Source: Haliotis rufescens (Eukaryota). From it: a stretch of DNA of 64,000 bases. Below the pieces are notes generated by a model. The model was not told the DNA's origin and searched no databases. It saw nothing but the letters and a program-made list of their open reading frames with translations. Positions 1 to 64,000 of this stretch are shown one piece after another (position 1 is the first letter of the stretch; each line of letters starts with the position of its first letter). The translations under genes were made by a program, and so were the position numbers. The stretch spans positions 1,798,001 through 1,862,000 of the forward strand of contig NW_025963902.1 of the NCBI RefSeq assembly GCF_023055435.1. The letters are read 5' to 3'.

Positions 1-2762
1 GTTCAACACAACAATCGTAGCTCTAACGTGATCATAACTCCCATTTTTAACAAAGAATTACGACCATGTACATGTCAATCGATAGATTCCACTTAAAGCA
101 AATGATATTAAACATTGCCAATTACACATCTGATGAATGATGGAAAAGTATTTATTTCGAGTATAGTAATGACATTCCGTATCAACTCTCAAACTGAACC
201 TGTTTCGAGAAATGAATGCTAACCAGATGTTTCAGCGGGGTTTTTTTTACGTAACATTTCGCCACATCTGTCGTCCAAAATGAAGGAACTATTTCGGTTT
301 TAGCAATGTGGCCCAAATATTAAAGTTTTTGATACTGATTAGATGCGGCTGGAGTTTGATGCTCTGCACAAATATAGATTTGATTTATTTCTATTAATAA
401 TGATCTGTATATGGGTGAGTGGGTGAGTGAGTGTGTTATTTACAATCGTATTTTGGCAACATCATGACTTGTTGGCTTCATGAGAAATCATACAACGGAG
501 ATGGGTCCCAGTCGTTTACCAGTCGCTGCGCATGGATCTGGGGCAGAGTTGTGGTTTTTGAGACCGCTTGCTGCTCTGTCTGGGAAACTTATTTGCCCCA
601 TTGGAAAACCTGGCTAGAATAGATCCCCAGAAACATATAGGTAGCTATGCTGATCGAAAGACGCGACATAATGGATTAGGTAGCCACACCTGGTTTGTGC
701 ACGTCATCATACGCCGACAGTGTCGATCGTTACTTAATAATATTGATCGCAAGATTGTCTGGTCCAGGCTCGAGTATTCAGAGGCCGCGGCCATAGAGTT
801 TAGTATTGCTTAGTGGGGCCTAAACAACAAGCAAAAGACAAACGACGTCACTTTGCTTTGATTAACGTACCAAGGTCATGAACTGACCGTAGTGGACAAT
901 GCATAAGTCTTATTGAAGATAGGACCTTTATTGAGCGGACACTGGAAGACATGGACCAAAGAGTTGGACCGTGTGTCCCGAACTCCGTGAATTGACTGCC
1001 CCCTGCGACTCCCACCGCGTCAGCTATACAAATACAAGAACAAGTAACAGTCAATGTGTAAAATGACTGAAATTTGCACTTAAGTGTCTTTTTACAATTA
1101 TTGTTCTATTTCTTATACTATGGTAACGAACAAAAAACGTTCTTATTCTCTAATTCATCACCCTGTCGCTGAAAATGATAGGATTAAAAGAAATTAAACG
1201 AAAGTAATGTATATTTTTGAATTTTTTACTTCAACCTGAGCGTTGGGCGGTCGGGTAGCTTTGTGGTTAAAGCGTTCGCTCGTCACACCGAAGACCCGGG
1301 TTCGGTTCCCGACATGGGTACAAAGTGTGAAGCCCATTTCTGGTGTTCCCCGCCGTGATATTGCTGGAAAATTACTAAAAGCGGTGTAAGACCATACTAA
1401 CTCACTCAGTCTAGGCGTACGTAATGAGTCCATTGTGATATTCATAAGCCAACATGCAAAGAAACATACAAAGTAGATATCATAAACCTAAAATAATTAA
1501 CAATACAAGTATTCATACACACGGCACCAGGAGAGGAGCTGTATATACGCATTGTACACTCGAACAAAAATAGTTTCAGTTTAGTTTGACACAGTTTCAA
1601 GCAAAGACGAAAGCGTGATTGATATTATGAGCAATGTCCAGTGCCATCTTCGGATGATGTTTTGTTTGTTGTTTTACGCCGCACTCAGCAATATCTAGCT
1701 ATAAGACTGCAGTCCGTAAATAATCGAGTCTGAAACAGACAATCCGGTGATTGACATCATGAGCATGGATCCAATCAATTGGGATACGATGACGTGCATC
1801 AATTCAAGTCAGCGAGCCTGACCACCCCACTCAGACTAAGTATACCGACTCCGAGCCGACCAGTCCTTGTTTTAGCCCCTTAATGCCGAGCGCCAAACAG
1901 GGTAACAACAAGTACCATATTTAACGTCTTTTGGCATGACGCGGCGGAGGATCGATCCCGGAACTTCCGCTCTACCCCTAGAGGTAGGTACACGTAGGTG
2001 GTCTACATTAAACTATATAAAATGTTGAGGTGAGTAATGTCAAATATGCTTTCGCTGAATATTGAGACATTCTGCGTGCTTCCACGGGGGAAATTTGCGA
2101 AATGAGTGGGTGTGTGGTTAGAAATAGGAGAATTTGTATTTGAGTCGAAAATGAAAGTAGATAATTGTTCTTGTATCAATTTTACGCTTCCCACTTCATT
2201 GGAAAATATACGTGGTCCGTACACAAGTACCTAAATACACACATCCTAATACTATCAGGGCAATGTGTGTGACGGCATGAAAATATATACAGTATGGAAG
2301 TGAATATTGACAAGTGTGATTGAGACATTCTGCGTGCTTACACGTGAGAAATTAATGAAATAAGTGATTAAATGGTTAAAAATAAGGAAAAGAATATATT
2401 GATGTCAACTACTTTATTATGAGGAACACAACGTTGAGGAGTATATACTTACTCCTTCGTCAGGTTTTCCTCACAATACAGAAGTTGACATTTATAAATT
2501 CTCTTCCTCATGGGTATCACTTTTAAATGCCTTTCAAAGGCTTGGGTAGAAATAGACTATATATTTGAGTGTAAAACCTAAAGAGATGATGCAAACTTGA
2601 CTTTATCGGTATTAATTATAATTACCATTTCAAAGTAATATTTTTTACTAAAATTCACTTTAACGAGGCAATGAAACATTAATCTATCATCATTCAACCC
2701 TGTACAAATATTAATTATCCACAGGAAAGTAACCTTCCTACTTCACATGTATGTACATCATT

Positions 2763-2802
2763 TGCTTGATAATGGTGTAAGTAGCTTCACCGAAACGTCG
2801 CA
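2763..2802 (+). ncRNA. Minimal type-I hammerhead-ribozyme-like motif (Penelope pLTR type)
   Basis: tgc-ttgataa-t-[ggtg(t)aag tag cttcacc]-gaaa-cgtc-gca: stem I, variant CUGAUGA core, stem II, GAAA, palindromic acgt, GUC site. Confidence 0.55.
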
Positions 2803-2851
2803 GTCATAGAAATATCCCTACAACTATCTCTCATGTTCATCATACCATTAG

Positions 2852-3018
2852 AGGGGCGGTCGGGTAGCCTAGTGGTTAAAGCGTTGGCTCGTCACGCCGA
2901 AGACCCGGGTTCGATTCCCGACATGGGTACAATGTGTGAAGCCCATTTCTGGTGTCCCCCGCCGTGATATTGCTGTAATATTGCTAAAACCGGCGTAAAA
3001 CCATACTCACTCACTCAC
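2852..3018 (+). mobile_element. tRNA-derived SINE family 1 (~165 bp), full length
   Basis: A box tagcctagtggtt, B box gggttcgattccc, (ctca)n tail, 12-bp TSD tcataccattag. Other copies near 1243, 8881, 15345 (truncated), 35947-36108(-) and 47369-47610(-). Confidence 0.9.
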
Positions 3019-3889
3019 TCATACCATTAGTTAACCTCTTTGGTTGTAATCATACTACAGCGAACTTTTGTATAAATAAACGCGACAACACCCTTTATTT
3101 ACAGGATTTCTCTGTCTAAACTGTCAATAGTACGATTCCGACTATATGGTGAGCATGTGTTTATGAATCCCTATCAAATAGTGATGATACCAGGTGCTGC
3201 GAAAACATGTGCAATCTTCTATGTGAAATACAGATGTGCGATCTTCTTGGCTTGGTGGTGTTGGGAACTTGGGGTCTGCAGTAATATTATCCACGATATT
3301 CTTCAATGTGCACGTTAAGGGCGTTTATGAAACCCTATGCGAAATCAGAAGAACATTATGTATGTGGGAGTCAAACTATGCATATTATGCTATCTAAGTT
3401 AAACTATTGCACGATATATTGTTATCCCCGTTCTTCATCCAGATTTCCTTTATTAACATTCACACTGGTTCTTCCTGTCCAAAAACCTTACTTTATGGGC
3501 GCCAAATATGGTCGAAGAGCAAAGGTCCGGTCATCATATTTTTAACAAAAAGGACTCGGATTGGCCACAATTTTTTTCATCATGGCTGCAATGTCGGCCA
3601 TATTGAAAATTAGATTCGAAATAAATTCAGATGACATGATTGGTGGGAAAAGGCATGTAAAGCTTGGGATTACTTGGAATGACTTGTTTCTAAACATTCG
3701 TCCACACATCCGGTGCCCTTGTCAGTGTTAGTGTTGTTGGTCTTCAATGGTCTTCGTCTTCCCATATGTTATAAATTATGCCATATTTTAGATATTACTG
3801 CCTTACGTATCTTGTGGGAACTTTAAAGATATGTTTCCTTCACACATCTTCTTAAGTTGGTTCAACTTTTAAAATGACTCCTAAAGCTT

Positions 3890-4900
3890 TAGACTGGATT
3901 TGAATGCTCCATACAAAAGAATAATTCCATACAAAAAGATATGTTACTGGGTCCAGCAAATGTACCACCAAATCCTGGTCTCAAAGATAAACCATAATCC
4001 TTAATACAATCAAGGAAAGGCTTCCTGCATTTTCAAATAAAGTATTTGAGACAAGTGGAATTAGTACCAAAACCTCCAAAGAAAAGCTTGACTTTCTAAA
4101 AAAAGAACCAACTTCAGTTCTGTCAAAACATTTGATTTTTCAACTTTGTACACCATTATCTCACATGGCAAACTTTAGGAAATAATTCTTTCCTTGATCC
4201 ATGTTTTTTTGGTTACAAAACAAGAAGTGTATCTTCAGCTTCAGGTGTACCGATGATCTGATATCATTCAATTTCCTTCAAATAGCTTCCCTTCCACTGA
4301 TTTACCCACCTGAAGCAAAGGATACAGCTCATATGTTTCATTTTTAGATCTATGCATAAATGTTCAGAGTGACAATACACTATCCACAGGATGACAAGAA
4401 GGATGACTTCAATTTTTCCCATTATGTCAAGCAAAATTCCTGCAGCGCCAGTGTTTGGTGTTTACATTTCACAACTTTTGAGGTACAATCGGGCATGCTC
4501 CGTCTACTAGGATTTCAAGGAGCGGCATACGACGCTTGCTCAGAAGTTGTTTGATCAGAGTTACATCATAAAAGACCTCAGTACAACTTTTGAAAAGTTT
4601 TGAGGTAGACAAGTTGAGGACATTCGACGCATAGACAACAAAAATGATCTCAAATGTTATTCCCTATCTTCACTTGTACCATATGTTACCGGGGTTTTTT
4701 TCAAGGACACAATTGACTTGCCTTTGCATGTTTTTATGACTGGTGCCACCGTTTGGGCAGTATAACCTCACCTTCTTGTAATCACCTGGTACAATCACTA
4801 TTTGATAGTGATTCATGATATCATGATATGGTCGGAATCCTAAATTGATTCTGCAGAGATTGCTTATAGATATGGAAAGGGTTTTATCGCGTTTATAGAT
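3890..4900 (+). mobile_element. Decayed Penelope-like retroelement RT fragment (also at ~10860-11870)
   Basis: Frameshifted remains of GSSKCTTK, SVKTFDFSTLYTII and DKxDDFNFS; homologous to the better-preserved unit-3 copy. Confidence 0.7.
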
Positions 4901-5535
4901 ACCATTATTTCTTTTACATGTATAGAAGTACGCCCGCTATACTAAGGTGGCTTGTAAACAATCGAGTCTGGACCAGTCAGTCCAGAGATAGTAGACTAGA
5001 CAATTCAGCGACACGATAGTGCGTTTACTGATGTTATTGAAACTAAAAGTAATAAATGTACAAGTGCAAAGATCCTTCTGCTTACAAAGAAAGAAACACA
5101 AAATTAAATATTATTATGAAACTCAGGGATTTAATATTTCCGCAGTTCAATTAAAACATACGTCAACGATGGGTGATGGGTGTAACATAATTTGAGAATC
5201 AACAATGAAGAATTACACATCATCTATCCTTGGCGCTCATGGCGAGTTACAGCATGGACAGGTAATCTGTAATTCCGAATAACTCAGTATCAGTTTAAAA
5301 AAGAAAATGAAGGTAAATCGTATCAAATGTCAAGGTTACTGAGAAAATCTTAACTGAAGCAAGCAAATTGCTCACATGACGTAATATTATCAATTTGTTA
5401 CGACATGAACAATGGATGACGTCAAGGTGTATGTTTTAATAATTAAGCACTGTGGCTTCATCAACTGACGATTCAACATTGAGAATCACTAAAATGTATT
5501 TGTGATTATATCAGAAAGTTTTGTCACACGATATC

Positions 5536-6648
5536 TCAACATTTAAGTGTAATGTCCTCCTCTCTTGCGTCTTGGTACTCCAACACTGCATCGATGTAGT
5601 CCACAGCCAGTTTCCCTGCCCAGGATTCAAGCTTGTAGTTCTCTATGAATCCACAGTGACCACCTTTCTCTGTCGTCACCAACATCCAGTTAGGCCGCTG
5701 GAAATGATCATAGGGTATGTTGCCAGCAACACAGATCGGATCGTCCAGACTGTTGATACACAACACAGGGGAGACAACTGAATCCACGTTAGCCATTGGG
5801 TCGTTGTGCAGCCACATGTCATCAACGTCCTTGAACCCATGCATCTTGAAGTAAAGGTGACCCTCAAATTCCTCTATAGACTTTGAATTGTAAACAGCTT
5901 GGATGTCCACAACTGGCTTCAGAATAAGTTCGTTCGGTTTAACCAAAGACGTTTTCAGCATATGTAGTATAAATTTCTCATATATGGTACTCATGCCCTC
6001 GATTTCTGATAGATCGAATCCCGACCCAATGAATACAGAGGGGCCGATGTACGACCTCCCAGCGTACTCACCCATATACCTACTCAGTATAGCCGTTCCT
6101 GCGGAGTAAGCAACGCCAGCCATTGCGGCCTTAGGGAACTTCCGGTGAATATGCTCCACACAGTATCGAAAGTCACTTGTTTCCCCAAAGCACTGGAGAC
6201 GCGGTGTTGTGAGTAAGGAACCACAATGACCGCGTCTGTTGAACACTACAACTCTGAATCTCCCGGCCGCCATCTTGCACACTTTGTTGATACCCTCCTT
6301 CCCTCCCCCCACCCCCGGAATTACGACCAACACGGGACTTGTGTCCGTCAGACACGCCTCGTTGTCCAACCAGTCTAGAGAAGCGAGACCACCGTCCGGT
6401 AAATGTACGTTTTCTCGCTTGTAGTTCAGAGGCGAGAACTCCAGGCAACAGATAATTGTATGTACATGTCTATTGCCTAATCCCAACGGCGGGGTGTAAG
6501 GTTCTTTCAGCCGTGGTACTTTATTTATAATGTACTCGTGGAATTTTGAATCACCATAGAACAGCTTCGGTGTAGACTTCCTTCGTCGGAACCAACTGTG
6601 ATGGATGAAGATGGCAATACAACTGACGCAAATAACCACAAATATCAT
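5536..6648 (-). CDS. ABHD1/2/3 (YheT-like) alpha/beta-hydrolase, copy 1, intronless, 370 aa
   Basis: N-terminal hydrophobic anchor; RENVHLPDGGLASLDW; VIPG oxyanion region; FNRRGH..LTTPRLQCFGETSD; nucleophile AYSAG; DDP Asp; GGHCGF His. Confidence 0.9.
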   Translation of the reverse strand: MIFVVICVSCIAIFIHHSWFRRRKSTPKLFYGDSKFHEYIINKVPRLKEPYTPPLGLGNRHVHTIICCLEFSPLNYKRENVHLPDGGLASLDWLDNEACLTDTSPVLVVIPGVGGGKEGINKVCKMAAGRFRVVVFNRRGHCGSLLTTPRLQCFGETSDFRYCVEHIHRKFPKAAMAGVAYSAGTAILSRYMGEYAGRSYIGPSVFIGSGFDLSEIEGMSTIYEKFILHMLKTSLVKPNELILKPVVDIQAVYNSKSIEEFEGHLYFKMHGFKDVDDMWLHNDPMANVDSVVSPVLCINSLDDPICVAGNIPYDHFQRPNWMLVTTEKGGHCGFIENYKLESWAGKLAVDYIDAVLEYQDAREEDITLKC

Positions 6649-6707
6649 CTCGACCCTTGCGAGAGAAACAGACCCGATGTGGAATATATATTGCCGACTG
6701 TTGAATA

Positions 6708-7401
6708 TATATAGTAACGCTTCAGCGGCGTCGGCGTCAATACTAATTTAATAGTAATTGATGACGCTTCCCAATGCTTATATAGTAACGCTTCAGCGGC
6801 GTCGGCGTCAATACAAATTTAATAGTAATTGATGACGCTTCCCAATGCTTATATAGTAACGCTTCAGCGGCGTCGGTGTCAATACTAATTAAATGGTAAT
6901 TGATGACGCTTCCCATTGCTTATATAGTAACGCTTCAGCGGCGTCGGTGTCAATACTAATTTAATGGTAATTGATGACGCTTCCCATTGCTTATATAGTA
7001 ACGCTTCAGCGGCGTCGGCGTCAATACTAATTTAATGGTAATTGATGGCGCTTCCCATTGCTTATATAATAACGCTTCAGTGGCGTCGGTGTCAATACTA
7101 ATTTAATGGTAATTGATGACGCTTCCCATTGCTTATATAATAACGCTTCAGTGGCGTCGGTGTCAATACTAATTTAATGGTAATTGATGACGCTTCCCAT
7201 TGCTTATATAGTAACGCTTCAGCGGCGTCGGTGTCAATACTAATTAAATGGTAATTGATGACGCTTCCCATTGCTTATATAATAACGCTTCAGTGGCGTC
7301 GGTGTCAATACTAATTTAATGGTAATTGATGACGCTTCCCATTGCTTATATAGTAACGCTTCAGTGGCGTCGGTGTCAATACTAATTAAATGGTAATTGA
7401 T
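6708..7401. repeat. 71-bp minisatellite, ~9.7 copies, just upstream of ABHD copy 1
   Basis: Unit tatatagtaacgcttcagcggcgtcggtgtcaatactaatttaatggtaattgatgacgcttcccattgct; agtaacgc recurs every 71 bp from 6713 to 7352. Confidence 0.95.
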
Positions 7402-10400
7402 AAGTCTCCACTATCAAAACAGATGGAGAAAGGTGGGCTTGGTGTTAATTGATATGTACCTGTGAAGACAATGTTAACTTGAGCAATTGTTGCACGCCTG
7501 CGCAAAGTCATTGTATTGTGCGGATCCAATTTCAGTAACAATTTGCCAGTTACTTTTTAATTAACTGTAAATTATGACAGTAAAAGAAAAATGTAATTTG
7601 AACCTCAATTTTATGCTGGTTGGAAAAGTTCTGGGGTCCGTTCAACACAACAATCGTAGCTCTAACGTGACCATAACTTCCATTTTTAACAAAGACTTAC
7701 GACCATGTACATGACAATCGATAGATTCCACTTAAAGCAAATGATGTTGAACATTGCCAATTACACATCTGATGAATGATGGAAAAGTATTTATTTCGAG
7801 TATAGTAATGACATTCCGTATCAACTCTCAAACTGAACCGGTTTCGAGAAATGAATGCTAACCAGATGTTTCAGCGGGTTAGTTTTATGTAACATTTTGC
7901 CACATCTGTCTTCCAAAATGAAGGAACTATTTCGGTTTTAGCAATGTGGCCCAAATATTAAAGTTTTTGATACTGATTAGATGCGGCTGGAGTTTGATGC
8001 TCTGCACAAATATAGATTTGATTTATTTCTATTAATAATGATCTGTATATGGGTGAGTGGGTGAGTGAGTGTGTTATTTACAATCGTATTTTGGCAACAT
8101 CATGACTTGTTGGCTTCATGAGAAATCATACAACGGAGATGGGTCCCAGTCGTTTACCAGTCGCAGCGCATGGATCTGGGGCAGAGTTGTGGTTTTTGAG
8201 ACCGCTTGCTGCTCTGTCTGGGAAACTTATTTGCCCCATTGGAAAACCTGGCTAGAATAGATCCCCAGAAACATATAGGTAGCTATGCTGATCGAAAGAC
8301 GCGACATAATGGATTAGGTAGTCACACCTGGTTTGTGCACGTCATCATACGCCGACAGTGTCGATCGTTACTTAATAATATTGATCGCAAGATTGTCTGG
8401 TCCAGGCTCGATTATTCAGAGGCCGCGGCCATAGAGTTTAGTATTGCTTAGTGGGGCCTAAACAACAAGCAAAAGACAAACGACGTCACTTTGCTTTGAT
8501 TAACGTACCAAGGTCATGAACTGACCGTAGTGGACAATGCATAAGTCTTATTGAAGATAGGACCTTTATTGAGCGGACACTGGAAGACATGGACCATAGA
8601 GTTGGACCGTGTGTCCCGAACTCCGTGAATCGACTGCCCCCTGCGACTCCCACCGCGTCAGCTATACAAATACAAGAACATGTAACAGTCAATGTGTAAA
8701 ATGACTGAAATTTGCACTTAAGTGTCTTTTTACAATTATTGTTCTATTTCTTATACTATGGTAACGAACAAAAAACGTTCTTATTCTCTAATTCATCACC
8801 CTGTCGCTGAAAATGATAGGATTAAAAGAAATTAAACGAAAGTAATGTATATTTTTGAATTTTTTACTTCAATCTGAGCGTTGGGCGGTCGGGTAGCTTT
8901 GTGGTTAAAGCGTTCGCTCGTCACACCGAAGACCCGGGTTCGGTTCCCGACATGGGTACAAAGTGTGAAGCCCATTTCTGGTGTCCCCCGCCGTGATATT
9001 GCTGGAAAATTACTAAAAGCGGTGTAAGACCATACTAACTCACTCAGTCTAGGCGTACGTAATGAGTCCATTGTGATATTCATAAGCCAACATGCAAAGA
9101 AACATACAAAGTAAATATCATAAACCTAAAATAATTAACAATACAAGTATTCATACACACGGCACCAGGAGAGGAGCTGTATATACGCATTGTACACTCG
9201 AACAAAAATAGTTTCAGTTTAGTTTGACACAGTTTCCAGCAAAGACGAAAGCGTGATTGATATTATGAGCAATGTCCCGTGCCATCTTCGGATGATGTTT
9301 TGTTTGTTGTTTTACGCCGCACTCAGCAATATCTAGCTATAAGACTGCAGTCCGTAAATAATCGAGTCTGAAACAGACAATCCGGTGATTGACATCATGA
9401 GCATGGATCCAATCAATTGGGATACGATGACGTGCATCAATTCAAGTCAGCGAGCCTGACCACCCCACTCAGACTAAGTATACCGACTCCGAGCCGACCA
9501 GTCCTTGTTTTAGCCCCTTAATGCCGAGCGCCAAACAGGGTAACAACAAGTACCATATTAAACGTCTTTTGGCATGACGCGGCGGAGGATCGATCCCGGA
9601 ACTTCCGCTCTACCCCTAGAGGTAGGTACACGTAGGTGGTCTACATTAAACTATATAAAATGTTGAGGTGAGTAATGTCAAATATGCTTTCGCTGAATAT
9701 TGAGACATTCTGCGTGCTTCCACGGGGGAAATTTGCGAAATGAGTGGGTGTGTGGTTAGAAATAGGAGAATTTGTATTTGAGTCGAAAATGAAAGTAGAT
9801 AATTGTTCTTGTATCAATTTTACGCTTCCCACTTCATTGGAAAATATACGTGGTCCGTACACAAGTACCTAAATACACACATCCTAATACTATCAGGGCA
9901 ATGTGTGTGACGGCATGAAAATATATACAGTATGGAAGTGAATATTGACAAGTGTGATTGAGACATTCTGCGTGCTTACACGTGAGAAATTAATGAAATA
10001 AGTGATTAAATGGTTAAAAATAAGGAAAAGAATATATTGATGTCAACTACTTTATTATGAGGAACACAACGTTGAGGAGTATATACTTACTCCTTCGTCA
10101 GGTTTTCCTCACAATACAGAAGTTGACATTTATAAATTCTCTTCCTCATGGGTATCACTTTTAAATGCCTTTCAAAGGCTTGGGTAGAAATAGACTATAT
10201 ATTTGAGTGTAAAACCTAAAGAGATGATGCAAACTTGACTTTATCGGTATTAATTATAATTACCATTTCAAAGTAATATTTTTTACTAAAATTCACTTTA
10301 ACGAGGCAATGAAACATTAATCTATCATCATTGTGGGAGTCAAACTATGCATATTATGCTATCTAAGTTAAACTATTGCACGATATATTGTTATCCCCGT

Positions 10401-12503
10401 TCTTCATCCAGATTTCCTCTATTAACATTCACACTGGTTCTTCCTGTCCAAAAACCTTACTTTATGGGCGCCAAATATGGTCGAAGTGCAAAGGTCCGGT
10501 CATCACATTTTTAACAAAAAGGACTCGGATTGGCCACAATTTTTTTCATCATGGCTGCAATGTCGGCCATATTGAAAATTAGATTCGAAATAAATTCAGA
10601 TGACATGATTGGTGGGAAAAGGCATGTAAAGCTTGGGATTACTTGGAATGACTTGTTTCTAAACATTCGTCCACACATCCGGTGCCCTTGTCAGTGTTAG
10701 TGTTGTTGGTCTTCAATGGTCTTCGTCTTCCCATATGTTATAAATTATGCCATATTTTAGATATTACTGCCTTACGTATCTTGTGGGAACTTTAAAGATA
10801 TGTTTCCTTCACACATCTTCTTAAGTTGGTTCAACTTTTAAAATGACTCCTAAAGCTTTAGACTGGATTTGAATGCTCCATACAAAAAAATAATTCCATA
10901 CAAAAAGATATGTTACTGGGTCCAGCAAATGTACCACCAAATCCTGGTCTCAAAGATAAACCATAATCCTTAATACAATCAAGGAAAGGCTTCCTGCATT
11001 TTCAAATAAAGTATTTGAGACAAGTGGAATTAGTACCAAAACCTCCAAAGAAAAGCTTGACTTTCTAAAAAAAGAACCAACTTCAGTTCTGTCAAAACAT
11101 TTGATTTTTCAACTTTGTACACCATTATCTCACATGGCAAACTTTAGGAAATAATTCTTTCCTTGATCCATGTTTTTTTGGTTACAAAACAAGAAGTGTA
11201 TCTTCAGCTTCAGGTGTACCGATGATCTGATATCATTCAATTTCCTTCAAATAGCTTCCCTTCCACTGATTTACCCACCTGAAGCAAAGGATACAGCTCA
11301 TATGTTTCATTTTTAGATCTATGCATAAATGTTCAGAGTGACAATACACTATCCACAGGATGACAAGAGGGATGACTTCAATTTTTCCCATTATGTCAAG
11401 CAAAATTCCTGCAGCTCCAGTGTTTGGTGTTTACATTTCACAACTTTTGAGGTACAATCGGGCATGCTCCGTCTACTAGGATTTCAAGGAGCGGCATACG
11501 ACGCTTGCTCAGAAGTTGTTTGATCAAAGTTACATCATAAAAGACCTCAGTACAACTTTTGAAAAGTTTTGAGGTAGACAAGTTGAGGACATTCGACGCA
11601 TAGACAACAAAAATGATCTTAAATGTTATTCCCTATCTTCACTTGTACCATATGTTACCGGGTTTTTTTCAGGGACACAATTGACTTGCCTTTGCATGTT
11701 TTTATGACTGGTGCCACCGTTTGGGCAGTATAACCTCACCTTCTTGTGATCACCTGGTACAATCACTATTTGATAGTGATTCATGATATCATGATATGGT
11801 CGGAATCCTAAATTGATTCTGCAGAGATTTCTTATAGATATGGAAAGGGTTTTATCGCGTTTATAGATACCATTATTTCTTTTACATGTATAGAAGTACG
11901 CCCGCTATACTAAGGTGGCTTGTAAACAATCGAGTCTGGACCAGTCAGTCCAGAGATAGTAGACTAGACAATTCAGCGACACGATAGTGCGTTTACTGAT
12001 GTTATTGAAACTAAAAGTAATAAATGTACAAGTGCAAAGATCCTTCTGCTTACAAAGAAAGAAACACAAAATTAAATATTATTATGAAACTCAGGGATTT
12101 AATATTTCCGCAGTTCAATTAAAACATACGTCAACGATGGGTGATGGGTGTAACATAATTTGAGAATCAACAATGAAGAATTACACATCATCTATCCTTG
12201 GCGCTCATGGCGAGTTACAGCATGGACAGGTAATCTGTAATTCCGAATAACTCAGTATCAGTTTAAAAAAGAAAATGAAGGTAAATCGTATCAAATGTCA
12301 AGGTTACTGAGAAAATCTTAACTGAAGCAAGCAAATTGCTCAGATGACGTAATATTATCAATTTGTTACGACATGAACAATGGATGACGTCAAGGTGTAT
12401 GTTTTAATAATTAAGCACTGTGGCTTCATCAAATGACGATTCAACATTGAGAATCACTAAAATGTATTTGTGATTATATCAGAAAGTTTTGTCACACGAT
12501 ATC

Positions 12504-13616
12504 TCAACATTTAAGTGTAATGTCCTCCTCTCTTGCGTCTTGGTACTCCAACACTGCATCGATGTAGTCCACAGCCAGTTTCCCTGCCCAGGATTCAAGC
12601 TTGTAGTTCTCTATGAATCCACAGTGACCACCTTTCTCTGTCGTCACCAACATCCAGTTAGGCCGCTGGAAATGATCATAGGGTATGTTGCCAGCAACAC
12701 AGATCGGATCGTCCAGACTGTTGATACACAACACAGGGGAGACAACTGAATCCACGTTAGCCATTGGGTCGTTGTGCAGCCACATGTCATCAACGTCCTT
12801 GAACCCATGCATCTTGAAGTAAAGGTGACCCTCAAATTCCTCTATAGACTTTGAATTGTAAACAGCTTGGATGTCCACAACTGGCTTCAGAATAAGTTCG
12901 TTCGGTTTAACCAAAGACGTTTTCAGCATATGTAGTATCAATTTCTCATATATGGTACTCATGCCCTCGATTTCAGATAGATCGAATCCCGATCCTATGA
13001 ATACAGAGGGGCCGATGTACGACCTCCCAGCGTACTCACCCAAATACCTACTCAGTATAGCCGTTCCTGCGGAGTAAGCAACGCCAGCCATTGCGGCCTT
13101 AGGGAACTTCCGGTGAATATGCTCCACACAGTATCGAAAGTCACTTGTTTCCCCAAAGCACTGGAGACGCGGTGTTGTGAGTAAGGAACCACAATGACCA
13201 CGTCTGTTAAACACTACAACTCTGAATCTCCCGGCCGCCAGCTTGCACACTTTGTTAATACCCACCTTCCCTCCCCCCACCCCCGGAATTACAACCAACA
13301 CGGGACTTGTGTCCGTCAGACACGCCTCGTTGTCCAACCAGTCTAGAGAAGCGAGACCACCGTCCGGTAAATGTACGTTTTCTCGCTTGTAGTTCAGAGG
13401 CGAGAAGTCCAGGCAACAGATAATTGTATGTACATGTCTATTGCCGAGTCCCAACGGCGGGGTGTAAGGTTCTTTCAGCCGTGGTACTTTATTTATAATG
13501 TACTCGTGGAGTTTGGAATCACCATAGAACAGCTTCGGTGTAGACTTCCTTCGTCGGAACCAACTGTGATGGATGAAGATGGCAATAGAACTGACGCAAA
13601 TAACTACAAATATCAT
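12504..13616 (-). CDS. ABHD1/2/3-family hydrolase, copy 2, 370 aa
   Basis: Same motifs as copy 1; about 7 aa differences, all in the N-terminal ~230 aa. Confidence 0.9.
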   Translation of the reverse strand: MIFVVICVSSIAIFIHHSWFRRRKSTPKLFYGDSKLHEYIINKVPRLKEPYTPPLGLGNRHVHTIICCLDFSPLNYKRENVHLPDGGLASLDWLDNEACLTDTSPVLVVIPGVGGGKVGINKVCKLAAGRFRVVVFNRRGHCGSLLTTPRLQCFGETSDFRYCVEHIHRKFPKAAMAGVAYSAGTAILSRYLGEYAGRSYIGPSVFIGSGFDLSEIEGMSTIYEKLILHMLKTSLVKPNELILKPVVDIQAVYNSKSIEEFEGHLYFKMHGFKDVDDMWLHNDPMANVDSVVSPVLCINSLDDPICVAGNIPYDHFQRPNWMLVTTEKGGHCGFIENYKLESWAGKLAVDYIDAVLEYQDAREEDITLKC

Positions 13617-13675
13617 CTCGACCCTTGCGAGAGAAACAGACCCGATGTGGAATATATATTGCCGACTGTTGAATA

Positions 13676-14085
13676 TATATAGTAACGCTTCAGCGGCGTC
13701 GGCGTCAATACTAATTTAATAGTAATTGATGACGCTTCCCATTGCTTATATAGTAACGCTTCAGTGGCGTCGGTGTCAATACTAATTTAATGGTAATTGA
13801 TGACGCTTCCCATTGCTTATATAGTAACGCTTCAGCGGCGTCGGTGTCAATACTAATTTAATGGTAATTGATGACACTTCCCATTGCTTATATAGTAACG
13901 CTTCAGCGGCGTCGGTGTCAATACTAATTAAATGGTAATTGATGACACTTCCCATTGCTTATATAGTAACGCTTCAGCGGCGTCGGTGTCAATACTAATT
14001 AAATGGTAATTGATGACACTTCCCATTGCTTATATAGTAACGCTTCAGCGGCGTCGGTGTCAATACTAATTAAATGGTAATTGAT
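13676..14085. repeat. 71-bp minisatellite, ~5.7 copies, upstream of ABHD copy 2
   Basis: Same unit, starts every 71 bp from 13681 to 14036. Confidence 0.95.
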
Positions 14086-16981
14086 AAGTCTCCACTATGA
14101 AAAACAGATGGAGAAAGGTGGGCTTGGTGTTAATTGATATGTACCTGTGAAGACAATGTTAACTTGAGCAATTGTTGCACGCCTGCGCAAAGTCATTGTA
14201 TTGTGCGGATCCAATTTCAGTAACAATTTGCCAGTAACTTTGTAATTAACTGTAAATTATGACAGTAAAAGAAAAAATGTAATTTGAACCTCGATTGTAT
14301 GCTTGTTGTAAGAGTCCTGGGGTCCGTTCAACACAACAATCGTAGCTCTAACGTGATCATAACTTTTAACACAGACTTACGACCATGTACATGTCAATCG
14401 ATAGATTCCACTTAAAGCAAATGATATTGAACATTGCCAATTACACATCTGATGAATGATGGAAAAGTATTTATTTCGAGTATAGTAATGACCTTCCGTA
14501 TCAACTCTCAAACTTAACCGGTTTCGAGAAGGAAATGAATGCTAACCAGATGCTTGAACAGGTTTGTTTTACGTAACATTTCGCCACACCTGTCATCAAA
14601 AATGAAGGAACTATTTCGGTTTTAGCAATGTGGTCCAAATATTAAAGTTTTGGACACTGATTAGATGCGGCTTGAGTTTGATGCTCTGCACAAATATAGA
14701 TTTGATTTATTTCTATTAATAATGATCTGTATATGGGTGAGTGGGTGAGTGAGTGTGTTATTTAAAATCGTATTTTGGCAACATCATGACTTGTTGGCTT
14801 CATGAGAAATTATACAACGGAGATGGGTCCCAGTCGTTTACCAATCGCTGCGCATGGATCTGGGTCTGAAAAACCAAACTGCGAGTTGTGGTTTTTGAGA
14901 CCGCTTGCTGCTCTGTCTGGAAACATAATTCGCCCCGTTGGGAAACCTGGCTAGAATAGATCCCCAGAAACATATAGGTAGCTATGCTGATCGAAAGACG
15001 TGATATAATGGATTAGGTAGCCACCACACCTGGTTAGTGCACGTCACCATACGCCATTGTGTAGATCGTTACTAATAATATTGATCGCAAGATTGTCTGG
15101 TCCAGGCTCGATTATTCAGAGGCCGCGGTCAAAGAGTTTGATATTGCTTAGTGGGACCTTTAACAACAAGCAAAAGACAAATAACGCTACTTTGCTTTGG
15201 TTAGCGTACCAAGATCATGAACTGACCATAGTGGTCAATGCATAAGTCTTATTGAAGATAGGACCTTTATTGAGCAGACGCTGGAAGACATGGACCATAG
15301 AATTTGACCGTGTGTCCCGAGCTCCGTGAATCGACTGCCCCTGCATTCGATTCGCGACATGAGTACAAAGTGTGAAGCCCATTTCTGGTGTGCCCCCCCC
15401 CCCCCCCCCCCCCCCGAATATTACTTAAAGCAGCGTAATACCATACTCACTCACTCAATCCAGGCGTACGTAATGAGTCCATTGTGATGTTTTTAGGCCA
15501 TTTTGAAGTCCTCAAGAACTTTTTGTCTTTCTGACGGAACAATAATTGTAGAATGACCAAAATAATTTGGCATTTTGTGAAGTGAAAATTTCAGTTATCT
15601 TAAACTTTGACTGATTTTACACATGCACTGTAACATACAGTTGTTCCAGGGATTAATACAAGATACAGTAACTACTGGGTTACCGTTAGATCTAATTCAT
15701 AGCTACAACCTGATTAGACGCAATCATTTCAATATCAAAAGAATTACAAACAAAGTAAACAGTGGAATGACAGCAATGTACATAAAGGTGTGTGTAACCG
15801 AATCACGCATAGATGTCAGATCTTATCTACATTTGCATGAATAGGTCAGGAACTTTGAAGTTGACGAATGATAAAGTAGCGATTTTTTTCTTTATCATAC
15901 TGTCACAACAACGTTTCGGTATAGATCCTTACACCGTAGTAAAACGAGTACAGTCTTACTTGAGAATGGTATAAGGATTTTTAACGAATGTCGCTGTTGC
16001 AATATAATAAAGAAGTTGTTATCCATAAATATTTTGTCTACTTTTTCAAAAACCATAATGTACACCGTACTGGAAACAACATGGAAGTGACTGGTCTTGT
16101 TTAAAGTTTCCGCTTCCCAGACCCACACAACATGTTAGTTAATCAATACTTTATTGGTATATACGTGCTACGCACACGTGTATCTAAATACCCACAGCCC
16201 AATACAATTGCCCCAAGGAAGGCAACGTGGTGACACGAAAGTATTTAGATTCACATTCAGTTTATTCAGAATTCAAGGCCATCCGACCAACAGTACATTC
16301 ATATATCTAACATGTATAGATGTATCTTAATATCTCTTTTGATACAAAGAACCTTGTACCAAAATTTTGACAATTAAAGAAATTTTGTGAATTTAAATAT
16401 GTACATAGGTTTGCTGCAGCCAATATGAAATTAGAATTAGCTGCAATGTCTTGCAAATTCCAAATTACGTTCTACTGCATAACATGTGCAATAAAATAAA
16501 ACATGACTTTCATCTTCTATTAAGAAACAGGTTTTACAAAAACAACTTCAAGATCATATATTCCAAGGGGATTCATACATGATTTGAATTTTAACAAAGC
16601 CTTTTCTTATAACACACAACGCTAATATCTGTTAAATACAGTTCACATTCAGATATAGATATACAGAAAGAGTAGATTCAAGAGATTTTCGGTCACACAT
16701 CGCGGCATCTTGTTCAGCAAGTCTACAATATGTTGCCGAAATAACACAACAAACATATTACAACTTCCTACTTCTTGCCACAACTAAATATAAACACAAA
16801 CCTATTTGGAAAGAAGATTTTTAACATGAGTGGCCCAATTCGGACGGCTTCTATCAGATGTATTTTTAACATTATGTAACACTGGTAGGTATATGTATCA
16901 TTGGACATAATATAGGTGGGTGAGATGAAATGGGGTTTAACGTCGCGTCCAAGATTATTACACTTATAGAGCGACATGCAT

Positions 16982-17016
<35 letters not shown>

Positions 17017-17017
17017 C

Positions 17018-17048
<31 letters not shown>

Positions 17049-18469
17049 TCTGATTGTTCTAGTCCGGACTGATGCCGATTTATAGTGCTAGCTTACTGAG
17101 ATACCATGCAGCAGTTTAACATGAATACCCAACTCAGACAGAGTGTACTGACTCCGAGCCGACCAGTCCTTGTTTTAGCCCCTTAATGCCGAGCGCCAGA
17201 CAGGGTAACAACAAGCACCATCTTTTAACTTTTTTTTGTATGACGCGGCCGGGGATCGATCCCGGACCTTCCCTTCACCCGGGCTGACGCTCTACCACTA
17301 GAGGTTGGTACACGTAGGTGATCTACATGAAACTATATAAAATGTGGAGGTGGGTAATGTCAAATATGTTTTCGCTGAGTATTGAGACATTCTGCGTACT
17401 TACACGGGGGAAATTTGCGAATTAAGTGGATGTTTGGTTAGAAATAGGAGAATTTGTATTTGAGTCGAAAAAGAAAACAGAAAATTGTTCTTGTATCAAT
17501 TTTCCGCTTCCTACTTCATTGGAAAATGTACGTGCTCCGTACACAAGCCCCTAAATACCCACATCCCAATACTGACGCCTCAATCAGGGCAATGTGTGTG
17601 GTGGCTTTGAAGTATATAAAGTATGGAAGTGAATAATGACAAATGTGTTCGAGACATTCTGCGCGCTTACACGTGAGAAATTAATGAAATAAGTGAATAA
17701 ATGGTTAAAAATAAGGAAAAGAATTTATTGATGTCAACTACTTTATTATGAGGAACACAACGTTGAGGAATACTTACTAACCCTGAAATACACATGTGAT
17801 GTGCGATCTTCTTGGCTTGGTGGTGTTGGGAACTTGGGGTCTGCAGTAATAATATCCACAATATTCTTCAATGTGCACTTTAAGGGCGTTTGTGAAACCC
17901 TATGCGAAATCAGAATCGGTCTTAAGAACATTATGTATGTGGGAGTCAAGCTATGCATGTTATGCTATCTAAGGTAAATTATTGCTCGATATATTTGTTA
18001 TCCCCGTTCTTCATCCAGATTTCCTCTATTAACATACACACTGGTTCTTCCTGTCCAAAAACTTTACTTTATGGGCGCCAAATATGGTCGAAGTGCAAAG
18101 GTCCGGTCATTACATTTTTAAAAAAAAAAAGACTAGGATTGGCCACAATTCTCTTCATCATGGCTGCAACGTCGGCCGTATTGAAAATTAGATTCGAAAC
18201 AAATTCAGATGACATTATTGGTGGGAAAAGGCATGTAAAGCTTGGGATTCCTTGGAATGACTTCTTTCGAAACGTTCGTCCACACATCCAGTGCCCTTGT
18301 CAGTGTAGTGTTGTTGGTCTTCAATGGTCTTTGTTTTCCCATATGTCATAAATTATGCCATAATTTACATATTATTGCCTTAAGTATCTAGTAGGAACTA
18401 CAAAGATATGTTTCCTTCACACATCTTCTTAAGTTGGTTCAACTTTTCGCATGACTCTTAAACCTTTAG

Positions 18470-19470
18470 ACTGGATTCGAATGCTCCATACAAAAACAGG
18501 ATCCATACAAAAAGATATATTACTGGGTCCAGCAAATGTACCGACAAATCCTGGTCTCAAAGATTAACCATAATCCTTAATACCATCAAGGAAGGGCTTC
18601 CTGTATTTTCAAATAAAGTATTTGAGACAAGTGGAATTAGTACCAAAACCTCAAATTATTAGCATGACTTTCTCAGAAAAGAACCAACTTCAGTTCTGTC
18701 AAAACATTTGATTTTTCAACTTTGTACACCATTATCTCACACGGCAAACTTTAGGAAATAATCCATTCTTTGATCCATGGGGCTTTTGTTACAAAACAAG
18801 AAGTGTATCTTCAGCTTCAGGTATATCGATGATCTGATATCATTCAATTTCCTTCAAATAGCCACGTCCCTTCCACTGATTTACCCACCTGAACTAGAAA
18901 TAAAGGATACCGCCTCATATGTTTCCTATTTAGATCTATGCATAAACGTTCAGAGTGAGAAAACACTATCCACAAGACTGTATGGCAAGAGGGATGATTT
19001 CACCTTTTCCCATTATGTCAAGCAATATTCCTGCAGCCCCAGTCTTTACATTTCACTTTTGAGGTACAATCGAGTATGATCTTTCTACTAGGATTTCAAG
19101 GAAGTTGTTTGATCAAAGTTACATCATAAAAGCCCTCTGTAAAACTTTTGAAAAGTTTTGAGATAGACAAGTGGAGGACATTCGACGCACAGATGACAAA
19201 AATTATCTCGAGGAATGTTATTCCCTATCTTTACTTGTACCATATGTTCCCGTGTTTTTTTAGGGAAATATTTTTGACTTGCCTTTACATGTTTTTGTGA
19301 CTGGTGCCATCGTTTGGGCAGTATAACCTCCCCTTCTCGCGATCACCTGGTATAATCACTATTTGATAGTGATTCATGATATCATGATTTAGGCGGAATC
19401 CTAAATCGATTCTGCAGAGATTTCTTATGGATATAGAAAGGGTTTTGTCGCGTTTATATATACCATTATT
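18470..19470 (+). mobile_element. Decayed Penelope-like RT fragment, unit 3
   Basis: ORF 18777-19079 reads FSFRYIDDLISFN...IYPPELEIKDT.SY.SYLDL...TLSTRLYGKRDDF, with the YIDD RT motif. Confidence 0.78.
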
Positions 19471-20453
19471 TCTTTAAAATGTTAAAACTGCGTAAGAAAT
19501 AAGCTATTGTTTGCGTCATTGGTAACAAACAGTAGTGAGACGCGAATACGCTCTAAATAGAGCCCCAAATTCCGTGAATCTAGGATTCAAACCCACGACA
19601 CAGCAGATCAAAGGGATGGGACCCCTGATAACCTTCTCAGTCAGCCATACGTATATCAATCAATCAACATGTCATTATGGTGACATTTCTAAAATCTACA
19701 TTTGATATTTCTCAGTAATATCAAGAATTTGCCCCAAATACAAAACGCCAACGTCAGAGTATAATCAGTGTCGATTATCTGCCGAAACAGATCCTTGTCC
19801 AATGTCCAGTAAAAAAGGAAGTTTTTGTTAACTTACGCTCTATAGAAGTACGCCCGCTACACTAGGGTGGCCTGTAAACAATCGAGTCTGGACCAGTCAG
19901 TCCAGAGATAGTAGACCAGACAATTCAGCGACACGATAGTGCGTTTACTGATGTTATTGAAACTAAAAATGATAAATGTACAAGTGCAGAGATCCTTCTG
20001 CTTACAAAGAAAGAAACACAAAAGAAACATTATCATGAAACTCAGGGATTTAATATCTCCGCAGTTCAACGATGGGCGATGGGTGTAACATAATTTGAGA
20101 ATCAACAATGAGGAATTATACATCATCTGTCCTGAGTGAATGATTCCTAGAAGTTTATGGCGAGTTACAGCATGGACAGGTAATCTGTAATTCCGAATAA
20201 CTCAGTATCAGTTTAAAAAAGAAAATGAAGGTAAATCGTATCAAATGTCAAGGTTACTGAGAAAATCTTAACTGAAGCCAGCAAATTGCTCAGATGACGT
20301 AATATTATCAATTTGTTACGACATGAACAATGGATGACGTCAAAGTGTATGTTTTAACAATTAAGCACTGTGGCTTCATCAACTGACCAATCAACATAGA
20401 CAATCACTAAAATGTATTTGTGATTATATCAGAAAGTTTTGTCACACGATATC

Positions 20454-21566
20454 TCAACATTTAGGTGTAATGTCCTCCTCTCTTGCGTCTTGATACTCCA
20501 ACACTGCATCGATGTAGTCCACAGCCAGTTTCCCTGCCCAGGATTCAAGCTTGTAGTTCTCTATGAATCCACAGTGACCACCTTTCTCTGTCGTCACCAA
20601 CATCCAGTTAGGCCGCTGGAAATGATCATAGGGTATGTTGCCAGCAACACAGATCGGATCGTCCAGACTGTTGATACACAACACAGGGGAGACAACTGAA
20701 TCAACGTTAGCCATTGGGTCGTTGTGCAGCCACATGTCATCAGCGTCCTTGAACCCATGCATCTTGAAGTAGAGGTGACCCTCAAATTCCTCTATAGACT
20801 TTGAATTGTAAACAGCTTGGATGTCCACAACTGGCTTCAGAATATGTTCGTTCGGTTTAACCAAAGAGGTTTTTAGCATATATACTATAAATTTCTCATA
20901 TACGGTGATCATGGCCTCAAATTCAGGTAGATCGAATCCCGACCCTATGAATACAGAGGGGCCGATGTACGACCTCCCAGCGTACTCACCCAAATACCTA
21001 CTCAGTATAGCCGTTCCTGCGGAGTAAGCAACGCCAGCCATAGCAGCCTTAGGGAACTTCCGGTGAATATGCTCCACACAGTATCGAAAGTCACTTGTTT
21101 CCCCAAAGCACTGGAGACGCGGTGTTGTGAGTAAGGAACCACAATGACCGCGCCTGTTGAACACTGCAACTCTGAATCTCCCGGCCGCCATCTTGCACAC
21201 ATTGCTAATACCCCCCTTCCCTCCCCCCACCCCTGGAATTACGACCAACACGGGACTTGTGTCCGTCAGACACGCCTCGTTGTCCAACCAGTCAAGAGAA
21301 ACGAGACCACCGTCCGGTAAATGTACGTTTTCTCTCTTGTAGTTCAGAGGCGAGAACTCCAGACAACAGATAATTGTATGTACATGTCTATTGCCGAGTC
21401 CCCACGGCGGGGTGTAAGGTTCTTTCAGCCGTGGTACTTTATTTATAACGTACTCGTGGAGTTTGGAATCACCATAGAACAGCTTCGGTGCAGACTTTCT
21501 TCGTCGGAACCCACCATAATAGGTGTAGACGGCAAGACAACCGACGCAAATGACCACAAATATCAT
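20454..21566 (-). CDS. ABHD1/2/3-family hydrolase, copy 3 (most diverged)
   Basis: Same triad motifs. Start placed at the MIFVVIC ATG shared with copies 1 and 2; the ORF track extends to a TTG at 21602. Confidence 0.88.
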   Translation of the reverse strand: MIFVVICVGCLAVYTYYGGFRRRKSAPKLFYGDSKLHEYVINKVPRLKEPYTPPWGLGNRHVHTIICCLEFSPLNYKRENVHLPDGGLVSLDWLDNEACLTDTSPVLVVIPGVGGGKGGISNVCKMAAGRFRVAVFNRRGHCGSLLTTPRLQCFGETSDFRYCVEHIHRKFPKAAMAGVAYSAGTAILSRYLGEYAGRSYIGPSVFIGSGFDLPEFEAMITVYEKFIVYMLKTSLVKPNEHILKPVVDIQAVYNSKSIEEFEGHLYFKMHGFKDADDMWLHNDPMANVDSVVSPVLCINSLDDPICVAGNIPYDHFQRPNWMLVTTEKGGHCGFIENYKLESWAGKLAVDYIDAVLEYQDAREEDITPKC

Positions 21567-23127
21567 CTCGACCCTTGTGAGAGAAACAGGTCTGATTCGC
21601 AATATCTATATCGACAAAAGTCGACTGTCCAACGGCGGCGTTTACCGATGTTAATATAGTAACGGTTTAATGGCGTCGGCGTCAATACTAACTTGATGAT
21701 AATTGACGTGCTTCCATTGTGAATAACAGCCATTCCCACACATGCACAGCACGTGGACGTGATGATAATTGTTATGTTGCTGTAGAGACAATGCTGTCCT
21801 TTAACGTTATGATGGCTGCACCCATGCGCAATATCAATGTATTGTGCGGATTCAATTTCAGTGGCCATTTACTAACATTTTAATTAAAGGGAAAATTATG
21901 ACAGTAACAGACAAATGTTCATGCTAGTTTCAAAAGTCCTGGGGTCCGTTCCACAAAGCGACCTTCGCGCTCAGGTGATCGTAACTCCCATTCTTGAACA
22001 CAGACTGACGACTTCTGGGCATCAGTATTAATTAAGTGATTAAAACGCTCCACTATGTACGTGCCAATCTATAGATTTAACTTTAAGCAAATGATATTTT
22101 TTACATTGCCATTTTCGGATCTTTAGGGTCACTGCTGCGTCCAATCAGGTTGCAGCTATTTATTATATTTAACGGTAACTCATTAGTTATTGTACGTTTT
22201 ACACAGAGACAGATCAAACTCGATCTAAGTTATGGAAAGTAGAAATTACATTTTTATTTCAAACACAACTGTGGAGCTACCTCAGCCACTATGCATACAG
22301 ATCATAAGAAAGATGATTCAATCACATCGGTATTGGTGTATAAAGTCAAACAGCTTGATACAAACACAGCGTGGTGCAGAGCTTCATCATCCAGGCACAT
22401 TAATCAGCATAATAATGTTAAAAAATGTTTGGACCACAGAGCTAAATTGAATTAGTCCCTTCATTTTGGAAAACAGATTTGGCGAAATGGTACGTGAAAC
22501 AAACCCGTTCCAGTGCCTGGTTTGCATTAGACTTCTTGTCGATAATGGTTGCAATTTCAGTTTTGATAAGGAATGTTGTCATTGTTTGAAAATATTGGAA
22601 ACAGCTAAATAATGTTAATAATCAGAAAAGACCATGTTTGGTTGGATGTGATAAACAGGGTATGTTGTGTAAATAGGGTGTAAATATCGTGGAAAGTACA
22701 CAATAGTGTTAATATCGAATGAATTGTAAACATTATGCAACAGAATGCATTGGCAGCAATATACACGTGTTTATGTGTTTACATAAACGTGTGTGTTACC
22801 GATAGATGCATAGATGTCAAATCTTATAAACTTTTGCATTTCAAAAGAAAAATACAAAATATATTTTAAGCTAAAACATTTAAAATCCAAGTGTTTATAC
22901 ACAATATTAGAGGAGCTGTATGGATGCATTGCACACACTGATGAAACTAGTTTCAGTTCAGGTTGACACAGTTTCCAGCAGAAGACGAAAACGTGATTGA
23001 TATTATGAGCAATGTCCAAGCCTTCTGGTATTGTAACACTCAATGACCTCGTCCATTTGGTCGCCTTTAATGATCAGCATTGGTTACTGGAGACCAACTG
23101 GAACCCGGTATCCTACGTTTGACATTA

Positions 23128-26100
23128 TCACAGAGAACATCTAAGTTCAAGCCCCGTTCCATCCAAATGCCCTCTTATTGCGTCGTCAAATTCTTCGTCT
23201 TGTGTCACTGTGAGCCAGTTCTTCCATTCTCCTACCTGACCTACAAAGCATGAACAATGAATCAGCAAGGACGCATCGTCAGTAGCACACATATGACTGA
23301 ATCAACATTCTTAATTCTGTTTCTTGTTTGTCTCCACAGCAATATTGCAGCCATAACAGAGCCGCCTGTTTATACCCCATCTGGGTAAGGCCAACCAGTG
23401 TACCCTGTCTGGCGCTCGGCATTAGGGGGCTAAAACAAGGACCGGTCGGCTCGGAGTCAGTATACTGTGTCTGAGTGGGGTATTCATGTTAAACTGCGGC
23501 ATGGTATCTCAGTGAGCTAGCACTATAAATCGGCATCAATACGGACTAGTACAAGCAGCCACACAAACACACACACGTACATGCACGTCGCTATATAAGT
23601 GCAATAATCTTGGACGCGACGTTATACCCCATTTCACCTCACCTCACCATCCAGTGATGGTATGGTATTGATATCTGTAGGGTACGATGACACGCAACCT
23701 GGCAGGCCCAGACAACCCAATCCCCATTTCAAAGGGCTCTGACTACAAGTTTTTAGAGACCCGGATTTGCCATTGGGACGTTATCAATTACGCCTTACAC
23801 TCTACTATGTATATTAGTATCTGAACAAAAGCGACAATAATCCACAATCCATAATCATAAGAAATATTGTACAATGTGCAATTCCGACATTACCATAAGC
23901 ATGACTGTGTATATGAATCACTATCAAATGGGGATGATACCAGGTGTTCGCGAAAGGATTGGCTTATCTTCCCCAACCAATGGCACATGTTACAAGCACA
24001 TGCAAAGGCCAATCAACTGTTTCCCTTAAAAAAGGGACTTGCATTGGACATCAGTTTTCTCACTGACGCATCAAATTTGAAAGTGTGCTCAACCATGAGA
24101 CATAATGAAAGCGTCACCCAGGTCTTGAATGTTGTAACACTGATCAAACAACTCTTAAACAGAAGTCGCCTATTGAAGTCATTGAGGTGAGGTGAAATGG
24201 GGTTTAACGTCGCGTCCTAGATTATTGCACTTATATAGCGACGTGTATGCGCGTGTGTGTGTGGCTGCTTGTACTAGTCCGGACTCATGCCGATTTATAG
24301 TGCTAGCCCACGGACTGAGATACCCTGCGGCAGTTTAACATGAATACCCCACTCAGAAACAATATACTCCGACTCCGAGCCGACCAGTCCTTGTTTTAGC
24401 CCCTAATGCCGAGCGCCAGAGAGGGGAACAACAAGTGCGATCTTTTAACGTATTTTTGAAGTGTTTGAAGAAAGAGCATGCTCGATTGAACCTCGAAAGT
24501 TGTGAAACGTTGACACCAAAGTCTGAAGCTGATGGCATATTGTTCGTCATAAAGGGAATGTTGACTATTGGAAAGTTGTCATACAGTCCAGTGGATAGAT
24601 TTTCGTTACTCTCAGTATTTCAGATTTCTATTTCAATCTTCTTGATGAATCAACTTTATTATTATTAAACTTTGCGCGAAACTTTAGTCAGTTTCTTGGT
24701 CGTGTTAATACGAATGTGCAGGTGATGTAACATAAAGCATGGTTAATTTTAATATGTTATCGAGATGTCTGGGCCTTTGGTTTAAGGACTTTGGGCGGAA
24801 ATCAGCCTAGCTTGTGTAATCGATCCTTTGCATTGAACACTGATGCCGAAAGGGTTTAATCCTCTTTGGAAAACATGGTGAGTACGCCAGGAGAAGACTT
24901 GCTGGGGCGGCGTATGTCATTATTAAATCAGTAACTCACCCTCGGTGTCGTACATGTCTGACGTGAGGGGCATGCCGTCACAGTGGGCCTCCGTCTTTAC
25001 GCGTTTAGCTGGCTGCATTTTGCTGGTGTCACAGGTCGCCTCCACCAAGTCGCCTATAGCTTCTTCATCCATGTCAAGATCCAGAAACTTGCAAAGACCT
25101 CGCGTTTGTTTGTAGGGGTTCTGTTGAAATAATCGAGGCATTAAAATTCAGATGAGATGTGAATTCGGTTTACCGATGCTTTGAAGAGTATTTCAGTTAC
25201 ATCACCACACGTCAGCTTGATGTGGGAGGGAAGTGATGTTTATCACTCCTATGAAACCCGCGAGCACGAGTATGGTGTGGACAAACCTACAAAGATATTC
25301 AGGACGAACTGGGATTCAAACCCACGATCATAGGTTTCTTGCACGCCTATTGGGTGCAACCCTGTATGCCAAACTGCGACGCCTCCGTACAGGACTATCC
25401 TTACCACGTTAATTTCCCCCTTCTGTATGTATATATTGTTCAGGTAGAAAACTTGACTGTTTCCGAAAATAAGTGACATTAACATTCACGCTTACAGACC
25501 AAAAGTCTTCCTTATTGGCGGCCATATTGGTCGAAGTGCAAAGATCAGGTCAAAGTAAAAACATAAACAATCACAATATATAATATTATTATATAATATC
25601 ACAAAGAAAATGGAACCTGTATCCCGAGACCCACTACCAGCTGCACTGGCATCGAATTTCTTTACATTTTGAACAATAACGGCCATAAATAGCGTTAATA
25701 TTGTGGCTGCAAAGGCGACCATATCTAAAACTGGATTCGCAGCTCTTGGACAAATGCAGATGACAAGATTGGTGTGAACAAGAACCAATCTCCAAGACAT
25801 ACCTTCCGTCTATATCGTTTAAAAGATTGCCTTGAGCTATTTACAGTAAATCTGCCATCACCTATATCATAATGTTTTTTTCGCAGGTCGTCAGACCTCA
25901 TATTCCTGGAATTGTTTACAGTTCTCTTACCTAAACAATCTTGATCCGGATGAGCTCGATGGTGACAGGGGACATCTTTACGTATGGTTATGCCACTTTC
26001 AGCACATTACCATGATTACTTTATAGGGTATTTGGTAATAACAACGACACATGTACTGAACATCAAAACATTAAATTATATTGATTTCACATTTTACATA

Positions 26101-29100
26101 ATAACAAGATGTAACTATATATATTGAACATATATAAAAAAAATATAGAAATAAAGACTTTATGGATAAACTTGAATAAGTGTTTATAACCTAAATAATA
26201 AATTTCATTGGTAGATAGTTACTAAGATTTAACCGCATAAGACTCAGAGCACAATAGTACAATATCATGTGAAGAATTGGTGTCAGTTAACAACTTGAGA
26301 TGAGATGCATGTCATGCAGGTAGTCATCAGAAATAATATCTTAACCATCAACCCAGATATCGTTCTTGTACATAAAGTCATTTGTGTTCTGGCTGACTAA
26401 ATCTCCTAAAAAACCAGCACACCATTAGCTAGGTCAGACCCACGGTACCATAATAGGTCTCCGGGGAGACAACATCAGACAAGCATGCAACTAGAAAGTG
26501 TTTTTACTCGTAAAAACATATGTCTCCCCCCACTCCCCTAACCCCCATTCATTCGTTTACTTCACGTTAAACCCCATCTCTTCATTCCCACCCTCCATTA
26601 CTAAAAAACAGGGACAAAAATAGAACTCCTAGAAATTTCAAACAACTAATGGGCACCACTTCAGTGCTGGGTTAATGTGTATACAAAGTTTCGCGAAAAA
26701 ATATTAAACGGTTTCTGAGTTATGGTCAGGAAACAAAGCTTACCCCCATTCAGAGTCTATGTTCAACTTATCTCCATGGAAACGAGAAAAAATAAAAATG
26801 TCAAAAATCTCTAAATAGCAAAAGCCACCACTTCAGTGCTGGGTTAATGTGTATACAAAGTTTCGCGAAAAAATATTAAACGGTTTCCGAGTTATGGTCC
26901 GGAAACCAAGCTTACCCCCATTCAGAGTCTATGTTCAACTTATCTCCATGGAAACGAGAAAAAATAAAAATGTCAAAAATCTCTAAATAGCAAAAGGCAC
27001 CACTTCAGTGCTGGGTTAATGTGTATACAAAGTTTCGCGAAAAAATATTAAACGGTTTCCGAGTTATGGTCCGGAAACCAAGCTTACCCCCATTCAGAGT
27101 CTATGTTCAACTTATCTCCATGGAAACGAGAAAAAATAAAAATGTCAAAAATCTCTAAATAGCAAAAGGCACCACTTCAGTGCTGGGTTAATGTGTATAC
27201 AAAGTTTCGCGAAAAAATATTAAACGGTTTCCGAGTTATGGTCCGGAAACCAAGCTTACCCCCATTCAGAGTCTATGTTCAACTTATCTCCATGGAAACG
27301 AGAAGAAATAAAAATGTCAAAAATCTCTAAATAGCAAAAGGCACCACTTCAGTGCTGGGTTAATGTGTATACAAAGTTTCGCGAAAAAATATTAAACGGT
27401 TTCTGAGTTATGGTCCGGAAACGGTGGGAACACCGACGCCGACGCCAACGCCGACGCCGACGGGAACCGTGCCAAAAACAATATGTCTCCCTCCATTCTG
27501 GGGGAGACATAATGACATAAGCTCGATAACTTTAAGTCTTTAACTAAATAGTGTTAGCTGTTACGATGTAAAAAAGAGATTGAATCTTACCAACTGAAAT
27601 AATGCATGAAAAGCAAAAAATAAAAGACACAACAGGTTGGTATGATCAAAAACGTGTATTCAAATTAACAATCAATATCAATGACAGAGTCACTATAGCT
27701 AATAGAACGGACAAGTCGCTGGTGCACAAGGTCACACGACATGATACAGAAGGTACAATGACAATACAATGATCCGATAACAACCTCAAAATGTTGACAA
27801 AGTATGCTGCACGTAAAAACCACAATCAGAATTCCCTGATTTTCTGTATCAAGAAGTAATCAGGAACAAATTGGACAAATATGAATTTTAAGATCTAAAA
27901 TCAACATCATGATAATACCTTCAACACAAACAGAAATGGCAATAATTTCAGTGTCAAGTATTACCAAGGAAACCATGAGTCAGAAACAAGCTCAGCTAAT
28001 GAGCAAGTGAGTATGGCTTTACGCATCTTCCCGAGGCAAGGGAGTTAACTGACTATAAGAGTCCAGTTTCCACCCTTGCCGAACTAGGCTGGTATCATGG
28101 AGTTACATTTTGGCTGGACTAACGAGTCTATGCATGGTCCAATCAAAATCGCGCTCCGAAATCGAAAACCGGTTCGCAAACTGTCATGTAGATTTCGGTC
28201 GATTGGAGGATTTGCAAAGCATGTGCACCGCTAACTCAACAGATATATTCTAAATCGTTTCATGTTTTTAATCAAGGTGCTCACGTGATTTGATGCACTT
28301 CGCGATGTAAGACTCGTTTTATCACAATATCAGATCGTCTTAACTGGGCGCCACCGTTTTGTTTGAAGCAAACGCAAGTGATACGAGAGGGGGAATCTGA
28401 TTGGTCCATAGGAGAGGCATAGAAGGAATATAACTTGTAATAGCCACTGGTGGTGGTACGATCGAGCCCAGGAAATTGAGCATAGCTCGGCAAGGGTGGA
28501 AACTGGATTTTTAAAGTCAGTTCACTCTCTCGCCTCGGGAAGATGAGCTTTACGCCGTGTTCAGCAATATTCCAGCAATATCATGGCAGGGGTACCAGAG
28601 ATGTGTTTCACATATTGTAACCATATCGGGATTCGAATCTGGGTCTTCGGCGTCCATCACTGGGCTACCCGATCGCCCCAGTTCAACTAATGATACCTTC
28701 TACACTAAAACCTCTACTGACAACAGGGAAAGTGTTTGCAGGTAAAGGACTTGCAGAAGCAGCACCACACAACCATTTCTAGAAGTCCCCAGAAATCATT
28801 CCATCCCAGTGTGATACAATTAACTTCCATTTAGTGAAATACATCAAGGATATGGACCTGTTCAGATGAGGATACTTCGCCTCAGGTCTCCAGCAAATGT
28901 CAAAACAAATTCACAAATGGGAATAGATATTTCCCACTTTCGTTTATAGTCATAACTAACTTAACTGATGGTTTGGTCAAGGTGACACATAATTCCCTGA
29001 CATCAGGACCAATAAATATGACAACAAGGAAGAGTCTTTAATGCTTAATTTTCATTGTTGCAGTGACTGATTAAAGTACCTCTGACAGTCTGAAAATAAG

Positions 29101-32100
29101 ATTTAAAAATATCAAAATCAAACAAAATGGTTTTTTTCCAAATTTGCCTGCTGCATGTCTTCTAAAACGGGGAACTATCTAAAACATGCACAAGGCATGT
29201 CTACTGTAATGACATCACTTCAAGTCGTATGACATGTCTGGTAAGGGAACACATGCAAGATGCAGTATAAGTTTTCACCAGAACACCCTATGACATTAAT
29301 AAGAATGTTATACATATTTTGATTGAATGATATCACTTAAGACTTGGTAAAAACATGTCAAACACAGTATTACTGTAAAACAGAAAGTCCTGTACCTCCA
29401 ACGACATTAACATGAAAAGTAAGTAAGACATCACTTTTCTGGTTGAATGAAATCACTTTTGGTTTGAAAAACACATATATTATCCAGAGATCCAACAAAT
29501 GTCCTTGGAGATATTGCTTTCCTGAAAACACATTGGTCAAATAATATTAGCATTAGTGTTAGGTTTAATTGTTCAAATCTATTTGTAACTATATTTTCCT
29601 TGAAAACACTTACATTTTATTCCATCAGTGCAATGACATGAGTGAGTTGTGTTTAGCGCCGCTTTTAACAGTCTTCAAGTTATCTCAGGGCGTGTCAGCT
29701 TAATGTGGGAGGAAAGCCCGAAGTGATGCAGGTCTAAGACGTTTAACACTTCCATGAAACCCACGAGCATGGGTATGGAGCTGACAAACCTAGAAACATA
29801 ATCGGGGCGAACCGGGATTCAGACCCACAATCATAGGTTTTTGGTGTACCAAAGGGACGCAACTCCGCACAGCGAATCGCGGCGACTGAGCCACCCGTGC
29901 CCCGCAATGACATGACGGTCAGAATACTGAACTAAAAGAACATCGTGCAGACTCCGAGTTTTGTCACATTTATCGACTTGTGTTGACATATAGACCCGTG
30001 AAGATCCGGGGTAGAATTGGTCTTCAGCAACCCATGCTTGTCGTAAATGGCGACTATGCGTGTCGTAAGAGGCGACTAACGGGATCGAGCGGTGAGGCTC
30101 GCTGACTTGGTTGATGCATGTCATCATATCCCAAATGCGTGGATCGATGCTCCTGATGTCAATGCCTAGATTGTCTGGCCCAGACTCGATTATTTACAGA
30201 CCGCCGTCATATAGCTGGAGTGCGGCGTTAAGCAACAAACAAAATGTGTTGACATATTCTATTCAAAAGAAGTAAAAGAACACTTGATTCTTTCATAAGA
30301 CTACAGCTTACCATCAGTTTTGATTTCAGACAGATTTGCTAATCATGTCTTAAACAGATGGTTTAACATCATTCAGAGAATCGAACTGTATCCCGTCATG
30401 AACTGAATTGTTATTAGCTGTCACTAGAATCAAATATTTACGATTTTATAAAGCGTTTTTGTACTTGAACTTGTAAGTCAGTTATAGATTTCTTAAAAAA
30501 GACAACTCTCATATATACGTAGTATTTCATTTGACAGTAATGTGGTCACTGGTCATTGTCACATTTGAGCAGATACTACCAGGATAAGTGCGGTATATAA
30601 ATGTATTATATTATAATAATAATTAACACTGTCAACATGGTCAAACCATGACAAATACTTGATTTTGTTATTGTTTCACTGAATACAATAAATGATACAT
30701 CAACTGCTGACTTGTTATCGTATTCATGAATAAATATTCATATTCGTTCCCTATATTCGTGATATGTATCCCATTCGCCACATAGTACATCCCTCCATCA
30801 CAGTGGCATTGATAAACCATACCTAGACTTCATGTCACAGTCATATGCAAAGAAATATTGTCCTGATATGAAAGGTGCAACGTCCAAGTAAAAGAGAGAA
30901 CTGGTTGAAGATAAGATGGATTCAGGTGCTTAGAGATTATCCCCAGACTACTGATAACCCAGGCACAACTTCCTGGAAATAAACATCCAGTGAACCAATG
31001 GAAGATGATTGGAGTGTGTAGGGGTGTGTGTGTTATGCTACAAATCTAAACTGCCAATATCAGAAGCAAAGAATAAAGATCTTAGATTCCTTGAAAAAGG
31101 AAAATTATCCCTGATGATTTCCAAGTATATTATGCTGCACTGCCATGTTCAAATGCAGAAAAAAACCAACTCTTGCTTCCAGATCATGATCATTTCAACG
31201 GCACCGATTCAGAATTGTGATAATTTGTCCTGTCACCCTTACTTATTCTTGTTAAGTAATGCGCATTCATTACAAGTTGAAATGCAGTCAGTTTTGAACG
31301 GACTCTGTGACTTTCAATGAAACAAGGTGCCATGTGTCAGTTCACACTTTGTTGACTATCTTCACCTTGCTGCGTTAACCCATCGATATGTCCAGTTTGT
31401 CTAACAACCTACACCTTTAAGTCCCTTTAAGGCTTCAGCTTCTTTCAAAAGGATGACCTTGACCCTCAATCTCAGTCCATCAATGGCTTGATTACTTCTT
31501 GTTGACACAGAACCCAAGATAACCTGTGCATTTATGTAAAATAAGCAAACAATTAACCAGTAAACAATTAATTTTGACCTTTTTGCAAAAAATATGCATG
31601 AATTTGTTTAAAAAAATATATAATTATATAACCATGTGATAACACTTTGCACTTTAACCTAATGTATCCTTTTCAACCCCTGTACCTGTATTTCATCACA
31701 GATTGTTAGTTCACTGATTGAAAGCACAGATACATTAAATTCTACTGCAGTGAATAATGCATCGACATTATAAAAGGGTACTTCATGCATATCACTGTCA
31801 TGGCTGCTGTTGGTTGTTAATGCAACATGTTGTACACCAGGTGTTGCACATGATGCAAATTAGAAGTCACCTGAAACAACATTTTAATCAATATTACATG
31901 AAAAATGTCCACAGTACTCATTGGTGTAAAAATACCCAACTGACTGGAATCAATGGACTACAAATATCCTGAGTTACCAAAGAAAACTATCAAATATGTG
32001 AATGCTAGCTTGTTGGTAAACGGGGGCATTGGTGGCCCAGTTGTCTATGGCACTGTGATTCGCTGTGCAGAGTTGCATCCCTTGGGCACACCAGAAACCT

Positions 32101-35100
32101 ATGATTGTGGGTTGGAATCCCGGTTCTCCCCGATGATGTTTCTAGGTTTGTCTGCACCATATCTGTGCCCATGGGTTTCACCAAAGTGGTAAACGTGTGA
32201 GACCTGCATCACTTCGGGCTTTCCTCCCACATTAAGCTGACAAGTCGTGATATAACTGGAATACTGTTAAAAGCGACATTTACACTCAATGGCCCAAACT
32301 ATTACCTGGAGCCCTGTGAAACTATGGTGCTAGTTTGTACAGACATCAACACAGTGGCTGAGTTAAGTATATGAAGAATCTGAACAACCAATGAATGACC
32401 ATTTAAGTAACCTTGACCCTCAATGACCACCAGAAGTATATGGACCAAATTTCATCCAAATGCAGTAAAGAATTCTTGTGTGTTGGACCATGTGCTTGTG
32501 GAGATAGGGGTTGACCTTCAATATCAGCTACATTTATTTCAAGAACAAGGCCAAGGATACCAACACATCAGCAAAATATGATGTCCCCAGGAGGAATTCA
32601 TTGCAGCAAAGCAATGTTGCATACAATAACAGTACAGTGATCCCTCGCTACAACGCTACCTTTGGGGTCCAAATTATCGATCAACGTTATGGACGTTATG
32701 TAGTAGAATGTAGATCCCCATGATTAACAACTGATATTCATGACAGAAGAATCCCTTGTCATACATGACTTCGATAAGTATTAAAATAATACAAACACTA
32801 CATGATAAGTTTTAGAAATATCAGGTGTTTTAGAGAAATGGCAAAAGCTCTTTATGAATGACCTTACACATTTTACATGTAGGCATGAAATGTATATGTC
32901 CTTGACCAACAGTAAGTCCACTTCTAGTTTGGCAGTACACAATTACTACATATCCAATGAGCACCTCAGCTATCTTGGTCATGCTAGGTGTTTAATAACG
33001 TTTTTATTCCATGACCTTGAGGATGAAATTGACCATTGACACGACAGACAAAGTGTCAAAAATATTTCTAAAGGCAATGAAGGAGATACACATGATATGA
33101 TATCCCTTAGATAACCAAGGTGTGTTGGGATTTTTTTTAAACAATAATAATTTGATCCAGAAAATACTGGAATTTGTGTTTTTTACCTTAGTTTATACAA
33201 ACAAAAACATTTAACTAGCCATACAGGATGTGGTAAATATGTTTATAATTTGAATGAAATGTGGGTCTTGATAAAGTGTGCTAAAATTTATTTGGTCTCA
33301 AACAAAAATTCAAGACCAGATACCAATTATCAAATGGCCGGTCCCTCAGTAAGAACAAAATGTTGAGATGGTAATGCATGCCGTCCAAGCCTCACACCAC
33401 ATTTATATCCTTCTATGGACCATGTCAACTGTGTTTGTGTCTTTTGTGTCTCTCCAGGAATCCTGATTTCTTAAATACTTTCCCACACACATCGCACTCA
33501 AATGACTTAACTCCGCTGTGATGCCGCCTTTTGTGTGTCTGAAGATTACTTGATCCTGTAAATGTCTTCTCACATTCATCACACTTGTAAGGTTTGACTC
33601 CACTGTGGCTCCTCATATGCATCTGCAGCTGCCCGGATGTTGTGAACGCTTTCCTACACTCACAACACTGAAAAGGTTTCACGCCACTGTGGCGCTTCAT
33701 GTGTACATTCAGGCTGCTCTTTTCCGTAAACCCTTTCCCACACACGCTGCACTTACAAGGCTTTTCACCAGTGTGGCTCCTCATGTGTATTTGCAGCTTA
33801 ATTGAACGTGCAAAGGCTTTCCCACAAACCCCACACTCAAATGGCCTGACTCCGCTGTGACCCTTCATGTGTTCCTGCAGGTTACCTGATCTTGCAAACG
33901 CTTTCCCACACTCACCACACACAAACGACCTGACACCACTGTGACACTTTGAATGTTTCTGTAGGTTACCTCGTTGTCTAAACCTTTTCCCACACTCTTT
34001 ACACTCAAAAGGCTCATCTGTCCTGTGACACATCATGTGCCTCTGCAGGTCACCCGATTCTGTAAAAGTCTTTCCACACTCATTGCACCCAAATGGCCTA
34101 ATTGTACTGTGACTCCTCATGTGTTTTTTAAGATTATGCGGAAGTCCAAATGTCTTCCCACATTCCATACACACCAAGTTAGATTTGACTGCACTGTGAA
34201 CAATCATGTGTCGAAGTAAATGGGCCGATTGTATGAACTTTTTCCCACAGTCTGTACACTCAAAGGGCTTGACTCCGCCATGACTGACCATGTGAGTATT
34301 CAAGTTGCTTGATTGCGTATATTTCTTCCCACACACTTTACACTCATACGGCTTCACTCCGCTGTGATACAGCATGTGATTCTGTAAGTTACTTGTCTGT
34401 TTAAATTTTTTCCCACACACTGTACATTCATAAGGCTTGAGTCCGCTGTGATTGAGCATGTGTATCTGTAAGTTACTGGTTTGTGAGAATGTTTTCCCAC
34501 ACTCAATACATTCATGAGGCTTGATTCCGCTGTGACACAACATGTGTGTCTTTAGGTGTCCTGATCTTTTAAATCTTTTCCCACACTCAGTACACTCATG
34601 CCGTCTTACTTCATGTTCCCTAGGATGGCTCCTTTCTAGCAGTTCTCCCACACATCCAGTGTCCTGGTCACTGAAAGAGTTGCTGATCTGAACTGGACTT
34701 GTTTCTGGCAGTTCTCCCACACATCCAGTGTTCTGGTCACTGATAGAGTTGTTGATCTGAACTGGACTTGTTTCTATAAGTTCACCCACACATCCAGTGT
34801 CCCGGTCACTGATAGAGATGTTGATCTGAACTGGACTTGTTTCTAGAAGTTCTCCCACACATCTAGTGTTCTGGTCACTGATAGAGTTGTTGATCTGAAC
34901 TGGACTTGTTTCTATAAGTTCTCCCACACATCCAGTGTCCTGGTCACTGAAAGAGTTGCTGATCTGAACTGGACTTGTTTCTGGCAGTTCTCCCACACAT
35001 CCAGTGTTCTGGTCACTGATAGAGTTGTTGATCTGAACTGGACTTGTTTCTATAAGTTCTCCCACACATCCAGTGTTTTGGTCACTGATAGAGTTGTTGA

Positions 35101-38100
35101 TCTGTACTGGACTTGTTTCTATAAGTTCTCCCACACATCCAGTGTTTTGGTCACTGATAGAGTTGCTTATCTGAACTGGACTTGTTTCTAGAAGTTCCCC
35201 CACACATCCAGTGTTCTGGTCACTGATAGAGTTGTTGATCTGTACTGGACTTGTTTCTAGAAGTTCTCCCACACATCCAGTGTTCTGGTCACTGATAGAG
35301 TTGTTGATCTGAACTGGACTTGTTTCTAGAAGTTCTCCATCACATCCAGTGTACTGGTCACTGATAGAGTTGCTTATCTGAACTAGACTTGTTTCTAGTA
35401 GTTCTCCCACACATCCAGTGTTCTGGTCACTGATAGAGTTGCTTATCTGAACTGGACTTGTTTCTAGGAGTTCTCCCCCACATCCAGTGTTCTGGTCACT
35501 GATAGAGTTGCTGATCTGAACTGGACTTGTTTCTAGGAGTTCTCCCACACATCCAGTGTTCTGGTCACTGATAGAGTTGCTTATCTGAACTGGACTTGTT
35601 TCTAGGAGTTCTCCCACACATCCAGTGTCCTGGTCACTGATAGAGTTGTTGATCTGAACTGGACTTGTTTCTGGCAGTTCTCCCACACATCCAGGATGTC
35701 CAGTTTTCTGGTCACTAATAGTGTCGCGGATGTGTACTGGACCTTGTTTTTCCATATTTTGGATATTACTGCCTTAAGTATCTAGCATGAACTTCAAAGA
35801 TGTGTTTTCCTTCACACATCTTCTTAAGTTGGTTCAGCACCACACATGAAACCAGCTTAAAACTGAAAAGGAACCACAGAAGTATATTATTATGATATTG
35901 ACATGATAACAAGTTGTAAGTTACATTGCAGAAATACCCCTGCTAGAGAGTGAGTAAGAGGGTGTGGTTTTATGACGCTTTTAGCAATATTCCAGCAATA
36001 TCCCGGTGGTGGACACCAGAAATAGGCTTCACATACTGTACCCATATGGAGAATTGAACCCAGGCCTGACAACGGACGCTTTAACCACTAAGCTACCCTA
36101 CCGCTCACCAGCTAGAGGAACAAATTAAATAACTGATTCTTGTCAGGAGTAACAGTTTACTAGTCACTGATAGCATGAACAAAGACTGTAGGTACATGAT
36201 AACACAAGATCACATGTTTAATCACATTACCCCAGGTCATTTGTTTGGTTCATGCAGCAGTAAGCAAATATTTCATTATTTTCACTGTGGCCCATAAACA
36301 TGATAAATGAGGGTGCCAACCCCTCCTGCCATGAAACCTGAATACCATCTAATTGCTCACTCTGAGTCTCATTGGCTTACCCCTAAATCCTGAATACCAC
36401 TTAACAACAAATTTCACCAACAAAAATTTATTGAAAACATTTCTGGGTCATATAGGGTGTGATTTGCAGTTAGATCACTTACGTACAACATTATTGCTAT
36501 TCTTTTTTAATGTTTAACCTCATAGCAAGTACTTATTGTATTTGCACCAATGGAACAAACACCGCAGAGACCCTCTACAAAGAACCTACCCGTGGAGATC
36601 TAGGTTAGAAGTATTGTGTACAGTCATTCATGTAATGCTGCTGCAACTCAGCTTGGAGAGGTGGGTGTTTGATGTTTGTTGTTTAACGCCACACTCAGCA
36701 ATATTCCAGCTATATGACAGTGGTCTGTAAATAATCGAGTCTGGACCAGACAATCCAGTGATTGACATCATGAGCATTGATCCACACAATTGAGATACAA
36801 TGACATGCATCAACCAAGTGAGCCTGACCACCCAATCCTGTTAGTCGCCTCTTACGACAAGCATAGTCGCCCTTTACTGCAAGTATGGACTGTTGAAGAC
36901 CTATTCAACCCCGGATCTTCATGGAGAAATGATTGAGTGAGAACAATTAACTGTGATAACAAATGCTTCCAAATGAGTGTACCACCTGTCCCAAAACAGA
37001 ATAATTTCAAGTCAGTGAGAGTAACTTAGTGAGTTCTCAGTGACAAATATAGGTATGTCTTTTGGAATGTTGCCATTTCACTTTCTTCAATCTTATCACC
37101 ATTGTAAGCATGATACATATACATAGTATAACTGACATATATATTCTGATAAGAAATACACTCATTATTCAGCGTGTTTGTGGTTGATTTTATTCCAATT
37201 AACATTGAAACCTCAAAGATACACATGATATACACATGATACAGGTTGAAGGGTTCCGAGCATGTGCATGACAGCCTTGGACCCCTCAAAATTTTCACTG
37301 AGTGTCCCTTGACTCAAAAATAGTTAGACCTAGGTAAATTGACAGTTTCACTTCAGAGCTTGTCATGACATTTCAACCGAACAATCCTTCCCCACCCCTT
37401 CTGTACTGCTGCCCTTGAAGATTCGGGTTAGAATATGTCTTCAGCAACCCATGCTTTGGTTGGGATTTGGTGGTCAGACTCGGTGACTTGTTTGATTGTT
37501 TCATATCCCAATTATGTGTATAAACGCTCATGATATCACTCTCTGGATTGTCTGATCCAGACTTGATTAATCGAAGGTAGCTTGAATATTGCTGAGTGTG
37601 TCATTAAACAACAAACAAAACATTGGTCTGCCATGTGTGTGTTACCTGACAAGTTATACATTTACAGGGTCAAACCTGGATTACAGCCTTACCAAGATTT
37701 TGAGCCAAGACAGGAGAAATGTCAAATGGGAACAACTGATTGGTCGATACAGATCCAAGACATCATCATGCAAATTCCCACACATCACAGGTGGGATCTT
37801 AAGGTTGGTCATGACAGCTATCATTGTATATTTAGCATTGTTATTGTCAAGTAATACCTCCAACTACGCCTTTACTAAAGTAATAAGCTGAGCATCAGGT
37901 AAATGATGGCCTCTGGCCTCATGGCAGTACTGGCCTCCAGGCAGTAATTGTTCAGTTATTTCTTAAATATTTAGTCTGAGGTACGACTAACTTTGGCTGT
38001 TGGCCTTGTTGTGGGCACAGGTACTACCAGATATCTTTTTGAATACACAAATGTACCCTAGCTTGGCAATATATTTACAGTACCATTTTCACAATGCATG

Positions 38101-41100
38101 AACCCGGTCTCAGTCCTGTGTGCAATATGCCATACAATTCCTACAGAAAGTTACCGGGGGTATAATTTGTGTATACAGAACGCTACCTGGGGTACAATTC
38201 TGAAGTACCTGTGCTGACAATGAACTCTGAATATTGGTGCTCATTTTGGTGCATGAATATGGTCTTCAGTTGATTTCAGATATAAAAGTTACCCAGTTAG
38301 TGCCCAAACATCTACCTGCTAGAACTTGTGACATGGTTATTTGGGCATAATCTCTATTACTATTATGTATATGTGAGTCTGTAAATGACCATGTACACAT
38401 GGATCTTACCTCTAGAGACAAGAATAAACTTAACTAGAATCAGCTGTATTTCCATGATTACATTAATCACAAACCAATAAGACGTGATAGGTACAGTAGA
38501 TATGTAGAGTGGGTGAACACTCCCAGCGATTCTTAGCCGAGAGCCACAATGGGATCTGACAGTCAAGCAATGACCCTACAGTATGACGCTCTCGGATAGC
38601 TGGTTCTATATAGAGTGGGGAGTTGGATGGTTAACATGAAATCAATCAATTTCATTATCTTAATTAGAACTTTATCCTGGGTATCAACTAGTGGTGGGAT
38701 GATACACCGATGCATCGTGATTTTTTACTTCTCGATACAAGTATCGATCACAGTCACACACAAAGTAAAAATTTTTAATTCTGACCTTAAATGTTTGCTT
38801 TAATAACTGTTCCACTAATCAGTAGTGCAAATTAATATTAAAAACATAAATATTTTCATCCATTGTGCCATACTTCACACTACCAACTGTAAATCATCAG
38901 TGAACCCAACAGTGAACACACAATGCCATTTAGAAAGTGGTTAAATGTAACAAATGTTTTATTTGGGATAACAGTTTCTTAGTAAAGCAAAGATTCTCCG
39001 GGATTCGAACCCACACTGCCAGAGTGAGGCACCTAATCTTTACTGAGAAAGTGTTATCCCAAATATAACATTTGTTACATGAACCCAAAAGGTTCTCACC
39101 ACAGGAACTCGATGATAGCGTGTATAACATAATATATTCGTATCGAAAAAAAATCACACCCCTCTATATACATGATATACGTAGAGAATCTATGTATATA
39201 GAGTGGTCTGATTTTTTCTCTCTATTCAGTGTGCAGGCAAAAACGGCACCTCAGCAAAAGGTCATAGATTTCTTTGGCGAAAACTGCCACTATGTGTTGG
39301 CGAAAACGGCACCTCTATTTTTGATAACGATAAGAACGATTTAGTATTATATCTTCATCACATATTTATAACATCAGTTCATGTACCACTGAGCATTGTG
39401 ATAGTAGCTGACTCAGCTAATATCTCGATAACAGGCCACAGAAAGTCTGGTACCACATACACAATTGGTCCACTGGTCACTGTGGTCAGATGGTACAGCA
39501 TGTTGATTTTTTCTGACATTCTTCTTGCATGCAATTCATCCAAAGGCCATTGTGAATAATATTGATCAGACATCACCATGTTAGGCCTCTTAAATACAGT
39601 TTCAGCTTGACATTAAGTTAAACTGAGTAAATGTACCTAAACTTCAAGGCGTAGAGTGTTTTCACAATAAGTTAGCTGAGCCCCCTATCAGAGTCGGCGA
39701 GTAAATTGGAGTAGGGGACTAATTTCTAAGGTAAACTTGTTTTAACATTTCACAATTATTTGTGTTTGTAAGAGATGATGTGAGTTTAATTTCATTTATT
39801 TTACTTCAAAGCATGTTATGTTTTCACAATAAGTTGAGTTGCGTATAGGCAAAGTTGGAATATAGTTGGCGTAGAGGCTAATTTCTAATGTAAACTTGTT
39901 TTAACATTTCACAATTATTCATGTTTGCAAGTTACCATGTAAGTTTAATTTCATTTACACATTTATTTGACCAAGGTAAAAAAACATAAGGTGCCGTTTT
40001 CGCCAGGCAATAGTAGCCGTTTTCGCTTGAGGCGAGGTGACGTTTCCGCCAATCGGTGCCGTTTTCGCCAATCGGTGCCGTTTTGCTCAGGTGCCGTTTT
40101 AGCTATAAGTTATAACCCCCCAAATATGTTATACACGCGATCATCGAGTTCCTCTGGTTTTCACGGGGCAGGGTTAAAAGATGATTTTAAAAGTAACAAC
40201 CTACTGCACTTTCAAAAAGTAACCTCGGTCCGCAAATGATCCGTATCGAGCTAGAGACATACCCGGAGGTGTCATGAATTTGACCATGAAACTTATAATA
40301 ATAACAAACCAAACTCGGGCCAGACGAGACCTCTCTGACTGATTGCAATCTTAAAGAAGGCTTCACTCTTTGTAAACGCTTGGGGAAAGTCGGATAACGT
40401 ATCGGGTCGCGCGGTAGTGTATATCTATATCTTTTCCATTCATCTTTCTAAACATGTATACCTACCATGTTACTGCGTCAGGAGATAAATGATTCCAATG
40501 AACACATCGCGTGAAAGAGTCAAGCTTCGAGCTTTGTTTTTCTCAAAGCTCCTCACAGCGATCACCAGTGCGACGATAGGAGGCAAAAGACAGTGTTACG
40601 CGCTGAGATAGAGTTGGGGTCAAAGGGAAGTAACTCTAAATATCGCACCAGTCATTTGTTGCTAAGAGTGTTCAAGTTCGATTCTAACTTGACCAATCTT
40701 TTCAAAATGTTTTTCATAATTTTTTGAAGTGTCAACAGGAATTTTGATCAATGTGTGATGCTATTTAGATAAATCATGGACTTATATTTTTTTTGATGAG
40801 CTCTTGTTTACATATATCCGTGACTAAATAAGTAACTAAATACATTAAAATATATTTACAAAGACGCCTGCTCACGTATATATGCCAAGCATTTCATAAC
40901 ACCGAGTCGCCAAAGAGCGAAGTGTACGTGCGAAAAGTTCTGGTTGCACATTTTAGTTCACATTCATGAGGCTGCCAACCTTTTGGTACGCGGGATTCGG
41001 GAAGCTATTTCAATAGAAATGAGTCGCGTCCAAGATTATTGCACTTATACAGCGACGTGCATGGACATGTGTGTGTGTGTGGCTGCTTGTACTAGTCCGG

Positions 41101-44100
41101 ACTCATGCCGATTTATAGTACTAGCCCACGGACTGAGACACCATGTCGCAGTTTATCATGAATACCCCACTCAGACACAGAATATACTGATTCCGAGCCG
41201 ACCAGTCCTTGTTTTAGCCCCTTTATGCCGAGCACAAGGCAGGGTAACAACAAGCACCATCTTTTAACGTCTTTTAAATTGGTATGACGCGGTCGGGTAT
41301 TTCAATAGAGAGTATGCGGGACTCAGCAGTGTGGTATCCATGACGCAAATAAAATTGCAAACAAACATAAAACATTGGTCAACCATGTTAATTCGGGTTA
41401 AACCATTCCAGGGCTATGAAATCGAACGTAAATACAGTTAATTATATAAGCAGATAGTTCGTGATACAAAAGTTTTTAATGCATCACAAATATCCGTGTT
41501 TCAGAACAAAGATAAAACTCGACAGATGAGATGACATATATCATCATGATCACTTAAAACAGATTTGATACCCCAATCCCACCATCTCTGCTCGGGAGTA
41601 CACTTGAAATGTAGCATTGATTCAATAAAATGTAGAATGTATTTTGATATTTGAAAAAAACACAAACAAACATCACATGCAATTCCGCAATTCCAACAGG
41701 TAATAGAAAATACAAATAAACAGCTGTTAATGGAAATGCTCCTGTGGATAGACTGCATTCCCTTTCATGTGCTCAACAGATTGTTTGAAGCAACCACAAT
41801 GAAGCCAGATAACATGATGAGCTATAACGAACCAGCAAGCTTGGTATGTTAGCAATCCTTTTAGTTTCAGACTTGAGTACCCTTGGCTCTCTCATAAAGC
41901 ATCCCCATGAACATTGGCCATCGTTGCACTTTGTTGTTGAAACACGTGGTGCTCATAGACGCCAGTCAGGTATCATATCCCAAATATCTCTTTTGTAATA
42001 TATTATTCTCAGATCTGCTTCGAAGACGGCTCATTTATATTAAAGTTCAAGGTTATCCTGAAGGTCATGCCTTAAAAAGCGACTAACAAGATACTCATTT
42101 ACCGAAGATCCGTTAAACTTCGTTGAGACTAGAAAGGGTCACGAGTGACCAACGTTTGAGGTAAAGGACACATTGAAGGTCATTCGCAAAGAGGGTTTGC
42201 CAAGGCTCTTTTCTTCAGACATGACAATTCCCGTGCATGTAGTCGGAAGCGCTGAGGATGGGTATACTAGAAGCGTAACCGCTTGTAGATTTACATATCT
42301 GACGTCGTGTGTATGACTATTTCACAATATTCAAGACCTACAGAGTTCACAATGATCCAGAGAGGAGAGATATAGAGAGAAAGAAATTGTCACTTACCTG
42401 GTGACCTGGTGATGTTATTGCCTTGTCCTGACTCCGGGACGGCCCCCGTGGTCTAGTGGATACATCGTATGCCCGGTCAGCGGCATGTGGTTTGATCCCG
42501 TGCGTCATACCAAAATACGTTAAAAGATGGTACTTGTTGTTGCCCTGCCCGACGATCGGCATTAAGGCCTAAAACAATGACTGGTCGGCTCGGAGTCAGT
42601 ATACTATGTCCGAGTTGAGTATCGATATTAAACAGCGGCATGGTATCTCATCAGTAGGCTAGGACTATATAACCGTCATTAGCTCGGACGAACGCGCGTG
42701 CAATCACAGGCACACACAAACGCAAGCACGCGCGCGCACACACACACGTGCATGCACGTCTCTTTTTAAGTGCAATAATCTTGAACGCCATTACAGCTCA
42801 ACTGACTCAATAAGGCATCAACTGTACACAATTGGCACACAATTATTTTTTTCTGGTTGCAGGGTTCACTTTCAAGAAGAACACGTGAAACCGCTCTCAC
42901 TGAGGACCTCCTGGTCACCTCTACTGCTGACACGGCTGCCTGGACGGGTCACTGCCTACTGTAGTAGCGCCCTCGGGTTCTAGAAACCTATGACATTGGG
43001 TTCGAACACCAATTCGCCCTGATTATGTCCCTAGGTTTGGCAGCACCATACGAGTGACTCACTCAGTCAGTCTACCTGCTTGATTGGAAAACAAAGATAT
43101 TCCCCTGAATTCCTACCCTAGCAGCCTTGGCCCCGTTACACAAAGACATCTTAGCATACTTTAACACTGGCCTACGATAGTCGTAGCGCTAAGATCGCTT
43201 TGTGGAACGGTGCCCTGGTCATGATTCTCGCTGCCCATGTGTATATCAACCTGCATTGGCACATGCCATCTTTGATAGTGGACATAATCTCCCACATAAA
43301 TAACTAATGACTTAACACGACCACAAAGCAGTAACGGTAAATTACGAACCGGAACATGCCAAAGAGTTTTTGTCTGGCGGTGGATTCAAAATTGTGGCCG
43401 AAGCAGTGACATATTCGGAAGCCTTTGAGGGCCATTTTTTCTTACATAACAGGGATAATGCGACTGTTTTGTGTCTTCTCGTCACGCCAGGTCTGCGTTG
43501 AGTTGGCCAAAGTGCCAGGAAACATTATTTGCAGACAAATGATATTAACGGCATGTACATACAGAAGGGAAAATAATACTGACATACCATTAGCTATGTA
43601 AACGTGTTTGTTAGAGCCCGAGAACTGCTTGGGTCACTACTTCAAGATATTTTTTTGTTTCTCATGGGGAGGCCGTACGTTTTTGATTTCTAACATAACA
43701 TATTTTTCCAGGGCATACAACATATCCAGGGAACAACTCGCGAACATTCTCAGATATCAATGAAAGTCAACTTGTTTCATTAAAATGGCATCTGACGAGA
43801 ACTCTTGTAGTATTCTCGAGACATCTCAAAATAATTTTGCGGTTTTGTGGTAGACATGACTCTGTCTTTCTAAGTGAGTGAGGTGGGTTTAACGCTGCTT
43901 TTAACAGGATTCCAGTAATATCGCGGTCTGTCCGCTTAATGTGGGAGGAAAGCCCAAAGTGATGCAGGTCTCACACTTTTATCACTTCGGTGAAACCCAC
44001 GAGCACGGGTATGGTGCTGACAAACCTAGAAACATGGTCGGGGCGAACTGGGATTCGAACCCACAATCATAGGTTGCTGGCGTGCCCAAGGGACGCAACT

Positions 44101-47100
44101 CTGCACACCGAATCGCGGCGACTTAGACAACTGGGCCACCCGTGTCCCCTGTCTTTCTTAACAACTTGTTAGATGCATAAATACTCTGCAGGTCAAAGAA
44201 AGTATGGACCCATGTGTGATGGGGGCTAAAACTGAAACAAACAAGAAATGGTTTCTAGTATTCCATGGTGGTGTATTTGATACGGGTATCATGGTTGTGT
44301 TTTGGACCTAAGTTTGCAGTGTTTCGGTTACTGTATTCAGACTACTGACGTTCTGATATCGCTTGTAATTTTGGGACAAATGAACGTTTCAATTAGATGC
44401 GTTTTTGGCCCGGCAGTTTACATTAATACACATTGGATCCTACCGCTTGGGTGTCTTCAAAACGGAGTGTGTGGACCAGGAGATCTCGATGCCCAGTAAA
44501 GTCCTGCTGATATTGCCTCACATGGTGGAACCACCCGTCATATCCAGCTGCAACGTCAAGAACTTCATGAACACATCGTGAACTTTAAGACAGGATTAAT
44601 GAACAGGCAAATGACAAGCTGAGAAATAAGACAAATGAGTACAGTCGTACTGACTTACAGTATTTCTCTACACATCTTCGGATGATCTGAAATTTCGTCA
44701 CTGATCATTGTGCTATATTCCATATTTTCCTGTATACTTGCATTTCCGAGAATTTGAAATAGTGCCACGGTTTCGTAGCTCACCTGGGTATGTAGCCAAC
44801 AGCTTTTAAATGTCAACAAAATCAGTATCAACATCAGTGGATGTCAGCATTGCTTTTCAAATAGTTTCTGCATAAATTCGTAAATACATGATAATAGTAT
44901 TAACGAATATTAAACAAGTAACTTCATTTTACACCTTTTTTAATCTGCAAGAGTGAATGTACTATCGTATACATTGTTGCAATGTAAAACATTTAAATTT
45001 ACTGTATGCAATGGCTTATGCACCTTAAAGGATAATGCCACACACGACTTCCAATTGGTTCACGAAGAACACAATATTATTCCAATAATTTGAAAAAAAT
45101 ATGATGTCATCATTAGGAGAAACGTAATAGCAATGTTGATCTTCCTCTGTTTGGCAATTGCAGAGGAGAAGAAGAAGAAGATCCAAAAGTGCTTTTAGAG
45201 AAGATGAGAACAGGAGTGGCTGCGCAGTAGCCATAAAAAGGTTTTTCAATCAGTATCCAACACGTCTAATATGAATCAGGGCCTCAACCACAAAGTTTTC
45301 ATGTGATGATACGATTTACGATACATTTCTTTCTGTATCAAAACGATACATTTACTGAAATATATTACTTACTTCTTGTTTAATAAGCTCCAGCATGTTT
45401 GTCAGTCAAATATCGCAAATGAGTTGTCATCAGTGTTTCATGTTCACTACTAAATATAGCCACTACATCGAGTCTAAAGCTGGATTTTCTTTTTGAAGCT
45501 GCTGTGAAATATTTACAGGTCAATAGGTTTCGATATATCTAACGTATCTTGATACGTATCATATCGTGACTTTACTGGATCGTTTCACCCTAGGTCTAGG
45601 CAGTATAGGAGATGTATTATGTTTATGATGTATATGTGTAGACACTTTAAATAATAAGTATTCTGGTTAATCTTTTTTTAACCTAAGGCTAGTTTGAGGA
45701 CTAGTATACTAGCTGCTAAGACAGCGACATTTAACCTCTTCAACAGGTTCCTTTGTCACACAAACGTTCACATCTGTGGAGCCCCACTACTGACTACACC
45801 AAATTTTCATTACATTTTAAACAAAAATGGCTGAACAGTGGCCACCCATAGTTTCAATATGGCTGCTGTGGCGACCATATTGAAAATCTGATTTGAAGCT
45901 CTTGATCAAATATAGGTGTAATCACTGGTAAGATGAAATATGTTAAGTTTTATCTTCATAAGTCCAGTGATGTCAAAAGAGATGATGTTATTAAAGTACT
46001 AGGAAATGCATATTTAGAGAATGTAGAAATATGGTGAGGTCAGATGACAAATGTAACATATTGCAAAAGCGGATCAGACATGTTGGGCTCCACTTCAAAA
46101 TGCATGGACACAACTGAATTACATTTTGAACAAAAAGGCCGTGAACAGTTATTTATCTAGAAGCCTATAGGAACTTCAACCTCAGCTGTCAGCATCAATG
46201 GGATGAAGCATGAAGATTCAGCTTCATTGGTCGTGTGGTTCCTGAGGTGGAGTTGTTTAAAGATGACGCCGGATGTCGGAGAACCAGGCTGTAGGCATAA
46301 GCCCAATTTCTTTTCAATAAGGTGAGCAATAAATTAATGTTATTCATTACTAGCTTTGGTATTCTCTACACAGAGCGAATATCTACACAAATACATTACG
46401 TTTAAGGAATAATTATATGTATGATTTCAATGATTTAATTTGTTCTGTGTGACATCGGAGAACAAATCCTCAATATTACAGCGAGGATATTAAACTGGTT
46501 TAAAACAAAACAGAAATCCAAATATATATCCCATTAAATATTCACCCAACAGGGACAGTATGGAAATAACGGATCGCGAACAAGAACCTTCCTTTGACCT
46601 GGACGTCTGTATGAGTATAGTCACCCTTCCTTCACATTAAAAAAAAATATGACGCTCGTACAAATGGGAACCAGGGTCGCAAATTAGGTGTGATATCTGC
46701 TCCTATCCGAAAAAATTATATGATCAAACCTTCTTTTATAATCTTATGCTGTACTGACAGGAGGCAAAATTGCATAAACCAGTTATATAATCAAATCTGA
46801 AGAAAATTTGGTCATAGTATCTCGCGTTTCTGATATGAATAAACATTTTAAGAGTTTATGCTGGGAATAAGATTATTTGCATTAAATAAATATTTTCATT
46901 GTTCATCAATCAACACTTACTGGAATGATTCAAAAATGCCTGAAGGAAAGACTGAAAGGTTCTCCTGCATCCTCCTCTCCCCTTCTGTGTGTGGAGATAC
47001 TGGGACACGCACACATCCTTGGGGTTCCGGACGAGGTAGAGAATCTTTGGCTTGTGGGTGAGGATCTGTGACGGGAGGAACCGGAGGGGGTAGTGGGAAT

Positions 47101-48585
47101 GGAGGAGCCTGGGGGAGGGGAGGTCAGCGAGCTGGTCAGCTGAGGTACGGTCCAGTAGGTGGAACTGACCAGTCCGGTGATGGTCGTCTGAGCCGGGGGT
47201 CGGGAGGCTGGTAAGGATATTCCACAATGAAGAGCATCCTGGAGAAGAAACATGCAGTGTGTGATTAGGTTTTCATGACGCTTTAGTATTAGTCCATCCA
47301 TTTTACAGCCAGGGAACACCTGTAATGGTCTTCCGACAAAGTTTGCAATTGAACCCGGATGTTCGGAATGAGTGAGTTTACGCCGCTGTTAGCAATAGTC
47401 CAGCAATATCACGCGGAGACCAGAAATGGTCTTCAAGCATTGTACAAATGTTGGGAATCGAACTGGGTGTTCGGGTGGCGAGTCAATATTTTAGCCACTG
47501 GACTGCCCCGAGTGTTGAAGAGGATGGGGTTGAGTGACTGAGCAGAAGGGGTTTTACGTTCCGGTGTGGGAATCGAACCCGGGCTTTTGCGTGACGTGTG
47601 AACGCTCTAACGAAAAGGCTGTCTTCATCCTGGATTATTGAATATTGTGTCATATATACGATCAACGAACAAAATAATGAACTGAAAAATCGAACTGATG
47701 TTGTGATTGGGATATGTTGACTGTTCATTTGGGGACTAACAATGACTGATAGTATTTGTAAACACTTCAGTTATATATGACGTGTTCATGTCATACTAGA
47801 GCAAATTCCGCATACACACACACAAATTATATATATAGATACACATTCTACATATAGATATTGCTTTTGTGATTGTTGTTTAACGCAACAGGCAGCAGTG
47901 CTTCAGCCATATGAGGGCGGCCTGCAAATAGTCCGAACTGGGTCAGACAGACCAGTGATTAATATTATGAACAATGAACCACGTCACCGAACCAGACCAC
48001 CCCATCCATGTAGTTGCTGCCAAAAACGATCAGCACAGTTTTCTCGTTCTCTCCCTCCCTCCCTCCTTCTCACACTCTCTCTCCCTCCCTCACCCCCTCT
48101 CTCTCATTCTCTCACTCTCTCTCTCCCTCCTCACTCTCTCATTCTCTCACTCTCTCTCCCTCCCTCACCCCCTCTCTCTCTCATTCTCTCACTCTCTCTC
48201 TCCCTCCTCACTCTCTCTCTATCTCTCGCGCTCTCTCTCCCTCCCTCTCTCTCTCCCTCTCTCTTTCTCTCGCTTCTCTCTCCCTCCCTCACCCCCTCTC
48301 TCTCTCTCCCTCCCTCACCCCTCTCTCTCTTTCTCTCTCCCTCCCCCACCCCCTCTCTCTTTTTCTCTCGCTCTCTCTCTCCCTCCCTCTCATTTTGCGC
48401 TTTGATTTTCTGCACTCACCTGAATATGGATATCCAATAATGAACACATCGTCTTGCCTCACTGCCAGATCCCTCACCTGTGTGATGTGTGTATGTAGGG
48501 CCCTGTCTCCGGGATACACCTGGAACTCACACCCATCGTACTCCATCAAGGGGAGGTAGTCCCCAGGTCGTGGCGTCTCACACAT
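23128..48585 (-). CDS. Cytosolic sulfotransferase-fold protein, 5 coding exons, ~293 aa, degenerate PAPS motifs
   Basis: Exons 48585-48420, 47238-46921, 44547-44444, 25120-24940, 23240-23128. All introns are GT-AG with phases 1,1,0,1, matching the + strand SULT. Motifs [49 protein letters not shown]. Confidence 0.85.
26490..27512 (+). mobile_element. Non-autonomous Helentron-type (HINE/pearl-like) element with ~4.5 x 172-bp central array
   Basis: atatgtctccc near the 5' end; cttcagtg at 26659, 26831, 27003, 27175 and 27347; (gacgcc)n microsatellite; 3' hairpin tatgtctccc...gggagacata. Confidence 0.82.
28024..28545. mobile_element. MITE with ~63-bp TIRs inserted into a family-1 SINE
   Basis: catcttcccgaggc...cccttgccga versus tcggcaaggg...gcctcgggaagatg; target (g/a)gctttacg duplicated (8-9 bp); the SINE continues to ~28680. 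Confidence 0.88.
29992..30244 (+). mobile_element. SINE-like family 3 with a non-tRNA structured head
   Basis: 13-bp TSD tgtgttgacatat; (caaa)n tail. Copies at about 595-835, 1658-1828(-), 36668-36925(-), 37411-37620, 47872-48010(-), 56430-56550 and 61547-61775. Confidence 0.85.
33425..35755 (-). CDS. C2H2 zinc-finger protein, 776 aa, 14 tandem fingers plus an N-terminal 23-aa repeat array
   Basis: 14 CxxC-x12-HxxxH units (the last two HxxxxH) with SGVKP/TGEKP linkers; splice acceptor ttccttttcag before 35862 indicates an upstream exon. Confidence 0.93.
34634..35689 (-). repeat. Coding 69-bp minisatellite, 15 full copies plus a partial
   Basis: Encodes [13 protein letters not shown](S/N)NSISDQNTG in frame with no indels. 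Confidence 0.95.
39236..40104. mobile_element. Foldback/MITE with repeated subterminal ggcgaaaacggcacc motifs
   Basis: aaaacggcacctcagcaaaa versus ttttgctcaggtgccgtttt; internal ~140-bp direct repeat. Confidence 0.7.
40460..40640 (-). promoter_or_regulatory. Candidate non-coding first exon/promoter of the zinc-finger gene
   Basis: Donor catg|gtaggt at 40466/40465 in a locally CpG-rich stretch upstream of the acceptor at 35862; no transcript evidence. Confidence 0.3.
43129..43217. mobile_element. Short palindromic MITE
   Basis: ggccccgttacacaaagacatcttagc versus gctaagatcgctttgtggaacggtgccc; a related left end forms the ABHD-unit anchor near 21940. Confidence 0.6.
43873..44148 (-). mobile_element. 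SINE family 4 (expanded tRNA head, V-domain-like body)
   Basis: A box tggcccagttgtctaag; B box gggttcgaatccc; cgtgggtttc...tttcctcccaca core; TSD ctgtctttct. Copies at about 25165-25395(-), 29640-29903(-), 32022-32285(+) and 42970-43065(+). Confidence 0.82.
45740..46333 (+). mobile_element. Decayed Helentron-like non-autonomous element
   Basis: atggctgc...ccatattgaaaat block shared with about 3580-3620, 18160-18200 and 25700-25730; gacgcc-like motif and hairpin-like 3' end. Confidence 0.4.
48048..48392. repeat. CT-rich compound microsatellite in the first coding intron of the minus-strand SULT-like gene
   Basis: Almost pure (CT)n/(CCCT)n. Confidence 0.95.
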
Positions 48586-48809
48586 GGAAGGGCAGTAATT
48601 GGGTTCGTAGAGAAATACGCACAGGTGAAATGGTACCTGCCTTGGAAACAAGGAGACTGTCAATGAGAACTATAAACATTCCTAGTTTGTAACTACTAAA
48701 TATTAAATCCATGATTAGAACATTCCCTATGGACAAAGCCGTCTGGCTATTATTGCCGGTAAGGGAGAGACGTGGGTTTACCGCCGCTTTGAACAGTATT
48801 TAGTCATTA

Positions 48810-49904
48810 TTGAGGGAGCTATCTGGCTTAAAAAGTGAGGGAGCTATCTGGCATAATAAGTGTGGGAGCTATCTGGCATAATTAGTGAGGGAGCTATCTG
48901 GCATAATTAGTAGGGGAGCTATCTGGCATAATTAGTGAGGGAGCTATCTGGCATAATGAGTGAGGGAGCAATCTGGCATAAAAAGTGAGGGGGCTATCTG
49001 GCATAATTAGTGAGGGAGCAATCTGGCATAATTAGTGAGGGAGCAATCTGGCATAATTAGTGAGGGAGCAATCTGGCATAATCAGTGAGGGAGCTATCTG
49101 GCATAATTAGTGAGGGAGCTATGTGGCATAATTAGTGAGGGAGCTATGTGGCATAATTAGTGAGGGAGCTATCTTGCATAATTAGTGGGGGAGCTATCTG
49201 GCATAATTAGTGAGGGAGCTACCTGGCATAATTAGTTAGGGAGCTATCTGACATAATTAGTGAGGGAGCTATCTGGCATAATCAGTGAGGGAGCTATCTG
49301 GCATAATTAGTGAGGGAGCTATCTGGCATAATTAGTGAGGGAGCTATCTGGCATAATTAGCGAGGGAGCTATCTGGCATAATAAGTGAGGGAGCTATCTG
49401 GCATAATTAGTGAGGGAGCTATCTGGCATAATTAGTGAGGGAGCTTTCTGGCGTAATCAGCGAGGGAGCTATCTGGCATAATTAGCGAGGGAGCTATCTG
49501 GCATAATTAATGAGGGAGCTATCTGGCATAATAAGTGAGGGAGCTATCTGGCATAATTAGTGAGGGAGCTATCTGGCATAATTAGTGAGGGAGCTTTCTG
49601 GCGTAATCAGCGAGGGAGCTATCTGGCATAATAAGCGAGGGAGCTATCTGGCATCATTAATGAGGGAGCTATCTGGCATAATTAGTGAGGGAGCTATCTG
49701 GCATAATTAGTGAGGGAGCTATGTGGCATAATTAGTGAGGGAGCTATGTGGCATAATTAGTGAGGGAGCTATCTGGCATAATTAGTGAGGGAGATATGTT
49801 GCATAATTAGTGAGGGAGCTATCTGGCATCATTAGTGAGGGCGCTATTTGGCATAATTAGTGAGGGAGCTATGTGGCATAATTAGTTAGGGAGCTATCTG
49901 GCAT
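48810..49904. repeat. 25-bp minisatellite, ~44 copies
   Basis: Unit agtgagggagctatctggcataatt, head-to-tail with no spacers. Confidence 0.96.
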
Positions 49905-50916
49905 ACGCCACACCTATTATATACACCCCTTTACTGTCGTGCTAGCAACATTCGCATGGTGTATGAAAATAAATTATAAGAAAGTGTTTATGAATAATAC
50001 ATATTTAAACCACGTGTTATATGTGACCACAATCGATCTGTTAGACCATGGCAATATGCCAGGTCAGGCATGTCGCTAAGACCAGCACTCGGAGCACATT
50101 CGTATCACACCAGGTAACCATGTAAACACAATCATAGCGTCCATAGCAACCAGGTGTAATGGATGTCGACCGATATCATATCAAGAAATTCAGATACTCG
50201 CAACACAACATGCAAAAAAACACTATTCCCTTTACCACGGTATGATGAGGTTATATATTGAGCTGCGTTTATGACCCCTTCGTTATACAACATGTGGTTG
50301 TTATCGCAATAACATACCTTGTCTCTCAGATCTGTGACTTGCATAAACTGTCCAGCCTTGGTGTGAGCGTGTCGGGCTGACAGAAATAGCTGTAAGATAT
50401 CCTCCCGTGCATCTGGGTTAAACTCCCTCGCGCAATGTTGTCCTAGCCATTCTACCCCGTGTACACTGAGAGTGTGCGACACCAAGGCTTAACCAGTCTA
50501 CGTCGGCAGTGCTCGAAACAAACAGGGCTGGGGCTAAATACAGCATTAGGACGCTTCTTTGCTTGTTGTGTAGAGCCGCTAGGGTTTATGTTATACATTT
50601 GCTAGTAAACGCATAATTCACACTGTGAGAATCTAAGGGTTAACAGGACAGGAAATTAAGTTGATCGGATTGACAAGCAGCGGGTATTGATTTCCTTCAT
50701 TGTTATGCAGAGTCGCTTGTGTTTGTCTTACATGTGTCAATAAACTATAATTAACACTACAGTATTTTAAGGGTTAACTGGACACGGAAGTCAAGGACGA
50801 AAAGGTTGACGAGTAGCGGATATTGACTTCCTAACAGACGTGCAGTGAATACCGTAAGTCTTGAAATTAATGCGACGCTTCCTTTAGTGTTGGTAGACAC
50901 CAGGGTTTGTGATAAT

Positions 50917-50919
50917 TAA

Positions 50920-50978
<59 letters not shown>

Positions 50979-50980
50979 AT
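50917..50980. repeat. (AAAT)n microsatellite
   Basis: About 16 perfect units. Confidence 0.95.
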
Positions 50981-52098
50981 ATCTTATTAAAGCTTTATTC
51001 ATTGTGTGAGAGGGTGGGTTTGACGCAGCTTTGAATGATATTTCAGTTAGATCACAGTATCCGAATCAGTTTATTTAGGTAGGACAACTCAGTAACCCAG
51101 GTCGTAGACGTTTAATTGCTACCAGTGCAGCCTTGTGTACACATATCATGGTTCATTATCGGCCGACTCTGGGATTCGAACTCTTTAACTTTCCCGTCGC
51201 CGTTTAGTATGCATAGACTCACAACGCCTGCGCAGTAAACTAGATGACAGGTGACTGTCTTAACGCAACAGTCAACGAGTAACAGTTTACCCGACAATCG
51301 TACACGGACAGAGAACAGTGTCCTATATTTGCATATTGAGGTAATTATCAGTCAGTTGGGCTGTCTCCCATAACAAATTCATGTCATGACCACTACACTA
51401 AATTAAAACCACAAGGGCATATTACCCACTGAGGAGTAGGGATTGGATGGAGAGGAGCAAGCTGTGAGAGATTTAGCTTAGAAGGATGTTAACCTTGTGT
51501 TCATTGACATTCCTGCATTCTGATTAGCTGAATTTGTCACGTGTTATTGCATTCATCTCCCCACGCCAACCGAAGCGGACTACTTTTAATACTACGGAAT
51601 GTTGGGGAATCCAAATATTACAGTCGAGGGAATTCCCTTTCTCCTCACGAGTATCGGCATGCACGGGGCATTTAGCGAATTCATACGATTTGCACATCGG
51701 TTTTTCGATTCATACCTCAATGAACCGAACAAATACACAGTCATTCCTTAATTGTTATGTTTTAACAAGTATATTCATGTCTTTGAACGGCATTTAGAAG
51801 TGATACAAATAAAGGAATAGAATTTATGAATGTCAACTGCTTTATTATGAGGAACACAACGTGTCGGAGTACATGCTCACTCCTTCAACTGATACTCCGA
51901 AGCGTTGTGTTCCTCATAATAAAGGAGTTGACATCCATAAATATACACCTCAATATGATATCGGATAGAATATCCTTGAAACAGAATGCAAACATACATT
52001 ACCATGTATTTCATATCAGAGGTCAAATAAGGTGAGTTAACCAATCAGAAGTAAGTAAAACAAATCTTTTAAAAATTAAACTAGACATGGTACAAATA

Positions 52099-52273
52099 CA
52101 GTAAACTACGGTTATAACGAACTCAAAGGGACTACTAATTTTAGTTCGTTATAACCGTAATTCGTTATAAGCACATATACAGCATAACTACAGCATATAG
52201 TCGGGACTAAAAAGTTAGTTCGTTATATCCGTTAGTTCGTTATAAGCGTGTTCGTTATAACCGTAGTTTACTG
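52099..52273. mobile_element. Tc1/pogo-type MITE
   Basis: Perfect TIR cagtaaactacggttataacgaac with TA on both sides; a related half copy lies at ~61177-61300. Confidence 0.9.
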
Positions 52274-54459
52274 TATGCAAGATTCCCCTTGCCACTCTGA
52301 AAACAGGAACTGTAGTTAAATTCGCTATAGTTTATCTCTTAACGCCAAGATATGAAATAGCAACGGCCAAATGTATCTGAACAGAGCAGGCAAAACAATT
52401 CTATCCATTTCTAAAAGGATAACCACTTCGTATCACTACTAAAAATACAAAATTATTAATGCAAAAAACCTCCAGAAATCTTAAGGATACTAAAAGTCCG
52501 ACTAGATATGTGTATCCTACTCACACACGTGAGTCCCAAAGAGGGGCAGTTCAGCAGAAATTGCTAAGTCAGAACGCGATCTCTTAAAGCACTCAATGCT
52601 ACTGTCGAACCCATTCGACAGTGTGTCGCTAGCCGCGCAGCTACAGGCGAATAGCATAAAGACACCCAAATAGCATTCAGAATAACTGTTTAGCAAGTAC
52701 ACTTTACATATCATTTAAATCATCTATGGTATGCATAAATACTCAGCTCTCTAACTGTTAAAATTTTAAGTACTTCCCGCAAGTTGAAAAGGTATCGATC
52801 GGTCAAATATCTAGGCACACAACCACCGCAGCGTCTAGTGTTGACTTGAGGTATGCAGACCATTACTTTCTCTTTACAGTTCTCATTTTTTTCATTTGAT
52901 CACAATTTTTTGTTCGTTGATGAAAAGATGTTTATGTTCGTAATTTCTGAAAATAAGCAAATTTTGGTTGAATTAATTATAAACAAAAACAACCTGGATC
53001 GTTACATTATCGATTGGATGAAACGGACAGAACCATGGCAACGGCGGATCCCGTTATACTATTACAATCCTTTTCTTACATCTAACTAATTGTTCTAGAA
53101 TTTTTACTTAGATAATTATTTTGGTAAAATTAATCTCATATTTAACGAGTTTGCAAATGATTTTAAATTTCAGAATTACCATTGCGTTGTATGCCAACAA
53201 AAAGATGAATTTAAACTGAATTAAATTTAACGTTAATATAAAAATCTTATATCTTACTCTTTAAAAAAAAGAATTCAATTGTAATCATTCAGTGTTTTTT
53301 TGTGTTTGTTTGTTGCAGGACTAGCCCACTTCATGATAAAGGGGACAGGCAGTGGATTAGCTGCCCGCTGAACCATATCTTTGTAGTGATTTTGGCATGT
53401 AGTTTTTTTTTTGAGGATACCGTTATCTGCCTTGACTAATCTAAGCTTGCTACTGGCAGAAGATCAGTGATCCAGTTTCTGGATACAGTTGGACATTTCA
53501 TCAAATTACAGTAATGTTGCTAGTAATGATGTAGTGCTAATGTTATAAAACATGAAGATGATGGATATAAATGTACAGTTCTATGATAATACATGTGTAT
53601 TTATGATATTTGATGTTGTGAAAACATTTGAGTTGTGAAGATCTCATATACAAAAAGAAATGACAGTATCAAAAGTCAAATCATTCTTTGTTATCTTGTT
53701 GGAAGAGTTCATTTTACTTTAGGGATAAGGGTACAAGTGTGATATGCACTCATCCATAAATTTGTTTTGATAGTAGTGTAGGCGATATGAGTTGTAGGCC
53801 AGATGAGGACAGGCCGTCTAATCACGTGACTGAGGTAATAGCGAAGTTACGCAAGGAGTAAGAAGTTGTCCAAACGAGGTAGCCAGTTTCAAGCGTCCAT
53901 CATAACAAGTACAGATTAACATGGAAAGTCTGCAGTAAGATAATATTCTCCTCAAATTAGCTTCATCCATCATCGCTATTGCAGTGTTTTTTAATTAGTT
54001 GACACCATACGCGACGATAAACGAGTTGGGCAGATGTTCTGTTGACGACGCCCCCATATCCCGATGACAAACATTCGGCTCCTCTCGGCCCTATCAGTCC
54101 GATACACGGTACGTTCGGGTGTGAAGTCCTGGGAAATGTCACAATGTAGAATGTTCACAATACCCTTTGGTCTGTGGACAAACGAATTGTTGAATTCGCC
54201 ATACTTCTAACCCTTGTTTGATAGAGGCTTCAACTACTCTCGTTGGATAAACGATTTATTCACAGAGCCGTACACATGTCTGACATCGACGATGCATGAA
54301 TGTCAACAGACACATATATTCAAACATCAGGGGCAGTTAATTCTGATCATCATTGCCGGTTAACATACATGTATAAGATCAGGTAAAGCATATAATAGTG
54401 CAAATAAAACGTCCATAAAATATCAATACACAGTAACTTAAAATTCCATTCTAACAGGA

Positions 54460-54623
54460 GTGAGTGAGTGTTATGGTTTTACGCCGCTTTTAGCAATATT
54501 CCAGCAATATCACGGCGGGGGACACCAGAAATGGGCTTCACACATTGTACCCATGTCGGGAATCGAACCCGGGTCTTCGGCGTGACGAGCGAACGCTTTA
54601 ACCACTAGGCTACCCGACCGCCC
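54460..54623 (-). mobile_element. SINE family 1, full length
   Basis: Near-identical to the 2852 copy; 14-bp TSD ccattctaacagga at 54446-54459 and 54624-54637. Confidence 0.92.
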
Positions 54624-54862
54624 CCATTCTAACAGGAATGAATGAATGACTGCACACGTTCTCTGCAAAGCTGACCTATTCTTTACCCTGTTTAACCCTT
54701 AGACATTATCACAAAGTTGTTGAGGATATGTTTAATTTGATTTAAAAAAATTGAGAATTCTATAATAGTGAAATGCGACGTTATTTCATCAGTGTCATTG
54801 TTATCTGCACCAAGAAAGAATGCTAACATACCATGATCATCCATCTTCTCTATTTTAACATA

Positions 54863-56352
54863 TACTCAACAACAAAAGTTCCTATGACACCAATATTTTA
54901 GTGTATTTTTCAAACAAGTAAAGATTGGTTTTCAATATTGTAGTCGTGTATGAATCAAGAATGAAAAACGCAACTGCTCCAGAAAAGCATGCATTCCATG
55001 CAAAATGTGACTTTTATACAAGCCCAATGCATTTCACTACCAACAAATGGGCCAAAAATCATGTGCGTTAAAGGGATTCCATATTCATTGTTTAGCATCG
55101 TGCTGACAACCACTCAGGAAAACAACAAAATTACGCAGTTATTCAACATTACTAAAAGCCACGCCTGTCCGAAAATGAGCGTCTGCAAGCCATTGGTATG
55201 CTTGAAGCAGGATCGAGTCAACGTGATGTTGCAAGACAATTTAATGTCCACAGAAACACCGGTCTATTTGGTGCTTATGACAACGTTGGCAACAGACGAA
55301 TGCAGTCAGAGACCATCCTCGGAGTGGCAGGCCACGCGTAACCAATAATCGACAAGACAAATGGATTCGAACAACACACCTACGAAATCGATTCCAAAGA
55401 AGGATCCCTGGCCTTCGACGAATATCTTCACAAACCGTACGTCGTCGCCTCAGATGAGCAGGGCTTGTCGCCAGAAGACCCACCAGACGTCCCATTTTGA
55501 CAGGAAACCACCGTCAAGCAAGTCTACAGTGGTGCAGACAGCGTCTACGCTGGACGACCATGCAGTGGGGACAAGTTCTATTCACCGACGAGTCTCGTTT
55601 TCACCTCAGCCACAGCGATGGACGGATCCGAGTGTACCGACGTCGAGGTGAACGTTACGTCAATCATTGTGTCATGGAAGAAGAACGGTTCGGGGTCGGC
55701 AGCGTTATGGTATGGGGTGGGATTACAGCAAGACAGAAGACCCGTTTGATAGTTGTAGAGGGAAATCTCAATGGACAGCGCTACCGCGACGAAATCATCG
55801 TCCCCGTTGTTCTACCGTCTTTGCATCGTCATGGCCCAGGAATTACCTTTCAACATGACAACGCCCGGCCTCATATTGCTCGACTTGTTCAGGACAACAA
55901 AACAACGTGAATGTCATCCTCTGGCCGGCTCGCTCCCCTGATCTCTCACCAATCGAGTACATGTGGAATGAGATGAATCGGCGCCTTCGACATCGACCAC
56001 GTGTTCCACAAACACTCCAGGAACTTCGAAACATGCTCCAGCAGATGTGGACAGATATCCCACAGGACTTTGTGCGACGCCTGGTTCATTCCATCAGACG
56101 GAGATGTGTTGCTTGCATCGCAACCAGAGGTGGACACACACGCTATTGATTTGTAAATTGACATTTTGGCATGTTCATGTTTTTTTTTTATGAAATCACG
56201 CATTTTCTGAAGTCAGTATGGCAAATTAAACCATTTGAACACTTATAGGAGTCTTTTATCTGTTGCAAACCGAAATTGTTTCAGATTTGGTAAAAAAACA
56301 TAACTTTGCATTAATTCTTATTAAATTTCACGGAAACGTTTGTTGTTCAGTA
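54863..56352 (+). mobile_element. Decayed Tc1-family DNA transposon (frameshifted transposase ~55158-56149)
   Basis: TA-flanked TIRs tact(c/g)aacaacaaa; PRLSENERLQAIGML; VLFTDESRF; SVMVWGGI; FQHDNARPH; WPARSPDLSPIEYMW; GGHTRY. Confidence 0.92.
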
Positions 56353-57071
56353 TACATTTTGAACATCAAGATAATCAGTGACATCAAGTAGACATTCACA
56401 GTTAATTATGACATGGTGATAATAATCATTAGCATCGATGCTCATGTTGTCAATCACTGGATTGTCTGGTTCAGACTCGATTATATACAGACCGCCGTCA
56501 TACCGAAGGAATATTGCTGAGTGCGGCGTCAAACAACAAACCAAACAAAAACATCATCAGCAAAAGTAGTACATTTTGTACATTCCTTAGATATTTTGCT
56601 TCTGAATCCAATCAAGTCTGGACATAACATTACAATGCTGTATAACACATGAGGAGTAAGCGTTATGTGAATTTTAGAATATCGAAACAGCTCTACATGA
56701 TAATTTATATTTCCATACTTCTGCGTTGTGGGTAGTTATTTCATTTAACATAAACTTTCTCCACTTATTCTTTGCGGGATTTCCCCTGTGAAATACAAGT
56801 ACATGATGAAATAGGTTATATTATCTTAGCTGTTGAAAGCAACACTCCACATTTTCTGTGTAAATTATTGTTATGAAAATATTTGTGAATGTACTCAACA
56901 TGTACTTGCAGGTAGGAAAAGGGAGGTAATCGTTACACTTACACTAGCTCAATTTGGGCGCAGAAAGATATCTTTATGGCCAAGTGACGCCCTTAATCAC
57001 AGTATGACTACAACTATTATTGTAAGACGCTTGGGAAACGGAGCTGATCATTTGTCAGAGTGATCGGTATA

Positions 57072-60000
57072 ATGTTTCATGACCACCTCCCCCATGTTCA
57101 TGAGGACATTGGCAGTAAATGCTCGAAATGTGTTGAAATAAGGGACTGGTCATCTATTATAGAAAGGTGAGTGTGAGTGGTGAGGACTGAATATTGTTTG
57201 CCGACTCTCCCCATTTTATGTAACAGTATTTCATACTCACTAACTCACACATTAAACCATTATATAGTGACGTTAACCCGAACCCCACTAATTCTTCCTA
57301 GAACTCCCGAGATTCTGGACTACCGGAATGAAAATGGTCAAGGGTGGTCCTTCTACAAACATGACGGCGTCCTCCGGGCATTTCACACCACCCCTGAGGC
57401 TGATATGGAAATGATCCGAAATGTTCAGAAGATCGAACTTAGAGACGATGACGTATTCATAGCGGCATATCCCAAATGTGGTAAGAACCCGAGATAGACG
57501 ATTTTCTCAATAAATGATTTTAAAAAGAATAATTTGACATCTAGTGTGAGTCAATGCTGTCCAACGCCGCAGTGAAGCGGCGTTAAACCCAACTGACACA
57601 ATTCTGTCTATTCTGATCCTTCCAGGTACCCACTGGTTGTGGGAAATCGTCACCATGCTCAGGGCAGGTAACTCCGAGTACAATAAGAAGTCAAAAGACA
57701 TCGCCATGTTGGGGAAGCCGAAGTTTCAGCGGGCTGATGAACTTCCCTCCCCTCGAGTTCTGAACTCGCATCTTTACTTCCGCCAGCTGCCGGAGAAACT
57801 GGTGGAGAAGCGAATTAAAACCATCTTCATCATGCGAAATCCCAAAGATGTCAGCGTATCATATTTCAACCACGCCAAAGGATTAAAAGGGATTTATAAT
57901 TTTGACGGGACATATTCAGAATATCTGGATCTGTTTCTGGAAGGAAAAGGTGAGTAAAATGTAGATGCTATTAAGTCATATCAAGCCTCATGATATTAAC
58001 AAAGCCTGATGGTTTAATAAGGTTATTACAATACATCTGTATGCCTGAAAGTGGGTTTAAACGCTCTGATATGCTGTGCCGCCCGAAAGTGGGTTGAAAC
58101 GCTTTGACGTGCAATGTTGTCTGAATGTGGGTTTAACTTCTCTGACGTGCTCTGCTGTCTGAATGTGAGTTGAAACTCTCTGACGTCCTCTGCTGTCTGA
58201 ATGTGGGTGTAAACTCTCTGACGTGCTCTGCTGTCTGAATATGGGTGTAAACTCACTGACATGCCATTCCCTGAATGGGTGTTAAAATTTTAAAGGTGCT
58301 GTGCTAATATGGGGTTGAGCTCTCTGAATGTTGGTCTTAACACCCTATCGTGCTGTTCCGAAACAGTGGTTAAGATATCTGACATTCTGCTTCCGTAACT
58401 GCTCTGACGTGATGAACACACATAGATTATGAGTTTGGAGTTAAATGCTCCGAAGTGTTGCTGTCTGAAGTTCGGTTTAAATTCTCTGACTTGCTGTTCG
58501 CTGAATATAGGTTTAAATGCTCTGACGTTCTGCGCTGTCTGAATATGGGTTTAAACTGTCTAACGTCTGGTGTCTGAACGTGGGTTTATATGCTCTGACA
58601 TGCTGCACTCACTGAATGTGAGTTTAAACGCTTTAATATGGCGCCGCTTGAATGTGGTTTTTAAACACTCTGAATATGGGTTTAAATGCTCTGACGCCTG
58701 GCACTGTCTGAAATTGAGTTTATACTGTTCGGCGTTCTGATTGGGTTTAAAGCCTTTGACGTGCTGCTGTCATAATGTGGGTTTTAATGCTCTGACGTGG
58801 TGCTGCGTCAATATGGGTTTAAATGCATTGGGGTACTGCTCTGTGAATATGGGCTTGAGTGCTCTGACGTGCTGCTCTGTGAATGTGTGCTTAAACGATC
58901 TGACGTGCTGGGCTTGAATATGGGTTTAACACTCTGATGTGCTGCTGCCTGAACGTTGGTTTTTACTCTATGATGCGCTGCTCCCTGAATGTTAGCTTAA
59001 ACGCTCTGGTGCGCTGCTGCCTGATCATAGGTTTAAAGTGCTTCACTGTATGTTTGTGGGTTTAAACGCTCTGACGTGCTGCGCTAGATGAATGTGGGTT
59101 TATACTTGCTGAGTTGTCACTCCCTGAATGGGTTTAAACACTGTGACGTGCTGCTCCCTGAATGTGGTTTAGATGCTGTGCTTTGAAGTGCTGCTCTGCT
59201 GCATCTCTGCTTCAATGAGTGTCGGACTTCTTGTTGACATTATAAATTACCAGTATCAGGAGGGGTACATGGGGCTTTATGCGTCCCGCGTCAGGTTTTT
59301 ATACCACGAGCCGGAGGTATTAAAGGGGCATAAAACCCCATGTTCCCCGAGTGATCCTGCTACAACGAATTTATTTTACCGACTTGTTTTAATGTGACAT
59401 TGTAAAAGAAGTAACACAAATTAAAAATTGAGAGGAAGTTGAAGTTCGATTTAGCTGAGGTTTGACTTGTGCCATGTCACGTGACTTCCATTCATTCGTG
59501 AAATGCGTGCTTTTTTTTGCTTTGAGGCGGGGTATAAGTGATTTATTCCTCCGCTGAGAAATTTATTACCCTCCAAGACGGTCTACACAGTATTTTATCC
59601 AGATCACGTGAACCAATCAGATCTCATCATTCTGGCAACGAGGTATGATAAAGGCTTATATATACATACAAGTTGATAATTGCTTCCAATGTTTCAGTTC
59701 CCGGTGGTGGTTATGCCGACTACGTGAAGGATTGGCAGAAAGTGAAACAGGACAACCCGGACCTGCCTATTCTAACATTGTTTTATGAAAACTTGAAAAA
59801 GGTATCATGTCATTTTTTGTAGTTTAAGGCTTAGATGACCTGTGTCAACAAGACCTCAAGGTCTGCTAGTTACAGGGTGAGAAAATGTTTCCATAAACAC
59901 ATGTAGTCCATCATTATTTATTCCCCCTTGCTAGTTACAGGGTTAGATGATGTTTCTACACACACATGTAGTCCATCATAATTATTAAAAATGTTGAGGT

Positions 60001-61299
60001 GAGGTGAGGTGAAATTGGGTTTAACGTCGCGTCCAAGATTATTGCACTTATATAGCGACGTGCATGTACGTGTGTGTGTTTGTGTGGCTGCTTGTACTAG
60101 TCCGGACTGATGCCGATTTATAGTGCTAGCTCACTGAGATACCATGCCGCAGTTTAACATGAATACCCCACTCAGACACAGTATACTGACTCCGAGCCGA
60201 CCAGTCCTTGTTTTAGCCCCTTAATGCCGAGCGCCAGACAGGGTAACAACAAGTACCATCTTTTAACGTCTTTTGGTATGACGCGGCCGGGGATCGAACC
60301 CCGGACCTTCCGCTCTCCGGGCGGACGCTCTACCACAAGACCACGGAGGCGGTCTAAAAATGTTGAGCTGGGTACGTATATATATATACCTAGTTAATAA
60401 TTATGATGTACTAAATGTGTTTATAGAAACATCTTCTAACCCTGTAACTAGCACACCATTAGGTCTTGTTGACACAGGTCATATAAGCCTTAAACTATAT
60501 ATATATAAACAAGTGATTTCAACAGGTGTATAAGTATTAAATATAGAAAAAAATAGATATTTGGCTAGGACTACAATGTAAGTTAAAGTTTTCATTACAC
60601 CTGAAGAACCGTTGAAAGGGGAAAGATCTTGTGCTACCCCTGTCTGGAACCCTGTTTTGAACAAGACGGGAATTACAGATTCTATACTGAAATTTGGTGC
60701 TGTGGGCGATTTCACCGAAAATGGTAGCGCCTAGTTTAACGGAAGGTGCCGGCCGCGACAATTGATGTCGGTAATAACCCTAATGATTTCCATTTTAGGA
60801 TCCTGTTAAAAACATCAAAACGGTTGCCGAGTTCATCGGAGAGTCAGTCACTGATGAACTCTGTGAGCAAATAGCGGATGCGTGCAGCTTTAAGAAGCTG
60901 AAGGTTGCAGACGCAGAGGTGAAGGAGGATTTGGTACATCCCACCGACATGATTTATAGAAAAGGTGAAACTATTGTGAGCTTTATCATTATCTTCTGTA
61001 TTTGTAAATCATATGAAAATCAGGGTTGAAGTTGGTCCCAAGTACTATACTGAATGCTGTGGGGACACGCACGGGTTAGAGGAGGGAAGTTATGATCGAT
61101 GAACAATGAATGCAACTGAAGGAATAACCTGTTTCATACATCGGCTTCACACGGGATAGTGAACTCAATATGTGATATACTGTGAACTACGGATATAACG
61201 AACTCAAAGGGACCACTTATCTTAATTCGTTTAAAACGTAGTTTGTTACAAGCATATATGCAGCAAATGAACGTGACCCCAAAACAGTTCGTCATATCC

Positions 61300-61371
<72 letters not shown>

Positions 61372-62147
61372 CAGGACAAAAGTGCAAATAAACCTTACCT
61401 ACACGCAACTTCGATATTTTGAAGACGATATTTGCATTAACGATGTAACGATCTATCTAAATCTGCAAAAAAATGTCTATACCAATGAGACTTGCACTTA
61501 AAGGAATTACTCATGGATAATTTACTTGAGGACACAAGAATTTGTCTTTGAAGATCCGGGGTTGAATAGGTCTTCAGCAACAAAGGTTCGCATGAGAGGC
61601 GACAAACGAAATCGAGCTAGCTGACTTTATGCATGTCATCGTATCCAAATTGCGTGGATGGATGCTTATGATGTCAATCACTGGATTGTCTGGTCCAGAC
61701 TCGATTATTTACAGACCGCCGTCATATAGCTGGAATGTTGCTGAATGCTGCGTTAAACAACAAATACAATAAACAAAACTCATGTATGACTTACTTCATT
61801 ATTTACTCACGTATCACTTACTTACGGACTTATTCGTGTCGGGGGCGGTCAGGTAGTCTAGTGGTTAAAGCGTTCGCTCGTCACGACGAAGACCCGGGTT
61901 CGATTCCCGACAAGGGCAAAATGTGTGAGAGCCATTTCTGGTGTCCCCCGCCGTGATATTCCTGGAATATTGCTAAAAGCGGCGTAAAACCATACTCACC
62001 CACTCACTCACTTAGTCGTGTCCTTTTATTGTTTCAGGTGAAGTCGGGGATTGGAAGAACTGGATAACAGTTGCTCAAAACGAAAGATTTGATGACGTCA
62101 TAGACCGAAACCTTGAGGGAACAGGCATTGTATTCACGTATGAATAG
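57072..62147 (+). CDS. Cytosolic sulfotransferase (SULT1-like), ~325 aa
   Basis: Exons 57072-57166 (tentative), 57302-57480, 57626-57949, 59698-59801, 60799-60964, 62038-62147, all GT-AG. Motifs YPKCGTHW, PRVLNSH, RNPKDVSVSY, FYENLK, YRKGEVGDWKN. Confidence 0.9.
58040..59200. repeat. Degenerate ~36-38-bp minisatellite in a SULT intron
   Basis: Consensus tgtctgaatgtgggtttaaacgctctgacgtgct(ct)gc, roughly 30 eroded copies. Confidence 0.85.
59820..60497. mobile_element. Foldback MITE (~100-bp arms) interrupted by the family-2 SINE
   Basis: tagtttaaggcttagatgacctgtgtcaacaagacct versus aggtcttgttgacacaggtcatataagccttaaacta. Confidence 0.82.
59999..60354 (-). mobile_element. tRNA-derived SINE family 2 (~355 bp; central domain resembles the MetaSINE/RUDI core)
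   Basis: Head gaccgcctccgtggtcttgtggtagagcg...ggttcgatcccc; core gtcataccaaaagacgttaaaagatggtacttg...ggcgctcggcattaa; (cacct)n tail; 13-bp TSD taaaaatgttgag. Other copies at about 16918-17310(-), 23401-23647(+), 24184-24455(-), 41023-41300(-) and 42437-42790(+). Confidence 0.88.
61303..61370. repeat. (TG)n microsatellite
   Basis: About 34 units. A (TG)n(CG)n(TG)n tract also lies at 16986-17049 inside a SINE. Confidence 0.95.
61841..62011 (+). mobile_element. SINE family 1 in the last SULT intron
   Basis: A/B boxes and tail; TSD actta(t/g)tcgtgtc. Confidence 0.88.
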
Positions 62148-63645
62148 CTGACGGATGATTAAAGTTGCGACAAAAACGGTTTGTCAACTATCAAAATTCA
62201 GAGGTCGCCAAATGACTACATAGAACAAATGATTTGTGAAGGCCAAATTATATATTGCTTCACATTTGTAGACACAGACATAGACAATAAGATATTTGCC
62301 TCGCCGTTTCCTCGATCGACAGTTTTTTTCCCCATTTCAATGGAACTTGTGTAACCGCACTCATCATCTGTGTCAATGATAGCTCTGTCAGCTCTGTGAC
62401 GATTGGCTTATGCTAAACTTATTTACTATGTGCAGTGCATCGACTTCAGTATTCTGGTCCGTTTTACTTGACAACGTCATGGCAAAGTTCTTTTCCCATC
62501 GATCGTACCGGAAGGTGTGAGTTAAATTGTTAATAACAGTTACTGTGGAATTAATTAAAGTGATGGTTGACGTCATAGACCAAACGTTTGCGGGAACAAG
62601 CATTGTATTCACGTTTGAATAGCTAACGGACTATAGGTAGTTGATATGTATGTGTTGTCAAGAAAACTAAATGCCAATTATCAAAATCATTAATCAAGAA
62701 CATATCTATGAATATTCATCTGCACAGTGTGTGTTACTGTTGATCATATGTACACGAGAAATAAAATGTAATAAGCAATTGCATCAGAAATTAATTTGAT
62801 CCCAGATCTGTCCCATTTGGAAATGTCCTTCACATGTCTACCATAAACCGTTTTGAAAGGTTTGCTAAGGCCTTGAATGTTGTAATATCCTGATCAAACA
62901 ACGTTTGAACAAACGTCGTATGGCACTCTTTTAAATTTTGGAAAAAGCATGCTCCATTATACCTATATCCGCCCATCTCAGTCGCCCTATAAGTCGCTCG
63001 AGCTGCCTTTTGTCTTGTCCTCTCGAGATATTTCTCAAGTTAAGATTGCAAGTCAGCCAATGTCCTCTCAGGAAGTACTGACGTACTCTCCTCGGCACTG
63101 ATGACGATGCCAAGGACCATACTACTCCGTGCTGGGTTGAACCCTTTGTTCTAATTCACACAGAATCCCAGTTCTCTGATAACCTTGTACACACTGGTCA
63201 AAGGTTTTACAGTAGCCCAAGCATTAAGAGATATCGTGAAAGACAACTCTCCAGATTTCCCACTGATTGAGGTCAAGAATTCAGAGCCAAGGAAATTCAG
63301 AAGTTGTTACAACACAGGAAGATAAAACATTTACTAACCAACAATAAAACATAGACAGCGGATCGAGTACTGAAGACCACCACGACAAGGTGTATCGATA
63401 TTTCACCTATGAACAATCATATTAGTATGCTGTCAAACCACAGACGTCTGCCAACAGCTATAAATAAAACGACAAAACCCGTTTCATATCCGATAGAAAT
63501 CTCTGCATAAAGCAGAGTCGATTATACGATTCCGACTACATCATGAGTCTGTGATTATGAATCACTGGTAAAGAAACAAGGTGTTAACGATGATGAAACC
63601 TACCACAGAACCATTAGTATGCCACCATCAATTTTTTAATTATAC

Positions 63646-64000
63646 ACAAAAACAATCTGGATCGTTACATCATCGATGGGATGAAACGGACAGAACCATG
63701 GCAACGGCGGATCCCGTTATGCTATTACAATCCTTTTCTTATATCTAACTAATTTTTCTAGAATTTTTCTTAGATAATTATTTTGGTAAAATTAATCTTA
63801 TTTATCGAGTTTGCAAATGATTTTAAATTTTAGAATTACCATTGCGCTGTATGCCGATAAAAAGATAACTTTTAACTGAGTTAAATTAAACGTTAATATA
63901 AAAATCTTATATCTTACTCATTAAAAAAAGTATTCAATTATAATGATTCGGTGTTTTTGTGTTTGTTTGTTGCAGGACTAGTCCACTTCGGGATAAAGGG
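63646..64000. repeat. ~355-bp direct repeat of 52980-53343, running off the window
   Basis: ctggatcgttacat...ggatcccgttat...tttgttgcaggactag is colinear in both copies. Confidence 0.9.

Follow-up and report, generated by a model that had tools for sequence, protein, structure and literature searches.

In the DNA analyzed here, a 64,000-nucleotide stretch of a Haliotis rufescens contig (NW_025963902.1; hereafter the window), two groups of sulfotransferase (SULT)-like exons lie far apart on the minus strand, and a C2H2 zinc-finger (ZNF) frame lies between them on the same strand. This raises the question of whether the two groups form one gene, and whether the ZNF frame is a gene of its own, a part of its host or a passenger. 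A sequence-only reading had proposed a same-strand nested pair, with possible interference and a possible link to the host's loss of catalysis. We consider it probable that the host is intact and that the ZNF separates its exons 3 and 4, very likely as the content of a single intron; the ZNF itself is likely a separate gene driven by a promoter of its own. The features are listed in Table 1.

Table 1. Features of the host, nested and yardstick genes (positions within the window)
Feature	Positions	Strand	Details
Host SULT-like gene, likely end of an upstream coding exon	50318-50344	-	MQVTDLRDK, donor GTATGT; in-frame join to acceptor 48636
Host exon 1	48420-48636	-	Acceptor 48636; ATG of 293-aa model 48585; altered PAPS loop GYPYSGC
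Host exon 2	46921-47238	-	Catalytic His104, Arg126, Ser134 retained; Pfam Sulfotransfer_1 E 6.7e-17
Host exon 3	44444-44547	-	104 bp; ends ..FEDTQA, phase 0; donor GTAGGA
Host intron 3	25121-44443	-	19,323 bp, GT-AG; joint carried by protein models of four species
Host exon 4	24940-25120	-	NPYKQ..; acceptor ..TTTCAACAG; ends TEG vs RKG in paralogues
Host exon 5 with stop	23128-23240	-	10-letter protein motif; Pfam Sulfotransfer_1 positions 226-255, E 0.0024
ZNF coding exon	33425-35862	-	Candidate acceptor 35862, ATG 35755, stop 33425; 776 aa
Array of 14 C2H2 fingers	33428-34594	-	PF00096 E 1.1e-78
69-bp in-frame tandem repeat (ZNF N-terminal half)	34633-35694	-	23 aa, 15.4 copies
Candidate ZNF poly(A) signals	32538-33292	-	AATAAA at 33292, 33008, 32538
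MITE-like element, inverted-repeat-bounded, in likely ZNF 5' intron	39098-40158		Inverted arms I15-I17
CpG-depleted block	30500-39500		CpG o/e 0.31 (0.34 without ZNF exon)
Single-copy CpG-rich stretch	40300-40700	-	CpG o/e 1.07; candidate donor 40466
Canonical five-exon SULT paralogue (yardstick)	57302-62147	+	Intron 3 of 997 bp; YPKCG and RKG intact

First, the five minus-strand host exons joined in frame in a splice model to give a 293-aa protein, with intron phases (1, 1, 0 and 1) identical to those of the plus-strand SULT, in which exon 3 has the same length (104 bp). The exons bordering the gap lay where the sequence-only reading had placed them, and its estimate of about 1 kb for the equivalent plus-strand intron agreed with our measurement. 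Exon 4 matched exon 3 in phase and was single-copy (one match in the genome, with 1 of 4 candidates scored), no further copy of exon 3 or 4 turned up in the window by blastn, and tblastn with both SULT proteins gave nothing better than E 1.1 as a SULT remnant within 25121-44443. Hidden SULT exons inside intron 3 were rejected. An exon-1-like match at C124:1777806 (minus strand, E 0.035) proved to be a dispersed repeat. With regard to family membership (PF00685, about 100 SULT loci), exon 2 was beyond the Pfam cut-off, 47 PDB sequences matched at E<=0.001, and the ESM Atlas gave generic sulfotransferase clusters only.

The 293-aa model had exactly the sequence of the database model P0002, whose independence from this assembly is doubtful. 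Full-length host proteins also occurred in H. cracherodii, H. asinina and H. rubra (97%, 79% and 78% alike; all four Haliotis records are automatic models), and the joint region FEDTQ(A/T)NPYKQ was unbroken in these three orthologues. The upstream MQVTDLRDK exon matched the N-terminal end of P0004 from H. cracherodii and would likely extend the host protein at its N-terminus. An artefact, either two truncated genes or a 19-kb piece misassembled into the intron, could be imagined from the 172-bp and 69-bp tandem arrays that the intron holds. However, the two exon groups fitted together exactly in phase and coverage, both were single-copy, the joined protein was present in three other species and the window contained no N. 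An artefact is therefore extremely unlikely, including the case of two separate truncated genes, which the earlier reading had named among its refuting conditions.

Second, the ZNF frame was intact and single-copy, extending without interruption from 35773 to its stop codon at 33425, and its coding sequence (35755-33425) was wholly inside 44443-25121 on the host's strand, in accordance with the complete nested ORF that had been described. Its fingers fit Cx2Cx12Hx3-5H at about 28-aa spacing. Similar to the clustered abalone C2H2 genes (C124 at 6.45-7.25 Mb, C312, C583 and C512 of genome G000), it had one large frame, a CpG-poor body, a short unique N-terminus and tandem fingers (8-17 in 8 cluster frames). 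Unlike them, it was solitary, shared at most 64% identity over the part searched and possessed a private 23-aa repeat, for which no other copy was found in the genome among 150 of 158 candidates scored. When it was compared with 70 kb of a C2H2 cluster, only dispersed repeats were in common.

Over the first fingers, identity to the closest ZNF paralogues was 51-64% (150 of 2053 candidates were scored, giving 96 matches), and such low identity indicates that the ZNF is not a fresh copy. The protein had no exact match in the protein collection and none in word searches of proteins of 30-425 aa and 426-1358 aa (1358 aa being the upper limit covered), and its N-terminal 120 aa, used as the query of a full phmmer scan, yielded no orthologue (9 matches, the best 45%, in repeats). 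Since the ZNF protein seems to be absent from the collection searched, it deserves an annotation note. The same absence of a database protein or orthologue among the proteins searched would fit a silent or transposon-borne passenger. On the other hand, 776 open codons with 14 complete fingers, the divergence from the closest paralogues scored and a CpG footprint like that of the clustered ZNF genes (see below) argue against this possibility, which appears unlikely. Transposon cargo comprising the whole unit was also rejected, as no bounding inverted repeats were found apart from dispersed repeat copies.

CpG content was a further source of information. The remainder of intron 3 had CpG o/e of 0.82 and 0.86 (the latter for 40701-44443). 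When 204 kb were divided into 201 3-kb windows, the 7 with the lowest values all started at 31001-37001. Repeat copies provided an internal comparison: half of the consensus CpG sites (25/50, 4 copies) had changed to TpG/CpA within the block, compared with 84 of 537 (42 copies) outside (p 0.002 by a rank test on copies; CpG sites inside one copy are not independent). Three young copies elsewhere in intron 3 had lost few sites (2/18, 3/14 and 1/13), and two old copies outside the block were equally decayed (7/12 and 8/10). The host coding sequence was mildly CpG-poor (o/e 0.56), and a like CpG loss marked the ZNF gene cluster of this contig, whose members have one large coding frame each. The block is thus likely the footprint of germline gene-body methylation, here read from sequence decay, over the ZNF's own transcription unit, and the CpG-rich stretch at 40300-40700 likely represents its promoter and non-coding first exon. 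In oyster, gene-body methylation goes with abundant and tissue-even expression (PMC3840415). A sharp 9-kb CpG-poor block in a CpG-normal intron might serve as a cheap flag for unannotated nested genes in molluscs.

Third, sequencing runs were consulted for host transcripts. Parts of 22300-23240 occurred in 19 run entries, none recorded as RNA, so that their RNA status was guessed; contigs from 4 of 24 runs were placed on 35700-47300. Exons 2 and 3 were joined in contigs from three of these four runs (X4, X5 and X7; two studies and two organism labels). Past exon 3, the contigs continued for 670 nt (X4, 1579 nt long), 507 nt (X5, 912 nt) and 364 nt (X7, 798 nt), and these extensions had no listed piece on 35700-47300. 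The three contigs thus continue outside this interval and are not spliced into the ZNF acceptor at 35862; exon 3 is presumably spliced onward to exon 4 (44444>25120). No contig piece among those listed covered the first 163 bases of the ZNF exon, and no truncated host transcript was present among them. Dispersed repeats swamped contig depth over 35700-47300; cover was low at 40344-40730 in three of the four runs, a signal too weak for use.

Because one host gene spans the gap with the ZNF on the same strand, full-length host mRNA can arise only if the acceptor and poly(A) signals of the ZNF are skipped, as the sequence-only reading had argued. Its suggestion of chimeric or truncated products held only in part. 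Exon 3 spliced onto 35862 reads Phe-stop, which excludes a fusion protein at this acceptor, whereas truncated transcripts are possible, with none among the contigs listed. In-frame AGs were present within the ZNF ORF. Acceptor strengths were not used, because the splice-site matrix, for which paralogues supplied 32 donor and 32 acceptor sites, was over-fitted and gave the true exon 4 acceptor a score of -5.85.

The ZNF exon might instead be an alternative last exon of the host or share its leader, such that splicing at 35862 would produce a truncated SULT or a ZNF leader and regulate the host. The shared strand and the candidate acceptor are compatible with this, rare forms may lie beyond the contigs listed, and among human tandem nested coding genes, 22 of 53 were judged to be host alternative exons, while 7 of 31 true nested cases had interference ESTs (PMC3192792). 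However, the three listed contigs that run past exon 3 had no piece on 35700-35862, the Phe-stop would end the host frame at once, and the CpG-poor block starts just below 40 kb, under the unique CpG-rich stretch and not at the host promoter, leaving 40701-44443 CpG-normal. We therefore regard an alternative host exon as improbable, much as we do the passenger, and favor an independent nested gene.

For such a nested gene, the following mechanism may be proposed. Host transcription would run through the whole unit, with exon 3 presumably spliced to exon 4, and general splicing and 3'-end biology suggest that the ZNF exon would be bypassed as one of the many unused acceptors and AATAAA signals of a long intron. 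A separate promoter near 40.5 kb and a separate poly(A) site likely serve the ZNF, and transcription of its unit is likely broad and steady, which would have left the methylation footprint. Its likely source is the abalone C2H2 expansion, from which it would have been copied long ago at the DNA level together with its 5' intron. If exon 3 did leak onto the ZNF acceptor, the host protein would end after 197 residues and no fusion would form.

Such an arrangement has precedents. In human, 75 parallel and 152 antiparallel nested coding pairs were counted (PMC2330155, Table 2), and same-strand overlaps were fewer than a neutral model predicts (PMC2330155); the abalone pair thus has the rarer orientation. 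In human and mouse, more than a tenth of the genes are described as holding a nested gene, with long introns and orientations broadly similar in number (PMC11694760, PMC2330155), and for same-strand nested human genes, interference, exonization and cryptic polyadenylation have all been reported (PMC3192792). Same-strand nesting (PMC2330155) and the interference that the sequence-only reading had proposed (PMC3192792) are therefore not special to this locus. The closest counterparts are human KTI12 in intron 2 of TXNDC12 and CHML in intron 1 of OPN3 (PMC3192792), in which a whole same-strand coding gene occupies an intron of an unrelated host; as in these cases, the abalone host must splice across the nested gene, and interference is possible. 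The abalone case differs in being from a mollusc, in the likely non-coding first exon and intron of the ZNF, and in that no interference product was present among the contigs listed. A brief literature search on Haliotis nested genes, sulfotransferase expansion and abalone C2H2 clusters found nothing on this locus and no published nested-gene case from Haliotis. The locus is probably another same-strand nested pair of an ordinary kind common in animals.

Finally, we analyzed the active site of the host. The loop lysine belongs to the 5'-phosphosulfate loop (YPKSG) of active cytosolic SULTs. The host had Tyr54 in place of Lys48, Ser59 in place of Trp53 and Thr255-Glu256 in place of Arg-Lys (exons 1 and 4), so that the lysine loop signature, the stacking Trp and the Arg-Lys-Gly loop were all absent, while His104, Arg126 and Ser134, the catalytic residues of the 3'-phosphate motif, aligned with conserved positions. 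YPYSG, Ser59 and TEG were common to all four Haliotis species. The adenine-stacking Trp and the Arg-Lys-Gly loop have described roles in SULTs (PMC1847840). The host protein is predicted not to bind PAPS, and the cause is considered separate from the nesting.

It had been suggested that the insertion was linked to this loss. The insertion might have hurt host expression and relaxed selection until catalysis was lost, or the loss might have let the insertion persist. All 14 paralogue loops kept the lysine, leaving the host as the sole exception among the 15 SULT loci with an exon-1 match, and the host alone had a 19-kb intron 3, six times the longest among 12 measured paralogues (231-1055 bp in 8 neighbours and about 0.5-3.1 kb in 4 others). 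The two peculiarities thus coincide in the host. However, this is a single co-occurrence, the changes are point substitutions common to four species in proteins that are otherwise whole and 78-97% alike, whereas decay would bring stops or frameshifts, and spliced host contigs exist. We found no causal tie between nesting and the predicted loss of activity, and the suggested link, unlikely on this evidence, was not upheld. A still less probable proposal is a selected switch, in which a conserved and expressed host present throughout Haliotis would have lost PAPS binding independently of SULT4A1 and the ZNF promoter would divert exon 3 to a 197-residue form lacking the C-terminal loop and the dimer motif; we consider this highly unlikely.

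The host resembled human SULT4A1 (PDB 1zd1) in that both have a conserved sequence of the cytosolic SULT fold in which another residue takes the place of the adenine-stacking Trp and the Arg-Lys-Gly loop is altered (PMC1847840), and SULT4A1 is described as lacking PAP binding (PMC1847840). Unlike SULT4A1, which keeps the loop Lys, the host has lost it. Its score to SULT4A1 was 103.7 bits, compared with 101.9 and 101.4 for other SULTs; given these nearly equal scores and an exon plan like that of its abalone neighbours, the SULT4A1 label denotes the best match and not demonstrated orthology. The host represents a conserved, spliced and predicted PAPS-dead sulfotransferase; should an assay confirm this prediction, it would stand as a convergent equivalent of SULT4A1.

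Our analysis makes it highly probable that an intact five-exon sulfotransferase-like (SULT-like) host gene on the minus strand carries a same-strand C2H2 zinc-finger (ZNF) frame, which very likely lies in intron 3 and is likely an independent gene. All coordinates proposed in the sequence-only reading were correct when the exon borders, the gap and the ZNF frame were re-derived. The five host exons, when joined, gave 293 aa and a stop, with intron phases 1, 1, 0 and 1; the canonical paralogue on the + strand (57302-62147) has identical phases and an exon 3 that is also 104 bp, and its intron 3, previously put at about 1 kb, measured 997 bp. Host exons 3 and 4 are separated by a gap of 19,323 bp, in which neither tblastn (best E 1.1) nor blastn found a SULT-like remnant.

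Coding exons of the SULT-like host gene (window coordinates)
Feature	Position	Strand	Basis
Exon 1 (coding, 293-aa model)	48585-48420	-	GT-AG border, in-frame model
Exon 2	47238-46921	-	GT-AG borders, in-frame model
Exon 3	44547-44444	-	GT-AG borders, in-frame model
Exon 4	25120-24940	-	GT-AG borders, in-frame model
Exon 5	23240-23128	-	GT-AG border, in-frame model

The host model is identical to the database protein P0002 (XP_046333716.1, labelled 'sulfotransferase 4A1-like [Haliotis rufescens]'), which probably rests on the same assembly as the window. Independent of P0002 are full-length host proteins, themselves automatic models, of H. cracherodii (97%), H. asinina (79%) and H. rubra (78%), in all of which the exon 3-4 joint is unbroken. 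Phase-matched exons, agreement with P0002 and this continuity bear out the claim of one host gene across the gap. In the genome containing the window, exon 2 had 104 matches, the next best at only 43% identity, and exon 4 had one. The host (23128-50344, -) encodes a single-copy SULT-like protein, conserved genus-wide, with PAPS binding predicted lost and the catalytic His retained, and is oriented opposite to the eight canonical SULT genes within the 204 kb examined.

We compared 35700-47300 with contigs from four public runs (X1, X4, X5 and X7), which were selected for containing host exon 5 and its downstream sequence and whose RNA status was guessed. The X4 record (1579 nt) carries exon 3 at 671-774 and exon 2 at 775-1095, and the X5 (912 nt) and X7 (798 nt) records join the two exons in the same way; because the intervening intron is missing, all three represent spliced molecules. 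Past the exon 3 donor they continue for 670, 507 and 364 nt, respectively, with no piece on 35700-47300 among the pieces listed, and therefore neither enter intron 3 nor join acceptor 35862. Host exons 4 and 5 total 294 nt, against 364-670 nt of unplaced continuation, and we infer a splice joint between exons 3 and 4. The X1 record listed contains exon 2 and stops 30 nt further on.

The ZNF frame (ATG 35755, stop 33425, minus strand) encodes 776 aa, comprising 15.4 copies of a 23-aa repeat followed by 14 C2H2 fingers. The protein was not found in the protein collection by exact look-up, word searches (30-1358 aa) and phmmer with the N-terminal 120 aa. Its closest paralogues showed 51-64% identity over the first fingers (150 of 2053 candidates scored), and its non-coding parts shared dispersed repeats alone with 70 kb of C2H2 cluster; both suggest an old copy. 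The unit was not found to be bounded by inverted repeats. The in-frame repeat, which forms the N-terminal half (34633-35694, -; 93% matches, CpG observed/expected 0.05), had no convincing match in this genome or among 1.84 billion representatives.

CpG observed/expected was 0.31 over 30500-39500 (0.34 leaving out the ZNF exon) and 0.82 and 0.86 in the other two parts of intron 3; the lowest seven of 201 3-kb segments across 204 kb start at 31001-37001. As a composition control, copies of three dispersed repeat families were scored for TpG/CpA at consensus CpG sites: 25 of 50 sites had decayed inside the block (4 copies) versus 84 of 537 outside (42 copies; rank test on copies, p 0.002). Outside the block but within intron 3, the young copies at 43897, 29660 and 30002 had lost 2/18, 3/14 and 1/13 sites, and two old copies outside were also decayed (7/12 and 8/10). 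Directly upstream, 40300-40700 is single-copy, with a ratio of 1.07, and position 40466 is a candidate donor. ZNF genes in clusters 4.6-5.4 Mb off on the same contig are likewise CpG-depleted across a single large coding frame apiece. Methylation in oyster, according to excerpts of PMC3840415 and PMC2996979, is chiefly intragenic and on abundantly and tissue-evenly expressed genes; by analogy, the CpG-poor block probably reflects intragenic methylation of a ZNF unit with such expression. The best reading is a DNA-level copy out of the C2H2 expansion, promoter and 5' intron included, that is probably transcribed independently.

The layout is real, and the arrangement itself is already known in animals. 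Passages of PMC11694760 state that more than one tenth of human and mouse genes contain a nested gene, with orientations of broadly similar number; those of PMC2330155 give 75 nested parallel versus 152 nested antiparallel human coding pairs and place same-strand overlaps below neutral-model expectation. For KTI12 in TXNDC12, minigenes described in parts of PMC3192792 revealed interference by the tandem nested gene (exonization, intron retention and cryptic polyadenylation), with EST hints in 7 of 31 such pairs. Thus, the interference and chimeric or truncated transcripts raised in the sequence-only reading are known possibilities of a known arrangement. The abalone pair shares the same-strand layout, and no sign of interference, chimeras or truncation was seen among the contig pieces listed, a listing that may miss rare forms. 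A SULT-ZNF fusion protein through acceptor 35862 is excluded: with exon 3 closing in phase 0, the bases beyond 35862 read TTT TAA, so that this splice would stop the host one residue on. On the minus strand of intron 3, AG occurs 1,091 times and AATAAA 9 times, so the host must bypass unused signals with or without the ZNF. Literature searches covering nested genes and sulfotransferase expansion in Haliotis, as well as C2H2 clusters in abalone, listed nothing on this locus.

Against solved SULT structures, the host has Tyr54 in place of Lys48 of the PAPS loop, Ser59 in place of Trp53, and Thr255-Glu256-Gly257 at Arg-Lys-Gly; it retains His104, Arg126, Ser134 and the C-terminal KxxxTVxxxE motif. 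The loop Lys was present in 14/14 paralogue loops seen and Arg-Lys-Gly in 8/8 neighbours. Failure of SULT4A1 to bind PAP is attributed, in passages of PMC1847840, to a lost Trp and an altered Arg-Lys-Gly loop. The host is predicted from its residues to be catalytically inactive, and is possibly a convergent counterpart of SULT4A1. Intron 3 spans 231-1055 bp in eight neighbouring SULTs and ~0.5-3.1 kb in four of seven further loci, those with both exons matched. A link between insertion and loss of catalysis, as once suggested, has as its sole point that a substituted PAPS site and a 19-kb intron coincide on one gene; but the altered residues of exons 1 and 4 are point substitutions, common to 4/4 Haliotis proteins, and the gene is whole, spliced and conserved throughout the genus, which makes the link very improbable.

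Host intron 3 also contains two MITE-like elements, each bounded by terminal inverted repeats (28024-28545 and 39098-40158), and a 172-bp array (4.5 copies, 98%; 26652-27422), and the first intron a 25-bp minisatellite of 44 copies (48806-49905). Six nearly identical alpha/beta-hydrolase (ABHD-like) genes, each of a single frame, are arrayed in tandem at ~7-8 kb spacing (5536-21605 and contig C124:1781623-1819605, -), the first of them 1.5 kb below the host stop; one copy (C124:1797249-1796467) has just 261 aa open. Large single-frame C2H2 clusters occur at C124 6.45-7.25 Mb, amid which a frame set at ~6663-6668 kb presumably belongs to a Gypsy-like retroelement, and on contigs C312, C583 and C512. 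Broken frames between the two SULT genes (55000-56150, +) are, judging from motifs, presumably Tc1/mariner-like transposases. An exon 2 frame break occurs in one neighbouring SULT paralogue (C124:1927619-1927935) and an exon 3 stop in another (contig C57, ~22260231-22260323). A degenerate second last-exon end lies ~400 bp past the + strand SULT stop (62539-62619, +), and a similar copy stands behind the next paralogue (C124:1870510).

What the first reader, a model, noticed from the sequence alone, without database searches (positions are those of the whole stretch)
29992..30090. Mobile element with no pol III boxes and a pseudoknot-like RNA head: candidate self-cleaving 5' module
Seen: family 3 has a 13-bp TSD and a SINE-type tail but no A/B box. 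The head can fold as a closing stem gacccgt/acggg(a)tc and a hairpin tgaagatc/ggtcttca whose loop (cggggtagaatt) can pair with downstream accc. Then comes a gtcg-taagagg-cgac hairpin plus taa; this module is tandemly doubled here and in the 36668-36925 copy. Copies at 29993, 36925, 37411 and 61547 begin at about the same point. Known: non-LTR elements often use 5' ribozymes to release themselves from read-through transcripts, and I recall a similar gtcgtaagaggcgactaa motif in RTE-type 5' ends (unverified). I cannot fit the fold to the HDV, hammerhead, twister or pistol consensus.
Basis: partly seen in the sequence, partly recalled or inferred. Interest (0 to 1): 0.72.

Follow-up and report, generated by a model that had tools for sequence, protein, structure and literature searches.

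The report
RNA knot shared by retrotransposons, viruses
The front end of this very common jumping repeat is a conserved knotted RNA shape that also starts full-length LINE retrotransposons and sits just after the last gene of several small viruses, and it likely works as a roadblock to RNA-chewing enzymes that sets and protects the RNA's 5' end, rather than as a self-cutting ribozyme.

Summary
The element is real: a ~255-bp TSD-flanked retroposon without Pol III boxes (37,670 exact motif hits in the genome). Its head is the 'LP' (LINE promoter) domain of mollusc LP-SINEs (Matetovici 2016), which was proposed as a promoter; I found no fold described for it. Across 29 sequences the head fits a different fixed fold: an H-type pseudoknot (4-bp S1 starting at or 1-2 nt inside the 5' end, one U, 7-bp S2, loop ending AGAAUA), then a stem capped by a T-loop-like hairpin. 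The same module starts intact Nimb-type LINEs here, and sits 6-123 nt after the last stop codon of six small virus contigs, tandem in two. In 23 of 30 LINE hits a canonical-looking HDV-like ribozyme lies directly upstream and insertions begin at the ribozyme, which argues against the module cutting, or starting transcription, at its own edge. LINEs without the ribozyme, and SINEs, begin at the base of S1. Best reading (about 0.45, untested): a new kind of 5'-to-3' exonuclease-resistant RNA. Rivals: translation enhancer, protein-binding signal, ribozyme, promoter.

The parts
29979..29991 (+). left target-site duplication (13 bp)
   Evidence: sequence
29992..30244 (+). whole non-autonomous retroposon (LP-type SINE); the family's first base is G29993
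29994..29998 (+). S1 5' strand (CCCG core 29995-29998) at the 5' end; pairs with 30007-30010
   Evidence: fixed-geometry fit and swap test; coordinates
29999..29999 (+). L1, single U of the pseudoknot
   Evidence: U in 25 of 26 fitted sequences although never part of the search patterns or the fit score
30000..30006 (+). S2 5' strand (7 nt); pairs with 30019-30025
   Evidence: 6.31 own vs 4.06 swapped pairs of 7
30007..30010 (+). S1 3' strand (CGGG)
   Evidence: 3.85 own vs 2.90 swapped pairs of 4; C-G/G-C and G-C/C-G/A-U exchanges
30011..30018 (+). L3 loop ending in conserved AGAAU(A/U); its 5' part tolerates insertions of over 130 nt in other families
30019..30025 (+). S2 3' strand
30030..30083 (+). 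second domain: P3 (ccc 30031-30033 with ggg 30081-30083), internal loop, doubled 22-nt unit with hairpins 30040-30054 and 30062-30076 (GUCG-UAARA-GG-CGAC, T-loop-like), then UAA 30077-30079
   Evidence: P3 support weaker (4.69 vs 4.25); the GUCG/CGAC stem is invariant by search design, so it has no covariation support
30203..30244 (+). Nimb-LINE-like 3' tail and CAAA repeats
   Evidence: tail of copy L017 aligns with the 3' end of intact LINE L610; the window copy has a short deletion in it
30245..30257 (+). right target-site duplication
36668..36925 (-). second copy, hairpin unit doubled, S1 5' strand incomplete
37411..37620 (+). older copy; pseudoknot region present, gtcg hairpin deleted
61547..61775 (+). 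copy lacking S1 5' strand, degenerate single hairpin
23060..23108 (-). decayed head-only fragment

Best explanation
The head is a conserved RNA module, predicted to fold as a 5'-terminal H-type pseudoknot plus a T-loop-capped stem, that likely stalls 5'-to-3' exoribonucleases (XRN1/XRN2) like a viral xrRNA, so that the SINE or LINE RNA would be trimmed out of longer read-through transcripts to a precise, protected 5' end. Shown: the covarying pairings, 5' ends at or 1-2 nt before S1, the module at LINE and SINE starts and in virus 3' UTRs, and the HDV-like ribozyme directly upstream in most LINE copies. Inferred: elements are transcribed from outside promoters; the nuclease chews up to the knot; the T-loop docks on the knot and braces it; a Nimb-type LINE protein copies the surviving RNA through the shared tail. 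Where the ribozyme is present it would make the end (5'-OH, not an XRN substrate by established knowledge) and the module would be a second barrier; in viruses it would yield a short non-coding 3' RNA.
For: (1) Fold: 26 of 29 sequences fit a fixed S1(4)-U-S2(7) geometry with 9 or more of 11 pairs; 19 of 29 beat 500 shuffles at p<=0.05, including all 6 viral records; L1 is U in 25 of 26. (2) TSD-bounded intact LINEs without ribozyme start one base before CCCCG, a U that extends S1 (3 of the 4 fetched gave a credible TSD). SINE TSD ends peak at +1. [quoted passage not shown] (3) The 5' boundary follows S1, not distance to the conserved motifs: 16 metagenome copies have 75-157 nt between head and AGAAU, and their flanks diverge about one base upstream of CCCCG (TSDs not checked). 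(4) Of 30 LINE ORF1 hits, 23 carry ribozyme plus module, 1 is cut inside the ribozyme, 4 start at the module, 2 lack the head. TSDs abut ribozyme G1 in 3 of 3 fetched. Of 30 copies chosen on downstream sequence only, 26 start at G1, 1 inside the ribozyme, 3 (one triplicated locus) at the module. An element that cut or initiated efficiently at the module edge would lose the ribozyme each cycle. (5) In six distinct small virus contigs the module is on the coding strand 6-123 nt after the last stop and 89-183 nt from the record end, tandem in two, where xrRNAs generally lie (PMC10321173, passages). (6) No convincing prokaryotic case: 7 hits in GTDB genome contigs, all inspected and all repeat-, SINE- or LINE-like; none in phage records. 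(7) The coremin xrRNA is a precedent for a small pseudoknot that needs a downstream hairpin.
Against: No nuclease assay, probing or 5'-end RNA data; small-RNA reads gave no test. No ring around the 5' end is shown, and plain frameshift H-type pseudoknots do not stall Xrn1, even with an added hairpin (PMC10321173 section 16). Behind an HDV ribozyme, which is itself thought to shield the 5' end (PMC11331408, passages), a nuclease block is redundant, so the module's retention there is better explained by a second function such as translation. Several SINE families begin with a G just before S1, which could be a copied cap. The GUCG/UAARAGG/CGAC and AGAAU invariants were selected by my search patterns; many of the 29 sequences are related, and about 3 best fits (L201, L326, NimbL328) are probably in a wrong register. 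One viral case (L093, 212-kb DNA virus) is intergenic, and two viral records have only 3 of 4 S1 pairs.
Confidence: 0.45

Rival explanations
1. Cap-independent translation enhancer or ribosome/eIF-binding element: it recruits the translation machinery to uncapped LINE RNA (after ribozyme cleavage) and to viral RNA from the 3' UTR, and SINEs use it to reach nascent ORF2p at ribosomes. It may coexist with nuclease resistance.
For: Explains retention behind the HDV-like ribozyme across LINE subfamilies with diverged or unalignable UTRs, the position right after viral stop codons and the eukaryote-only occurrence. Plant-virus 3' translation enhancers lie in such places (recalled).
Against: Does not by itself explain 5' ends at the base of S1 in SINEs and ribozyme-less LINEs; kept with covariation in many non-coding SINE families.
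Confidence: 0.2
2. New self-cleaving ribozyme cutting just 5' of S1, HDV- or hatchet-like in outcome.
For: Precise ends at S1; invariant unpaired residues and a compact fold; ribozymes occur at non-LTR 5' ends (PMC6765202, passages; PMC5786205, passages) and in UTRs of linear RNA viruses (PMC13725137, abstract).
Against: Ribozyme-bearing LINEs keep the upstream HDV fold (23 of 30; 26 of 30), with both UAA and CAA module variants, so these are not one dead variant. The first base is variable (G, A, U, C). Cutting at the start of a viral 3' UTR would sever the terminus. No Rfam ribozyme model matches the module.
Confidence: 0.13
3. Binding site for an element or host protein (ORF1p/ORF2p packaging, second-strand priming, viral replicase or capsid) that makes integration finish at the knot.
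For: R2 protein binds a pseudoknotted element RNA (PMC12222951, search-listing abstract only); it would explain conservation behind the ribozyme.
Against: The same module serves Nimb and RTE LINEs (PMC4758252 section 10) and viruses with unrelated capsids and polymerases, which share no protein; ribozyme-bearing copies finish 58 nt upstream of the knot.
Confidence: 0.12
4. Internal RNA polymerase II promoter, as proposed for the LP head in 2016.
For: Position at the 5' end, invariant sequence blocks, no Pol III boxes; a G at +1 in several families may be cap-derived.
Against: Stems covary as RNA pairs; spacing between 5' end and conserved blocks varies by over 130 nt; ribozyme-bearing LINEs are transcribed from upstream of the module; found in contigs with RNA-dependent RNA polymerases. 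A dual promoter/RNA role, as for Pr77 of L1Tc, is not excluded.
Confidence: 0.1

Closest known systems
LP-SINEs and the 'LP' head of Nimb-17_LMi, I-3_DR, RTE-9_CPB (Matetovici et al. 2016, PMC4758252)
   Same: LINE-derived ~70-bp head instead of a tRNA head, TSDs, 3' tandem repeats. The scallop head in supplementary fig. S2 has the same AGAAU and UCGUAAGAGGCGACUAA blocks and, by eye, fits S1 and S2 with different pairs. The paper lists abalone families Hdi_LP/Hmi_LP.
   Different: The text read (section 10, passages) proposes promoter function and gives no fold, virus cases or HDV tandem. Fig. 3 with the Hdi/Hmi_LP consensus is not held, so identity with that family is untested. The partner LINE was unidentified there; here the tail matches Nimb-type LINE 3' ends.
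Class 3 plant-virus xrRNAs (dianthovirus, polerovirus, ST9a; PMC12397905)
   Same: 3' UTR location, pseudoknot, T-loop, end at the base of the first stem.
   Different: There the T-loop sits inside the apical loop and the pseudoknot joins that loop to a 3' segment; here the 5'-most bases form S1 of an H-type knot and the T-loop-like hairpin is a separate downstream domain.
Coremin xrRNA (xrRNA-C; PMC10321173)
   Same: Small H-type-like pseudoknot that needs a downstream hairpin; starts a few nt into 3' UTRs.
   Different: No YGAD loop or CUAC spacer; here S2 is 7 bp and the downstream hairpin is conserved in sequence.
HDV-like ribozymes at non-LTR 5' ends (R2, L1Tc Pr77, RTE)
   Same: Short 5' module shared between unrelated LINE clades and their non-autonomous partners; precise 5' ends.
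   Different: The module lacks the P1/P1.1/P2/P3/P4 order; a separate HDV-like fold lies directly upstream of it in most LINE copies here.
Pistol ribozyme (features recalled, not from a call)
   Same: 5' H-type pseudoknot with an A-rich linker, and a GCNU-like stretch before a hairpin.
   Different: Different connectivity; the GCG positions vary here (GCAU, GCUU, GCUG, GGAU); cleavage would fall 3' of the head and remove it; no Rfam pistol hit.

Membership tests
LP-SINE (Matetovici 2016) | ~70-bp head homologous to Nimb/RTE LINE 5' ends | tested here: met
   80% over 60 nt (E 1e-10) to the head of intact LINE L611; same blocks in the published scallop head
LP-SINE (Matetovici 2016) | TSDs and 3' short tandem repeats | tested here: met
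LP-SINE (Matetovici 2016) | no tRNA-derived head or Pol III boxes | tested here: met
LP-SINE (Matetovici 2016) | identity with the Hdi_LP/Hmi_LP consensus | not testable with these tools
   Fig. 3 not held; no Hdi_LP sequence found in the supplements searched; parts 2-5 of the PDF not read in full
xrRNA (functional class) | stalls Xrn1 in vitro without proteins | not testable with these tools
   needs an assay
xrRNA (functional class) | pseudoknot present | tested here: met
   (covariation and shuffle tests; no probing)
xrRNA (functional class) | ring-like fold around the 5' end | not testable with these tools
   no RNA 3D tool
xrRNA (functional class) | stable RNA with a 5' monophosphate at the base of the fold | tested here: inconclusive
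   32 small-RNA reads on the SINE; only antisense pile-ups on the LINE head; insertion ends fit
class 3 xrRNA (plant virus) | T-loop inside the apical loop, loop-to-3' pseudoknot | tested here: not met
   topology differs
coremin xrRNA-C | hp1 with YGAD loop and CUAC spacer | tested here: not met
   absent by inspection
HDV-like ribozyme (the module itself) | nested double pseudoknot with L3 YCNYGY and J4/2 C | tested here: not met
   no Rfam hit on the module; helix order differs
HDV-like ribozyme (58 nt upstream of the module in LINEs) | P1 7 bp with G1-U, P2 7 bp, P3 3 bp, L3 UCCUCGU, P1.1, J4/2 GCUAA; element starts at G1 | tested here: met
   by inspection; RF02682 at 27.5-30.5 bits, below its gathering score of 44; TSD abuts G1 in 3 of 3; cleavage not tested
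hammerhead, twister, twister sister, pistol, hatchet | match to the Rfam model | tested here: not met
   E<=10; E<=1; E<=0.5
self-cleaving ribozyme (any) | site-specific self-cleavage | not testable with these tools
   needs an assay; the indirect evidence is against
I-group/Nimb-type LINE (partner) | ORF1 with CCHC knuckle; ORF2 APE-RT-RNase H | tested here: met
   the clade name rests on this layout and on PMC4758252, no tree was built

The most novel reading that the evidence does not exclude
A new class of exoribonuclease-resistant RNA that moves as a module between animal LINEs, SINEs and unrelated RNA and DNA viruses, and gives retroposons a third way to define their 5' end, by controlled decay instead of an internal promoter or a ribozyme.
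Probability: 0.4. Interest if true: 0.9.

Novelty: new variant of a known kind. Interest (0 to 1): 0.78.

Why it matters
How promoter-less LINEs and non-Pol III SINEs get full-length, precise, stable 5' ends is open, and the LP head has had no tested function in anything I found since 2016. The fold gives a 70-nt construct with defined mutants, so the question is a one-gel Xrn1 and self-cleavage experiment. A nuclease block encoded by host-genome retroelements and shared with unrelated viruses would extend xrRNAs beyond viruses and show RNA modules trading between transposons and viruses. If it proves to be a translation element or a ribozyme instead, it is still a structured RNA with no Rfam family, present in tens of thousands of copies per genome.

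Tried and rejected
Rfam on the window copy and on 29 loci (7, 16 and 6 per call, L330 repeating L087): no family for the module. Ten paper searches: the motif in seven DNA/RNA spellings is in no text; only PMC4758252 describes the head. Subscription papers, Repbase, Dfam and bioRxiv supplements were not searchable, so a prior description cannot be excluded. Earlier findings of the scan: nothing by sequence, place or words bears on this. No RNA holder listed among indexed runs. Three small-RNA runs of one study gave 32 reads on the SINE and 190 on the LINE head, with no sense 5' pile-up; not a test. Looser viral scans gave mostly chance hits: 34, 70, 16, 60 and 17 stretches yielded one new record (checked in 37, 42, 79, 93); 2 of the 9 hits (L095, L099) lack the pseudoknot. 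A search of the own genome for other module variants returned only SINE copies (30 of 67 matches viewed). The free-geometry parse mis-parsed several sequences and was replaced by the fixed-geometry test. The MAFFT alignment A1 is out of register in the stems, and my structure string was off by one column: uninformative; no covariance model was built. The energy comparison crashed and was not repeated. The polymerase-like protein of L091 has no Pfam or PDB match; its relatives lie on 4-6.7 kb contigs. Twister and pistol fits were tried by eye and rejected. Prokaryotic MAG hits were rejected as probable animal contamination (inference).

Full report
1. The element. Window 29992-30244 is flanked by a 13-bp TSD (29979-29991, 30245-30257) and ends in CAAA repeats. 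It belongs to a very abundant family in G000 (1.33 Gb): the 19-nt motif GTCGTAARAGGCGACTAAV has 37,670 exact matches against 0 for the reversed control. There is no tRNA and no A/B box pair in the head. Copies start at a fixed point: 42 of the 60 sampled motif hits from the start of contig C1 align from consensus position 4 or earlier, TSDs were found for 21 of them and put the first base at +1 in 12 and within -4..+4 in 19; of 30 copies chosen on the body alone (partly overlapping the set), 19 start at position 4 or earlier. The doubling is a 22-nt unit and marks the main subfamily (50 of 60). The host looks like a mollusc (inferred from the repeats; not established).

2. It is a known kind of SINE. 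Matetovici et al. 2016 (PMC4758252; outline, section 10, passages, part 1 of 5 of the supplementary PDF; figures not held) describe LP-SINEs in gastropods and bivalves whose first ~70 bp are shared with Nimb-17_LMi, I-3_DR and RTE-9_CPB, propose a promoter and mention Pr77 of L1Tc as a parallel. The scallop head in fig. S2 has the same conserved blocks. In G000 the head aligns with the 5' end of intact LINEs (80% over 60 nt) whose ORF2 is APE-RT-RNase H and whose ORF1 has a zinc knuckle, and the SINE tail aligns with their 3' ends. The tail microsatellites differ (CAAA vs CACT), so the actual partner is probably a relative.

3. The fold. I chose 29 single natural sequences by eye to represent families (23 non-viral, 6 viral) and fitted one fixed geometry: S1 4 bp, one base, S2 7 bp, 0-1 base, S1', a loop ending at AGAAYW, S2'. 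26 of 29 reach 9 or more of 11 pairs, 19 of 29 beat 500 shuffles of the 5' part at p<=0.05, and the unscored single base is U in 25 of 26. S2 pairs 6.31 of 7 with its own partner against 4.06 with another sequence's; S1 3.85 of 4 against 2.90, with C-G/G-C and G-C/C-G/A-U exchanges. The accc segment instead pairs with the ggg after UAA (P3): weak in the swap test (4.69 vs 4.25) but with clear exchanges such as CCUGG/CCAGG against CCAGG/CCUGG. The terminal hairpin reads G-UAARA-GG-C, with variants UAUGA and a G-to-A change after it; this fits a T-loop (U-N-N-R-A plus two bases; motif recalled, assignment inferred). Limits: these blocks were selected by my patterns, the families are not independent, and no phylogeny-aware test was run. 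One base crossing a 7-bp S2 and an A-rich loop along S1 are the classical H-type proportions (established knowledge).

4. What sets the 5' end. Ribozyme-less intact LINEs begin one base before CCCCG, at a U that extends S1 (TSDs in L606, L607, L609; L608 is interrupted and gave no credible TSD). In 16 metagenome copies the loop is expanded so that 75-157 nt separate head and AGAAU, and flanks still diverge about one base before S1. The boundary therefore follows the pairing, not the spacing, which is unlike a core promoter.

5. A natural control. Rfam flagged an HDV-like fold next to the module in one LINE. Among 30 loci found with a distant ORF1 protein, 23 have ribozyme then module with no spacer, 1 is cut within the ribozyme, 4 start at the module and 2 lack the head. 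The ribozyme has every canonical element by inspection though it scores below Rfam's gathering threshold, and TSDs abut its G1 (3 of 3). Choosing copies by downstream sequence only, 26 of 30 start at G1. If the module cut, or transcription began, efficiently at its own 5' edge, these subfamilies would shed the ribozyme each generation. They keep it, with both UAA and CAA module variants, across UTRs that are 77-99% alike or unalignable.

6. Viruses. The module is in 8 IMG/VR contigs, 7 distinct. Six are small: RdRP_4 (L094), RdRP_3 (L098), tetravirus-like capsid (L092/L097), nodavirus-like capsid (L096), S-domain capsid (L568/L600/L614; RNA genome not shown) and an unclassified polymerase-like ORF (L091). 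In all six it lies on the coding strand 6-123 nt after the last stop and 89-183 nt from the record end, and it is tandem in L091 and L600. The seventh is intergenic in a 212-kb DNA virus. The GTDB hits look like animal contamination and annotated phages gave none. A DNA-level promoter cannot explain contigs with RNA-dependent polymerases, and the eukaryote-only spread points to a host factor.

7. Mechanism. A block to 5'-to-3' decay accounts for ends at the base of the first stem, insertion-tolerant geometry, survival of the upstream ribozyme, and position and duplication in viral 3' UTRs. Xrn1 halts at the base of P1 in plant-virus xrRNAs, whose core holds a T-loop (PMC12397905; passages and section 26), and the coremin xrRNA needs a hairpin after a small pseudoknot (PMC10321173; abstract, passages, section 16). 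Against: ordinary H-type pseudoknots do not stall Xrn1, the block is redundant behind an HDV fold (PMC11331408, passages), a +1 G in some families could be a copied cap, and no RNA-level data support it (searches gave no test). I put nuclease block at 0.45, translation enhancer 0.20, ribozyme 0.13, protein-binding signal 0.12, promoter 0.10.

8. Novelty. The SINE is a member of a described group. The fold, its occurrence in virus UTRs and the ribozyme-module tandem were not found in Rfam or in ten paper searches (listings and abstract starts seen, except where sections are named above); Repbase, Dfam, subscription papers and bioRxiv supplements were out of reach. It fails membership in class 3 and coremin xrRNAs on topology, so if it resists Xrn1 it is a new class. 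Interest 0.78.

Noticed in passing
L610, L611, L612 (G000 C124, C13, C112) and 20 more ORF1 hits: Young intact Nimb-type LINEs start with a compact 58-nt HDV-like ribozyme, TSD at G1. The six clades listed with ribozymes in PMC5786205 (passage) do not include Nimb. The same ribozyme+module head sits on unalignable 5' UTRs, suggesting head swapping.
   Followed up: partly
L612:491-521: One antisense 31-nt small RNA starting with U (127 molecules, one run) covers the pseudoknot of the LINE head; piRNA-like.
   Followed up: no
L093 (IMGVR_UViG_638276288_000001, 212,482 bp): A large DNA virus carries the module between two genes, 121 nt after a stop and upstream of a kinase-like ORF (by eye; no Pfam hit). 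The genome length matches an invertebrate iridovirus as I recall it.
   Followed up: partly
window 1660-1823 and 9298-9461 (-): Chimeric SINEs: body and tail of this family joined to a different 5' part resembling the published MESC/tRNA SINE (by eye).
   Followed up: no
window 61842-62010, 29660-29901 (-) and related copies: tRNA-type SINEs with tails like this family's; one lies about 90 bp upstream of the finding.
   Followed up: no
L369, L372, L395, L419, L422, L066, L162: Tandem repeats of the whole head or of the 22-nt hairpin unit (five or more in L419) at 5' ends, possibly template jumping.
   Followed up: no
L324, L329, L327, L328 (GTDB contigs): Bacterial assemblies hold animal-type SINE/LINE sequence, two of them joined to bacterial genes at contig ends; probable contamination or chimeric contigs.
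   Followed up: partly
window 1-21700, 33445-34625 (-), 26616-27431, 34495-35829, 48681-50000: Threefold segmental duplication of about 7 kb, an 84-bp repeat that looks like a C2H2 zinc-finger array, and 172-, 69- and 25-bp tandem arrays.
   Followed up: no
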